Source of the DNA: a virus | Lineage: Duplodnaviria; Caudoviricetes | Length of the DNA: 36,525 nt | Direction: 5' to 3' (one strand) | IMG/VR virus record: IMGVR_UViG_3300031519_000083 | Location: 1-36,525 of that record | Shown: piece by piece, positions 1-36,525 of the stretch | Numbering within the stretch: the stretch's first letter is position 1 | How the letters are laid out: each line of letters opens with the position of its first letter | The notes under the pieces: generated by a model | What the model was told of the DNA's origin: nothing | Database searches by the model: none | Seen by the model: the letters and a program-made list of their open reading frames with translations, nothing else | Translations under genes and position numbers: made by a program

Positions 1-23
1 ATACACATGAAGTGTATGTAATT

Positions 24-54
24 AAAAAAGGGGATCTCGTTTGAGGTCCCCTTT
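24..54. terminator. Bidirectional rho-independent terminator
   Basis: Inverted repeat AAAGGGGATCTC-gttt-GAGGTCCCCTTT with A/T tracts on both sides. It lies after the last minus-strand ORF and just after an in-frame TAA at 19-21 on the + strand (possible end of a convergent gene). Confidence 0.85.
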
Positions 55-92
55 CTGGTTACAGGAATTTTGGGTATGGTACGCCCAGTGTG

Positions 93-173
93 TTATTCCT
101 TGTATTTGTGAAACATTAATTTATACATTAATCTATTCCATTGGTGTTGTAAATTGTCAATAAATTTTTTCAT
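93..173 (-). CDS. Small hypothetical protein, 26 aa (MKKFIDNLQHQWNRLMYKLMFHKYKE)
   Basis: Hand-translated, below the ORF-track cutoff. ATG is 3 nt after the upstream stop, in an A-rich initiation context. Confidence 0.5.
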   Translation of the reverse strand: MKKFIDNLQHQWNRLMYKLMFHKYKE

Positions 174-176
174 AGT

Positions 177-299
177 TTATTTTTTTTTAGTATGGCCAAA
201 GCCTTTTTTCTTTAAAGCTAAATGCTCTTTAATTGTTTTAACAAATTTAACTACACCGCCTTTGCCATACATTTTATGAGGTTCAAACTTATTTTTCAT
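177..299 (-). CDS. Small basic phage protein, 40 aa (MKNKFEPHKMYGKGGVVKFVKTIKEHLALKKKGFGHTKKK)
   Basis: Hand-translated and tightly packed in the operon. F-x-P-H-x-M-Y...T-x-x-x-H-L-x-L-x-x-x-G-[YF]-x-H pattern, recalled from small marine phage proteins. Confidence 0.75.
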   Translation of the reverse strand: MKNKFEPHKMYGKGGVVKFVKTIKEHLALKKKGFGHTKKK

Positions 300-310
300 A
301 ATCTATTCTT

Positions 311-580
311 TTATTTTTCTCCACATTTTTTACTAGGGTCACCGACTTGTCTCCAGTCTTGCCTTACCCAGTCTTTTAGGTTTTTGCTAGCTGTACCGGT
401 AACATTGCTTTTACTAGATCTTTTATATTTACCTTTACTAGCAGCAGACTTCTTGGCGTTTATAACTTTTTGCTTATCCTCAGTACTCATACTGGCTATC
501 TTAGCTTTAGGTAGACATACTTTTCTAGTGCCGCCGCCTTTTGTTTTCTGCTTAAAAGGATTATCTATATAGAAAGCCAT
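311..580 (-). CDS. Small basic phage protein (DUF5872-like motifs)
   Basis: ORF track 311..586. Start reassigned to ATG at 580 (MAFYIDNPF), which overlaps the upstream TAA as TAATG. Contains VCLPKAK and LKDWVRQDW motifs; Lys-rich. Confidence 0.75.
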   Translation of the reverse strand: MAFYIDNPFKQKTKGGGTRKVCLPKAKIASMSTEDKQKVINAKKSAASKGKYKRSSKSNVTGTASKNLKDWVRQDWRQVGDPSKKCGEK

Positions 581-807
581 TAGCACTTACCTTTTTTTTG
601 TTGCTTTGAAGCCCACATGTTTGCATAAGCAGATGGATATACATCAAACTTCTTTTTAGCAGCTGCTTTACATTTTGATGATATTTTTAAATTAAGAGGT
701 GACTCCATATCATCTATATGCTTATCAATTTCTTTTGACTGGCTTAAATGCATTTTAGAAGCATTTTGTAATTCACCTACTATTTCTTTTAGTCTGTTCT
801 TTTTCAT
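580..807 (-). CDS. Small basic phage protein with KFDVYPSAYAN motif
   Basis: 75-aa ORF in the operon. C-terminal AKKKFDVYPSAYANMW motif recalled from small phage proteins (DUF5872-like). Confidence 0.75.
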   Translation of the reverse strand: MKKNRLKEIVGELQNASKMHLSQSKEIDKHIDDMESPLNLKISSKCKAAAKKKFDVYPSAYANMWASKQQKKGKC

Positions 808-809
808 AA

Positions 810-968
810 TTATATTTTTTCACAACTACCTTTAGCTCCTTTATTAGTTCCAGATACTCTTTTAAAACCTTTCCAGCAGGATTTTTTCATTTGAAAAGGA
901 CTATTATGACCTTTACCTAAAGCTTTTAACCTAGCTTCGTTATCCCACCATTCTCTGTTTTTTTCCAT
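810..968 (-). CDS. Small basic phage protein, 52 aa, CWKG...GSC motif
   Basis: Hand-translated MEKNREWWDNEARLKALGKGHNSPFQMKKSCWKGFKRVSGTNKGAKGSCEKI. Fills the gap between the endolysin and the next ORF almost exactly. Confidence 0.75.
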   Translation of the reverse strand: MEKNREWWDNEARLKALGKGHNSPFQMKKSCWKGFKRVSGTNKGAKGSCEKI

Positions 969-972
969 ATCT

Positions 973-1359
973 TTATTTTTTAGTTGTTTTACTCCATCGG
1001 GCTCTTGTTCCTCTGATATCTACATGTGTAAATGTATTGTATATTCCAACTCCACCTAGTGTAAATGACTCATTTTTCATTAAATCATCTGTAATAGTAG
1101 CTATCTCGCTAGGGCTAAATTGTTTTGACTTAATGTCTGCGGCTTTACCTTTTAAATGTTGTGAATTTGTAGATCCACCGACGTCAGTATTATGTTCTTT
1201 ACAGCGATAAGCATTGGTTAGATCTAATCTACCTACAAAGTCTCTTAGAACCTGTAAATTGTCTGCTAATTCAATTATGTTTTTCTTTACAAACTCAGGC
1301 ATTTTACACCCACATTTGCATTCAAACTCTTCTAAGTTAAAATTATTTGTTAACTTCAT
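973..1359 (-). CDS. Peptidase M15A family Zn-peptidase, probable endolysin
   Basis: NFNLEEFECKCGC N-terminus, AYRC...HN...VGG, SQHLKGKAADI (SxHxxGxAxD) and FTHVDIRG motifs. Confidence 0.92.
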   Translation of the reverse strand: MKLTNNFNLEEFECKCGCKMPEFVKKNIIELADNLQVLRDFVGRLDLTNAYRCKEHNTDVGGSTNSQHLKGKAADIKSKQFSPSEIATITDDLMKNESFTLGGVGIYNTFTHVDIRGTRARWSKTTKK

Positions 1360-4300
1360 TAATATCCAGATATTTTTCCTTGGGGATTAACTGTTGGTCT
1401 TTTAATACCCGTTTTTTTCGCCTTAGATTTAGATTTAGTTTTTGATTTTTTCTCAGTCAATCCTAATTCCCACTCATTCCAACCCATTAGCAATGCTATT
1501 CTTTTATAAGTTGCAACCTCTGCATCTGAAGCAGCTTTTAGGTTATTTAACTTCTTTACAACTCTATCAAGCGGTATGTTTGTTGATGCGGAAACAACAT
1601 TACCACCTGCTAAAAACACTGGATTATCTAAACTAAAACCTTTAGATTTAATTTCATCTATATTCCAATCAAAGGCTCTACCTGCTGATTGCATTTTCTG
1701 TAATTTAGATGCAATAGGTGGTGATATTCTTACTACTTCTAAAATTTTATCTTTGTAATTAGAATTTTTCTTTTGTGATTCTTCGTAAAGCTTTATACTT
1801 GTATTTTTCACAACGGTAAATATAGCTCCATATACACCAGTACCTCTAGAAAGACCATCAACCATACCATTTATCGCTTTTGGTACTTTTTCATCTAAAA
1901 TACTTTTATCTTCTTCATCGTCTTCAAACATTAAAGCGAATAAAGCTTGTTGCATGTAGTTAAAAATAAGATTTTGCACAACACCGTAATATAATATCCT
2001 AGATAAATTAGTTTTTGCATCCCCTCGGCCATTCTTAAGATCGCTAGCTGATTTCTTTATTATACGTGCATATTGAGCCGGAGTGTTAGCAAAAGCTAGC
2101 ACAATACGCCCTAATGGTCCAGCTTGCTCCTGGCTAATTTTATCAGGTCTACTTGACTGCTGAGACTCTTCTGCTATCTCTCTAAAGTCTCGCATTGCTT
2201 GTTTATTTGCAGCTATAGGATTCATGCCTCCTTTCACTAAAGAATTAAGTCTATTCCTATAGAAAGTAGATCCACCAGATGCAATAGCAAAACTATCTGC
2301 TAACTGTGTAGGTGTAAAACCTAATTTAAGTAATTTATTAATAACACCTCTAACCCCACTCTCTTTAGCCACGTCAGCAATATCTTGTTCATTTACATTT
2401 ATCTTCAAGCCATCACGTCTTTCAACCAAGAAATCAGAGTTCCATAATGTTTTAAAATCACTCCAGAATTGAAGTTGATTAGCAAAAGCTTTACCAGCCG
2501 CTATAATATTATTGTCGCCAAAGTTTATAAAGTTAACTGCAGATATTAGCTGTAAAGTAGCAGATCTAGTGTTAAAGAACATAATAGCAGCCGTAGATCC
2601 ATTTATCCAGTCAGTGAAACGCTCCACCTGTTTATTACCAAAACCTCTGTTTCTACCACTCTTCATTCTTTTTAAAATATCCTTCATAGCTTCTTTATAA
2701 GACTCACCAAAAGCAGCTTCTAGCTTATTTAGATTTTTAGGAGAAAATATAATGTCTACATTTTGTTGCCATAATTCTAAATATTCTTTTCTACCAGTGG
2801 TATTTAAAGCCTCTAAAAGGTCAGTTGTAATAGTACCAGTGACCCATTTGTCCGAAGGTTTTACATAAGCTCTACCTTTATTAAGTTTCATTATTTCTTG
2901 AGCAAATAACTTTAATTTAGGATCAGATTCCACTAACTCAACTAACTCAGCAATATCTGCTTCAGATAAATCTGGTGTTTTTTCACCTATTTGTTCCCAT
3001 ATATATACGCGTACAGCTTGTTCTCTTGTAAAAAGACTACCTTTTACTTTTTTCTTAAGGTTTTTAGGTACAATTTTTAAATCTCTTTTTAAAGCTCTAA
3101 AGTCTCTACCTAAATTGTTTCTATCTCTAGTTATATTCTCAACTCCTCTAGCATAAGGATCTATTAAATTATCTTTATACCATTTCATTTGAGAATTACC
3201 AACACTACCTTCACCTAAAGTAGCATACAATAAACCCATAAAATCTTCTGCCGACGGAGGAATAAAGAAGTTAAACCTACCTTTTTTCTTACCCATTAAG
3301 CCGGCCTTAACACCTGCAATTGTTTCACTAGAAGCAATACCGGTTTTATTTTCTATTATATCATTAAACTCTTTATCAAGTTTAGGTGCTGCGTTTTTAG
3401 AGAATTTAAGTTCAGCTTCATTAATCTCGTCATCTAGCTCACCCATTCTATCTAAAACATCTTGATTTGTAAAATCACCTGTTAGCCTTTGTGACTCAGG
3501 TAACATGTTATTATTAGATTTTGCAGCTTTATTTACAGATTTGCTAAGTGAAATAAAAGGCTTTTTAATACTCTCTAATTCAGCCATTCTATCAGTATTA
3601 ACAACACTTACACCGTCTGTAATTCTTTCATCGTAAAAAATATCTATGTTTCTGGTGGTTTGTCCAGAAGAATTTATTATTTTTATAGTTTTTGTAGTTA
3701 CTTTTGGCGCTGTAGGTGACCTACCATTTTTACCAACTACTATTTCCTCCTTTATATAACTATCTTCGCTTAACGTTGTATGTGAAATCGTGCGTTTCGT
3801 AACAATATTACCTGTTCTTAAGTCTTTAACAGTGGATATTGATGAATCAAACACTCCATCAGTATATTTACTTTCAATTTTAGTAACAGCTCGCCCACCG
3901 TTATTCATTTTAGTGGGTTCATTTTTTAACCAAAAAGAAATTTTACCATCTTTAAAATCTTTTTGTTCAATAAGGCTTTTATCCGCATCGTAAAGCTTAA
4001 AATCACTTGTTCTGCTCATGAAATCACCTTCACCATATCCAGTAATATCAAAATTACCTTCATAATCAATCGAGCCAATTATCTTGTAGCCAGTATCTTT
4101 ATCTTTACCTAAGTCTACAGTAAGGTTGTCTGATGGTTTATCAAATCTATCCCACCACTGAACCTCATCACTTGTATCATCACCATTGTCATCAATTTCT
4201 ACAGCACCAGGATCTCCTGCGCCACCATCTCTAAGAGACAATAGTTTACCCTTTTGAAAAGCTATTTTATAACCGTAGCCAGTGGCATTTCGATTATACT

Positions 4301-7300
4301 GTTGCCAATGTGTCCATGCTATGTTCATTATGTTTTTAGGATCAACAGGTTTCATAACAGTCCATCTTCTCGCGTTAGGCTCAAATTTAACATATAGGTC
4401 GTCAAGCTTGTTCTTATTATTTTCTGCGAATACCTTAGCTTCTGATTCAGTTTTAAAGCTAGCAATTAATTTTTGTTTAGTCCTAGCTATTAAACACCAA
4501 GGATTAGCATTTTCACCCCAGTTGCTGTCAACTATACTTCTAACAGCTCTTTGGCCTTTTCTAGAATCTTCAACGTCATATACGGTTACACTATCTCCAA
4601 ATTCTTGCTTATTACTAAGTGCTGGCATGTTGTCAGGATTTACTTTTGACGCCTTAATTTCTTCAGTAAACTTGTTTATTAACTCATCTGGATTTGCATA
4701 AGCATACGGATCTATTTTATTTTTATTAGACAATCTAACAACCTCCTCTATTTTATAACCATCTTCAGGAAATCTAGTATAACCATTAACTGTATAATAT
4801 AATGCTAATTTCTTGTACTTAGGTTTTTTGTTTTCTGGAACATTTAACTTATCAGCCCAATCAAATAAGCTTTCAACTTGTTTAGGTATGTTTGCTAGAT
4901 CTGGTCTATTTTTCATTAAAATACTCTCGTACTCAGCTCTTTTTTTCTTAGAGAATTGTATTTCTAACAAAGAATTATGATTACTACCAGGTTGTAAGCC
5001 AAGATTGTTTATTATTTCTTGCTCTCTTACTACTCCTTCAATATTTTTACTAAACATTAAACTAGATTTACCAGCACCTAGATCGGCTTTAGCCTGATTA
5101 CTATCTAGTTTAGACCTACCAACAGTGTTGATAACATTGTCGATGTACATCTTAGTCAATCCAGTCAGTATGCTTCCAAACTCAGTTCTAGCTTCACCTT
5201 TAATAGGTATACTTAAAGTTCCTTTGTTTATTCCAATTAAGCTTTGTAGTTTAGCCACAGAGCTAGGTGATATATTACCTGTAAATTCAGACTTTAATTT
5301 ATAAACATCTGTCTGAGTAGTTTTACCAAGACTTCTTCCGTTTGGACTAGATATACCAGGAATTGCGCCATCTACTTTATCATAAAATATTGCTAAAACC
5401 TTAGGATTAATACCTATTGATCTTCCATAAGTATCTCTAGATACGTCTATAGTTTCACCCTGCTCATTTACAACTGTCTCTTTAGTAGCTATATTATAGT
5501 CTGGCATTGTTTTTATAAACTTTCTAACATCACTATCATTCTTAAACACGTTCTGCAGGGAATTAGCCTCTGAAGACCCACCGCTTTTATCGTATTTTAA
5601 TGTAGCATTACCTCTAGCTTTCTTACCGCTTATACCAAATATAGCCTCAGACACTTTGTCAAAGAATTTATTGTTTAAACTTTTGAAGTTAGGTCTTTCA
5701 TCTTCTTTTATATCTATTACGCTTTCTACAGCTTCTAGTATCGAAGGATCACTTATAGGACCAAAGCTTGTAGCTTTTATCATCTTCTGAGTAGAATCTT
5801 TTAAATCGCTAGGCTTGCTGTCGCTTCCATATAACGTATTAACATCACCTGACATTTCTTTAACAGATCCAACACCACCTGCTTCTACATCAAGACTTTT
5901 ATCAGCTATCTTTCTAAACTTTTCGTAAGTCTGCTGAGCCTTGGGTGCTATGTTATTATATACCCAGGTTGAAAACTTAGAATCTCCAGGTTTATAAGAC
6001 TCTATTATTCTAGGTAGAAATTCTCTTAAATAATCTTTAACTTCGTCTCTATCATAATCTCCTTTTCTAGTATCGTACTTTATAGCTCTTAAAGCCATGT
6101 TATCGAAAGACTCAACTAAATCAGCTTCAGCTTTTGCTTTTTCTTTGATAGAAGTATCTTTTGATTTTATAGTTTCTATTAAACCTTCGTTATCGTATAC
6201 TTTTTTAGGAGCTGATTTTTCTTTAGTTGAAGATTCTTTTTTAACACTAGGTTTTTTAGCTTGTCTTATTTTTAATTCTAAGTTAGATTTTTGAGCATCA
6301 AAGTCTCCTTCGTCCATCTCAAATTCTCTGTCTATTAAATCTTCTAGTTCAGTGTTAAGTTCTGAAACTGATTTAGATAAACTAACGCCGCTCACTTTAC
6401 CATCTCCATCTTTACCGGCAAGTGCTTTCAAAGATCCTTTAAAATTACCCTTACTGTAAGCCTTGTTGTAATCTTTTATAAAGTTTATAACCCCCTCAGC
6501 TTTATCGAATCTTATGTTTCTAAGGCCTAAGTCTTGAAAAATTCGTCTAAAGAAATCCTGTATTTTTGTTATACTAGACTCATTTAGTTTTACCTCTTTG
6601 TTAGTTACAGCCTCTGAGAATAAAGGAAGAATTTCTTCAAAGAACTTTTCAACAGTAATTTTATTATCAGTAGCATAGCTTTCTATACGTGCTACAATAC
6701 TTGAAGAGGATGAAGAGGATGCTAGTATTTCTTTTAAAAGCAACTCCCCAGCCTGTTGAACTAGCTCTGGTTTTGATGACATAGAAGCTTTTAGAAGTTT
6801 ATGTAAAAATTCATGTTGACCAGTTGTAACAACTCTATTACTAAGTGCAGAAGCTTTGTTTATAACTAAAATTTCTTTACCATCAGCATCCACTACAAAT
6901 GTTCCGTAAGAATCTTTAGTTTCTTTAGCGTACTCCTTAGATTGACCAACGCTTATTAAAAATTCTTCCATTTTATCATCGGCAGATCCATCTTGATCGT
7001 CCTCAAATATTTTGGTTTCATCTATTTTTTGACCAATAGAATTTAAAGACTTTGCAAAATTACTTACATCTTTATCAAATCTTTCAGTTATACTTCTTTT
7101 TATACTGCTATTTTCTATTTCACTATCAATTTCTTTAATTCTATCGTTTATAGGACCATGAAAAGAAGAGTCTGTGTTTTTCTTTTTCTCTATTAATTTC
7201 TTTTTCTGAATTAATAATTCTATCTGATCAGATGAAACGTCTTCTGGAGCCGTATTCATGACGCTAGCAACATCTCTAACAAACACTCTGGCTTTATTTA

Positions 7301-9512
7301 TATCTTCTATAAGGCTAGGATCTGTAGCTGTCTCTAGCATAGTTTTAAAGTATAAATCTGTAGACTTTAAGTTGTTAAATATATCTTTATATATTTGAGC
7401 TTTCTGAGCATTGTAAGTGTTTTTAACACCAGCAAGACCCATACCACCGCTAAGCATAAAAGTTCCAGCTATTAAGTTTATTTGCTCATCAACAAACTCA
7501 TTTTGCTTTAATGCGCCTAAGCCAAAAGCCATGTCTGTAATAATGTTCATTCCAAAAGTAACCTCTTCTTCGAGAAGTTCTTTAAACATATTTCCTGTGT
7601 ATGTTTTAACTGCTGCTTTAGTACCTTCTTTAGTAGTCAATCCTTTTAAAGAATTAAATAATGCGTTTTTTATTTCTTTACCAGCACCACCTTTTATAAA
7701 CTTATAATCAGGCATTATAGCTTGAACCAAACCTTCTGTAAAAGAAACAGTTGTAGCATATAAATCCCCAGCAGGACCACTTAAACCTTTTTTGTTTGCT
7801 TCTATAGAATTATTCAAAATAGTCATCCTAAAAGCAGCATCACTGGATATAATAAGGTTCTTCATGTTTTGAGCAGACTTTGTTACAGCTCCTGCTTTGG
7901 TATAATTTGAAAGCATTTTACCTAAACCCTCTCTATACCCTGTAAATTTACCTTGTTTTACATTTCTGATTATCTCAGCTGTAAAAGGAATCATATTAAA
8001 AGCTGTTTTACTCCATGCTCTAGCACTAAACTCCTTAAGGTTACCTTCGCCATCTGTGATGTTAAATTTTTCATCCTTAGAGTCTGGAACCACGTTAAAG
8101 TTTAATAAATCACCCCAAGTATCCCTCATAGAGTCAAAGCTACTATAAGTGTCATCATCCGTGAACAAGTCTCCAAATGCAGTTGTTACAAAAACAGGGA
8201 ATCCAACAACTGTTTGGCCAGCTAGTTTCACCATTTCTTGAGCAGTGCCTCCTACTTGATCAACAGCCCAATTAAAAACTCCATCACCGGAAAAAGCTTC
8301 TGTGTATTTTTTTACATCATCAGTTAACTTAAAGTTACTTTTCAAAGCCATTCTAGCTATATCTACACCCCATTGAGCGTTTATAACTTCTTGACTCTTA
8401 TTTAAAGACTCTTGCTTACCTTTATATCTATCAGAAGTTTGTTTAAACGTATCTTTTAGAGAGTTGTATTGTTTTAATAAACCATTATATTTATCTACAG
8501 TCTCTTGAGTGTAGCCAGTTGCAGGTTTATTGTTTTTTATAAGATTCATACTTCTAACTAAGGATGATTCTTGTCTTTTTAAATCACCAAAAACATCTTC
8601 AGTTTCTAGTTTTAAAGCATCGTATTCTTTAACTAATTCCTTACGTACTTCTAATATTTTAGGTATTCTGTATTTATTTATTAAAGCTTCCTTATCCTGC
8701 AAATTCATTTTACCTTGCGCTAGCTTCTGTAAAGTTCTAACGTCTTCACCTCCAGCAATAGCTCCTTCTAAACTGTCTTCAAGCTCTATTACCTGTGAAG
8801 GCACATCGGTCTTAGCATCGTTTATCCAGTTGCCAGAAATAGCTTGCAGTCCTTGTTTAAAAAGTCCTTCAGAAAAAGGAGTATCAAAAGTGTTACTCGT
8901 ATTTCCAGTGTCTTTTCTTAGTTGTTCTATAGCTTTATCTTTTAATTTAAAGTTATCATCAAACTTATATATTTGCTCTTTTTCAGCTTTAGCTTCTTCA
9001 TCAAATTTGTCTGACTGATCATCTATATATTGCCTAGCATCTTCCCAAGTATCAAACACATCACCTTCGAGACCGTCTTCCGCATATTTAGTTGCTAATT
9101 TAATTAATTTTTGTTTAGCTTCAGGTGTCTTCTTTAATGTCTTCTTTATTTCTTCATAATCTGTTATAACAACTCCAGAGCTATTTTTTCTAAGCAGGGT
9201 TTCACCCATTGGACCTTTTTCAATATAGTCATCATCAGTTAAATCCATTATAGAACCAGGTTTATTACCTGTTCTTTGCTCGTAATTGAAACTAGCCTGC
9301 TCGTTTGACAGTGGCTCCGAAGAACCATTTTCCGATGCTGAATCCATAGCTGTTACACTTGCATCCTCCGTTGCAACAGCTTCTGTCTTTACTGGTTTAA
9401 CTTCTTCTTCAATTAGCACAGCTCCTTCAAATTGTTCAGAACTCTTAAAATCTTCAAGTAAATTTTCAGGTACATTAATTAATTTACCTGATTTCAATCT
9501 ATAGTATGGCAT
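1359..9512 (-). CDS. Giant virion ejection/cargo 'polyvalent' protein, 2717 aa (zincin, sigma-like, PcfJ-like WC and helical C-terminal modules)
   Basis: Last and largest gene after the tail genes, as for podophage ejection proteins. HEFLH at residues 900-904 with downstream EE959-960; sigma region-2-like segment at ~1108-1222; NPWCL around W1672; hydrophobic helices in the N- and C-terminal thirds. Confidence 0.8.
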   Translation of the reverse strand: MPYYRLKSGKLINVPENLLEDFKSSEQFEGAVLIEEEVKPVKTEAVATEDASVTAMDSASENGSSEPLSNEQASFNYEQRTGNKPGSIMDLTDDDYIEKGPMGETLLRKNSSGVVITDYEEIKKTLKKTPEAKQKLIKLATKYAEDGLEGDVFDTWEDARQYIDDQSDKFDEEAKAEKEQIYKFDDNFKLKDKAIEQLRKDTGNTSNTFDTPFSEGLFKQGLQAISGNWINDAKTDVPSQVIELEDSLEGAIAGGEDVRTLQKLAQGKMNLQDKEALINKYRIPKILEVRKELVKEYDALKLETEDVFGDLKRQESSLVRSMNLIKNNKPATGYTQETVDKYNGLLKQYNSLKDTFKQTSDRYKGKQESLNKSQEVINAQWGVDIARMALKSNFKLTDDVKKYTEAFSGDGVFNWAVDQVGGTAQEMVKLAGQTVVGFPVFVTTAFGDLFTDDDTYSSFDSMRDTWGDLLNFNVVPDSKDEKFNITDGEGNLKEFSARAWSKTAFNMIPFTAEIIRNVKQGKFTGYREGLGKMLSNYTKAGAVTKSAQNMKNLIISSDAAFRMTILNNSIEANKKGLSGPAGDLYATTVSFTEGLVQAIMPDYKFIKGGAGKEIKNALFNSLKGLTTKEGTKAAVKTYTGNMFKELLEEEVTFGMNIITDMAFGLGALKQNEFVDEQINLIAGTFMLSGGMGLAGVKNTYNAQKAQIYKDIFNNLKSTDLYFKTMLETATDPSLIEDINKARVFVRDVASVMNTAPEDVSSDQIELLIQKKKLIEKKKNTDSSFHGPINDRIKEIDSEIENSSIKRSITERFDKDVSNFAKSLNSIGQKIDETKIFEDDQDGSADDKMEEFLISVGQSKEYAKETKDSYGTFVVDADGKEILVINKASALSNRVVTTGQHEFLHKLLKASMSSKPELVQQAGELLLKEILASSSSSSSIVARIESYATDNKITVEKFFEEILPLFSEAVTNKEVKLNESSITKIQDFFRRIFQDLGLRNIRFDKAEGVINFIKDYNKAYSKGNFKGSLKALAGKDGDGKVSGVSLSKSVSELNTELEDLIDREFEMDEGDFDAQKSNLELKIRQAKKPSVKKESSTKEKSAPKKVYDNEGLIETIKSKDTSIKEKAKAEADLVESFDNMALRAIKYDTRKGDYDRDEVKDYLREFLPRIIESYKPGDSKFSTWVYNNIAPKAQQTYEKFRKIADKSLDVEAGGVGSVKEMSGDVNTLYGSDSKPSDLKDSTQKMIKATSFGPISDPSILEAVESVIDIKEDERPNFKSLNNKFFDKVSEAIFGISGKKARGNATLKYDKSGGSSEANSLQNVFKNDSDVRKFIKTMPDYNIATKETVVNEQGETIDVSRDTYGRSIGINPKVLAIFYDKVDGAIPGISSPNGRSLGKTTQTDVYKLKSEFTGNISPSSVAKLQSLIGINKGTLSIPIKGEARTEFGSILTGLTKMYIDNVINTVGRSKLDSNQAKADLGAGKSSLMFSKNIEGVVREQEIINNLGLQPGSNHNSLLEIQFSKKKRAEYESILMKNRPDLANIPKQVESLFDWADKLNVPENKKPKYKKLALYYTVNGYTRFPEDGYKIEEVVRLSNKNKIDPYAYANPDELINKFTEEIKASKVNPDNMPALSNKQEFGDSVTVYDVEDSRKGQRAVRSIVDSNWGENANPWCLIARTKQKLIASFKTESEAKVFAENNKNKLDDLYVKFEPNARRWTVMKPVDPKNIMNIAWTHWQQYNRNATGYGYKIAFQKGKLLSLRDGGAGDPGAVEIDDNGDDTSDEVQWWDRFDKPSDNLTVDLGKDKDTGYKIIGSIDYEGNFDITGYGEGDFMSRTSDFKLYDADKSLIEQKDFKDGKISFWLKNEPTKMNNGGRAVTKIESKYTDGVFDSSISTVKDLRTGNIVTKRTISHTTLSEDSYIKEEIVVGKNGRSPTAPKVTTKTIKIINSSGQTTRNIDIFYDERITDGVSVVNTDRMAELESIKKPFISLSKSVNKAAKSNNNMLPESQRLTGDFTNQDVLDRMGELDDEINEAELKFSKNAAPKLDKEFNDIIENKTGIASSETIAGVKAGLMGKKKGRFNFFIPPSAEDFMGLLYATLGEGSVGNSQMKWYKDNLIDPYARGVENITRDRNNLGRDFRALKRDLKIVPKNLKKKVKGSLFTREQAVRVYIWEQIGEKTPDLSEADIAELVELVESDPKLKLFAQEIMKLNKGRAYVKPSDKWVTGTITTDLLEALNTTGRKEYLELWQQNVDIIFSPKNLNKLEAAFGESYKEAMKDILKRMKSGRNRGFGNKQVERFTDWINGSTAAIMFFNTRSATLQLISAVNFINFGDNNIIAAGKAFANQLQFWSDFKTLWNSDFLVERRDGLKINVNEQDIADVAKESGVRGVINKLLKLGFTPTQLADSFAIASGGSTFYRNRLNSLVKGGMNPIAANKQAMRDFREIAEESQQSSRPDKISQEQAGPLGRIVLAFANTPAQYARIIKKSASDLKNGRGDAKTNLSRILYYGVVQNLIFNYMQQALFALMFEDDEEDKSILDEKVPKAINGMVDGLSRGTGVYGAIFTVVKNTSIKLYEESQKKNSNYKDKILEVVRISPPIASKLQKMQSAGRAFDWNIDEIKSKGFSLDNPVFLAGGNVVSASTNIPLDRVVKKLNNLKAASDAEVATYKRIALLMGWNEWELGLTEKKSKTKSKSKAKKTGIKRPTVNPQGKISGY

Positions 9513-9527
9513 ATTGTTTTACTTTTA

Positions 9528-11378
9528 TTAACTTCTTTTTGTAACTTGATTTCCTCTTTTTTGGTCAACTTTAAAAACCTCAGCTTCGTTTTTTTCTTTT
9601 TCAAGCGCTTCAGCTTCTGCTTTTGCTTTAGCATCAGCTTTTTCTTTTGCTTTTGCTTTTGCTTCGTTTTTCTTTTTATTTAATTTAGAAGATCTATAGC
9701 TAGTATCACTTCTTAAAGCGTCTTCATATCCTTTTTGTTCTTTTTTTGATAGAATAGATGTACCTTTAGTTCTTTCCGAAGCTCTTAAAAGATTTAGATA
9801 AAACCTGTTTCTATCTGTAGAGTCGTTCATGTTGTAAACTACGTCTTTTGTAAGTTGAGGATTATCTTTATCGTAACCACTAACAGACTCTTTACCAATT
9901 GTTATTGTATTTTTTTCTCGATTAAATATTGGTTCTACACCAACATATTCTTGATACATACCAATAGGGTTTTTCTTCACTTCATTATAAAAATCTTTAC
10001 CACCGTTAACTGGTGGTTCTGGTGTTTCTGCTTCACTACTTAATCCTTTGGTATAAACTTCTTTTCCAGATGAAAAATAAACTGTATCCCCTTTTTCTAA
10101 AGGAATACCTTCTTTTTTATATTCTAAAACGTCTTTAGATGTAGCTAGCCTAGTACCCATTGCGCCGTTTTTAGCAGAAACTATTTTCTCTAAATCTTTT
10201 TGAAATCTTTGCTCTTCTAAAAAAGCTATTTTTTCAGAAATTTTAGAGCTTGCCCAATCAGATTGTTCTATAGTGCCCCAATCAAGATTACCTTGAATGT
10301 ACTTCATCTGCTCGTCAAGAGGCATAGCTAAAACACCTTTTGCAGCGGCAGTTAATTGAGAACTGTAAGCGATATTATTTCTTAATATGTCAGGATTAAA
10401 GTGTGACTCTGGGCGCCTAGCAACACCCCCATCAACATCTCTATTGTTGTATATAATATTTGTATTAAAACCTTTATCAGTAATATCGCCATTTTCTTTA
10501 GTAAAACCAGATGAAACTAAAATTTCGTCTGTTTGTTCGCCGGGATTTATAGTTGTAATTAAACTTCCGTTTTTACCCCATGTATCCATATCTCTAGACC
10601 AAGAAAAAGTACCAGTTGTAGCTCCGTCTTCTATCCACAAGTCTTCCTCACTTAGCAATCCAGAATCTTTCCATAGCTTAAAAGTTTCACTATTAAGGTC
10701 TACCTCGGCATCAACACGCATCATATCTAAATAACTATCACCTTTATCAAAACTAGTTCTTTCGTACTTTTTTGTAGCTTTAACACCAGGTATTTTCATT
10801 TCTAAAAGAGTGTTAGCTACTATTTGGCTTTTAGTGTTTTCAGGACCTACTCCTTGGTAATCAAATTTATTACCAATATCTCCACTAATACTATTAGCTA
10901 AAGGATCTAGACCTGCTTTTATATTAGTACCTCTATCTATCATTCTTTTTTTATAGCCTTGGAAATTACTTACTATCTGGCTATATGCAGCTACTGTATC
11001 TTTATCTAAACTCATATTGGAATTTATTTGAGTTTCCGCACTTATAGCGCCTATAGTATATTTCTTACCATTAACTACTACAGAGTTTTTTGTGCCATTT
11101 TCGGCCATGTCTTTAGCTTCTATAATGAATTCCTCTGCTATAGTTTTATCTTTTACAGTTTTACTAATAGTGTTAATGCTATCATATGTTTTTTGAGCAG
11201 TTTTATTCCAAACTAATTGATTAGCCTCTTTTCTTTTTTTAGTAACCTCATTAGCTTTCCTTTTTACCGCAGCGTACTTATCTAGCCCTGAAGCTACATC
11301 TCCACCAAAATTAGCTATGGCTTTAGCCCATATTTCTCCTGACCTATCAACTATTATCTGCGGATTTCTATAACTCAT
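9528..11378 (-). CDS. Probable internal virion/ejection (cargo) protein, 616 aa
   Basis: Lies between the small and giant cargo genes; helical N-terminus; K/A/E low-complexity C-terminus. Function inferred from synteny only. Confidence 0.6.
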   Translation of the reverse strand: MSYRNPQIIVDRSGEIWAKAIANFGGDVASGLDKYAAVKRKANEVTKKRKEANQLVWNKTAQKTYDSINTISKTVKDKTIAEEFIIEAKDMAENGTKNSVVVNGKKYTIGAISAETQINSNMSLDKDTVAAYSQIVSNFQGYKKRMIDRGTNIKAGLDPLANSISGDIGNKFDYQGVGPENTKSQIVANTLLEMKIPGVKATKKYERTSFDKGDSYLDMMRVDAEVDLNSETFKLWKDSGLLSEEDLWIEDGATTGTFSWSRDMDTWGKNGSLITTINPGEQTDEILVSSGFTKENGDITDKGFNTNIIYNNRDVDGGVARRPESHFNPDILRNNIAYSSQLTAAAKGVLAMPLDEQMKYIQGNLDWGTIEQSDWASSKISEKIAFLEEQRFQKDLEKIVSAKNGAMGTRLATSKDVLEYKKEGIPLEKGDTVYFSSGKEVYTKGLSSEAETPEPPVNGGKDFYNEVKKNPIGMYQEYVGVEPIFNREKNTITIGKESVSGYDKDNPQLTKDVVYNMNDSTDRNRFYLNLLRASERTKGTSILSKKEQKGYEDALRSDTSYRSSKLNKKKNEAKAKAKEKADAKAKAEAEALEKEKNEAEVFKVDQKRGNQVTKRS

Positions 11379-12354
11379 TACTTATTTTTTTAAATTCAAC
11401 ATCTAGCTTAGAATAATCAACTCTATCATAGCCGTCTTTATGTACTACTACTGCTTTAGTAGGTATTTCATCTGACATAACCCCCTGATAAACGCCCTTG
11501 CCATTAATGTTATCTATATATTCAAAACTATATATATTTAATCCAGAGGGTGATTCACCTATTTTTTCTATGTTTTTCTTTAATCTTTTGTCTGATGCTG
11601 TAGATTGGGCGGTTGGAGTATTCATAGCGCCTAATGCACCAACACCCGAAGATACTATGTTCCCTACAGCGCTCATACCGCCTGCTACAATCGCTGCTTG
11701 ATTTTGATTAGCTTGAGCTATGTCTTGTTGAGATTGTGTAACCACCCCTGAAGCTCTATCTAAATCAGCATTAAGTCTATTTTCTTCTTGTTGAAAAACA
11801 TATTGATTTCCTGCAGCATCTAAACCTTGCAATCTTTGAGCTTCGCTAAAAGCTACTGATTGCATTCTTTGTTCTTCAGCCTGCTTTCTACTTTGTAATA
11901 CCTGGTCCCCTTGAGCTTTGAGTTTTTCGTTTTGAGCCTCTTGGCTTTCTATAGAGGCAGATACTCCTTTTTTACTCTGTAAAGCGGCTTGCGCTAAAGC
12001 TGTAGCTCCCCCTGCGCTTGCACCAGTGGCTCTTAATGTATCTAATGTATTAGCTAAAGCTATATCAGTCTGTTCCATTTGTATTTCAGCTGCTTGGGTA
12101 GCCACTCCAAGTTCAGCATAGGGATTAGACATTGTTCCACTAAGATTTTTTGCCATTGAAGACAAATCCGTAGCTCCTCTGTATGGGTTTAAAATGCTTT
12201 GTCTTGATCGCTTTAGTTCTTCTACTTTAGCCTCTGCGGTTCTTTTATCACCCCGAGCCGCATTTGCTGCTTTTTTTTGTTGATTAGCCGCATACATTGT
12301 AGTCCCTACGGTGGCTAGCGCTCCAACTCCTATTGCTACTGCTACAAATGCCAT
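11368..12354 (-). CDS. Ejection/DNA-transfer (pilot-like) protein with C-terminal peptidase S74 chaperone domain
   Basis: Gly/Ala-rich hydrophobic N-terminus, Q/A-rich coiled coil, a second hydrophobic segment (AAIVAGGMSAVGNIVSSGVGALG), then SDKRLKKNI...GVMSDEI...VDYSKL from residue 254. Confidence 0.78.
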   Translation of the reverse strand: MAFVAVAIGVGALATVGTTMYAANQQKKAANAARGDKRTAEAKVEELKRSRQSILNPYRGATDLSSMAKNLSGTMSNPYAELGVATQAAEIQMEQTDIALANTLDTLRATGASAGGATALAQAALQSKKGVSASIESQEAQNEKLKAQGDQVLQSRKQAEEQRMQSVAFSEAQRLQGLDAAGNQYVFQQEENRLNADLDRASGVVTQSQQDIAQANQNQAAIVAGGMSAVGNIVSSGVGALGAMNTPTAQSTASDKRLKKNIEKIGESPSGLNIYSFEYIDNINGKGVYQGVMSDEIPTKAVVVHKDGYDRVDYSKLDVEFKKISNEL

Positions 12355-12357
12355 ACT

Positions 12358-12813
12358 TTAATTTTTAAGTTGTTTAAATTCTTCATATTCTAAATAATTT
12401 TTAGCTATAACATTGTTTTCTATAATTTGTAAATCCTCACTATTACCTTCATTAGAATATACATCGATCCATATTACGTCGGTAATAGCATATACTACTT
12501 TTTTATTTCCAGCTTTTGATATAAACATACAAGGTCCTTTTGCTTCTTTGTTACCATCCTCTGTAACAATTTTAACCTCTCCGCTCATTATAAATACAAA
12601 GCAATCTTTTTTATGTAACTTTCCTATAGCGGCTGTACCTTTTTTTAATAGTATTTCTCTACCATACAAGCCATCTGTAAAATGATGTGTTAAAGGAGAG
12701 TTTTCAGTGTCTCCAACAAAAATGTTATCATTTTGGTTTTGCATGGTTATTAAGCTATCTTCTAATTGCTGTATAGATGCTCTAACTTCTTTTTTATATT
12801 TTGTTAATTCCAT
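12358..12813 (-). CDS. Cupin-fold phage protein
   Basis: PLTHHFTDGLYGREILLKKG...GKLH...FIMSGEVKIV...PCMFISKAG.KKVVYA double-stranded beta-helix pattern. Confidence 0.65.
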   Translation of the reverse strand: MELTKYKKEVRASIQQLEDSLITMQNQNDNIFVGDTENSPLTHHFTDGLYGREILLKKGTAAIGKLHKKDCFVFIMSGEVKIVTEDGNKEAKGPCMFISKAGNKKVVYAITDVIWIDVYSNEGNSEDLQIIENNVIAKNYLEYEEFKQLKN

Positions 12814-12823
12814 TTAATTATAT

Positions 12824-14239
12824 TTAGTATGCTGATTCAACGTAGTTTGAAGATACAGCGAACAATTCCATTGGTCCTGTTCTACTAGTTGTATCTGACT
12901 TTATAGTTACAGTAGCTATATAGCCTTTTACACCTGTCATAGAATCACCAAACACAACTTCTCCCTCAGTAGCTGTACTAGCATTAACCAAGTTAGTCAT
13001 ATACTTACCTTCTTTTTTATCAAACCCAGCATAATACGTATAACCAAAATCCCCTACATAAGCTCCATCGTTGTAACTTAATATAGGTGATATAGTGTCT
13101 CTTAATTCAAAAGACCTATTTGCATTGAAAGATGGTATCTCCCAACCGTTAGATCCTTCATAGTTAACTGTTTTAAAGACCTTAGATAAACTAGGTGAAG
13201 GGTTAAATACGAATTGTATAGATGAATCATATTGAACTCCATAGAAGTTGTTTCTAGCAGCCGCTGGATCGTAATGTTTATAAAGTTTATTATCTTTAAA
13301 TGTGTAGTAGTTACTTTGAATACTCAATATTTGATCCGGTTGATAAGAAAAGAAACTAGGAAAACCTAACACTCTTTCGTCAAACGATAAATTCACTAAC
13401 TGCGGATCTGGATTAACAACTGGTGGATTTGCTACAGTTTGCTTACTTTGTTGTAATGATAATACGTACTGTTTAGTATATATATCAAAACCTCCAATAG
13501 CTTTACCTTTGCCAAATGTACCATCTAAAATGCCTAGTTGATCTCTAAAGTAATCAGTCATACCGTAATTAGATATTTCTGTTATGCCGTCCATAGACAA
13601 CCTTAAAACAGAATTTCTATTTTTATCGGTAAAATATTTTCTATAACCATAAGTTGCAAAACTTTCTGGATTTCTACTAATGCCAAATTCACCTGCATAA
13701 GGTTGTATTGCCCCTATAACTAAATTAGATGAAGTAACTGTGCCTCCTCCTTCAGCGGAATATATAGCGTCTTTATCTATCAAAGCCCTACTTACTTTAG
13801 ATTCTTGAAATATAACTAAGTTTGTATCTTCAGCATATAGCTTTTGTATAGATCCATTAGCAGGGTCAACGGACTTTGTTATATCTTCACCTACTGAAAA
13901 TACATTTGTATTATTTATACCTGTTCTAGAATTGTATATACCAGAGTATATTAGTGCGTTAATTCTAAAAGAAGCGTTAGGATTATCTTCAACTAAGTAA
14001 GCCTTTACGCCGTAATCTATATTTGTATTATTATAACCACCTCTTATTCTAGCCTCTTCTATAGCCCAACTAGTACCATCAGTGGAAGGGGTAACGTTAG
14101 CGATAGGGGTTGAACCTGCTACTCCAGTTGGAACACCAAACGAACCATTCCATACAGGTGTGTCTGGGGTTGGCACTGTATCTACTGTTTTCTTTAAAAG
14201 AAAAGAGTTAAAGTAACTTACTTCTATTATTGCTCCCAT
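12824..14239 (-). CDS. Tail nozzle/stabilization ('muzzle', P22 gp10-like) protein, C-terminal part
   Basis: LIYSG...NxF...TKSVDPANGSIQKL...LVIFQESKVSR, EFGISRNPESFA, FTDKNR.SVLRLSMDGITEIS and PSLSKVFKTVNYEGS motifs, typical of crAss-like nozzle beta-propellers. Confidence 0.75.
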   Translation of the reverse strand: MGAIIEVSYFNSFLLKKTVDTVPTPDTPVWNGSFGVPTGVAGSTPIANVTPSTDGTSWAIEEARIRGGYNNTNIDYGVKAYLVEDNPNASFRINALIYSGIYNSRTGINNTNVFSVGEDITKSVDPANGSIQKLYAEDTNLVIFQESKVSRALIDKDAIYSAEGGGTVTSSNLVIGAIQPYAGEFGISRNPESFATYGYRKYFTDKNRNSVLRLSMDGITEISNYGMTDYFRDQLGILDGTFGKGKAIGGFDIYTKQYVLSLQQSKQTVANPPVVNPDPQLVNLSFDERVLGFPSFFSYQPDQILSIQSNYYTFKDNKLYKHYDPAAARNNFYGVQYDSSIQFVFNPSPSLSKVFKTVNYEGSNGWEIPSFNANRSFELRDTISPILSYNDGAYVGDFGYTYYAGFDKKEGKYMTNLVNASTATEGEVVFGDSMTGVKGYIATVTIKSDTTSRTGPMELFAVSSNYVESAY

Positions 14240-14244
14240 GCTTT

Positions 14245-14257
14245 TATTATTACTTAT
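14245..14257 (-). promoter_or_regulatory. Candidate phage promoter motif ATAAGTAATAATA
   Basis: One of four near-identical copies of AyAnGTAAywwTA at gene junctions, all in the coding orientation. Ends 5 nt before the ATG at 14239. Confidence 0.45.
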
Positions 14258-14269
14258 TTATTGTTTTAG

Positions 14270-17200
14270 TTACAGCGTATTAAATAGACATCCTTTAGAA
14301 GCACTAGCTGGCGATGTAATGTCTCTAAGACCGTTTACGTCAAACGGTGCTAAGTATGTGCCGTCTACGGTTCCTTCTTGGTTCGTACCTGTTCTTTTAA
14401 ACCTACGCACATACGTGTTAGTAAAACTCGTAGGCTTTGTAGTCATAGCTATGTCAGTATAAAGCTGTGTAACATATTTAGTAATCCACTCTCTAGCGTA
14501 ATATGTAGTATAACCGGTAGAGCTACAGGTAGCATTGGAGTTCGCAGATGTAACTGAATATTCGTAAGCACCAGAGCCGTTTGCGCCACCGTAACTTGCG
14601 TCCCCCATTTTTAATGTTTGATAAATTCCAGAACTACCAACAGTTCCAGTACAATTTGGGTAAAGCAAGGTTGAGCCTGAAAAATTACCCATTGTTATTC
14701 TATATTCTCCGTCTGTTTCACCAAATTGCGAACCATCAAAAGCAAATATTCTATAACCAGTTGACACCCCAGCTGAACCGTTTGATACATTGTATTGGTA
14801 ATCTGTCTGTCCTATATTTTGATCTGCAGTATCTGTTAACTCGCTGTAAGTATTATATCTTACTGGTTGAAATACCGTTTGGCTTGGTAAGTTAGAAACA
14901 CTTGACATTTCCATACCAAACTTAGCTTTTTGACCATTTATATCATAAGCATGTTGCCAATCATTAAGACCACTAGGCAAATTCCTCCATTCAACAGATG
15001 CTGCTGTTTGAGTAGTTCCAAATGAAGATACATTTTGAGTCCTTATAGCCACGTAAAAAGCAGCGTCATTTCCGCCTTCAAACCAATTTCCTTTATATTG
15101 TTTTCTCCATAAATACTTGTTAGGGCTACATAAATAACCTTGCTGGTTTGGTACACTTGATGTTGGTGTTCCTGAATTGCTTCGCCTAAGACCAATATCT
15201 ATTATATGATTAGCAGCATCTAAATCTTGAAACGAACCGCTAGTGTTGTTAGGATTTGTGAAATAATAAGTATACATTCCACCGTCAGTAGTAGTTACTT
15301 CAGGTATAATAAATCTACTAGGTACAGGTGCGTTTCCTATAGTTATTGTTAAAATAGCATTTTGAGATGCTCCTCCCGCGTCTGTAACACTGATCTCAAG
15401 CGTGAATTGTCCAGCAGCAGTAGCTGATGAATTTGATATTTGACCAGTAGTAGAGTTTATAGTAAAATTGTTTGCCCCTGTAACTTTAGTCCAGGTAAGA
15501 TTAGCCGTTGAAGACCCTCCTGAAAGATTTGATCCATTGACTGCTGTTTGAGTACTAATAACCCCTGTTGTGCCGCTAATTACGATTATTGATTGAGTTG
15601 TACCAGCTCCTATAGTTGGGCTTATGTTTCCAAGTTGCCCAGTTGTAGTTACGTTGTTAGTAATAGGTGCCGCGGGGTCTGTGTTATCTGTTGCAGCAAA
15701 TGTAAATGTATAGGATTCATTAGTGTTAGCTCCAGGTCCATAATATTGATACGCATTAGTTACAAGCTCATATTCATTTCTTACACCTACAACACCTAAT
15801 GCGTTTAAAACCCATTCACCTGTTCTAGTAACGTTGGCCCCATCTACTACCGAGATTAACGTCATCGTTGTGCTATTTATAGGTGACACTGTTATATCGG
15901 TAGGATAGAAATTGGTAGCAACAACATCGGTATTACCTGTAGCCTCTGTTTGAGAAAAATTAAAATTGTCAATCCCAAAAGCACCACCAGTGTCTGTAGC
16001 TACAGCAACATTTAATTCAGATATTAATCCACTTGTCGATGTTTCAAAATAGAAATCTAATCTAGAAAGATCAGGCTCTGTTTCAAATATAGTTAAGTTT
16101 TCTATAGCTTCAAAAGTCCCATTGGGCGCACTTGTCTCAAAGTTAATTAAGCCAAAAGGTTGTGTTGTTGTTATCTGAGCTACTAAAGGATCCGATTCTG
16201 CTTTATAAAAAGGAAAAAACGGATTGTCGTTGTCAGTTATTGGTTTGTTTTGGTTAACTGTTTGCTCGTCGACATCGAAAAGACTACGTAAGTCTTCAAT
16301 AGAAGAAGTTGTATCTGTTAATCTCCCAGGATAAAACTGTTGATTACCTACAGCTACAGTTGCATACTGCGTATTCTCTACTCTACCAATTAATCTAACT
16401 GATGATCTAAATTGTTTTTGCAGTGGTCCAACTTCAGATAAATCTCTAGGAACTTTATTTATATTATCATTTATTAATGTAATATATGAAGTGTTTAAGT
16501 TTTGCGTAACATCCTGAGGATTACCTTTCATAGCTCCCGCATTATAGACGTTGTAGTAATCTTGTTCTTTTTGCTGAACAACTACCTTGTACGAATACCA
16601 TCCTAAAGGATTATAATTAGCACTAGTAGCATCACCGTTGTATAAGCCAGGAGCTCCAGTCAATAGGTTTTTAGTATCAGGTACAACCGCATTAAAAAGT
16701 ATTTTTAAAGACTCACCGGTCCAGCTTGCTGGAGCCGTGTCTGAAGTTGTTTGATATGGAGAAAACACAGTTGAAGCACCGAAACCGGAAGCGGTTAAAG
16801 CGCTTGTATTATTTGATAGTATAGTAGACGATTGTCTTCCAAATTTATCAGATAAAACTATACCTACTTGGTAATTTCTATTTTGTTTAACTGTTGAGTT
16901 AGGATATTCTACAATAGTCTTATTGCTAAAAGGCGAACTTTTAACATATTTGTCAGAGACAGCAACTTGATAGTCTAAAGCAGCCGGCGGTGTATGTTTG
17001 TCTTGAAAATTGCCATAAACAATTCTATTACTTATTACTTCTTGAGAAAAAGCTCTTACTGGAATTTTATCATAAACTCTTATTAATTCCTTAGAAGGAA
17101 GTGTTTTAAAAGGTTTTGTAGATTCGTAAGTGTATTCATATACATTATTCGCTCCAGTTGTAGTGCTAAAAGCATCATCTACTTGTATAGTTTCTGCAAC

Positions 17201-18400
17201 CTGGACAGCTAAGCCGTCAGATTCTTTATATAGTATATCAATAGCGGTTATTTTAAAAGTAGAAGTATCTCCAGCTAAATCAGTTGCATTAGCAGGAAGA
17301 GGTATTTGAAGTTGTATTTTTGTAACTTTATTCTCCATGAAACCCACCACGGTACTAGAAAAAGCTTGTTTTTCATCATCACCTATAAAGTATCCATCTT
17401 GTTTTGGAATAAAACATGGTTGAGTAAAAGGTGCAAATATAGAGTTTTCACCATCATCAAACTGAAACCTATAGCTAAACCTAATGAATTTATCTTCTAG
17501 AAAATCAGGATCACCACCAAAACTAGCGTCATAATATGGGTTAGCTGAACCATTAGGTAGAAGCGCGGTAGACACATCGTACATTGAAGTCTCTAAGCCA
17601 ACAAAACTAATGTTAGCTCCAAAGGCTAAGTCTTGTATTTTAGAAACGGTTATATCATAACTGTTTATACCCTCTACTACGGTACCGGCTTTAACACCTG
17701 TCCCAATTACTCCATTTCCAATTTGAATACCGGTGTTTGAAGTTACTGCTAATATGTTTGTATTAGAAGATGCGGTTAAAGTAGTAGCAAGGACAACAGC
17801 CCCTGCTTGCTCGCTTGGTTTTACAACTCTTATGCATTCATAAGGATTATATTTAGCTACTGATATTTGATCTTCACTTACATAGTAAGTTGGAGCAAAA
17901 TTGTTAGCATTAGGGTTTGCTAGTTTTACGTTTATTTTTCTAGGTTGATTCCTACTATCTGTAAAGAATAACAACTCTTCTAAGAGGTTAACACCTATTA
18001 TCGGACTAGTTGTTGAGAAATTCAAGAAAGCGCCTCTAACAAGCGTTCTAGTGTCACCAGTGATTGTATTGTGCTTGAATACAAAGTTGTTAGCTGAGGT
18101 ATTGTAAGTTATGGTACTTTCACTTGAATTATCTGTATTATCTGTGAAAAAAGAATATATATCGTTATTAAATTCATCTACAAAAAAGCCAATACATTTA
18201 ATACCCGGAACACTCACCGCTGCTCCAAAATCAAAAGCAACCGAGTTACCTAAAACATTTTCTAAAGCACCAACGTCGGATGATTCGGATTTACTAACCT
18301 GTACATTTAAAGCATCTCGATATTCTCCATTAGGTAATAATCGATCATCAAGATCTTTATTCATCTTGGATTTAATGAATGCGTTTTTAACTTCAGCCAT
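14270..18400 (-). CDS. Tail nozzle/stabilization ('muzzle') protein, N-terminal part, with Ig/cadherin-like and variable C-terminal domains
   Basis: MAEVKNAF..SKMNKDLDDRLLPNGEYRDALN N-terminus, LLFFTD...PRKIN, RFSYRF, QEVISNRIVYGN. Cadherin-like segment (FTINSTTGQI...FTLEISVTDAGG) at ~15330-15625. Confidence 0.8.
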   Translation of the reverse strand: MAEVKNAFIKSKMNKDLDDRLLPNGEYRDALNVQVSKSESSDVGALENVLGNSVAFDFGAAVSVPGIKCIGFFVDEFNNDIYSFFTDNTDNSSESTITYNTSANNFVFKHNTITGDTRTLVRGAFLNFSTTSPIIGVNLLEELLFFTDSRNQPRKINVKLANPNANNFAPTYYVSEDQISVAKYNPYECIRVVKPSEQAGAVVLATTLTASSNTNILAVTSNTGIQIGNGVIGTGVKAGTVVEGINSYDITVSKIQDLAFGANISFVGLETSMYDVSTALLPNGSANPYYDASFGGDPDFLEDKFIRFSYRFQFDDGENSIFAPFTQPCFIPKQDGYFIGDDEKQAFSSTVVGFMENKVTKIQLQIPLPANATDLAGDTSTFKITAIDILYKESDGLAVQVAETIQVDDAFSTTTGANNVYEYTYESTKPFKTLPSKELIRVYDKIPVRAFSQEVISNRIVYGNFQDKHTPPAALDYQVAVSDKYVKSSPFSNKTIVEYPNSTVKQNRNYQVGIVLSDKFGRQSSTILSNNTSALTASGFGASTVFSPYQTTSDTAPASWTGESLKILFNAVVPDTKNLLTGAPGLYNGDATSANYNPLGWYSYKVVVQQKEQDYYNVYNAGAMKGNPQDVTQNLNTSYITLINDNINKVPRDLSEVGPLQKQFRSSVRLIGRVENTQYATVAVGNQQFYPGRLTDTTSSIEDLRSLFDVDEQTVNQNKPITDNDNPFFPFYKAESDPLVAQITTTQPFGLINFETSAPNGTFEAIENLTIFETEPDLSRLDFYFETSTSGLISELNVAVATDTGGAFGIDNFNFSQTEATGNTDVVATNFYPTDITVSPINSTTMTLISVVDGANVTRTGEWVLNALGVVGVRNEYELVTNAYQYYGPGANTNESYTFTFAATDNTDPAAPITNNVTTTGQLGNISPTIGAGTTQSIIVISGTTGVISTQTAVNGSNLSGGSSTANLTWTKVTGANNFTINSTTGQISNSSATAAGQFTLEISVTDAGGASQNAILTITIGNAPVPSRFIIPEVTTTDGGMYTYYFTNPNNTSGSFQDLDAANHIIDIGLRRSNSGTPTSSVPNQQGYLCSPNKYLWRKQYKGNWFEGGNDAAFYVAIRTQNVSSFGTTQTAASVEWRNLPSGLNDWQHAYDINGQKAKFGMEMSSVSNLPSQTVFQPVRYNTYSELTDTADQNIGQTDYQYNVSNGSAGVSTGYRIFAFDGSQFGETDGEYRITMGNFSGSTLLYPNCTGTVGSSGIYQTLKMGDASYGGANGSGAYEYSVTSANSNATCSSTGYTTYYAREWITKYVTQLYTDIAMTTKPTSFTNTYVRRFKRTGTNQEGTVDGTYLAPFDVNGLRDITSPASASKGCLFNTL

Positions 18401-18405
18401 TTAAT

Positions 18406-19626
18406 TTATGATTTTATCCATTTAGATTTACCTCTCATCACTTGAACTATCTGATCAAGTTTTATGTTAGATAATCTTATTTTAGCGTTTCTAAGCTTAG
18501 CACTTTTTTCTCTTTTTAATCTATTAACAACGTACTCTGGTTGGTTTATTCTTGACGCAATTACTGCATGACTAATATAAGCATACATAGCATCTTCGGC
18601 CATCTTAGGAACCTTAGTGTCTAAGTCATAAGCTAAGCCGTCCGATATATATTCCAGTATGATTAACGCACCGGCTAAGTTACTTGAAAAAGACATTTTG
18701 CCTTCTCTATGATTTATAGTAAACCATCCATTTGATTGCGCATATTGAGGATCCATACCGTAACGCTGACCGTAACCCATGCCAAATTCTTCCCACCTAA
18801 GAGAATCGAATTGATCATTATATAGTTGAGGTGTTAAATTACCATTTACTATGTTATCATTAGCGGAAGCCCATCTAGCTTCTGTTATCGATGTTCCCTC
18901 TAAGTTTTCACCAAAGTTGTCTTGAGTTGGAACTCCAACACTGTCTTGCAAAGGCATTGCCCCAGGATTAATAGTTAAGTTATTTGCAGGATATATAGGT
19001 CTTTTAACACCTAAAGCATCTATCCAAGAAGCTTTAACATAGTTAACATAATCTTGAGGTATAACGACACTCAAACTAGGAGGTACGTTTAACTCTTGAG
19101 ACTTAGTGCTTTGTAGAGTGTCATAGCTAAATTCCTGCATAGCTCTTTTAGCATGGAATATTATATCTGTTCTCTTTGCACTAGGTATAAGTTTTCCGTT
19201 ACCAACGTAAGCTATTATAAAATTATTTATTATTTCAGATAAAGCAGTATAAGCATAACTATCATAGTTTTCTTCAACAGCTTCTCCGACAGCATCTCTA
19301 TTTCCATAGTTACCTCCGTCTAATCTTTTTAATTGAACAACTACACTTGTGTTTAAAGCGACTGCAGCTGTTATAGTTATAGTATTACCTACAACAGTAA
19401 AAGCATTAATATACTCTGTATAAGTTAAAACACCTGGCGCCGCTGTATATAGTTTAAAATTATTTAAAGCGTAGTTTGTGTCTAATGGATTCCACGCAGT
19501 TGCACCCCCGAAAACCAATTCAGTATCGAAAGTGGTTGTAAAAGCTTGCCCACCTAAAGCTGTTGCTGCTAGGAATTTTTGAGAACCTGCATAATACTGT
19601 TCATTAGTTTCTGTTATAAGTCCCAT
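18406..19626 (-). CDS. Tail ring/adaptor structural protein
   Basis: Lies between the head genes and the nozzle. IPQDYVNYV, ILEYISDG and K..EDAMYAYI motifs resemble crAss-like ring proteins. Confidence 0.65.
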   Translation of the reverse strand: MGLITETNEQYYAGSQKFLAATALGGQAFTTTFDTELVFGGATAWNPLDTNYALNNFKLYTAAPGVLTYTEYINAFTVVGNTITITAAVALNTSVVVQLKRLDGGNYGNRDAVGEAVEENYDSYAYTALSEIINNFIIAYVGNGKLIPSAKRTDIIFHAKRAMQEFSYDTLQSTKSQELNVPPSLSVVIPQDYVNYVKASWIDALGVKRPIYPANNLTINPGAMPLQDSVGVPTQDNFGENLEGTSITEARWASANDNIVNGNLTPQLYNDQFDSLRWEEFGMGYGQRYGMDPQYAQSNGWFTINHREGKMSFSSNLAGALIILEYISDGLAYDLDTKVPKMAEDAMYAYISHAVIASRINQPEYVVNRLKREKSAKLRNAKIRLSNIKLDQIVQVMRGKSKWIKS

Positions 19627-19629
19627 TTA

Positions 19630-20421
19630 TTAACTTTTTTGATTTATTTCTTCTTGTTGGATTTGTTGTGATGCTGCTTGAACAATTTGAGGATCTCTTA
19701 TAACTATACCAGCATAAAGTAATACTTTTAATATAACACTTGTTTGCTCCGTAGAAGACAACTCAAAGTTAACTGAACCACCACCACCAGCACTATTGAA
19801 TATATAACTGTTTCCAGGTCCAAGAGTAAAAGCCCATTGAACATTTAGTGGCTTTCTTAAGAAATCTACAGATACGGTGTCAGCGGCTACAGTAGTAGGT
19901 CTTATAAATAATTTATTGTTTTCGTACAAATACGTAGGGAATCTTAGCGTAGATGCCGTGAGGTTTGATTTTTGTATGTTGTAAAACTCGTTTCTAGGAA
20001 GTCTTTGAAGTTCTGTAGGTAGACCAACTGTAGGTTGATATGTTACAGTTCCTAATTTGTAGAAACTAGCTTGACCAACTGTCAACGGTGTTAGCTGATT
20101 ATAAACGATTTGAGTACCGTATATATCAACTGTTGGTAAATCCCAGTAAGGATTATTTGCTATTGCTGTATTAAGCGTTGCATTGCCTGTAGTTTTAAAT
20201 ATAGATATTTTTTCATCTATAGCCATTTGTCTATCAGCATAGTCAACGTCTGCTTGTGGCACTCGTAGTTGTTGGTTTAAATCCTCGAAATATTGTTCGA
20301 ATATGTCTAACTGAACCTGAGTAGCTATCCTGTTAAATTCAGGTGGTGTCATATAGCCACGCTGTTCTTTGTTTAGTATTAACAAGACAGTTTTATATAC
20401 TGTATCTACGTTTATTGCCAT
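19630..20421 (-). CDS. Head-tail adaptor/ring protein
   Basis: LNKEQRGYMTPPEFN..A..VQ N-terminus, FLRKP, helical C-terminus; synteny downstream of the major capsid gene. Confidence 0.65.
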   Translation of the reverse strand: MAINVDTVYKTVLLILNKEQRGYMTPPEFNRIATQVQLDIFEQYFEDLNQQLRVPQADVDYADRQMAIDEKISIFKTTGNATLNTAIANNPYWDLPTVDIYGTQIVYNQLTPLTVGQASFYKLGTVTYQPTVGLPTELQRLPRNEFYNIQKSNLTASTLRFPTYLYENNKLFIRPTTVAADTVSVDFLRKPLNVQWAFTLGPGNSYIFNSAGGGGSVNFELSSTEQTSVILKVLLYAGIVIRDPQIVQAASQQIQQEEINQKS

Positions 20422-20436
20422 TTTTTTTATTTATTA

Positions 20437-20469
20437 TAATATAGGCCCGAGTAAACGAGCCCTATATTA
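20437..20469 (-). terminator. Intergenic stem-loop (terminator or 5' stabilising hairpin)
   Basis: Minus strand TAATATAG-GGCTCG-tttact-CGGGCC-TATATTA. No clear U-tract follows on the minus strand. Confidence 0.5.
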
Positions 20470-20480
20470 ATATTACATGT
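20468..20480 (-). promoter_or_regulatory. Candidate phage promoter motif ACATGTAATATTA
   Basis: Copy of the AyAnGTAAywwTA motif upstream of the ring-protein gene. Confidence 0.45.
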
Positions 20481-21301
20481 TATTTCAAGTTTTTCTCCAC
20501 TGACCTAAAAACTTCTACACCCTCATCGGTTTTAAAGTAAGCAGCCATTGCAGAGTAAGGATTCTCATCGAAAGGAACTGTCATTAGTTTTCTTCCAGTT
20601 GAAGCCCAAGTAAATGTTCTTTGATCCTGAGACAATACTATAATACCAGATTCCGAAGCTCTAATAGCTACATTTCTAAGTTGAACGTTTTCATCATTAG
20701 CTAGATCTAAGAATAGTGTTGGATTGTTCTTAGCAAACAATAGTAAATCTCTTTTAAGTTCCTTAGAACTCATCTTACTAACCCCAGATCCTAGTTCTAC
20801 CCTCATGATAGCTTCAGCTTGATCTATTTCCATTTCTCTAGCAGATAATAAAGCATCAATTTGAAGATCTAATACATCTAAATCGTCTTCAGCTTCTTCA
20901 GCAGCGCTAAACTCTTCAAATATTCTTCCTTTTAAAGGATGATATATTGAAAGTAGCTTTTGCAGGTTTTGCATTTCTTTTGGCACTCTTAAATCACCAT
21001 CAGCAAACTGTATGTGACCTAATGTGCATTCTCCTTTTTGTTCGTCTACTAACGGAGATGATTGATTAGTAGCGTATCTTATTTCTCTTTGTACACCAGT
21101 GATCTTGTCAAAATATAATAGCGGATGCTTTCTAGTGTGACGACACGGTACTGTTAGAGTAAGAGGGCTTTTATTGCCTCTTAAATAATAAATTCTATCT
21201 TTAATTTCCCAAGTTGGTTTACTTGGCTGAGCAGCCTTAACAGGTTGTGCTTTAACTTGAGGCGCTACCTCAACTTTTTTAGCTTGTGCTTTTGTAGCCA
21301 T
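20480..21301 (-). CDS. Conserved structural/assembly protein downstream of the major capsid gene
   Basis: 273 aa; K/A/P/Q-rich N-terminal tail, RYATNQ.SP..DEQ motif and acidic helical core. Position matches the conserved gene next to MCP in crAss-like capsid modules. Confidence 0.65.
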   Translation of the reverse strand: MATKAQAKKVEVAPQVKAQPVKAAQPSKPTWEIKDRIYYLRGNKSPLTLTVPCRHTRKHPLLYFDKITGVQREIRYATNQSSPLVDEQKGECTLGHIQFADGDLRVPKEMQNLQKLLSIYHPLKGRIFEEFSAAEEAEDDLDVLDLQIDALLSAREMEIDQAEAIMRVELGSGVSKMSSKELKRDLLLFAKNNPTLFLDLANDENVQLRNVAIRASESGIIVLSQDQRTFTWASTGRKLMTVPFDENPYSAMAAYFKTDEGVEVFRSVEKNLK

Positions 21302-21378
21302 AATATGATATAATATAAATGTTTATTTAATGACAATAGCCTGTTACTATAATATATACTAGCTAATGTCACATAAGA

Positions 21379-21419
21379 GTAATAGTTACCCCCGTAGTTT
21401 TAACGAGGGTAATTACTAC
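21379..21419 (-). terminator. Rho-independent terminator after the major capsid gene
   Basis: Minus strand GTAGTAATTACCCTCGT-taaaact-ACGGGGGTAACTATTAC followed by TCTTAT. The G-U pairs work on the minus-strand transcript. Confidence 0.75.
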
Positions 21420-21435
21420 ATTAATTTTGAATCTT

Positions 21436-22875
21436 TTAGATTCCTTTGAATAATACAAAGTTGTTAGCAGCTTGAGTTACTAAACATCTTTCAGATAGGA
21501 AGTTTACTTCCATTGCATCCAAAGTAGATGTTGTTGCTCCACCAGCAGAACCAGTTAACCAAGATTTCATACGTCTATCATCAGATGCAGACGCTCTATA
21601 TCTTACGTGTAAGAAAGGTCTTCTAATGTTAGTTCCTAAAATTTGATCATATACTGTAGATGTTCCAGCAGGTACTAATACTCCTTCAACAGAAGATATA
21701 CCAGTTGAAGCTCCACGAGTAGATGCGTCATTTAAGTATTTCCAGTCAGTTTTGTAAAAGTCATAAGAACCTCTTCTAAATCCTGAGAATCCTAAGTTCA
21801 AAGCCATTTCTTCTGAATTTTCGAATAAACCAAAAGCAGTACCTCCAGCGAATCCACCAGAAATAGAAGCTAACATATCGTCAAAATCTAAAGACGTTTG
21901 TCTTTGTAAAAATAACATGTTCTCTTCAATTGCTCCTTGTGTGTCTAAGTTCTTTAAGATAGCATCAAATTCGTCTAATCCAGCAGCAGCAGTAAATCCT
22001 ACTTCTACGTTTCCACGAGTTTGGATAGCAGCAAATAAACCTTGTGATCCAGGGTTTGTTGCATTAGTTCCTAATTGGCTGTACTCAGCTTCTACCATAC
22101 TCATTTCTAAATAGTCTTCAAAACGTAATCTTGTTTCAGATTCAGCTTTTAAATACCATAAGTATCCAGATGTTCCGTCTTCAGTAGCAACTTCTACCCA
22201 TCCAATTTGTGACATATCAGAACCAGAAATTGTATACTGATTTCTTAATATAATAGGAGAGTTAGAATATTGTGTGAAAGATGGAGTAACTGATACTCTA
22301 GCTCCTGTAGCAATGTTAGATCCTTTAGCATAGTCAGAACCGTATACAAATACCTTGATACCTGTTCCTAAAGCTACTGCACCAGCAACTAAGTTACCAA
22401 CAAGACCTGCATTGTCATAAGATTGTACAGTAAAGTTACCACCAGCACCAGGTACAGAAGCAGTTACGATAGCTTTAGACTCAGCTCCGTTTGCGGGATT
22501 TAAAAGTACTACGGTATCGTTTACAGATATAACATTTGTATCAGCAGCAGCTACAGCAATAACGTTTGTAGTTGCACCAGCAGCCACAACATTCGCAGCA
22601 ACAGAAACTCCGTTGTAAGAGATGTGTAATCTATTTTGTTCAGACCAAATTACTTGATCAGACGTCATTGGCATTTCAGCGCCAACCATTCTTAAGAAAC
22701 CAGATAACGTCCTGTTTCCATAACGCTCTACTTCTTGTTCATAAATTTCAGGTAAATACTGTTGTGCAAAGTTGTTTGCGCCAGCACCAGCTCCGTTAAA
22801 TTGGAGGTAATTACTCTGTAAAGGTTGTTGTAATTGACTCGGTTGAATTGAACCGAATTGTGGAGTTAAACTCAT
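21436..22875 (-). CDS. Major capsid protein
   Basis: 479 aa, after portal and scaffold; strongly biased codons (GCT/TCT/AAC/GGT). QQYLPEIYE.EVERYGNRT, WSEQNRLH, GF.GFRRGSYDFYK.DWKYLND and LSERCL motifs; followed by a terminator. Confidence 0.9.
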   Translation of the reverse strand: MSLTPQFGSIQPSQLQQPLQSNYLQFNGAGAGANNFAQQYLPEIYEQEVERYGNRTLSGFLRMVGAEMPMTSDQVIWSEQNRLHISYNGVSVAANVVAAGATTNVIAVAAADTNVISVNDTVVLLNPANGAESKAIVTASVPGAGGNFTVQSYDNAGLVGNLVAGAVALGTGIKVFVYGSDYAKGSNIATGARVSVTPSFTQYSNSPIILRNQYTISGSDMSQIGWVEVATEDGTSGYLWYLKAESETRLRFEDYLEMSMVEAEYSQLGTNATNPGSQGLFAAIQTRGNVEVGFTAAAGLDEFDAILKNLDTQGAIEENMLFLQRQTSLDFDDMLASISGGFAGGTAFGLFENSEEMALNLGFSGFRRGSYDFYKTDWKYLNDASTRGASTGISSVEGVLVPAGTSTVYDQILGTNIRRPFLHVRYRASASDDRRMKSWLTGSAGGATTSTLDAMEVNFLSERCLVTQAANNFVLFKGI

Positions 22876-22887
22876 AATAATTGTTTT

Positions 22888-24099
22888 TTAGTTAAATTTA
22901 TTCTTTTTAATACTTAGTTTTGAAGAAGTAGAGTTGCCGTTAACTGCTTTTACTTTCCAGCCATTTACAAACTCTGAACCAGTGGATGTTTTCCTTGATT
23001 CTGTTGTAATGTTTTTAGATTTAGCTACAACCTCTTTAACTTGATCGGCTTTACCCTGTTCGTAAAAGTGTTGAGCTATTGTGTCAGCATTTCTAGCAGC
23101 ATACAAAGCTTTGTGGTAACCTTTTGCATCAGCTATTTCTCCTTCTTTGTTTAGGAACTTCCCAATAAAGTTAGTAATATCTGATTGTTGCTCAGCTACC
23201 GCTGAAGGATTTTTAACACCGTATCTAAATTTCTTTTCTCCTACGTTGAAATCAAAACCTTTGAAATCGTCATTGAAAAGTTTGTTAGTGGCATCTTTAA
23301 AATTCTCCTGTTTGACAGTGTTTACTTTCTGCTCTTCGTTATATCGGCTAAAAAAGTCAGTTGCTTTCTGTTGGTCTTGAGTTACGCCTGGTCTCAACTT
23401 GATCTCATCGTAGTATTTACTCTTAGTTTCCTCTAGAAAGTTTCTAGCTTTATTAACTTCTTCTTTAAACGCAATTTTTTTCTTGCGTATATCTCTTTCC
23501 TCGTCTAAATCTTCATCATATTCATAATCTTCTAAGATTATATCCATGTCTTGAGCATCTAAATAAGGTTTTGTTTTTTTATAATACTCTCTTAATAATT
23601 GAGTTTCATCAACTGTAGAATAGTCAGCGTTTAATCTAACGTAATCCTCAACTGTTCCCCCAGTATCTTCCATGAAGTTTACTAGTTTCTCAACATTTTC
23701 TGGTAGTTTTCTACCTAAGATCTTTTCATCTCTTACGGCCTCTTGAGCTTCTTTAGTTACTTGCTTTATTTCCTCGTCAGTTACTTCTTGTAAAGGCGTG
23801 AGCTTGGTAATAACATCTTCAGCGGACCCTTTGTCTCCTTGTCCCACTTCTTGCAATCCCATTTCGGGTTGTTCTGTGCGTAACACAGGTTTCTCTGCTT
23901 CTTGCTCTTGAATGGCATTTTCTTCAGGTTTTAATGCGTCGTTAGGAATTACTACTTTAGTAACTTCTTCTTTGTTTTCTAACACAGGTTCTTTAATACT
24001 AACCTTTGTTACAGCCGGAGCTTCTTGATTTAACTGTTTAGGTTTAGTGCTTTTTCCTTTTAAAGAAAACTCACCTTCCTGTTTAGTTGCTTCTTCCAT
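22888..24099 (-). CDS. Probable capsid scaffolding protein
   Basis: Acidic disordered N-terminus and helical core; lies between portal and MCP; HFYEQGKAD near the C-terminus. Confidence 0.75.
   Translation of the reverse strand: MEEATKQEGEFSLKGKSTKPKQLNQEAPAVTKVSIKEPVLENKEEVTKVVIPNDALKPEENAIQEQEAEKPVLRTEQPEMGLQEVGQGDKGSAEDVITKLTPLQEVTDEEIKQVTKEAQEAVRDEKILGRKLPENVEKLVNFMEDTGGTVEDYVRLNADYSTVDETQLLREYYKKTKPYLDAQDMDIILEDYEYDEDLDEERDIRKKKIAFKEEVNKARNFLEETKSKYYDEIKLRPGVTQDQQKATDFFSRYNEEQKVNTVKQENFKDATNKLFNDDFKGFDFNVGEKKFRYGVKNPSAVAEQQSDITNFIGKFLNKEGEIADAKGYHKALYAARNADTIAQHFYEQGKADQVKEVVAKSKNITTESRKTSTGSEFVNGWKVKAVNGNSTSSKLSIKKNKFN
23781..23918 (-). CDS. Overprinted 45-aa small basic protein in the +1 frame of the scaffold gene (MPFKSKKQRNLCYAQNNPKWDCKKWDKETKGPLKMLLPSSRLYKK)
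   Basis: Hand-translated ATG to TAA; A-rich context (GAAGAAA-ATG). MPFKSxxQR...NP...W..ET pattern recalled from stand-alone small phage proteins; local GC elevation. Confidence 0.7.
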   Translation of the reverse strand: MPFKSKKQRNLCYAQNNPKWDCKKWDKETKGPLKMLLPSSRLYKK

Positions 24100-24134
24100 G
24101 ATATAATATAATTAAATAGTTAATTTTGATAGTA

Positions 24135-26546
24135 CTAGAAGTTATCTAGTCCGAAACCTTCGAGGGTATCATTTCCGGCTGACTCAAAATTTGTTGGTAA
24201 TGAATCATTTTGTCTTTGTGATATCAACTCAGATTGTTGAGTTGCTTGTATTTTAGTTCTTTCGTCTTTTCTGTCTTCTATTTCTTTCTCCTTCGATCCT
24301 TCGGTATTAGCTTTTATCTGAGCTAGTTGCATGCTGTAGTTAAACTCTTCAGCCATTAATTGCTTCTTAAGATCAGCTTCTATTTGAAGTCTCTGTATAA
24401 CAAACTGTGACTTTCCTTGCTCAAGCTGCAGGTTACTCTGCGTTAAGGCTTGTTGCTTTTGAACCTCTGACATAGCTGCTTGTTCAGCTTGCTGTGCATT
24501 TGCTTGAGCTTGCGCTTGTATATTTTGTTGAGCTTGCTGCTGCATAGCTTCAGCTTTTGCTTTTCTTTTTACTTTAAGCATTTGATTAGCTAATTTGAAA
24601 TTAGATATTTCTCTAATATCTATAGCGTCTTCTAAATCAATACCTCCATTTTGCAGAGCTATTTGAATATTTTGCTCTAAAGCTTGTTTATCTTCTTCTT
24701 CTGGTTCTAAATCAAGGAATATACCAAATTCATGTAAATTTAATGATTCAACCTGCTGTAAAGTATCTACGTTAAAAGAACTTATAGAATTCATTAAAGC
24801 ATTCTTAGTTAAAGGAAACGCTATCATATCTGCCGCTCTTAAACTAATGTTCTCTGCTGTTTTTGTAGTTATATACATTAATGATTGTAAGATATGTTTA
24901 GTAGCTACATTAGAATTAGCTGCTGCTAATTTTTGTAAACCTACAAGAGAGTCTTTAGCTGGTTGACTACCATCTCTAGCTTCGTTTAATCCAGTTACAT
25001 CCCTAATCATTTGAAGATAATACTGGTAAGTAGTTATAAGCGCTTGTATTTTACTTATACCAGAAGAACTTTGTAATTCTTGGATTGGTATCTTAGCTCT
25101 ATTTGGATCGCCATCTTGAGTTAAAGATCTACCAACTATACTACCAGTTTGGAAGTACATGTTTAAAGCTTCTTGAGCGTTGTAATTTGTACCGTTACCT
25201 AGATCAACTTCAGCCAAACCATCTACATCCACAAATACACCATCAGGAACTAACTTCTGTAGTACTTGTTGTATCTTTAGGTGCGTTATTTGAATCATGT
25301 CTGCAAAACTTATAGTTTTACTAACTATGGATTCTATACGACCTTGATACATTCTAGGCGCAGATATACTATAATTCATAGCAACTTTTGTTTGGTCGCT
25401 GTATGGTCTTGTCATGTTTTCAGCCAACTCCCATTTAAGCATTTGATCGTGTCCCAGTATCTTAGCTCCGCTATATAAGACCTCTATTGATCTACTTACT
25501 GTATTAAAGTTGTCGTTTTCTGGCGGATTATAAGTATCTGGTTTTTGAAGAGACTTTTCTAAACCTTGCTCTGTTTGCTTAATCTTCCAAACTTGATCTG
25601 AATACGTTTTGTATTCAAAATAAAGAACTTGAACATTGTTATTGTCATTATCTTGACCTCTAGGTGTTCTAGTATAATTTATATCTCCAGGGTATTTTTG
25701 TATTTTTTCTAATTCACTGTCAGTTAAATAAGGAAATTCTTTCTTTAACTCTTGTAAACTTATGCTTTTAACTTCACCTACATAATATATGTCCTCAAAA
25801 TTAGGATCTTCTGTATAAGAATATATAATATCAACTGGATCTACATAGTCTACAGTAATTCCATTAGCTAAATTAAAACCAGTTTTACTACAAGCAATAC
25901 CTAAAACAGTTAAATCGTACGCTATTCTTTTCTTTGTTTGTTCGTACTTGTTAAAGCTAAAAACGTTTTCAATTAACTCTTCTTCAGCTATTTCTATAGC
26001 TTGTTTGTAATTCAACTGCATATGAAGATCAAGCTCTTCTTTGTCTTTAGGTAAATCTCCTGAAGGTATCGTAGTTCTTCTTAAATCAATACCAAGCTCT
26101 GCATTTGTTTCAGCTATTAATTTTGCTGCAAAAGCATCTTCAGCTATAGCGGTAGCGTGGTCTGTCCTTTGTTTAACAGCGTAAGGATCTGAAGCATAAG
26201 ATCTTATTTTATAACCTTTGTCAGTCATACCATTTACAACGATATCAACAAACTTAGATAAAACAGCAATTGGCTTCCAATCTAAATTAAGATAAGACAA
26301 ATCACCATTTATAGATAACTCGTCTTTATATTTTCTAACTGATTGTTCTCCTCTAGCGTACAGTCTTAAATTATGGAAGTATTGCCAATTACTAGCAAAT
26401 CGACCTCCAGAGGCTCCTCCTGTATCTCCTCTAAACCATTCGTTCTCTATTGCTCTTCCTACAGCGTGACCGTATTCGTAGCTTTGTTTCTCTTCATCAG
26501 AAACTACCTGGCTTGGAAAAGTGCTATTTGAATTTGTATAAATCAT
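24135..26546 (-). CDS. Portal protein
   Basis: 803 aa directly after terL. LRLYARGEQ, YLNLDWKP, MIRDVTGLNEARDG motifs; Q/A-rich C-terminal barrel helix as in P22/crAss-like portals. Confidence 0.9.
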   Translation of the reverse strand: MIYTNSNSTFPSQVVSDEEKQSYEYGHAVGRAIENEWFRGDTGGASGGRFASNWQYFHNLRLYARGEQSVRKYKDELSINGDLSYLNLDWKPIAVLSKFVDIVVNGMTDKGYKIRSYASDPYAVKQRTDHATAIAEDAFAAKLIAETNAELGIDLRRTTIPSGDLPKDKEELDLHMQLNYKQAIEIAEEELIENVFSFNKYEQTKKRIAYDLTVLGIACSKTGFNLANGITVDYVDPVDIIYSYTEDPNFEDIYYVGEVKSISLQELKKEFPYLTDSELEKIQKYPGDINYTRTPRGQDNDNNNVQVLYFEYKTYSDQVWKIKQTEQGLEKSLQKPDTYNPPENDNFNTVSRSIEVLYSGAKILGHDQMLKWELAENMTRPYSDQTKVAMNYSISAPRMYQGRIESIVSKTISFADMIQITHLKIQQVLQKLVPDGVFVDVDGLAEVDLGNGTNYNAQEALNMYFQTGSIVGRSLTQDGDPNRAKIPIQELQSSSGISKIQALITTYQYYLQMIRDVTGLNEARDGSQPAKDSLVGLQKLAAANSNVATKHILQSLMYITTKTAENISLRAADMIAFPLTKNALMNSISSFNVDTLQQVESLNLHEFGIFLDLEPEEEDKQALEQNIQIALQNGGIDLEDAIDIREISNFKLANQMLKVKRKAKAEAMQQQAQQNIQAQAQANAQQAEQAAMSEVQKQQALTQSNLQLEQGKSQFVIQRLQIEADLKKQLMAEEFNYSMQLAQIKANTEGSKEKEIEDRKDERTKIQATQQSELISQRQNDSLPTNFESAGNDTLEGFGLDNF

Positions 26547-28757
26547 TTATCTTATTATTTTTGAGAACTCTCCTTTGTTATCGTATTTTTTAAACCCTAA
26601 TGGTGTAATTGTTTTAACTTGCTTAAAAACCGGAGTGTACCTATTCTTGTTACAAGCCATTAAAGCCAACCCAGAACTTATGGAAGCATCATGACTAGTC
26701 CTATTATTTATATTAAACTTAGCCCAGTCTTCTAACGTTCTTTGGAAGTACATGCTGCCGTACCCTTCTTGTGTTTTACCAACGTAGGAATTTATGTATG
26801 TTTCTATTGCGGAAGCGTGAGCTTGCTTTATATCTTCACTAGAATTTGGTATTCCTCCTATTTCTTTTTCTGTTACCGATAATTTATTCCAAACCTTGTC
26901 AGGTCTATTCATTGAAAAACCTCTATAACCTCTTCTTTTAAAATGATAAAGTAATCTAGGTTTGTTGTTTTCGCATAATATTGGCATGCCATAAAACACA
27001 CAAGCCATTAGCACATCTTCAAAAAATATCTCAGCAGTTTGAGGTCTAGCTATATACTCTAAAAAAAAATGATTAGGCGGAACATCTTCCATGCTAAATT
27101 TAGTTAAACCGGCTAAAGCTCCATTAGAGCCTCTCTTGTCAACTGTACCTGATATATCATAACTGTCACAACCAAATGCTCCACAGTGTTCATTACCTGG
27201 ATATTTAATTCCATTCTTTACTATCACTCGATTTTGTAGATTAACAGGTGGAACCCAAGATATTTTAAACCTACCATCTTTATTTGGTATAAATATAACT
27301 CTTGAATCTAGCCTACCGTCATGCCATTGGAAAGTACCTGTAGTAACCACCGATGTGTTTTTTAAGTCAACATTATAATCTATTTGTTCGTATATTTTCG
27401 CCAGGTTAAATAAAGACTCTTTAGCTTCGTCTCTGAATGCATGCTCTTCAGTTCTTGGAAATTGTCTATAAAATTCATTTAACCCGTCTTGATCATCTTT
27501 TAATCCTTCTACTTCATTCTTCCAAAACTCTACAACACCTAGTGTTATCTTATCTCCGAATACATCTATAACTTCTTTTTTGGGTGTATCGAATACAGGA
27601 AACCCATAAGAATCAATGTATCCCTCGTAGTTCCATTCCATAGGTATGAACAAAGAATAGAGTCCTGAGCTAGTCTGCCCGTTGCGGTTTCTCTTTGTAA
27701 CGTCTGATCCATGGTATAGTTTTTTAAAGTTTTCACCACCTTTATCTAAAGCATTTGAGGTTGATCCCATCATACACTTTCCAATAATTCTAGAACCTAA
27801 TCTTAACGTTGTTTTGGTAACCCTCCAGTTGTTGAGGATGTTGTTTGGCCTTTCCCACTTACCGCTCTCATCGTGGACGAGTAGTTTGAGTTTCTCTCCA
27901 TCATAGGCATTATCGCCCGTGTTTTTCCAGTCAATCGTGGTATCAAGACCCGTGAGCGTTTCCGTTTGTACTTTTGAATCGAGTCCTCTACGGGTAAGCT
28001 TGGATGCGGGTACACGATAGGCAAGTTCCGTCTTGGGCCTGTCCATTCCGTCCTGAATCGGTTTAAAGAAAAACGGGTAGTTAACACTAATGGGTACAAC
28101 TTTATCTGTGAACATTTTCTTCGCATCGGCTCCAGATTTGGACAAAATCCCAAACCGTGAATCGCTTGATATGGTTGCCATGTTAACAGCCTCCCCTGAC
28201 GCCATGAATGAAAATCCTGAACGTCTGTTCTTGAGATATGACATACCATAACATCTTTTGTCTGCTTTGCAAGCTTCCCAGAATAAATAGAATAATCTAT
28301 TGGACTCTCTAAAATCTGGCTTCCCAATATCAATTTTGGACCATTGCAAGTACATGTACTGAGTACCAGTAATATAAGTAGGCTTGTCTTTGTTAAAAAA
28401 CCAATAACCTTTTTCACGCCTTTGAAATTCTTCTTCAATATAGTCATACCATTTTTCTTTAAATTGTTCAGAGTAATTCTTCCAATCAAAAACAGTTTTA
28501 ATATTTTTTAATTCTTTAGGATACTCAGCGGCTTCCCATTTGTTACCTTCACTCTTAACTACGTCAGTAGCTTTTGGTAAAGCTATTATTAGATTTTGTA
28601 TTTCATAAATATCTCCTATCTCCCCGGTTTTACTAATAACCACCATATCATGATCTTCATCATAACCGTATTTCCACTTCTTAAACTTATTGTTTCTATT
28701 TAAGATCTTGGTTTTAACGTGGTTAGGTAAAATTTTGTATAATGACTGCTTGTACAT
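26547..28757 (-). CDS. terL: Terminase large subunit
   Basis: YLKNRRSGFS (Walker A variant), LLVHDESGKW (Walker B), MGSTSN coupling motif; nuclease GCDSYD and C-terminal HDASISSGLA. Confidence 0.93.
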   Translation of the reverse strand: MYKQSLYKILPNHVKTKILNRNNKFKKWKYGYDEDHDMVVISKTGEIGDIYEIQNLIIALPKATDVVKSEGNKWEAAEYPKELKNIKTVFDWKNYSEQFKEKWYDYIEEEFQRREKGYWFFNKDKPTYITGTQYMYLQWSKIDIGKPDFRESNRLFYLFWEACKADKRCYGMSYLKNRRSGFSFMASGEAVNMATISSDSRFGILSKSGADAKKMFTDKVVPISVNYPFFFKPIQDGMDRPKTELAYRVPASKLTRRGLDSKVQTETLTGLDTTIDWKNTGDNAYDGEKLKLLVHDESGKWERPNNILNNWRVTKTTLRLGSRIIGKCMMGSTSNALDKGGENFKKLYHGSDVTKRNRNGQTSSGLYSLFIPMEWNYEGYIDSYGFPVFDTPKKEVIDVFGDKITLGVVEFWKNEVEGLKDDQDGLNEFYRQFPRTEEHAFRDEAKESLFNLAKIYEQIDYNVDLKNTSVVTTGTFQWHDGRLDSRVIFIPNKDGRFKISWVPPVNLQNRVIVKNGIKYPGNEHCGAFGCDSYDISGTVDKRGSNGALAGLTKFSMEDVPPNHFFLEYIARPQTAEIFFEDVLMACVFYGMPILCENNKPRLLYHFKRRGYRGFSMNRPDKVWNKLSVTEKEIGGIPNSSEDIKQAHASAIETYINSYVGKTQEGYGSMYFQRTLEDWAKFNINNRTSHDASISSGLALMACNKNRYTPVFKQVKTITPLGFKKYDNKGEFSKIIR
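27803..28417 (-). CDS. Candidate overprinted lipoprotein in the +1 frame of terL (204 aa from GTG)
   Basis: 228-codon open frame in the ORF track. GTG at 28417 gives MKKVIGFLTKTSLLILLVLSTC (Cys22, lipobox-like). Coincides with a GC-rich, atypical-codon stretch of terL. Confidence 0.45.
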   Translation of the reverse strand: MKKVIGFLTKTSLLILLVLSTCTCNGPKLILGSQILESPIDYSIYSGKLAKQTKDVMVCHISRTDVQDFHSWRQGRLLTWQPYQAIHGLGFCPNLEPMRRKCSQIKLYPLVLTTRFSLNRFRTEWTGPRRNLPIVYPHPSLPVEDSIQKYKRKRSRVLIPRLTGKTRAIMPMMERNSNYSSTMRAVSGKGQTTSSTTGGLPKQR

Positions 28758-29032
28758 TACTTAGATCTACCTTCAGCAAACCCTTTAAAAGCTTTTTCTT
28801 CTTTAGCTTCTTTAGGTTTCTCGTTAAGAATATTGTCTTCTTCATCTATACGTTTAAGTATTTCAAAAGCATCAAATATTGCTAATTTTTTAGTGGCAGC
28901 TGCGTTTTTAAGCTTGTCCGCTGTTAAGTCATCATCTGAATCTACAATAAGTTCTTTAGCTACTTTAACTAATTCCGCTATCGCGATGTGCCCAGCTTGG
29001 ATTATACTCAACTTGGTTTCCTTGGTGTTCAT
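28757..29032 (-). CDS. Probable terminase small subunit
   Basis: 91-aa helical protein whose stop overlaps the terL start (TAATG); ends in GFAEGRSK. Assigned by position and size. Confidence 0.6.
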   Translation of the reverse strand: MNTKETKLSIIQAGHIAIAELVKVAKELIVDSDDDLTADKLKNAAATKKLAIFDAFEILKRIDEEDNILNEKPKEAKEEKAFKGFAEGRSK

Positions 29033-29582
29033 ATTTGATTACAATATCATTAGATTTCATACAGAAAACTCTTTGCTCGTCGACGATAAAATCCCATTCG
29101 CTGTTAGGAGTAAACCCTACAACATCTCCTGGGTTGATTTTAAGCGCTTCTAAGGACTTATTACCATACTTTAGTATACCAATAAGCTTTTGCTCTTTAT
29201 CGTTCGTTAGAATGTCTTCATTTTTTAGAGGCATTACAAAACATCTGTCTCCAAATGATTTCCAATCCTCTGTATTTTTATACAAGTATATCTGATCTAC
29301 AGCACAGAAATATAAATCATCTTTAAAATATGATCTACTATTTTTTTTCACACCTTTCATGTCGTAAAATACTCTAAAAACATTGTGGTGTATTAATACT
29401 ATATCTCCTTTTTGTATACTTGTTTTAAATGCTTTTGGCGTTTCTACTACAACTGCTAAATTGTTAACAGATTTAAAACTTTCTATTTTAGTATTTAAAA
29501 CCAAAGTTTTGTCACCAATCTTTATCTCATTTTCATATCTATCACCAAGTGGCTTGATGATGAAGTCGTACAAGCTCTTCAT
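28965..29582 (-). CDS. Tandem GroES-like (two Cpn10 domains) co-chaperonin-like protein
   Basis: Domain 1: FIIKP...AVVVETP...IQKGDIVLIHH. Domain 2 (from ~residue 107): KSFGDRCFVMP...IGILKYGN...INPGDVVGF...FIVDEQRVFCMKSNDIV, which parallels GroES PLHDRVIV...VKVGDIVIF...IDNEEVLIMSESDIL. Confidence 0.7.
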   Translation of the reverse strand: MKSLYDFIIKPLGDRYENEIKIGDKTLVLNTKIESFKSVNNLAVVVETPKAFKTSIQKGDIVLIHHNVFRVFYDMKGVKKNSRSYFKDDLYFCAVDQIYLYKNTEDWKSFGDRCFVMPLKNEDILTNDKEQKLIGILKYGNKSLEALKINPGDVVGFTPNSEWDFIVDEQRVFCMKSNDIVIKYEHQGNQVEYNPSWAHRDSGIS

Positions 29583-29809
29583 TAATACTCTAAATCGTAT
29601 TCAACAGATATTGCCATGTTAGAATTAAATTTCTTCCAAGGCATTACCTCATCTTCTTTTTTAATGTATATGCTGTAAGAGTTTGATTCTTGATCGTGTA
29701 GTATAGCTGAAATAGTATGTCCGCCATAAACGTTTTGCCCAACTGCATAATGCATGGCATCGTTTTTATAATCGGAACCTATACTGATCTTTCTTACAAT
29801 AGAACTCAT
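29582..29809 (-). CDS. Conserved hypothetical phage protein (small beta-rich)
   Basis: 75 aa, TAATG-coupled at both ends; IVRKISIG.DYK..AMHY.VGQ motif. Confidence 0.75.
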   Translation of the reverse strand: MSSIVRKISIGSDYKNDAMHYAVGQNVYGGHTISAILHDQESNSYSIYIKKEDEVMPWKKFNSNMAISVEYDLEY

Positions 29810-30066
29810 TATACTTTTTCTAAAGTGCTTGCAGATTCATTTTTCTCAATAAGAGTGTAACTACCATCAGTTAGATCAATGTTAACTTGTCCATACTCTT
29901 TTTCTAATTCTTTTTTAGTTGTTTCTAAAGCCTCTGCAGCTCGCATTTGAATATGTAATGCTTCATGCTTTCTACTCTCAATAAAACCAATATCGATAAA
30001 AGCCGCTTGTAATTTAGACTGCTGATCCTGAATAGTTTTTAATTGTTCTTCTGTGATTTTTTTCAT
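29809..30066 (-). CDS. Coiled-coil phage protein (chaperone-like)
   Basis: 85 aa helical hairpin ending in LEKEYGQVNIDLTDGSY. Confidence 0.7.
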   Translation of the reverse strand: MKKITEEQLKTIQDQQSKLQAAFIDIGFIESRKHEALHIQMRAAEALETTKKELEKEYGQVNIDLTDGSYTLIEKNESASTLEKV

Positions 30067-30094
30067 TTGATTTGATTTAATTAATTTATATTAA

Positions 30095-30107
30095 TATAGT
30101 TACTTGT
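30095..30107 (-). promoter_or_regulatory. Candidate phage promoter motif ACAAGTAACTATA
   Basis: Copy of AyAnGTAAywwTA 28 nt upstream of the ATG at 30066, heading the chaperone-terminase-portal gene run. Confidence 0.45.
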
Positions 30108-30113
30108 TTTTTA

Positions 30114-30671
30114 TTATTTACCCGCCACTAAGTTAGTAACAGTTGTTGCATCAGATAAAACATAATCTACAACTACTGGAAACCACTCTCCTTGAATAAC
30201 ATTTGTAAAAGTAACAGCTTGCGCTATTGTTGGCAATCCTGGCGCTGCTTCTATTCTAAATACAGCTTTATCATCTCCAGGTAGGCCACTTCCAGTAGCG
30301 TCTATAGTAATTAAATCTCCGTTTAAGTATCCGATTCCTTCAGAAGTTATCTCGTTTACACTAACTACAACCCCGTTAACTGTTGTTACCGACAAAGTCA
30401 TATTAGTACCACTACCGCCTGAAACCTCATATTCGTCAGTAGTGTATCCAGATCCGCCAGATCCAACGTATCCAGGTGAAGAAAGCGCGCTTATAGTGCT
30501 TGGCCCTACAGCTCCTACAGGTATAATCTGAAGGTTTCCAGGAGCACTAGTTCCTACGTATATAACCGAACCATTTAAAGAATTAGCTGCGGTTATATTA
30601 GCTGCTAAAACAGGAGTTACTGCTTTAATGTCATGCGTGATAAAATCAGGTTGATTTCCGAATTGTCCCAT
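30114..30671 (-). CDS. Probable structural (decoration/fibre-like) protein
   Basis: 185 aa, G/S/T/V-rich; GGSGYT...GGSGT...GIGYLNGDLITI module typical of phage fibre repeats. Confidence 0.6.
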   Translation of the reverse strand: MGQFGNQPDFITHDIKAVTPVLAANITAANSLNGSVIYVGTSAPGNLQIIPVGAVGPSTISALSSPGYVGSGGSGYTTDEYEVSGGSGTNMTLSVTTVNGVVVSVNEITSEGIGYLNGDLITIDATGSGLPGDDKAVFRIEAAPGLPTIAQAVTFTNVIQGEWFPVVVDYVLSDATTVTNLVAGK

Positions 30672-30677
30672 GTTTAT

Positions 30678-31076
30678 TTATTTATTTTTAATTATTGATT
30701 TTGCCTTTTCCCAAGTTCTTCCCACGAAATAAGCCCCGTAAACGGTAACCAATAATGTTTGAAATATTGGTATGTATTCTTTTGCTATTTTAAAATCGCC
30801 TATATTACCATCTGTAAAAGCTAATAAGCTAAATACAAATGTTAAAAACACTAGAACTAAAGGCCTAATGTTTTTAGCTAACCAACTGTCAGAATTCATA
30901 TCTGCATTCCAACGGTCTGTTACTTGCTGCTGAGCATTATTGTCAGCTTCTTCAAGAATGATTTGAACTTGTTTTTTTATTTCAAGCTTCTCTTCTTCAG
31001 TTGTTGTAAGCTTATCAATGACGTTACCAATCTCTTTAATAACGCCACCTGTAAGCCATGCAAATATTTTTTTCAT
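30678..31076 (-). CDS. Holin (GTA-type 3TM holin family)
   Basis: IDKLTTTEEEK, RWNADMNSDSWLAKNIRP, two hydrophobic helices and YFVGRTWEK. Confidence 0.8.
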   Translation of the reverse strand: MKKIFAWLTGGVIKEIGNVIDKLTTTEEEKLEIKKQVQIILEEADNNAQQQVTDRWNADMNSDSWLAKNIRPLVLVFLTFVFSLLAFTDGNIGDFKIAKEYIPIFQTLLVTVYGAYFVGRTWEKAKSIIKNK

Positions 31077-31091
31077 TTATAATTTCTACGT

Positions 31092-32036
31092 TTAGTAATC
31101 ACTATAATAATGATTATCAAATTGCCCTCTTACTACAACGTTACCATCTTTTCCTCTTTTAAAAGAATTTTTTCTATATTTACTCGGTTCACTCAACCCT
31201 TTTATTTTATTTTCTTGATCCTCTGGTTTAACAAACGCCATAGAGCTAGTACTACTTTTACTGTTTTTTCTAGTAACCCTATTGTTAACAATATAAGTAG
31301 AATCCCTGTTTCTCTGCGTTTTAGCTGCAGCTAAATGTCTTGCATCAAAAGTTTCTGGAGTTCTGTCTTTAAGAATTCCCTTCCAACTTTTTTCATTAAC
31401 TCTGTTATCTGATATTAGATTTCTTTCTGATTCAGAAAGATTCGGGTTTTTTTTAGTGATAAATCCTGGTTTTCCTTTTTTTTCATCTGTTCGTTGCATT
31501 AAAGCAGTTTTAGTAGACATATCTACTAAACCTTTAGGCTTAAGAGGAGTTCCTTTTGAGCCTTCTTTCGTCTTTTTAGCAAAATCCTTTAAATATTGTC
31601 CCCCACTTTTTTCATCCATCCTTCCTGCTGTGTCTAGTATATTTGCGCCAGTTCTAGGATTTCTTATAGTAGCTGTACTCGTTACAAAAGGAAGACTGTT
31701 ACTTCCTCTAAATCCTCCTGATCTTAATTCTTGGGAGTCTAAGCTAGATTTTGCGCCAGCAGTGTTTTTTCTATAACTGCCTTCTAATTTAGACCTATCG
31801 CTGTAAACATTTTTTTGTTGGTAGTTAAGCTCGTCTCCAAGATTTCCAGTTGAGCTTTGATTTTGATAAGCTCTTCTGCTTCCACTCATTTGCTCATCTT
31901 CGTTGTACGCGCTGGCAGGTATGTCCTCGCCAAGGCCGTACGCTCTTGGTTTTGGTGGTTTTTGTAATAAAGCGGAAGGAACTCCTGCGCCTGTTTTTGG
32001 CATTGGACCACGTCCTGCATTTTGTTTGTAAGCCAT
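31092..32036 (-). CDS. Hypothetical basic, low-complexity protein (possible internal head protein)
   Basis: 314 aa; K/S/G/R-rich; MAYKQ N-terminus. Confidence 0.65.
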   Translation of the reverse strand: MAYKQNAGRGPMPKTGAGVPSALLQKPPKPRAYGLGEDIPASAYNEDEQMSGSRRAYQNQSSTGNLGDELNYQQKNVYSDRSKLEGSYRKNTAGAKSSLDSQELRSGGFRGSNSLPFVTSTATIRNPRTGANILDTAGRMDEKSGGQYLKDFAKKTKEGSKGTPLKPKGLVDMSTKTALMQRTDEKKGKPGFITKKNPNLSESERNLISDNRVNEKSWKGILKDRTPETFDARHLAAAKTQRNRDSTYIVNNRVTRKNSKSSTSSMAFVKPEDQENKIKGLSEPSKYRKNSFKRGKDGNVVVRGQFDNHYYSDY

Positions 32037-32041
32037 AATAT

Positions 32042-32416
32042 TTATTTGTTTGTTGTTAAGTCTATATAAAAATGTGATAATTTTTTAACGGTAACGGTTT
32101 TATTTAAGTCACCAGTATATTCACATATCATTGTGTTTGAATCTTTTAAAATGTATTTAATATCAACGTAGTACCCGTTATCTGGATTATGTAGTTTAGT
32201 TGTAAAGGTTTCTCCATTGCTACTTACAATGTATTCTTCTATAAAATCATTTTCAGAAAAGCTAGTGTTAAACACTTTAACTGGTTTAGAGTCATCAGTT
32301 ATGATAGTCATAACATATGAAGATGTTTCACTTACCCAAGAACCTTCCATTTTGTTTATTTGAGCATTTAATAACAATGTCGATATTAATGCTAGTAGTA
32401 ATAGTAATTTTTTCAT
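32042..32416 (-). CDS. Secreted/periplasmic beta-barrel-like protein with Sec signal peptide
   Basis: MKKLLLLLALISTLLLNA|Q signal peptide (Gln at +1, typical of Bacteroidota), then a lipocalin-like GxW start (MEGSW). Confidence 0.7.
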   Translation of the reverse strand: MKKLLLLLALISTLLLNAQINKMEGSWVSETSSYVMTIITDDSKPVKVFNTSFSENDFIEEYIVSSNGETFTTKLHNPDNGYYVDIKYILKDSNTMICEYTGDLNKTVTVKKLSHFYIDLTTNK

Positions 32417-32442
32417 TTAATTAGATTTGATTTGTATACTTG

Positions 32443-32455
32443 TATTATTACGTGT
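32443..32455 (-). promoter_or_regulatory. Candidate phage promoter motif ACACGTAATAATA
   Basis: Copy of AyAnGTAAywwTA overlapping the zincin stop codon, 26 nt upstream of the ATG at 32416. Confidence 0.45.
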
Positions 32456-32798
32456 ATTTCAGCTTATTTGCTTTATAAGCTTCTACTTCCCAAGGCGAGT
32501 TTTTATCCCCGTCATTCATAGCAGATCTTGGATATTTTTTACCTTTCCAATAAACGAATTTATCATCATAATCTAGATCATCTCTATATTTACCCGATTC
32601 ATCTTTTTCAAGTCCCATTTGCTGTAAATGAACTCTTTCGTGTCTAACTACATCTTCTTGCTCTAGTGGACTTAAGTTTTTATCTACTATTATAGAACCA
32701 TTTTTATTAGCTTGACCCATAACACCTTCGTCTGTATCCATTTGGTATATAGGAGTGTTGTCAATAGATAACTTACCCATTTTCATTTTATAAGCCAT
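32448..32798 (-). CDS. Small zincin-like metallopeptidase
   Basis: VVRHERVHLQQ (HExxH) plus SPWEVEAY (third-ligand Glu motif). Confidence 0.8.
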   Translation of the reverse strand: MAYKMKMGKLSIDNTPIYQMDTDEGVMGQANKNGSIIVDKNLSPLEQEDVVRHERVHLQQMGLEKDESGKYRDDLDYDDKFVYWKGKKYPRSAMNDGDKNSPWEVEAYKANKLKYT

Positions 32799-32799
32799 A

Positions 32800-33006
32800 T
32801 TACTTTATAGGTGTTTCTATTACGTATTTAGCTCCAGGAAAAATATAATCGTATCCTGGATACATTGTCTTTGCATACCCGTTATTGTCAACCCCTAAAA
32901 CTTTGAACTCTACTCCTTTCATTGTAATCTTATTTCCCATAACCTTGTTTTGAGAATTATTTACGTCAGGGCTATTTTTTAAGTATCCAGTTTTTGTTGT
33001 CTTCAT
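32800..33006 (-). CDS. Conserved hypothetical phage protein
   Basis: 68 aa; ITMKGV..VLG.D..G....M.PG.DY.FPG..V.E.P pattern recalled from Bacteroidota phages. Confidence 0.7.
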   Translation of the reverse strand: MKTTKTGYLKNSPDVNNSQNKVMGNKITMKGVEFKVLGVDNNGYAKTMYPGYDYIFPGAKYVIETPIK

Positions 33007-33017
33007 AAAGATAATTT

Positions 33018-33054
33018 AAAAATACCACAGAATTTTTAGGCTCTGTGGATATTT
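33018..33054 (-). terminator. Rho-independent terminator
   Basis: Minus strand AAATATCCACAGA-gcctaaaaat-TCTGTGGTATTTTT just after the 33061 stop. Confidence 0.7.
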
Positions 33055-33060
33055 AATTAA

Positions 33061-33429
33061 TTAGGCAGTCCAAGCATTTTGTGTATATGTCACATATGTT
33101 TGAGGCGTAGTTACTACCTGTCTACCAGAGCCAGTTTGTGCTGCTGGAGCTTGTAATACAAGCACAGGCGATCCTACAGTAGATACAATACCTCCTGGAT
33201 TAGCTCCCATAGCTTTGTAGATTGCTTCTACTACAGAGTTATTAGCTACACCCGCTGCTAATGCTACAGAGTGAGTGATAACCCAGTTTGCAGTTGCGCT
33301 AGTGTTTAATTGAATAGTTGTTGCAGTTCCACCTCCGTTAGTTGTTACCGCTGCGATTTGATCAATCGCAATTAATACTGTTGGCTGGTTTGCAGCTGCA
33401 GTACAGTTAAATTTAATAAATTTTGCCAT
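33061..33429 (-). CDS. Probable abundant structural (capsid decoration-like) protein
   Basis: Start reassigned to MAKFIKF (ATG 33429, preceded by AAAA). A/T/V/G-rich, ANPGG motif, followed by its own terminator. Confidence 0.65.
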   Translation of the reverse strand: MAKFIKFNCTAAANQPTVLIAIDQIAAVTTNGGGTATTIQLNTSATANWVITHSVALAAGVANNSVVEAIYKAMGANPGGIVSTVGSPVLVLQAPAAQTGSGRQVVTTPQTYVTYTQNAWTA

Positions 33430-33432
33430 TTT

Positions 33433-33458
33433 TGTTAGTGTTAGTGTTAAGTTAGTGT
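33433..33458. repeat. Short tandem repeat (GTTAGT-like x4)
   Basis: tgttagtgttagtgttaagttagtgt; on the minus strand ACACTAACTTAACACTAACACTAACA, immediately upstream of the ATG at 33429. Confidence 0.7.
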
Positions 33459-33499
33459 GTGGCATTTTGAGTTTTATAACAGATCTCTACTGTTTTTTT

Positions 33500-33775
33500 T
33501 TACATTCCTCCTTTAGAGTGCTTTGACATCCAAGAACCAGATGCTCTAGAAGCTATAGGATTATCATTTAATAAGTTGCTTTTTTCCTGTTGGTTAGACT
33601 CCATGTGTGGTCCTTTGCTTTTTCCATACATGTAAGGCCCTTCCCCCGCTGCTTCTTTTACAGCCTGCTTAGCTTCGTACTTACCGTCTTTTCTTACAGA
33701 TGCACTTGATGATTTAGAATCAGCAATAGCGTTACGAGATTCGTCTTGTGAAATTCTTTTTCTTGATTTGTTCAT
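33500..33775 (-). CDS. Small basic hypothetical protein
   Basis: 91 aa, K/S-rich; duplicated GPxM motif (GPYM, GPHM). Confidence 0.7.
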   Translation of the reverse strand: MNKSRKRISQDESRNAIADSKSSSASVRKDGKYEAKQAVKEAAGEGPYMYGKSKGPHMESNQQEKSNLLNDNPIASRASGSWMSKHSKGGM

Positions 33776-33793
33776 TTTATATTTATTTATTGA

Positions 33794-34075
33794 TTAACAT
33801 TTCCATCTTCTTCTTGCAGCTAATCCTCTCTCACCTTTCCATCCTTTGGACCTAGCGCAAAAAGATTTTCTTCTGCCGGCAGCTTTACTACCTTTTTTAA
33901 CTTTACCTGTTACAGCTGTTTTAAGTTTACTTCCAGGGTTTTGTTTCCTGTACTTTTTAACACCAGCAGATGTCATACCAGCTCCTTCTCCAGTTGTTCG
34001 AAAGTTTCGACCTTTTCCTTTAGTTGTTTTACGAACTCTTAGGAAAGGTGATGAGTCTGGCTGAATATATGGCAT
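33794..34075 (-). CDS. Highly basic small phage protein (DUF6321-like)
   Basis: GAGMT..GV..YR..NPGSKLKTAVT...RRKSFCAR...ARRRWKC signature. Confidence 0.8.
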   Translation of the reverse strand: MPYIQPDSSPFLRVRKTTKGKGRNFRTTGEGAGMTSAGVKKYRKQNPGSKLKTAVTGKVKKGSKAAGRRKSFCARSKGWKGERGLAARRRWKC

Positions 34076-34076
34076 G

Positions 34077-34229
34077 TTAATTTTTTTTCTTTAAATGAAT
34101 CCATTTATGTACTGTATAACCTATAGTTATCAGTAGTAGCGTAATTTTTAATAAACTATCTATGTGTGTCATAGTTATAGCCATAGTACCTATACTGAGT
34201 GTGTATAATTTGATATCCTCAAGGTTCAT
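34077..34229 (-). CDS. Small membrane protein, 50 aa (holin/antiholin-like)
   Basis: Hand-translated MNLEDIKLYTLSIGTMAITMTHIDSLLKITLLLITIGYTVHKWIHLKKKN. TAATG-coupled to the upstream gene; hydrophobic helix plus basic tail. Confidence 0.7.
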   Translation of the reverse strand: MNLEDIKLYTLSIGTMAITMTHIDSLLKITLLLITIGYTVHKWIHLKKKN

Positions 34230-34438
34230 TACATTTGACCTTTAGCTCGTTGAGTAATAGGTAGCTTGTAAGAATCACATCCACAGCTAGCTTTAGATAT
34301 TTCCATACCATAAGTTCCTGAACTAGATCCTTTTCCCATTGGAAAACCTGTTGTATTCAACGGTCCATCCCAAACAGCGTTCTCACCTACTTGCCCTTGT
34401 AATTGTGCTTTGCCAAACATTGCTTTTTTATCTTTCAT
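34229..34438 (-). CDS. Small hypothetical protein
   Basis: Start reassigned to MKDKKAMF (ATG 34438); GQVGENAVWDGPL...FPMGKGSSSG motif. Confidence 0.7.
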   Translation of the reverse strand: MKDKKAMFGKAQLQGQVGENAVWDGPLNTTGFPMGKGSSSGTYGMEISKASCGCDSYKLPITQRAKGQM

Positions 34439-34448
34439 AGTGTATATT

Positions 34449-34688
34449 TTAAAATTGTTCGAAATCTTCTTGTTGCACACCAGGTTCTCCATTGTAATCT
34501 GGATCCATCTTGTAAAGAGGAGCAGGTAGTGATTGACCACCAAAAACACTCTGACCAATTTGCTGTTGAGGTTGAGTTATAAAATTTTGAGGACGTCCGC
34601 CTTGCATGTTAGCTGGCATTTGTTGCTGTGGTTGTTGCTGAGGGTTTGCCATTGGCATACCTGTCATTGGATCTATTTGTTGTGTCAT
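34449..34688 (-). CDS. Small Q/P/M-rich protein
   Basis: Start reassigned to MTQQIDPMTG (ATG 34688, 1 nt after the upstream stop); acidic C-terminus DYNGEPGVQQEDF. Confidence 0.65.
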   Translation of the reverse strand: MTQQIDPMTGMPMANPQQQPQQQMPANMQGGRPQNFITQPQQQIGQSVFGGQSLPAPLYKMDPDYNGEPGVQQEDFEQF

Positions 34689-34689
34689 A

Positions 34690-35136
34690 TTATCTACTTT
34701 TATCTTTGTTAACATTATCTATAGCCACTGTCAATACTTTATCAGTATATGAATTACCAGCTATAATTTTATTGAATCTTTTAGTTGTTGGTATATCTTC
34801 TTGTCCAAGCATAATTCTATACATCCTAGCTATAAGTTGTTTACACTTAAAACTTACTTTGTATATATTATATTTCTGAGTAGTTCTGTTTCTATTACGC
34901 CACACAACTATCCAGCCTTCTTGCAATAATCTATTCCATCTTCTGTTGTCCCAACTATAAGAATAACTACCCATTTTGAAATCTTGTTTTGTGAAAAACT
35001 CCATACAATCAAAGTAGATTAACAATTCTAAATCAGCATCATTAAGATCGTTGTTCTTACAAGCCCATCTTCTTATTATTCTGTAGTGCTTTAGCAGGTT
35101 TAAATCTTTTATATCCCTTGCATCTAGCTTTCTCAT
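34690..35136 (-). CDS. Hypothetical protein, possible winged-helix DNA-binding protein
   Basis: ATGA overlap with groES. LNDADLELLIYF...RLLQEGWIV...IYKVSFKCKQLI resembles MarR-type wHTH spacing. Confidence 0.6.
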   Translation of the reverse strand: MRKLDARDIKDLNLLKHYRIIRRWACKNNDLNDADLELLIYFDCMEFFTKQDFKMGSYSYSWDNRRWNRLLQEGWIVVWRNRNRTTQKYNIYKVSFKCKQLIARMYRIMLGQEDIPTTKRFNKIIAGNSYTDKVLTVAIDNVNKDKSR

Positions 35137-35399
35137 AGAACAACAACTACATCTTGTAATTTTATAACATGATAAGTTTCTTTATTTACTTCAATCTTAT
35201 GTCCCGCATGCCTATCAAAAAATATTTTACCATTATCCTCTAAGCCAGTTGCAGCAGCTTCATCACCTAGTGAAACTATAGTAGCTTCAGTGTATCTAAT
35301 ATCTTCTCTTTGAGTTTCTGCAAGTAAGAGACCACCTTTTGTAATGGTAGTCCCTTCTTTTAGTTTTCTTATAATTATATTTCTACCTACTGCTTTCAT
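35133..35399 (-). CDS. groES: Co-chaperonin GroES
   Basis: MKAVGRNIII...TTITKGGLLL (mobile loop)...ATIVSLG...IFFDRHAG..I...YHVIKLQDVV. Confidence 0.9.
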   Translation of the reverse strand: MKAVGRNIIIRKLKEGTTITKGGLLLAETQREDIRYTEATIVSLGDEAAATGLEDNGKIFFDRHAGHKIEVNKETYHVIKLQDVVVVL

Positions 35400-36525
35400 C
35401 GATTCTCAAATTATTGATTACACAATCTGTTGATAAAATAGTAGTAGCTACTGAAGCTGCATTTACTAACGCGCTTTTTGTAACAAGTAAGGGATCGATA
35501 ATACCTGATTTAATCATATTAACCATTTTCCCTGTAACCACATTAAGACCTTTTCCTTTACCTTTTGGAAATTCATAGTTGTTTATACCAGCGTTTTCTA
35601 ATATTGTTTTAAAAGGCGCTCTAACGGCTTCTAGCAATAATGTCTCACCCTCTGATTTAGCAACTATTTTTTCCGATGCATTTAATAAAGCAATTCCTCC
35701 ACCAGGTACAATACCTTCTTTGATTGCTGCTTTAGTAGCGCAGATAGCATCTTCAACTCTATCTGTTTTTTCTTTTAATTCAATATCAGAGTTAGCACCA
35801 ACTTTAACGATAGCTATTTTAGCGGCTAGCATTGCTAGTCTTTTCTCTAACTTGATTATTTGATAAGCTTGTAAATTATCTTTAGATAATTCATCTTTAA
35901 TTCCTTTGATTATGTCAAGTATCTCTTCAGATGCTTCACCAACCTGTATTACAGTCTCTTCGTGAGAAGTAACACTTTTTAAGCAAGATCCTAGGTGTTC
36001 TACTTGGATCATATCCATATCGTCTCCTAAGTCTTCATTTATAATTGTAGCACCTGTTAGTAGAGATAAGTCATCTAAGACTTCTTTCTTACTAATTCCA
36101 AATGTAGGTGCATCGATAACGTTTACCTTTATGTTACCCTTCATTTTGTTCATAGCTAGAGCAGATAAAACACCTTGATCTAAATCGCCTATAATAAGCA
36201 AAGGTTTATTGTTTTTTATTACGTACTCTAACACTGATTGTATTTGTCTGATAGTATCTACTGGAGATTCTATTAATAATACTAAAGGGTTTTCAAGTTC
36301 AGCGGTTTTTGACTGAAGGTTTGTAACGAAATGAGAGTTTGTCAGTCCTTTATTATACTGAACACCATCAACGACTTCAACTTCTGTTTTACCATTAGCC
36401 GACGTTTCCATCATTACTACACCTGTGTTATCCACTGCTCTAAAAGCATCTGCTATAATTTTACCAAGTTCAGGATCGTTGTTAGTAGATATTGTAGCTA
36501 TTTGATCTATCATGTTACCTTTCAC
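35383..36525 (-). CDS. groEL: Chaperonin GroEL (5' end outside the window)
   Basis: QIATISTNND..LG..IA.A, VIDAP.FG, IVKVGA.S.IELKEK.DRVEDA..AT.AA..EGIVPGGG, GIIDP..VTKSAL.NAASVA...L.T. Confidence 0.97.
   Translation of the reverse strand: MKGNMIDQIATISTNNDPELGKIIADAFRAVDNTGVVMMETSANGKTEVEVVDGVQYNKGLTNSHFVTNLQSKTAELENPLVLLIESPVDTIRQIQSVLEYVIKNNKPLLIIGDLDQGVLSALAMNKMKGNIKVNVIDAPTFGISKKEVLDDLSLLTGATIINEDLGDDMDMIQVEHLGSCLKSVTSHEETVIQVGEASEEILDIIKGIKDELSKDNLQAYQIIKLEKRLAMLAAKIAIVKVGANSDIELKEKTDRVEDAICATKAAIKEGIVPGGGIALLNASEKIVAKSEGETLLLEAVRAPFKTILENAGINNYEFPKGKGKGLNVVTGKMVNMIKSGIIDPLLVTKSALVNAASVATTILSTDCVINNLRIDESSR

Follow-up and report, generated by a model that had tools for sequence, protein, structure and literature searches.

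The giant late protein encoded by an uncultured flavobacterial-type phage (2,717 residues) appears to be a string of modules joined by a short repeated peptide, the tag, at which related phages exchange cassettes. Our leading explanation, which we would put slightly below an even chance, is that the tags are joint peptides cut by a zinc protease of the phage (most probably the zincin built into the giant), freeing the modules after packaging or injection. A repeated sequence is found at domain joints and selection acts on the peptide, features to be expected of a self-processing polyprotein. The features concerned are listed below; the window is the whole stretch of viral DNA analysed (36,525 nucleotides).

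1359..9512, (-) strand: giant protein, 2717 aa, last gene of the virion module, probably an injected cargo (polyvalent) protein
6420..7085, (-) strand: built-in zincin-like domain, aa 810-1031; HEFLH (aa 900-904) at 6801-6815, third ligand E960 at 6633-6635
6369..6386, (-) strand: tag 1, VSLSKS, aa 1043-1048 (L1045 at 6372-6380), end of the conserved zincin half
5052..6377, (-) strand: module A, aa 1046-1487, a 48.8-kDa piece if released; within it, aa 1109-1240 have a weak likeness to sigma-70 region 2
5043..5060, (-) strand: tag 2, LMFSKN, aa 1485-1490 (F1487 at 5046-5054), best profile score (16.6 bits)
4953..5051, (-) strand: 33-aa spacer, aa 1488-1520, inserted from tag to tag when compared with L009
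4944..4961, (-) strand: tag 3, IQFSKK, aa 1518-1523 (F1520 at 4947-4955), start of the WC cassette
3546..4952, (-) strand: WC cassette, aa 1521-1989, a 53.4-kDa piece if released; contains a conserved NPWCL block and belongs to no known family
3537..3554, (-) strand: tag 4, ISLSKS, aa 1987-1992 (L1989 at 3540-3548), end of the WC cassette
3402..3545, (-) strand: 48-aa conserved spacer, aa 1990-2037, with tags on both sides in L101, L107, L112 and L119
3393..3410, (-) strand: tag 5, LKFSKN, aa 2035-2040 (F2037 at 3396-3404), start of the conserved C-terminal domain
1362..3401, (-) strand: all-helical conserved C-terminal domain, aa 2038-2717 (model pLDDT 84.6, pTM 0.85)
32448..32798, (-) strand: small stand-alone zincin, 116 aa, HERVH...PWEVEA; near-core gene, rival candidate reader of the tags

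The giant ORF lies downstream of the terminase, portal, capsid and muzzle genes (a crAss muzzle domain is encoded in the window), in the late or virion block, where elemoE_6-9C and phi38:1 have their giant 'structural protein'. This position and the annotated relatives suggest a protein that is packaged in the head and delivered by injection. It has no Pfam or PHROG match, and specifically no Pfam LPD, ART or MuF domain; tblastn found no match to it among 50,697 phage records. A conserved N-terminal half ends in an intact zincin, variable tag-bounded cassettes follow, and a conserved helical domain closes the protein; the several unlike domains vary between relatives as cassette clusters, insertions and reorderings.

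The original prediction named the upstream zincin as reader of the tags; in this domain the catalytic and third-ligand Glu are kept in 95 of 95 representatives, and H, E, H and E are invariant in 48 aligned sequences, themselves selected on the zincin. The domain model (mean pLDDT 83.9) has three strands and then the HExxH helix; its fold matches to HExxH peptidases are weak (Z 4.0-5.0), and Foldseek gave none at E<=0.001. Relatives without HExxH do not lack the domain: they carry EExxH, QExxH or HExxxH, and those with EExxH still keep tags. Among relatives of Pony's giant, none without a zincin was found. The sigma-like label given to module A is weakly supported by a profile match to a solved sigma factor (E=0.011) and an Atlas feature score of 0.92. 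The WC cassette has no Pfam match and no usable Atlas match, and a homologue search returned five unnamed proteins. The predicted fold of the C-terminal domain recurs in other phage polyvalent proteins; its model has 70 viral-library matches at E<=0.001 and no clear match among solved structures (none with Z>=8). A Crassvirales virion RNA polymerase block was considered as an identity for the giant and rejected, as the protein is without the conserved DFDxD catalytic motif; its DYDRD at aa 1152 is unconserved, and D[FY]DxD matches occur in 9/99 representatives, at scattered places.

The five [FL]SK motifs are exactly where the original prediction put them, and are all the [FL]SK in the protein. 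Taken by itself, the giant gives a weak signal: five occurrences compare with 2.85 by chance (5000 shuffles, p=0.16); if the second residue upstream of the motif must also be hydrophobic, the count is 5 against 0.76 (p=0.0016), for a pattern picked after the matches had been seen. A blind search of the central region for its top-scoring repeated 6-mer did not pick the tag (48 against a maximum of 52 in 10 shuffles). Tag 1 falls in a low-confidence linker (pLDDT<50 at aa 1035-1052, in a model of zincin plus tag 1). In the other 27 ORFs of the window the tag is absent save for one word scoring 8.0, in a 328-aa protein, and one scoring 6.3. One might read the tags as chance words, or as scars of DNA recombination, functionless in the protein; their weak statistics here and their coincidence with swap points would both fit. 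We consider this very improbable, and what speaks against it comes from the relatives.

The pattern as originally drawn, held fixed, occurs 51 times downstream of the zincin in 48 dereplicated relatives, against 16.4, and 8 times upstream, against 7.3; neighbouring ORFs show a mild excess of it (25 against 14.4) and none of the refined pattern (2 against 4.6). The refined family tag, hydrophobic-K-F-S-K/L/R, exceeds chance in one stretch alone, the one from the zincin to the C-terminal helical domain. A tag profile trained on one set was scored on 57 proteins kept out of training, with 30 shuffles: the central region held 109 matches against 13.9 (shuffle maximum 25), an eightfold enrichment, with 7 against 11.1 in the N-terminal part, 0 against 1.7 in the zincin and 2 against 8.4 in the C-terminal domain. 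At the tag-5 anchor, where the C-terminal domain starts, a relaxed tag is present in 65/99 representatives (15.5 expected). Ser is the fixed residue, usually with Phe or Tyr directly before it. Both Ser codon families are used (AGY 129, TCN 113) and, within a protein, codons agree no more often than by chance (91/329 against 98); selection is therefore at the level of the peptide rather than of the DNA. Nor are the swap points repeats at the DNA level. The same word, moreover, is found in distant lineages. On this sequence evidence the motifs are real, and it is the relatives that make them so.

Each protein also tends to its own spelling: tags of the same protein share the residue after Ser in 80/148 pairs, against 47, and the excess persists with one protein per C-terminal cluster and the KFSL clade removed (58/102 against 43.8, p=0.005). 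Fifteen of the 99 representatives combine an intact-looking zincin with zero strict tags, most having degenerate Ser words at the anchors; a blind repeat search of these 15 gave a word above 10 shuffles in two only (L160, [AG]KQSKR; L159, borderline).

The motifs had also been predicted to mark module boundaries and cassette-swap points, and on both counts alignment ends, tag-to-tag events and held-out relatives agree. Ends of alignments between homologues cluster within 20 aa of internal tags (16.1% against 4.4% at random; 64 tags, a value reached by 0/2000 random sets), even when the tags are masked (15.0% against 4.3%), and near 78 held-out tags as well (11.4% against 5.0%). Modules are inserted, dropped and reordered tag to tag: the 33-aa spacer is an insertion of this kind, and cassette C3 precedes C0 in L006, whereas the order is reversed in L022, L041 and L049. 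The WC cassette is 68% identical to its nearest relative, in L004, with flanks of 92-100%, and in L009, L119 and L291 it likewise begins at a tag. In L048 and L050 the module between tags is a zeta-toxin-like kinase, and zeta/AAA kinase is the sole Pfam family above cut-off in 44 central regions (3/44). Tiny spacers of 26-48 aa with a tag at each end occur in the family. Of the neighbouring ORFs, the only one to match a cassette was a piece of a frameshifted giant.

Cutting by a phage zinc protease would accommodate these observations in the following way. The protein would be packed in the head and then injected; the protease would read the core hydrophobic-K-F/Y-S and cut before Ser, giving pieces of ~116, 49, 4, 53, 5 and 76 kDa; and tag-carrying cassettes would be released correctly, whatever the cassette. 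We propose that recombinants at tags survive because any cassette that brings its tag is released correctly.

If the protein's own zincin were the reader, tag spelling might be expected to follow it. Pooled, spelling does not track the built-in zincin tree (r=-0.02, n=41; r=0.075, p=0.12, n=80), and a weak correlation is confined to the subset selected on the zincin (r=0.21, p=0.01). The zincin and C-terminal trees, which exclude four representatives with truncated C termini, correlate at ~0 when pooled, partly a selection artefact, and at 0.24-0.31 within each set. Nine pairs of giants have near-identical C-terminal domains and very different zincins: five keep similar tags (L112/L108, L131/L069, L122/L120, L116/L068, L126/L132), one has tags of different form, and three include a partner without strict tags. 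On these comparisons the built-in zincin cannot simply be taken as the reader, although absent covariation would equally result from conserved broad specificity. Also against the leading explanation are the EExxH relatives that keep tags, the 15 representatives with a zincin and no strict tag, the phi38:1-type proteins that have an FS[KR] word but no HExxH, the giants described below in which tag words are at chance, missing or not at the zincin, and the uncut packaging of N4 vRNAP.

The exchange of built-in zincins while tags stay is one reason to suppose that the tags are cut in trans, by the small zincin or by a host protease, the built-in zincin acting instead on the cell wall or host proteins; we think this unlikely. 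In the small zincin HExxH is invariant and a Glu downstream of it is conserved; the gene was found in 19/21 records at least 90% complete (41/60 of all records searched), and is sometimes fused to the C terminus of the giant (5/167 giant sequences, and L230 and L232). Peptidoglycan is suggested as a substrate of such domains in two reports (10.64898/2026.04.10.717836; 10.1101/2020.03.07.982082). However, spelling does not track the small zincin tree either (r=-0.11), and an insensitive search did not find the gene in five GenBank phage records, including tag-bearing phi24B. A single host protease would need to do this work across Bacteroidota, Proteobacteria and Bacillus, and spellings private to one protein would go unexplained.

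What spelling correlates with best is the C-terminal domain (r=0.39, p<0.001, n=41), as might be seen if the tags were never cut and served as docking strands for packing or tail threading, engaging that domain, a chaperone or the ejection channel and marking the points where modules unfold and refold. Such a role is on the unlikely side, in our judgement, but has more than spelling to commend it. GroEL and GroES are encoded in the window; crassvirus cargo must partly unfold to traverse the tail (PMC10172136); N4 vRNAP carries a zincin-type (MPTase) domain of this kind and is packaged uncut (PMC5512222); and phi38:1, L375 and L377 have no HExxH, yet show [VI][VT]FS[KR] at the start of the C-terminal part. 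That word sits in a conserved block, however, and may be coincidence. The correlation is 0.19 for internal tags (0.13 without the KFSL clade), and over all tags drops to 0.025 after removal of one clade; it may be plain linkage. Two-tag spacers of 26-48 aa, and depletion of tags inside conserved domains, fit cut sites better than docking strands.

Cutting need not involve a protease: F|S self-cutting sites exist in Nup98- and ZU5-type proteins, and the fixed Ser, usually preceded by Phe or Tyr, could undergo an N-to-O acyl shift. Such cutting generally needs a strained folded context. The flanks are unrelated between tags, tag 1 is in its low-confidence linker and there is no His before the Phe; self-cutting by the tag is accordingly a very poor prospect. 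We return, then, to cutting by a phage zinc protease as the preferred reading. Whatever the reader, the tag marks the edges of cargo modules that lack annotation and that profile libraries miss, here the sigma-like module and the WC cassette.

Several known systems resemble this one in part. Elemovirus, Callevirus phi38:1 and Maribacter phage Panino have capsid proteins 37-50% identical and a similar virion gene order. Their giants align with N-terminal parts of some members of the family, and the elemoE zincin matches the family's (E=2e-8), but their C-terminal domain is unmatched and no small zincin was found in them. In elemoE, Panino and MW202828, [FY]S[RKL] is at chance, though elemoE and MW202828 do have zincins; the zincin insert of L376 is not tag-flanked, and P1 DdrB, reported as processed, is without [FY]S[RKL]. 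The crassvirus cargo block (phi14:2 gp65-67, crAss001 gp47/49/50) and N4 vRNAP are also large injected cargo with a zincin-like domain, as 10.1101/2020.03.07.982082 and PMC13434306 have it for crassvirus-type cargo; the present giant differs from the crassvirus block in having no conserved D[FY]DxD and in that its cargo is a variable string of small modules, and N4 differs in that its protein is packaged uncut.

Cultured phages show a similar tag in their ejection giants of LPD38/LPD39 type (phi24B gp48, Dartukuta, Y3, Y11, douglas 12A4, D67); the phi24B giant is present in the virion (10.64898/2026.04.10.717836). The present giant is not itself of LPD38 type: it has no Pfam LPD38 match, and the C-terminal domains are without profile similarity (probability 0.11). 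In the LPD38/LPD39 giants HExxH or HExxxH domains lie upstream, the spelling is FSR/YSR where this family has FSK, and [FY]S[RKL] follows Pfam domains in 5/15 cases (0.84 expected). Prophage giants of this kind have a tag just before the C-terminal helical domain in 17/58, against 2.5, and LPD38-type giants share the polarity: 67 against 26.7 between the first zincin and the C-terminal domain, compared with 41 against 35.1 upstream and 25 against 35.2 in the C-terminal domain. The junction tag is missing in 28/42 zincin-bearing giants with at least 900 aa upstream. Hydrophobic-x-[FY]-S-[KRL] may be a widespread cut-here code of ejection polyproteins, read by interchangeable zinc proteases of conserved specificity, a generalization that we offer tentatively and with some doubt. 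It would take in flavobacterial podophages as well as phages of enterobacteria, Vibrio and Bacillus. If true, the stretch from zincin to C-terminal domain is a plug-in rack for effectors, the boundaries of which can be read from sequence alone.

The closest conceptual precedent is the phage-type polyvalent protein of Iyer et al. 2017. Like it, the present giant is a late-gene product in which an HExxH...E domain stands among unlike modules; its relatives carry zeta-toxin-like kinase cassettes; and its C-terminal fold matches viral models of proteins named ART-PolyVal, MuF-C and LPD. The built-in zincin shows the three-stranded sheet, HExxH helix and downstream Glu of the MPTase, which was proposed in that paper to cut the polyvalent protein into units (PMC5512222); in the sections covered it names no cut sites, and the word 'linker' does not occur in its main text. 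We found no description of the tag in the literature covered. Autoproteolysis of polyvalent proteins has thus been on the table since 2017; what is added here is a specific tag mapped to swap points, proposed from sequence as the candidate cut sites. The candidate bonds are now exact and the fragment sizes predicted, and a like tag occurs in cultured phages of non-pathogenic hosts, which opens the 2017 cutting proposal to direct test.

Five [FL]SK motifs (L1045, F1487, F1520, L1989 and F2037) stand exactly where the original prediction placed them, in the product of a single gene:

1359-9512, minus strand: the giant protein, 2717 aa

Judged from the giant alone, these motifs are weak evidence: [FL]SK occurs five times against 2.85 expected (p=0.16), the better contrast with a hydrophobic position (5 versus 0.76) uses a position added after the matches had been seen, and a blind repeat search does not recover them. 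The giant has no match in Pfam or PHROG, nor by tblastn among 50,697 phage records. Relatives were fetched via the built-in zincin plus C-terminal region (83 loci) and via a C-terminal profile (80 more); reduction at 70% zincin identity left 99 representatives. These hold 242 tags (at least three in 46 proteins, two in 16, one in 22, none in 15), with the consensus [VIAL]-K-[FY]-S-[KLR]-[SA], in which Ser is fixed. A tag profile was scored on 57 held-out proteins, whose kinship makes the counts partly dependent on one another. It detects 109 central-region tags against 13.9 in shuffles; elsewhere it finds 7 versus 11.1 (N-terminal part), 0 versus 1.7 (zincin) and 2 versus 8.4 (C-terminal domain). 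This ‘seam tag’ is real and family-wide.

The tags had also been proposed to mark domain boundaries and points of cassette exchange, and the alignments bear this out. Similarity of most relatives to the giant ends at about aa 1020-1060 (first tag) and restarts at about aa 2017-2049 (fifth tag). When central regions were compared all-against-all, 16.1% of alignment ends fell within 20 aa of the 64 internal tags, a share of 4.4% being found around random sites and none of 2000 random sets equalling the observed one; alignments crossed the tag in 33% of cases, versus 61%. The alignment-end figures are 15.0% versus 4.3% with tags masked and 11.4% versus 5.0% for 78 held-out tags. Residues 1488-1520 are an insertion relative to one relative, L009, with a tag at each edge. 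The WC cassette (aa 1521-1989) begins at a tag in the giant, L009, L119 and L291; it is the 68% segment in the comparison with the nearest relative, L004 (99, 96, 99, 100, 68, 92 and 98% identity over seven segments). Of cassettes C3 and C0, C3 comes first in L006 but second in L022, L041 and L049; a zeta-toxin-like kinase is flanked by tags in L048 and L050. At L164:4731-11626 the giant's frame breaks a few codons past an IQFSKN tag; this may be an assembly error, because three other inspected loci (L114, L022, L048) show no frame break at a tag.

The sigma-like label for module A (aa 1046-1487) survives as a weak resemblance to sigma-70 region 2 at aa 1109-1240 (profile E=0.011; Atlas 0.92; three sigma factors among 14 solved matches), and one of 19 members matches at Pfam E=0.019. 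Pfam, Atlas and homologue searches found no known family for the WC cassette. The commonest last cassette is cluster C1 (~200 aa, 12 members), with weak DUF2608 matches, below cut-off, in the central regions of L007, L033, L066, L069 and L070.

The conserved object is the peptide rather than the DNA. Tag serines use both codon classes (AGY 129, TCN 113), and tags within a protein agree in codon no more often than chance predicts (91 of 329 versus 98); the residue after Ser is common to tags of one protein in 80 of 148 pairs (47 expected), and the second residue in 52 (21 expected). With one protein per C-terminal cluster and the KFSL clade removed, the counts are 58 of 102 versus 43.8 and 41 versus 14.6; one relative, L149, repeats xxFSE[TS] six times. 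On these comparisons unrelated joints are kept alike by something that reads the peptide, and tags without function in the protein are very improbable. A docking signal that is never cut we consider unlikely, and self-cleavage at Ser very improbable.

The built-in zincin was modelled over aa 810-1076 (mean pLDDT 83.9): three strands are followed by an HExxH helix and a later helix bearing E960, and the first tag lies in a stretch of pLDDT below 50. The fold weakly resembles HExxH peptidases, among them PPEP-2 and lethal factor (Z 4.0-5.0), and Foldseek gave no match at E<=0.001. Since all 95 representatives examined conserve the catalytic and third-ligand Glu, and 90 the first His, the zincin is, from its residues, very likely active. 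Nine full-length relatives without HExxH were considered as zincin-less and rejected: they have EExxH, QExxH or HExxxH, and the domain is truly missing from none of the family's members. The EExxH clade (L095, L096, L103, L104, L131, L157, L158; giant ~aa 970-1150) has both Glu, and EExxH relatives retain tags.

Tag-bounded cassettes lie between this intact zincin and the conserved helical domain. The giant would be packaged in the virion, injected and cleaved. A cut before Ser would put Ser at every new N terminus and yield predicted pieces of 116, 49, 4, 53, 5 and 76 kDa; a cut one bond to either side would instead leave a terminal Phe, Leu, Lys or Arg, residues that mark proteins for degradation under the bacterial N-end rule. 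We tentatively favor the reading in which the built-in zincin does the cutting, at a little under an even chance.

If each zincin read its own spelling, spelling should track the zincin tree. Among 41 genomes with all three markers, spelling correlates with the C-terminal domain at r=0.39, the built-in zincin at -0.02 and the small zincin at -0.11; for the C-terminal domain and built-in zincin, r is 0.135 and 0.075 in 80 proteins, 0.025 and 0.084 without the KFSL clade, and 0.275 and 0.207 in a zincin-selected subset. This weak signal points to no particular reader. The proposal that the upstream zincin reads the tags has the conserved catalytic residues in its favor; spelling does not clearly follow the zincin tree. 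In 16 pairs with near-identical C-terminal domains, zincins are very different in 9; tags are similar in 5 of these, of different form in 1, and in 3 one partner lacks a strict tag. Either divergent zincins would have a common core specificity or the reader would lie elsewhere. Cleavage in trans, which we think unlikely, has a candidate in the window's second zincin:

32448-32798, minus strand: small stand-alone zincin, 116 aa

It is near-core in the phage group, being present in 19 of the 21 related records that are near-complete and in 41 of the 60 searched. In L033, L044, L057, L059, L154, L230 and L232 it is fused C-terminally to the giant; among solved structures it best matches the small protein MJ1213 (E=0.086).

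Almost every gene of the virus record (36.5 kb) lies on the minus strand. Terminase, portal and capsid match PHROGs 6681, 6547 and 13704, with a crassvirus muzzle domain downstream, and other neighbors are:

35133-36525 and 28965-29582, minus strand: phage-encoded GroES and GroEL, together with a GroES-like gene ahead of the terminase
30678-31076, minus strand: holin-like gene, far upstream
11368-12354, minus strand: 328-aa protein, preceding the giant
973-1359, minus strand: Peptidase M15 endolysin, directly after the giant

At its end the 328-aa protein weakly matches the Peptidase_S74 chaperone (E=0.0025, below cut-off), and it has a single tag-like word, VAFSEA. The capsid protein shares 37-51% identity with its counterparts in Flavobacterium elemo phages, Maribacter phage Panino, Cellulophaga phi38:1 and MW202828, which have a similar virion gene order with a giant gene last; we therefore infer a short-tailed phage of a Bacteroidota host. 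GroES/GroEL are also phage-encoded in the elemo phages and phi38:1, and the terminal giant gene is annotated structural in elemoE and phi38:1. Upstream of the terminase, clustered small genes (31092-32036, 32448-32798, 33061-33465, 33794-34075, minus strand) encode products with similar starts: MAYK, MPYI and, if the second Met is the start of 33061-33465, MAKF; the giant begins MPYY, and M[APS][FY][KT] starts 75 of 850 ORFs of related loci. Possibly this is a shared head-targeting leader.

For the C-terminal domain the prediction is all-helical (pLDDT 84.6), with no clear match among solved structures. Among viral models there are 70 matches at E<=0.001, and because several of these carry names of polyvalent-protein domains, LPD38/39-type giants were examined. 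In 14 such giants FSR ranks second among enriched tripeptides (28 versus 6.0), and [FY]S[RKL] occurs 89 times versus 46.6 in 20. Of 15 such words in 8 cultured-phage proteins, 5 follow a Pfam domain by at most 45 aa (0.84 expected), and 2 are inside one. A prophage set of 59 dereplicated GTDB giants (70 of 80 loci taken in; 10 left out, mostly with the match at the locus edge) has the word immediately before the C-terminal domain in 17 of 58 (2.5 expected), with 67 versus 26.7 from first zincin to C-terminal domain, 41 versus 35.1 upstream and 25 versus 35.2 inside that domain; against generality, the junction word is missing in 28 of 42 zincin-bearing giants, and profile comparison found no similarity between their C-terminal domains (LPD38-type) and those of the window's family. 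Beyond the family the pairing of tag and zincin is mixed; the tag is probably widespread.

Also against generality, the giants of elemoE, MW202828 and P1 (DdrB) bear zincins without excess tags; phi38:1, L375 and L377 lack HExxH yet have an FS[KR] word where the C-terminal part begins. Pony and L456, which have no zincin, are free of tags. L376, a phi38:1-type giant, has a freshly inserted zincin of ~230 aa (~aa 700-920), without flanking tags, that is absent from the 95% identical L375. The literature searched yielded no description of the seam tag; the protein carrying it is of an already known kind. In the account of Iyer et al. 2017 (PMC5512222), polyvalent proteins are defined and an MPTase is proposed to process them into units; N4 vRNAP is packaged uncut, P1 DdrB is processed. 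The phi24B preprint (10.64898/2026.04.10.717836) reports that phage's giant as a virion component and suggests that the protease acts on peptidoglycan.

Follow-up and report, generated by a model that had tools for sequence, protein, structure and literature searches.

A diverged sigma70-family domain 2 within a giant protein of an uncultured phage clade, and a possible two-sigma cascade

The window, by which we mean the whole 36,525-nt (36.5-kb) stretch of DNA analysed here, is the IMG/VR record IMGVR_UViG_3300031519_000083, a virus record that is 57% complete. It contains the late arm of a marine podovirus-type phage, and the early arm is absent. The late-arm genes are all located on the minus strand and encode GroEL, holin, terminase, portal, capsid, tail, and muzzle proteins. 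GroEL and a GroES-like protein of 205 aa are encoded just upstream of the terminase gene (window 28965-29582 and 35383-36525), as they are in phi38:1 and Elemo. The crAss muzzle-like family phrog_14478 is divided between two neighbouring ORFs (window 12824-14239 and 14270-18400). A GC-rich hairpin at about 21310-21430, which separates the capsid gene from the ORF that follows, is conserved at the same site in relatives and is likely a terminator.

The nearest relatives of the terminase and the capsid protein were found in an uncultured spring phage, Elemovirus, Panino, and phi38:1, the cultured members of which infect Flavobacteriia. Furthermore, SD-like sequences were rare in relatives of the window phage (18 of 344 long ORFs), as they are in Bacteroidota (PMC6847099). 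The host is likely of the Bacteroidota, or flavobacterial, type. Among 28 MAG contigs with the gene of the giant protein described below, 13 were labelled Bacteroidota and 15 were not so labelled.

The last large gene of the structural block encodes this giant protein, and its features are as follows.

1359..9512, minus strand: giant modular protein of 2717 aa, encoded by the final large gene among the structural genes and likely carried in the virion
6801..6815, minus strand: HExxH zincin-type motif (residues 900-904), present in 21 of 21 giants examined and absent from 8 further long members
6372..6380, minus strand: LSK linker motif (residues 1045-1047) at the upstream module border, candidate cleavage site
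5898..6200, minus strand: sigma70-family domain 2 (regions 1.2-2.4; residues 1105-1205), recognised by fold, family profiles, and language-model features
5790..5906, minus strand: flexible linker (residues 1203-1241) with the SLD stretch, pLDDT below 50, weakly conserved
5055..5789, minus strand: domain D2 (residues 1242-1486), confident model, in place of sigma region 4
5046..5054, minus strand: FSK linker motif of the SK type (residues 1487-1489) at the downstream module border
3543..5045, minus strand: variable insert (residues about 1490-1990), exchanged between relatives
1440..3530, minus strand: conserved helical C-terminal region (residues 1995-2691), family marker

In phi38:1 and Elemo, the gene slot of the giant is filled by gp101 and gp90, respectively. 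Both of these are annotated as structural, and no sequence similarity of the giant to either protein was detected. Because the slot is shared with structural proteins of no detectable similarity, we infer the virion location from gene position and domain fusions, which point to the giant being likely packaged. When 50,697 phage records were searched with the giant by tblastn, no match was obtained, and no cultured member of its family came to light. The family sample consisted of 111 close homologues and 126 representatives, and about 1200 IMG/VR stretches, by estimate, match the patterns of the C-terminal region. In these giants, a variable N-terminus is followed by the HExxH domain, the sigma domain 2 (hereafter sigma2), D2, a variable insert, and a conserved helical C-terminus. 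The HExxH domain matched no MPTase profile. Relatives of the giant carry LysM, lysozyme, or kinase domains; in two of them (P0101 and P0111), a zeta-toxin-like kinase domain was found in the part equivalent to the insert. The insert of the window protein (residues about 1570-1990, 3543-4800) contains a WCL-containing segment and beta-rich repeats, for which no family match was obtained. The model of the C-terminal region was all-helical with no listed strands, was of low confidence (pLDDT 57), and matched no fold and no polymerase, a negative that does not amount to a new fold.

The sequence-only reading had likened residues 1108-1222 (window 6191-5847) to a sigma factor, citing W1183 and S1206-L1207-D1208, and these positions proved correct. 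The likeness to sigma domain 2 is beyond chance, in that a fold search, family profiles, and language-model features agree. Residues 1088-1486 were modelled with AlphaFold2 from 41 rows (pLDDT 79); in the model, a helical domain that spans about 1105-1205 is joined by a disordered linker to the second domain, D2. When this model was compared with 48,161 solved chains, the domain-2 fold was found, as the same reading had anticipated, and the top 29 rows were sigma chains as judged by title or chain size. The best match was S. aureus SigB (8x6g_H; rmsd 3.3, 89 aligned residues) with a Z of 8.4, a modest value common for helical bundles, and the weight therefore rests on the uniform list of sigmas; the first unrelated row had a Z of 4.8. 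Foldseek gave no match at E<=0.001, although sigmas filled its lists.

Independently of the model, a 44-row family profile matched SigB in the PDB with an E of 5.9e-4, and sigmas accounted for 20 of the 24 matches at E<=2. Further family profiles of the segment also matched sigmas, more weakly, and NCBIfam sigma models were matched by 2 of 19 orthologous segments (E 1e-4 and 6e-4). When ESM features of residues 1102-1227 were compared with named clusters only, Sigma70_r2 clusters made up 26 of the 30 matches, with values up to 0.95. The Pfam search proposed for recognising the domain (Sigma70_r2, PF04542) failed: the window sequence alone showed no sigma match in Pfam, PHROGs, NCBIfam, or PDB sequences, the curated cut-offs of PF04542 and TIGR02937 were not reached, and Sigma70_r2 was likewise not matched when sets of 17, 33, and 19 relatives or segments were scanned with Pfam. 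Iterated profiles detected sigma2 in 105 of 111 giants, a set that was not dereplicated and of which about 20 were in the profile seed, and in none of the reversed controls; 18 of 108 loci, from which the central part was missing, had been dropped. Taken together, these findings confirm residues 1105-1205 as a diverged sigma70-family domain 2.

A sigma2 segment was also observed in six large proteins without D2 (P0209, P0212, P0214, P0216, P0217, and P0221), one of which (P0209) has an N-terminal phage lysozyme; hence, sigma2 may occur in other cargo architectures. In P0024 and P0025, D2 is 88-90% identical to that of the window protein and the sigma2 allele is very different, indicating that sigma2 has been exchanged independently of D2.

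The best-conserved positions of the embedded domain are two aromatic ones. All 44 rows have an aromatic residue in the Y1173 column and 39 of 44 have one in the W1183 column, and the domain keeps the pattern aromatic-x-Pro ... FST-aromatic of region 2.3. In sigma70, the equivalent aromatics form the pocket that receives the flipped -11 base (-11A). The core-binding signature in region 2.2 of sigma factors is DLxQE; it is degenerate in the window protein, which has EVKDY, and across the family. In a predicted complex of the module with a Flavobacteriaceae beta' clamp, the score was 0.45 and that of the best control was 0.05, the partner pLDDT was 66-71, and at least 75% of the contacts agreed between runs. 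Among solved pairs, 116 of 157 attained the score mark, as did 2 of 215 mismatched pairs, and scores at or below 0.60 included just 18 of the solved pairs together with both mismatches. Binding of the beta' clamp by the module is thus predicted, if weakly; since sigma2-beta' is a solved textbook pair, passing the mark may reflect likeness only.

Short linker motifs were found at both borders of the module. In 49 of 91 giants, sigma2 is preceded at a distance of up to 40 aa by an xS[KR] motif, and in 51 of 91 it is followed at 200-320 aa by an SK-type motif; the respective counts for control windows were 12 and 20. By analogy, SK motifs on both sides of sigma2-D2 would fit the self-processing proposed for polyvalent proteins. 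Between the two domains, the SLD stretch does occupy the place of region 3.2, for which it had been taken; as a motif it is not conserved (S, L, and D in 8, 5, and 5 of 44 rows, respectively), and it is predicted to be disordered. D2, which was searched within the two-domain model, gave no fold match, and we make no claim of a new fold. It opens with an HTH-like stretch (residues 1276-1299) that is conserved in one subfamily. The suggestion that this stretch is a degenerate region 4 gained no support, as its profile matched no sigma region 4 and its best HTH-bearing match was DnaA with an E of 0.26. Neither the region 3 helices nor region 4 was detected in the giant. Given its place in the module, D2 is a candidate reader of upstream promoter elements.

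We also examined the giant for signs of a polymerase. A DxDxD motif, said in the sequence-only reading to be missing from the protein, is in fact present as DYDRD at residues 1152-1156, inside the stretch quoted there; what stands of the claim is that no such motif is conserved. The best DxDxD column has the motif in 4 of 41 rows, and a DFDGD/DFDID-like motif occurs in 3 of 111 giants. DYDRD was ruled out as a polymerase catalytic motif because it is not conserved. Similarly, RGDAK...YYG near the C-terminus, which we take to resemble motif B of single-subunit polymerases, was rejected as such a motif, being one residue off in a region whose model matches no polymerase. The supposition that the phage has no RNA polymerase of its own agreed with a PHROGs scan of the complete relative G004, in which 82 ORFs, a set that did not include the giant, one ORF of 605 aa, or a long ORF for a tail fibre, gave no RNA polymerase match. 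In the same whole record (L020-L023), PHROGs detected no DNA polymerase among the 82 ORFs, yet primase-helicase, ligase, RNR, and thymidylate synthase are present.

Subsequently, sites upstream of the phage genes are considered. In three relatives found through the giant, small early ORFs are preceded by the motif TACAAA-N5-TACG-N10-GATAATA with fixed spacing. Leave-one-out scans of the three gave 6, 9, and 13 sites as against 0-1 in shuffles, and 4 sites were observed in G001, whose module is 99% identical to that of the window. Neither early sites nor a sigma2 domain was detected in phi38:1, Elemo, or MW202828. Among 20 fetched records, 19 had 5-22 sites, each set on one strand, and the 20th was a 20-kb piece; 17 of the 20 had been chosen for the motif, and their counts are not independent. 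The giant was present in 21 of 21 near-complete records chosen by the motif, and the motif in 9 of 10 near-complete records chosen by the giant, a co-occurrence that lies within one clade and is not independent evidence. The box of Flavobacterium sigmaA, TAnnTTTG (PMC9723704), was found upstream of genes at chance level (early, 9 of 278 versus 7.8 shuffled; late, 6 of 282 versus 8.5 shuffled). Repeats at 60-65 kb of G004 were rejected as promoters, being tail-fibre coding repeats. In four records (G002 of 129.5 kb, G009, G015, and G035), stretches are duplicated, so that either the sigma gene or the set of early sites occurs twice; these records resemble assemblies that have been concatenated or are chimeric.

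In G002 and G004, the replication module encodes a separate protein of the sigma70 family, about 250 aa long. It is encoded in 20 of 21 near-complete motif-bearing records with 53-67% identity to the G004 copy, and its region-2.2 DLxQE signature is intact. In 17 of 18 records, the gene lies downstream of the early sites on the same strand; in the remaining one, G019, the sites are found at the opposite end of the contig. In G025, the gene is immediately preceded by an early site. Profile-profile comparison of sigma2 with this sigma gave weak likeness (probability 4.7, E 0.0085), which does not show that sigma2 originated by recent duplication of the separate sigma. Directly upstream of the sigma gene is a conserved ORF (L018:1829-2482, minus; L017:682-1302, plus) whose product of about 210 aa ends in an HTH-like segment; it has no PHROG match and is a candidate transcription co-factor or replication initiator.

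A second motif, GTRAYNNTA, was observed before late-strand genes in 54 of 282 segments versus 7.3 in shuffles; it was picked by eye from the data used for these counts and is enriched on the early strand too (28 of 278 versus 10). The window, which lay outside the derivation of the motif, has 6 matches at most 100 nt from a late start, of which the following 4 are well placed.

32443..32451, minus strand: late promoter-like motif GTRAYNNTA, 35 nt before ORF 32042-32416
30095..30103, minus strand: late promoter-like motif, 37 nt before ORF 29809-30066, at the start of the packaging/head operon
20468..20476, minus strand: late promoter-like motif, 55 nt before ORF 19630-20421
14245..14253, minus strand: late promoter-like motif, 14 nt before ORF 12824-14239, in the operon that ends with the giant gene

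The sequence-only reading had proposed a sigma-like module that redirects the host RNA polymerase. It is supported in part, by the fold and homology of domain 2 and by the failure to detect a phage RNA polymerase; the region 4 that it suspected was not found, and a second, complete sigma had been missed. Redirection also fits the phage-specific early promoter-like sites and the lack of enrichment of host-type sites. Since the early sites are not of host type, no polymerase was found, and the separate sigma, the only conventional one of the phage, is encoded behind these sites, something present at entry should fire them. On balance, we lean towards the reading that the injected sigma2 module fires the early promoters on the host core and that the separate sigma serves the late genes. 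In such a scheme, the giant would be packaged and would enter the host with the phage DNA, where its own zincin domain might release sigma2-D2 by cutting at the flanking SK linkers. Sigma2-D2 would then dock on the host RNA polymerase core and open the phage early promoters; D2, replacing sigma region 4, would read the two upstream boxes TACAAA and TACG, and sigma2 would melt GATAAT. The early transcripts would encode the separate full-length sigma, which would act on the late promoters GTRAYNNTA. Packaging, cleavage, binding, and the assignment of factors to motifs are the steps that we infer. As a complete picture, in which an abundant, uncultured clade of marine Bacteroidota phages without its own polymerase uses a two-sigma cascade, a virion-injected, self-released sigma2-D2 for tripartite early promoters and a conventional phage sigma for late genes, the proposal is put forward tentatively, at slightly less than an even chance.

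Several observations argue against this reading. The early motif is nearly invariant, yet over 17 genomes sigma2-D2 has a mean pairwise identity of 20%, compared with 62% in the separate sigma and 59% in the capsid protein; because a conserved site is more simply read by a conserved factor, the separate sigma would be the simpler reader. Furthermore, the region-2.2 signature is degenerate in the module and intact in the separate sigma. The geometry A-NNN-TA is common to both motifs, so that one sigma might read both, and the G025 site directly before the sigma gene is what autoregulation predicts. Promoter variation tracks neither factor: Mantel tests on 17 of 18 genomes (G002, without a capsid match, was left out) gave r of 0.05 and 0.04 (p about 0.35), and no assignment of the early motif to either factor could be drawn from them.

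Accordingly, the separate sigma is a serious rival as reader of the early sites. It may read the early, and perhaps the late, motif with positive feedback, and the injected sigma2 would then be a decoy that displaces host sigmaA or a low-specificity primer of the first round. The presence of this conserved sigma in nearly all near-complete records and the position of the G025 site are in its favour, and the low identity of sigma2-D2 and its swapping between close relatives are as expected of a host-interaction surface. However, the sigma gene lies behind the same sites and host-type promoters are not enriched, so that another factor has to act before it; conservation in the embedded domain is highest on the DNA-melting side, not on the core-binding side; and the distinct late motif needs a reader. 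We regard this explanation as unlikely, while taking it seriously.

Another possibility is that a sigma-derived domain has been repurposed, binding single-stranded or melted DNA or serving structurally in genome ejection, with no role in transcription. This is consistent with the degenerate core-binding motif beside retained aromatic positions, with the failure to detect region 4, and with the adjoining HExxH domain, which diverges as fast as sigma2-D2 (21% identity in 17 genomes). We judge it quite improbable, however, because it leaves the first firing of non-host promoters unexplained, because related phages without the domain are also without the motif, and because the linker motifs bracket sigma2-D2 as one unit.

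The proteobacterial -10 consensus is TATAAT, from which GATAAT differs by one base. A host holoenzyme, with an alternative flavobacterial sigma or the sigma70 of a non-Bacteroidota host, might hence read GATAAT and leave the embedded domain accessory or vestigial, for which the 15 MAG contigs not labelled Bacteroidota and the host ECF sigmas with partly unknown promoters (PMC9723704) can be cited, but this is very improbable given the Flavobacteriia hosts of the nearest cultured relatives, the scarcity of SD-like sequences, the 20-nt spacing from TTACAA to GATAAT with a third fixed box, and the retention of the domain in 105 of 111 giants.

Phages are known to begin infection by using promoters of the host type or by packaging an RNA polymerase. 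The two-sigma cascade, if true, would add a third way of achieving immediate-early transcription. Packaging a sigma would be cheaper and would free the phage from the unusual sigmaA promoters of Bacteroidota, and D2, if it reads the upstream boxes, would be a new promoter-recognition domain replacing region 4. Now that the module (440 residues), the separate sigma, and both motifs are defined, the claim can be tested without culture of the phage.

Compared with known systems, the embedded domain shares with sigma70 domain 2 (PF04542; SigB 8x6g_H) the helical fold of regions 1.2-2.4 and the region-2.3 pattern; unlike them, it falls below the curated cut-offs, has a degenerate region 2.2, and is embedded in a protein of 2717 aa. 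The phage sigmas T4 gp55 and SPO1 gp28/gp34 read phage promoters on the host core, gp55 having domain 2 only, and are made during infection for middle or late genes. We know of no phage sigma of the T4/SPO1 type that is virion cargo, and the true analogue of these sigmas in the clade is the separate 250-aa sigma. We found no report of a virion-borne sigma in titles and abstract openings, in a search that most subscription journals lay outside.

Phages phi38:1 (Pervagoviridae), Elemovirus, and Maribacter phage Panino resemble the window clade in homologous terminase and capsid, gene order, and GroEL/GroES. Unlike in the window clade, their giants are not detectably homologous, and no early motif was found (41 of 77 kb of Panino scanned); a match to the separate sigma was likewise not obtained. 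The window phage is closer to phi38:1 and Elemo than to crAss-like phi14:2, whose giant protein we take to be a virion RNA polymerase.

The phage polyvalent proteins of Iyer et al. 2017 (PMC5512222), for which a zincin-like MPTase, self-processing, and injection are proposed, are alike in being giant multidomain proteins among virion genes with an HExxH motif and swappable modules. None of their LPD families matched the giants scanned above E 0.01, and the word sigma has no occurrence in the main text of PMC5512222. The N4 virion RNA polymerase (PMC5512222 and PMC13434306) is likewise a giant injected protein that solves early transcription, injection of the window giant being our proposal. 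Unlike the N4 and phi14:2 polymerases, the window giant showed no conserved DxDxD and, in the parts modelled (residues 1088-1486 and, with low confidence, the C-terminal region), no polymerase-like fold, and its proposed cargo is a specificity subunit for the host core. The module would combine the action of a phage sigma with the delivery of a virion polymerase. We conclude that the module is a sigma2 homologue, neither demonstrably a complete sigma factor nor a crAss-type polymerase, and that the present analysis adds the clade-wide link among the sigma2 domain, the early motif, the separate sigma, and the late motif.

Follow-up and report, generated by a model that had tools for sequence, protein, structure and literature searches.

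The locus and its nested reading frame

The window, i.e., the whole stretch of 36,525 nucleotides analysed here, is a linear 36.5 kb record of a marine phage and is about 57% complete. Its minus strand carries, in this order, genes for a terminase, a portal protein, a 403-aa acidic protein and a capsid-like protein. The portal gene (24135..26546, minus; phrog_6547, E 3e-148) lies directly upstream of the gene for the acidic protein (22888..24099, minus), and directly downstream is a virion structural gene (21436..22875, minus; phrog_13704, E 6e-92) which likely encodes the major capsid protein. The 403-aa protein (pI 5.1) is made of an acidic, variable N-terminal linker (pI 4.3) and a conserved, mostly helical core. 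Cultured Flavobacterium elemo phages display the same gene order, and the counterpart of the 403-aa gene is annotated there as 'structural protein'. Judged by its position between the portal and major capsid genes and by its acidic, helical make-up, this gene likely encodes the head scaffold and is termed the scaffold gene below. Searches of PHROG, Pfam and PDB returned no match to any known scaffold family, and the sole Atlas lead was PF09306 at 0.80.

The linker houses a second gene of 45 codons (23781..23918, minus), which runs from ATG to TAA in the +1 frame of host codons 61-106 and belongs to what we call the MPFKSxxQ family. A preliminary description had proposed a complete 45-codon ORF at this place, and the letters from 23918 down to 23781 do read MPFKSKKQRN...RLYKK* exactly, on the minus strand; the plus strand is closed there. 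Start and stop both lie wholly within the host gene, whose own frame stays open. The peptide contains 13 K+R and 3 D+E (pI 10.1) and two cysteines, C12 and C22. Its DNA is, as had been noted, GC-richer than the surroundings: the 45.7% measured here compare with 34.5% in the window as a whole and rank at the 98th percentile among segments of 138 nt. When the host segment was recoded synonymously in 20,000 trials, an ATG followed by 45 open codons arose in 0.5% of them and an MPF start with an open frame in none. The nested ORF is more than a product of chance.

The likely initiation region (23919..23933, minus) has A at -3, -6 and -11 to -14, and an in-frame TAA (23933-23931) shuts the +1 frame four codons 5' of the nested ATG. 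The A-rich start context noticed at the outset was confirmed, as all five of positions -3, -6, -11, -12 and -13 hold A, a score reached by 4 of 32 gene starts in the window. Across 111 distinct nested copies (cassettes), A occupies positions -13/-12/-11/-6/-3 in 95/86/91/87/80%, compared with 28/61/36/41/37% for 747 other +1 ATGs. As far as its letters tell, the nested start bears the A-rich initiation signature of the Bacteroidetes; according to one study, the same A positions promote initiation in Flavobacterium johnsoniae (PMC6847099).

Other genes of the window deserve mention. Two clusters of small, mostly basic genes (177-968 and 31092-34715, minus) include phrog_14910 (311-586), phrog_27331 (580-807) and DUF6321 (33794-34075), all on the minus strand. 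The nested gene had been likened to such genes, but the likeness is weak: 3/12 start with M[AP]Y and 8/12 hold the word xP[LF], but none matches the MPFKSxxQ family profile, which found no other match in the rest of the window. Only 34 of 98 distinct scaffold-nested peptides hold xP[LF]x[MLVIK]. The xP[LF] word of the 8/12 small genes may be a shared processing or targeting motif. The gene for the large terminase subunit may enclose a second nested gene, a +1-frame candidate of 214 aa (27803-28447, minus) in a run that is open from about 28507. The candidate starts MTILKK...LLILLVLSTCTC, which we take to resemble a lipoprotein signal. That +1 frame is open for at least 150 codons in 58 of 80 relatives (56 of 77 distinct ones, window included; 3/2000 in the null), and host GC3 is 0.47 where it is open vs 0.22 where it is closed, with substitutions still falling at host position 3. 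The candidate, for which Pfam gave no match, is possibly an overprinted spanin-like lipoprotein. GroES- and GroEL-like genes (35133-36513, minus) were identified by eye from their translations.

Conservation and selection in the two frames

The relatives considered were the best 80 of 592 confirmed scaffold-like genes from IMG/VR, a set that was not dereplicated. An MP[FLI]..Q ORF is present in the +1 frame of 55 of these best 80, always at host codon 54-61, and the ATGCC with an open +1 frame is conserved, as had been expected of scaffold homologues. It is absent from the other 25, none of which has an open +1 run of at least 37 codons in the linker; linkers measure 122-139 aa with the nested gene vs 103-114 aa without it. 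A relocated copy was found in 0/25, a figure that carries no weight since these records are 7-59% complete. As the peptides belong to several classes (CYAQNNPKW, MIAMLLSK, YLFA and others), the letters of the host frame vary, but the start, Q8 and the aromatic residue of the second helix are retained. On a tree of 118 scaffold cores, in which carriers are over-represented and from which four anchor-less rows and all truncated rows were left out, the nested gene is found near the root and is missing in several separate clades, presence and absence requiring 9 changes vs 19.6 with shuffled labels. Several lineages can do without the nested gene. In one other contig (L024:2760-2880), the scaffold gene holds a second basic +1 ORF (39 aa, MKTIQLTRQEW...) after the MPFK gene; no such ORF exists in the scaffold gene of the window.

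Selection on the two frames is markedly different. For 64 distinct C-class cassettes, the pN/pS ratio of the nested frame is 0.28 and that of the host frame 1.12; for 33 H-class cassettes, the two values are 0.17 and 1.75. These figures pool non-independent pairs and are therefore descriptive. In the dual-coding core, host codons 61-92 (NAIQEQ...GQGDKG; 23824..23919, minus), substitutions fall at host position 1, which is nested position 3. Host-frame I/V and D/N swaps leave the nested protein unchanged, and all C-class (64/64) and H-class (33/33) cassettes use GCC as the host Ala codon. When six close relatives are compared, the cassette has 38/11/12 substitutions at host positions 1/2/3, whereas all three flanks are dominated by position 3 (24/25/53, 14/2/41 and 29/16/72). 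The suppression of synonymous variation in the host frame that had been predicted is thus present. Inside the cassette, the codons of the host frame are unusual (they score -0.10, compared with 0.46 for those upstream), and stops interrupt the would-be host frame in 73 of 89 non-nested family genes vs none of the nested copies. Four metatranscriptome contig sets, whose contigs carry neither strand nor translation information, cover the region; of four changes listed for them within the ORF, two leave the nested protein as it is and alter the host residue, and two jointly give N10A. It is the nested frame that is under purifying selection; the host frame drifts under one constraint, freedom from stops.

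These data bear directly on the idea of an open frame arising by chance as a by-product of a conserved host motif. A/G-rich acidic linkers do yield Lys-rich +1 frames, these genes contain further +1 ORFs of 20-50 codons, and the last ~12 nested codons, variable in length, coincide with the host motif QE[IV]T[DE]EE. Against it stand the frame-specific selection, the rare host codons that never vary, the signature at the start and the homology to free genes, and for the first ~30 codons the selection and the positions of the substitutions refute it, leaving this explanation a negligible probability overall.

The +1 frame could also be reached by programmed frameshifting or slippage in an A-rich run, which would yield a short fusion of the scaffold N-terminus to the peptide and no separate protein. 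Scaffold/peptide chimeras do exist in the databases (P0008, P0013, P0014, P0017, P0018, P0019, P0043, P0046, P0050, P0054, P0087, P0092 and P0093), but their joins vary and go in both directions, as would be expected of gene-caller or indel errors. The ATG-Pro start is invariant and corresponds to residue 1 of the free genes, the initiation signature is present together with the in-frame stop four codons upstream, and no indel in the ORF is among the changes listed for the four RNA contig sets, whose contigs drop rare variants. We regard frameshifting as very improbable.

The MPFKSxxQ family and its host genes

A profile search retrieved 745 representatives of the MPFKSxxQ family at E≤0.001. 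Family members may stand alone, form the N-terminus of a longer protein, or be nested +1 inside a giant virion gene. The preliminary description had expected stand-alone homologues, and they are indeed common. The 80 viral loci of a second alignment comprise 37 free, 36 nested +1, 3 N-terminal, 3 ambiguous and 1 in the +2 frame; for 79 genome loci, these numbers are 42, 27, 3, 3 and 3, with 1 not located. A peptide-based scan of 80 loci, six contigs of which are shared with the scaffold-relative set, gave 75 nested +1 (7 in giant genes), 4 free or N-terminal and 1 cut by the contig end. One free-standing member, gp48 of Streptomyces phage RetrieverFever, is already annotated. The motif stands at residue 1 in 122 of 136 new representatives, including 43 of 46 proteins over 100 aa, and 9 of 42 long members have a Pfam domain, among them two lysozymes, YkuD (L,D-transpeptidase), 2'-5' RNA ligase and ArdA; MPFKSxxQ is a conserved N-terminal module on unrelated proteins. 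With a conserved ATGCC and open +1 frame, suppressed synonymous variation in the host and stand-alone homologues, the nested gene is almost certainly real, as had been proposed.

Links to described families are few. The window peptide (P0001) matched nothing in Pfam, PHROG or PDB. It does not match phrog_1375, to which 7 of 15 relatives match weakly (E 2e-4 to 0.03), and DUF3008 (PF11450), with no Pfam match for P0001, was an Atlas lead only (0.89). The Asteriusvirus virion protein EcMJ_403 (phrog_16759) starts with a look-alike, the link (E about 2) being a lead only. We discarded tblastn matches in Pseudoalteromonas Y3 and Synechococcus S-SZBM1 as weak, chance in-frame matches. Patience gp4, a capsid stabiliser, found no support at the sequence level: the relative in Patience is gp10, and the solved chain of gp4 is not among the matches listed in PDB sequence and structure searches. 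Our literature search, in which subscription journals were thinly covered and the elemo isolation paper was not found, returned no paper on the family; the sole phage occurrence of the string 'MPFKS' among the matches listed is an unrelated internal string, and the searchable text and supplement of PMC11965321 gave no link.

Several members were noticed in passing. Cultured cyanophage P-RSP2 of Prochlorococcus (L167:2501-2620; HQ332139.1 near 7034) encodes an unannotated free-standing member of 40 aa, MPFVSEKQKKYLYA..., and soil Acidobacteriota/Gemmatimonadota assemblies (L301-L330) contain distant MPFKS-starting small genes on large contigs. In long proteins that begin with the MPFKS module (P0103, P0109, P0148, P0150, P0168 and P0211; P0098, P0113, P0117, P0175 and P0189), short words often recur after it: xxGG in one group, KxA in another. 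Seen by eye only, these words could be head-protease sites.

The 63 nested +1 loci are hosted by 15 scaffold genes, 35 long genes and 13 short ones. The 13 short ones, non-scaffold genes of 121-366 codons that mostly are GC-rich or lie at a contig end, are likely chance overlaps and were dropped before clustering. The long hosts, 43 in all, fall into one cluster of 29 that includes elemo gp18, two smaller clusters with 6 and 3 members, and 5 singletons; their sequences are partial, so that remote kinship between clusters is possible. One of them contains an LPD23 polyvalent-protein domain. Of the 14 long hosts that are not part of the elemo-like cluster, 10 have SD-like GGAG/GAGG/AGGA ahead of the nested ATG; none of the 29 in the cluster does. 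The start signal differs by phage lineage, as expected if it tracks the ribosomes of the likely host.

The elemo phages reveal how the host gene can differ between relatives. In elemoF_6-3D, the giant structural gene gp18 contains a 67%-identical copy, nested in +1 near its codon 1220; the scaffold gene contains no nested copy. Records of cultured Flavobacterium elemo phages carrying this 67%-identical copy number 68. The window's own giant gene (2717 aa) has neither a nested copy nor a BLAST link to the giant hosts. A copy-number search of 26 records matched 22, each exactly once, including 5/5 near-complete ones; three known carriers were missed, so the sensitivity of this search is imperfect. 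A scaffold relative is also present in 8 of 16 records with a giant-nested copy, and in 4/4 of the near-complete ones. Six such scaffold relatives could be parsed, one possibly cut at its 5' end, and contain no nested copy; on a midpoint-rooted tree, they fall together with elemo and Panino and are separated from the scaffold-nested clade (support 0.99). The peptide is therefore housed in the scaffold gene in one clade and in the giant gene in its sister clade. The simplest reading is that a single gene switched host gene once in this phage family, in either direction. Given one copy per tested record, in the scaffold or the giant gene according to clade, the small gene is likely the older frame and has swapped its host gene. 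We consider it very probable that the small gene is older than the host stretch.

Known embedded genes provide instructive comparisons. The D gene of phiX174 encodes a scaffolding protein, and Rz1 of lambda is embedded in Rz and works with its host gene. The spanins of the Rz1 type have a lipoprotein signal, a hydrophobic stretch and a lipobox, and their host gene is Rz. An Rz1-type outer-membrane spanin was rejected for the window, where the peptide is devoid of a membrane or lipoprotein signal and the host lies between portal and capsid genes. Like phiX174 E and lambda Rz1, the window gene is a complete small gene in a shifted frame of a larger gene on the same strand, and like E it has a scaffolding gene, here a likely one, as host. 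Unlike E and Rz1, it is likely the older frame, has free-standing homologues and carries the selection, and its kin occupy unrelated host genes in sister lineages. Tailed phages also offer a precedent for translated nested genes missed by annotation: in mycobacteriophage Patience, unannotated, wholly internal out-of-frame ORFs of genes 20 and 91 are expressed (PMC4324244). These are described there as poorly conserved and without close relatives, in contrast to the conserved window gene with its large family.

Gene E, which overlaps D, is classed as de novo in a publication that also gives +1 internal overlaps in disordered regions as the commonest kind of overprinting (PMC8227390). On a de novo reading, the nested frame would have been born within the scaffold linker and would have spread later. 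The phylogenetic evidence is opposite, however: a frame born de novo should have a narrower spread than its host frame and no remote homologues, and this family is free-standing across many phage groups. The atypical host codons of the cassette, and the stops in the would-be host frame of most non-nested genes, likewise argue against such a birth, which we consider a shade less probable even than frameshifting. The original view of a gene overprinted on the scaffold must consequently be turned around, as wide distribution and purifying selection belong to the small frame and the host stretch is derived and tolerated.

The peptide had further been viewed as a dedicated basic partner of the acidic scaffold made from the same DNA. 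Their charges are opposite (pI 10.1 vs 5.1, or 4.3 for the linker), both likely come from the same mRNA, and nesting goes back to the root of the scaffold clade. But the sister-clade scaffold is without the peptide gene, which is held by an unrelated giant gene instead; free-standing copies exist in unrelated phages; the peptide gene was lost several times from the scaffold, whose core is still conserved; and peptide classes interleave on the scaffold tree. A partnership with the scaffold is thus improbable.

Possible roles of the peptide

The reading we lean towards, at a little better than an even chance in all its parts, is that of a conserved nested gene with its own A-rich start, an old gene taken into the linker, whose basic product resides in the head interior. 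The late head mRNA would be read in frame 0 to yield the scaffold, and initiation at the internal ATG would yield the peptide. The host would tolerate the overlap because the shifted reading of a Lys-rich gene is acidic and polar, like the surrounding linker. The N-terminal ~30 residues are predicted to fold as two short helices, with the cysteines paired in the window's class. AlphaFold places helices at 6-14 and 22-30 with moderate confidence (pLDDT 68, pTM 0.38). The two cysteines co-occur (159 peptides with both, 298 with neither and 1 with a single one, of 458), which suggests direct contact, perhaps a disulfide. This N-terminal module may dock on packaged DNA or on the procapsid interior while the lysine tail would aid DNA neutralisation, and the same module could serve as a head-loading tag where fused to enzymes. 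Structure searches returned 0 matches in PDB by Foldseek and 3 in BFVD, none of them with an E below 1, and Z reached at most 2.7 by VIA-align; such weak matches are no sign of a new fold. PQQ-propeller 'Cake/Scone' matches in PDB were rejected as sums of 5-bit repeats, and other PDB sequence searches with the peptide gave nothing usable.

Taken by itself, the assignment as a small basic head-interior protein has about an even chance of being correct. It is favoured by the nested hosts, which where identified are virion genes, and by the virion or packaging genes next to 22 of 34 free or N-terminal loci, a count for which there is no background control and in which several loci are kin; 5 of the remaining loci have non-structural annotated neighbours only and 7 have no annotated neighbours. 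It is also favoured by the N-terminal fusions, which resemble the tagged internal proteins of T4. The peptide would work like IPI-III of T4 with their capsid targeting sequence, being small, lysine-rich, endowed with a shared N-terminal module and encoded among head genes; lysines of the T4 internal proteins contact DNA phosphates (PMC3012670). Unlike in IPI-III, the module here has ~30 residues, is predicted to fold and is often the whole protein. DNA would be its most economical partner, since the module spans phages with unrelated capsids. The phrog_1375 proteins (Barnyard gp9, Patience gp10; PMC4324244) are, like the window peptide, small and basic with F[KR]SxxQ...W, and their genes often lie between terminase, portal and capsid genes, a similar setting; unlike the window gene, they are free-standing and have basic residues added ahead of the motif. 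Patience gp10 figures among the virion proteins (PMC4324244), with 1 spectrum from particles compared with 4 early and 2 late ones from infected cells; this sole proteomic link to the virion is indirect and thin.

Those same spectra fit an alternative in which the nested gene is real but its product acts in the infected cell, for instance late in infection on nucleic acid, ribosomes or a host protein, and is no part of the virion: gp10, a weakly linked relative, is seen more in infected cells than in particles. The family spans phages whose head genes are unrelated, is also present on contigs labelled bacteria or archaea, and some of its free copies adjoin ribonucleotide reductase, ligase or nuclease genes. 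Yet those nested hosts that could be identified are genes of the virion or head, virion or packaging modules contain 22 of the 27 loci that have any annotated neighbour, and the N-terminal fusions include cell-wall enzymes. An infected-cell role is unlikely, though clearly more credible than a partnership with the scaffold.

Our doubtful but broadest proposal, slightly ahead of an infected-cell role, is that MPFKSxxQ is a universal and so far overlooked head-interior module of tailed phages, a portable cassette whose nesting reflects the capture of an old gene. The peptide alone would then be a protamine-like packing protein and, when fused, a loading tag for enzyme cargo. The cassette would have lodged repeatedly in the +1 frame of floppy linkers in virion genes that are not related to one another (the scaffold and several giant proteins), its start signal being re-tuned to the ribosomes of each host, and nesting by capture would be the reverse of overprinting.

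Embedded genes are known; what sets this case apart is that the nested gene is likely an old one that moved between hosts. The usual story of overlapping genes is reversed, as the small frame is old and protected while a large essential gene reads through it as a linker. A recurring 'DAIQEQ...VGLQEV' in scaffold and giant proteins is accordingly the shadow of another gene and not a host motif, and a large family is overlooked by annotation whenever it is nested. As 68 records of cultured elemo phages carry a copy, the nested gene is directly testable, and its different host genes in sister clades constitute a natural series for how overlaps arise.
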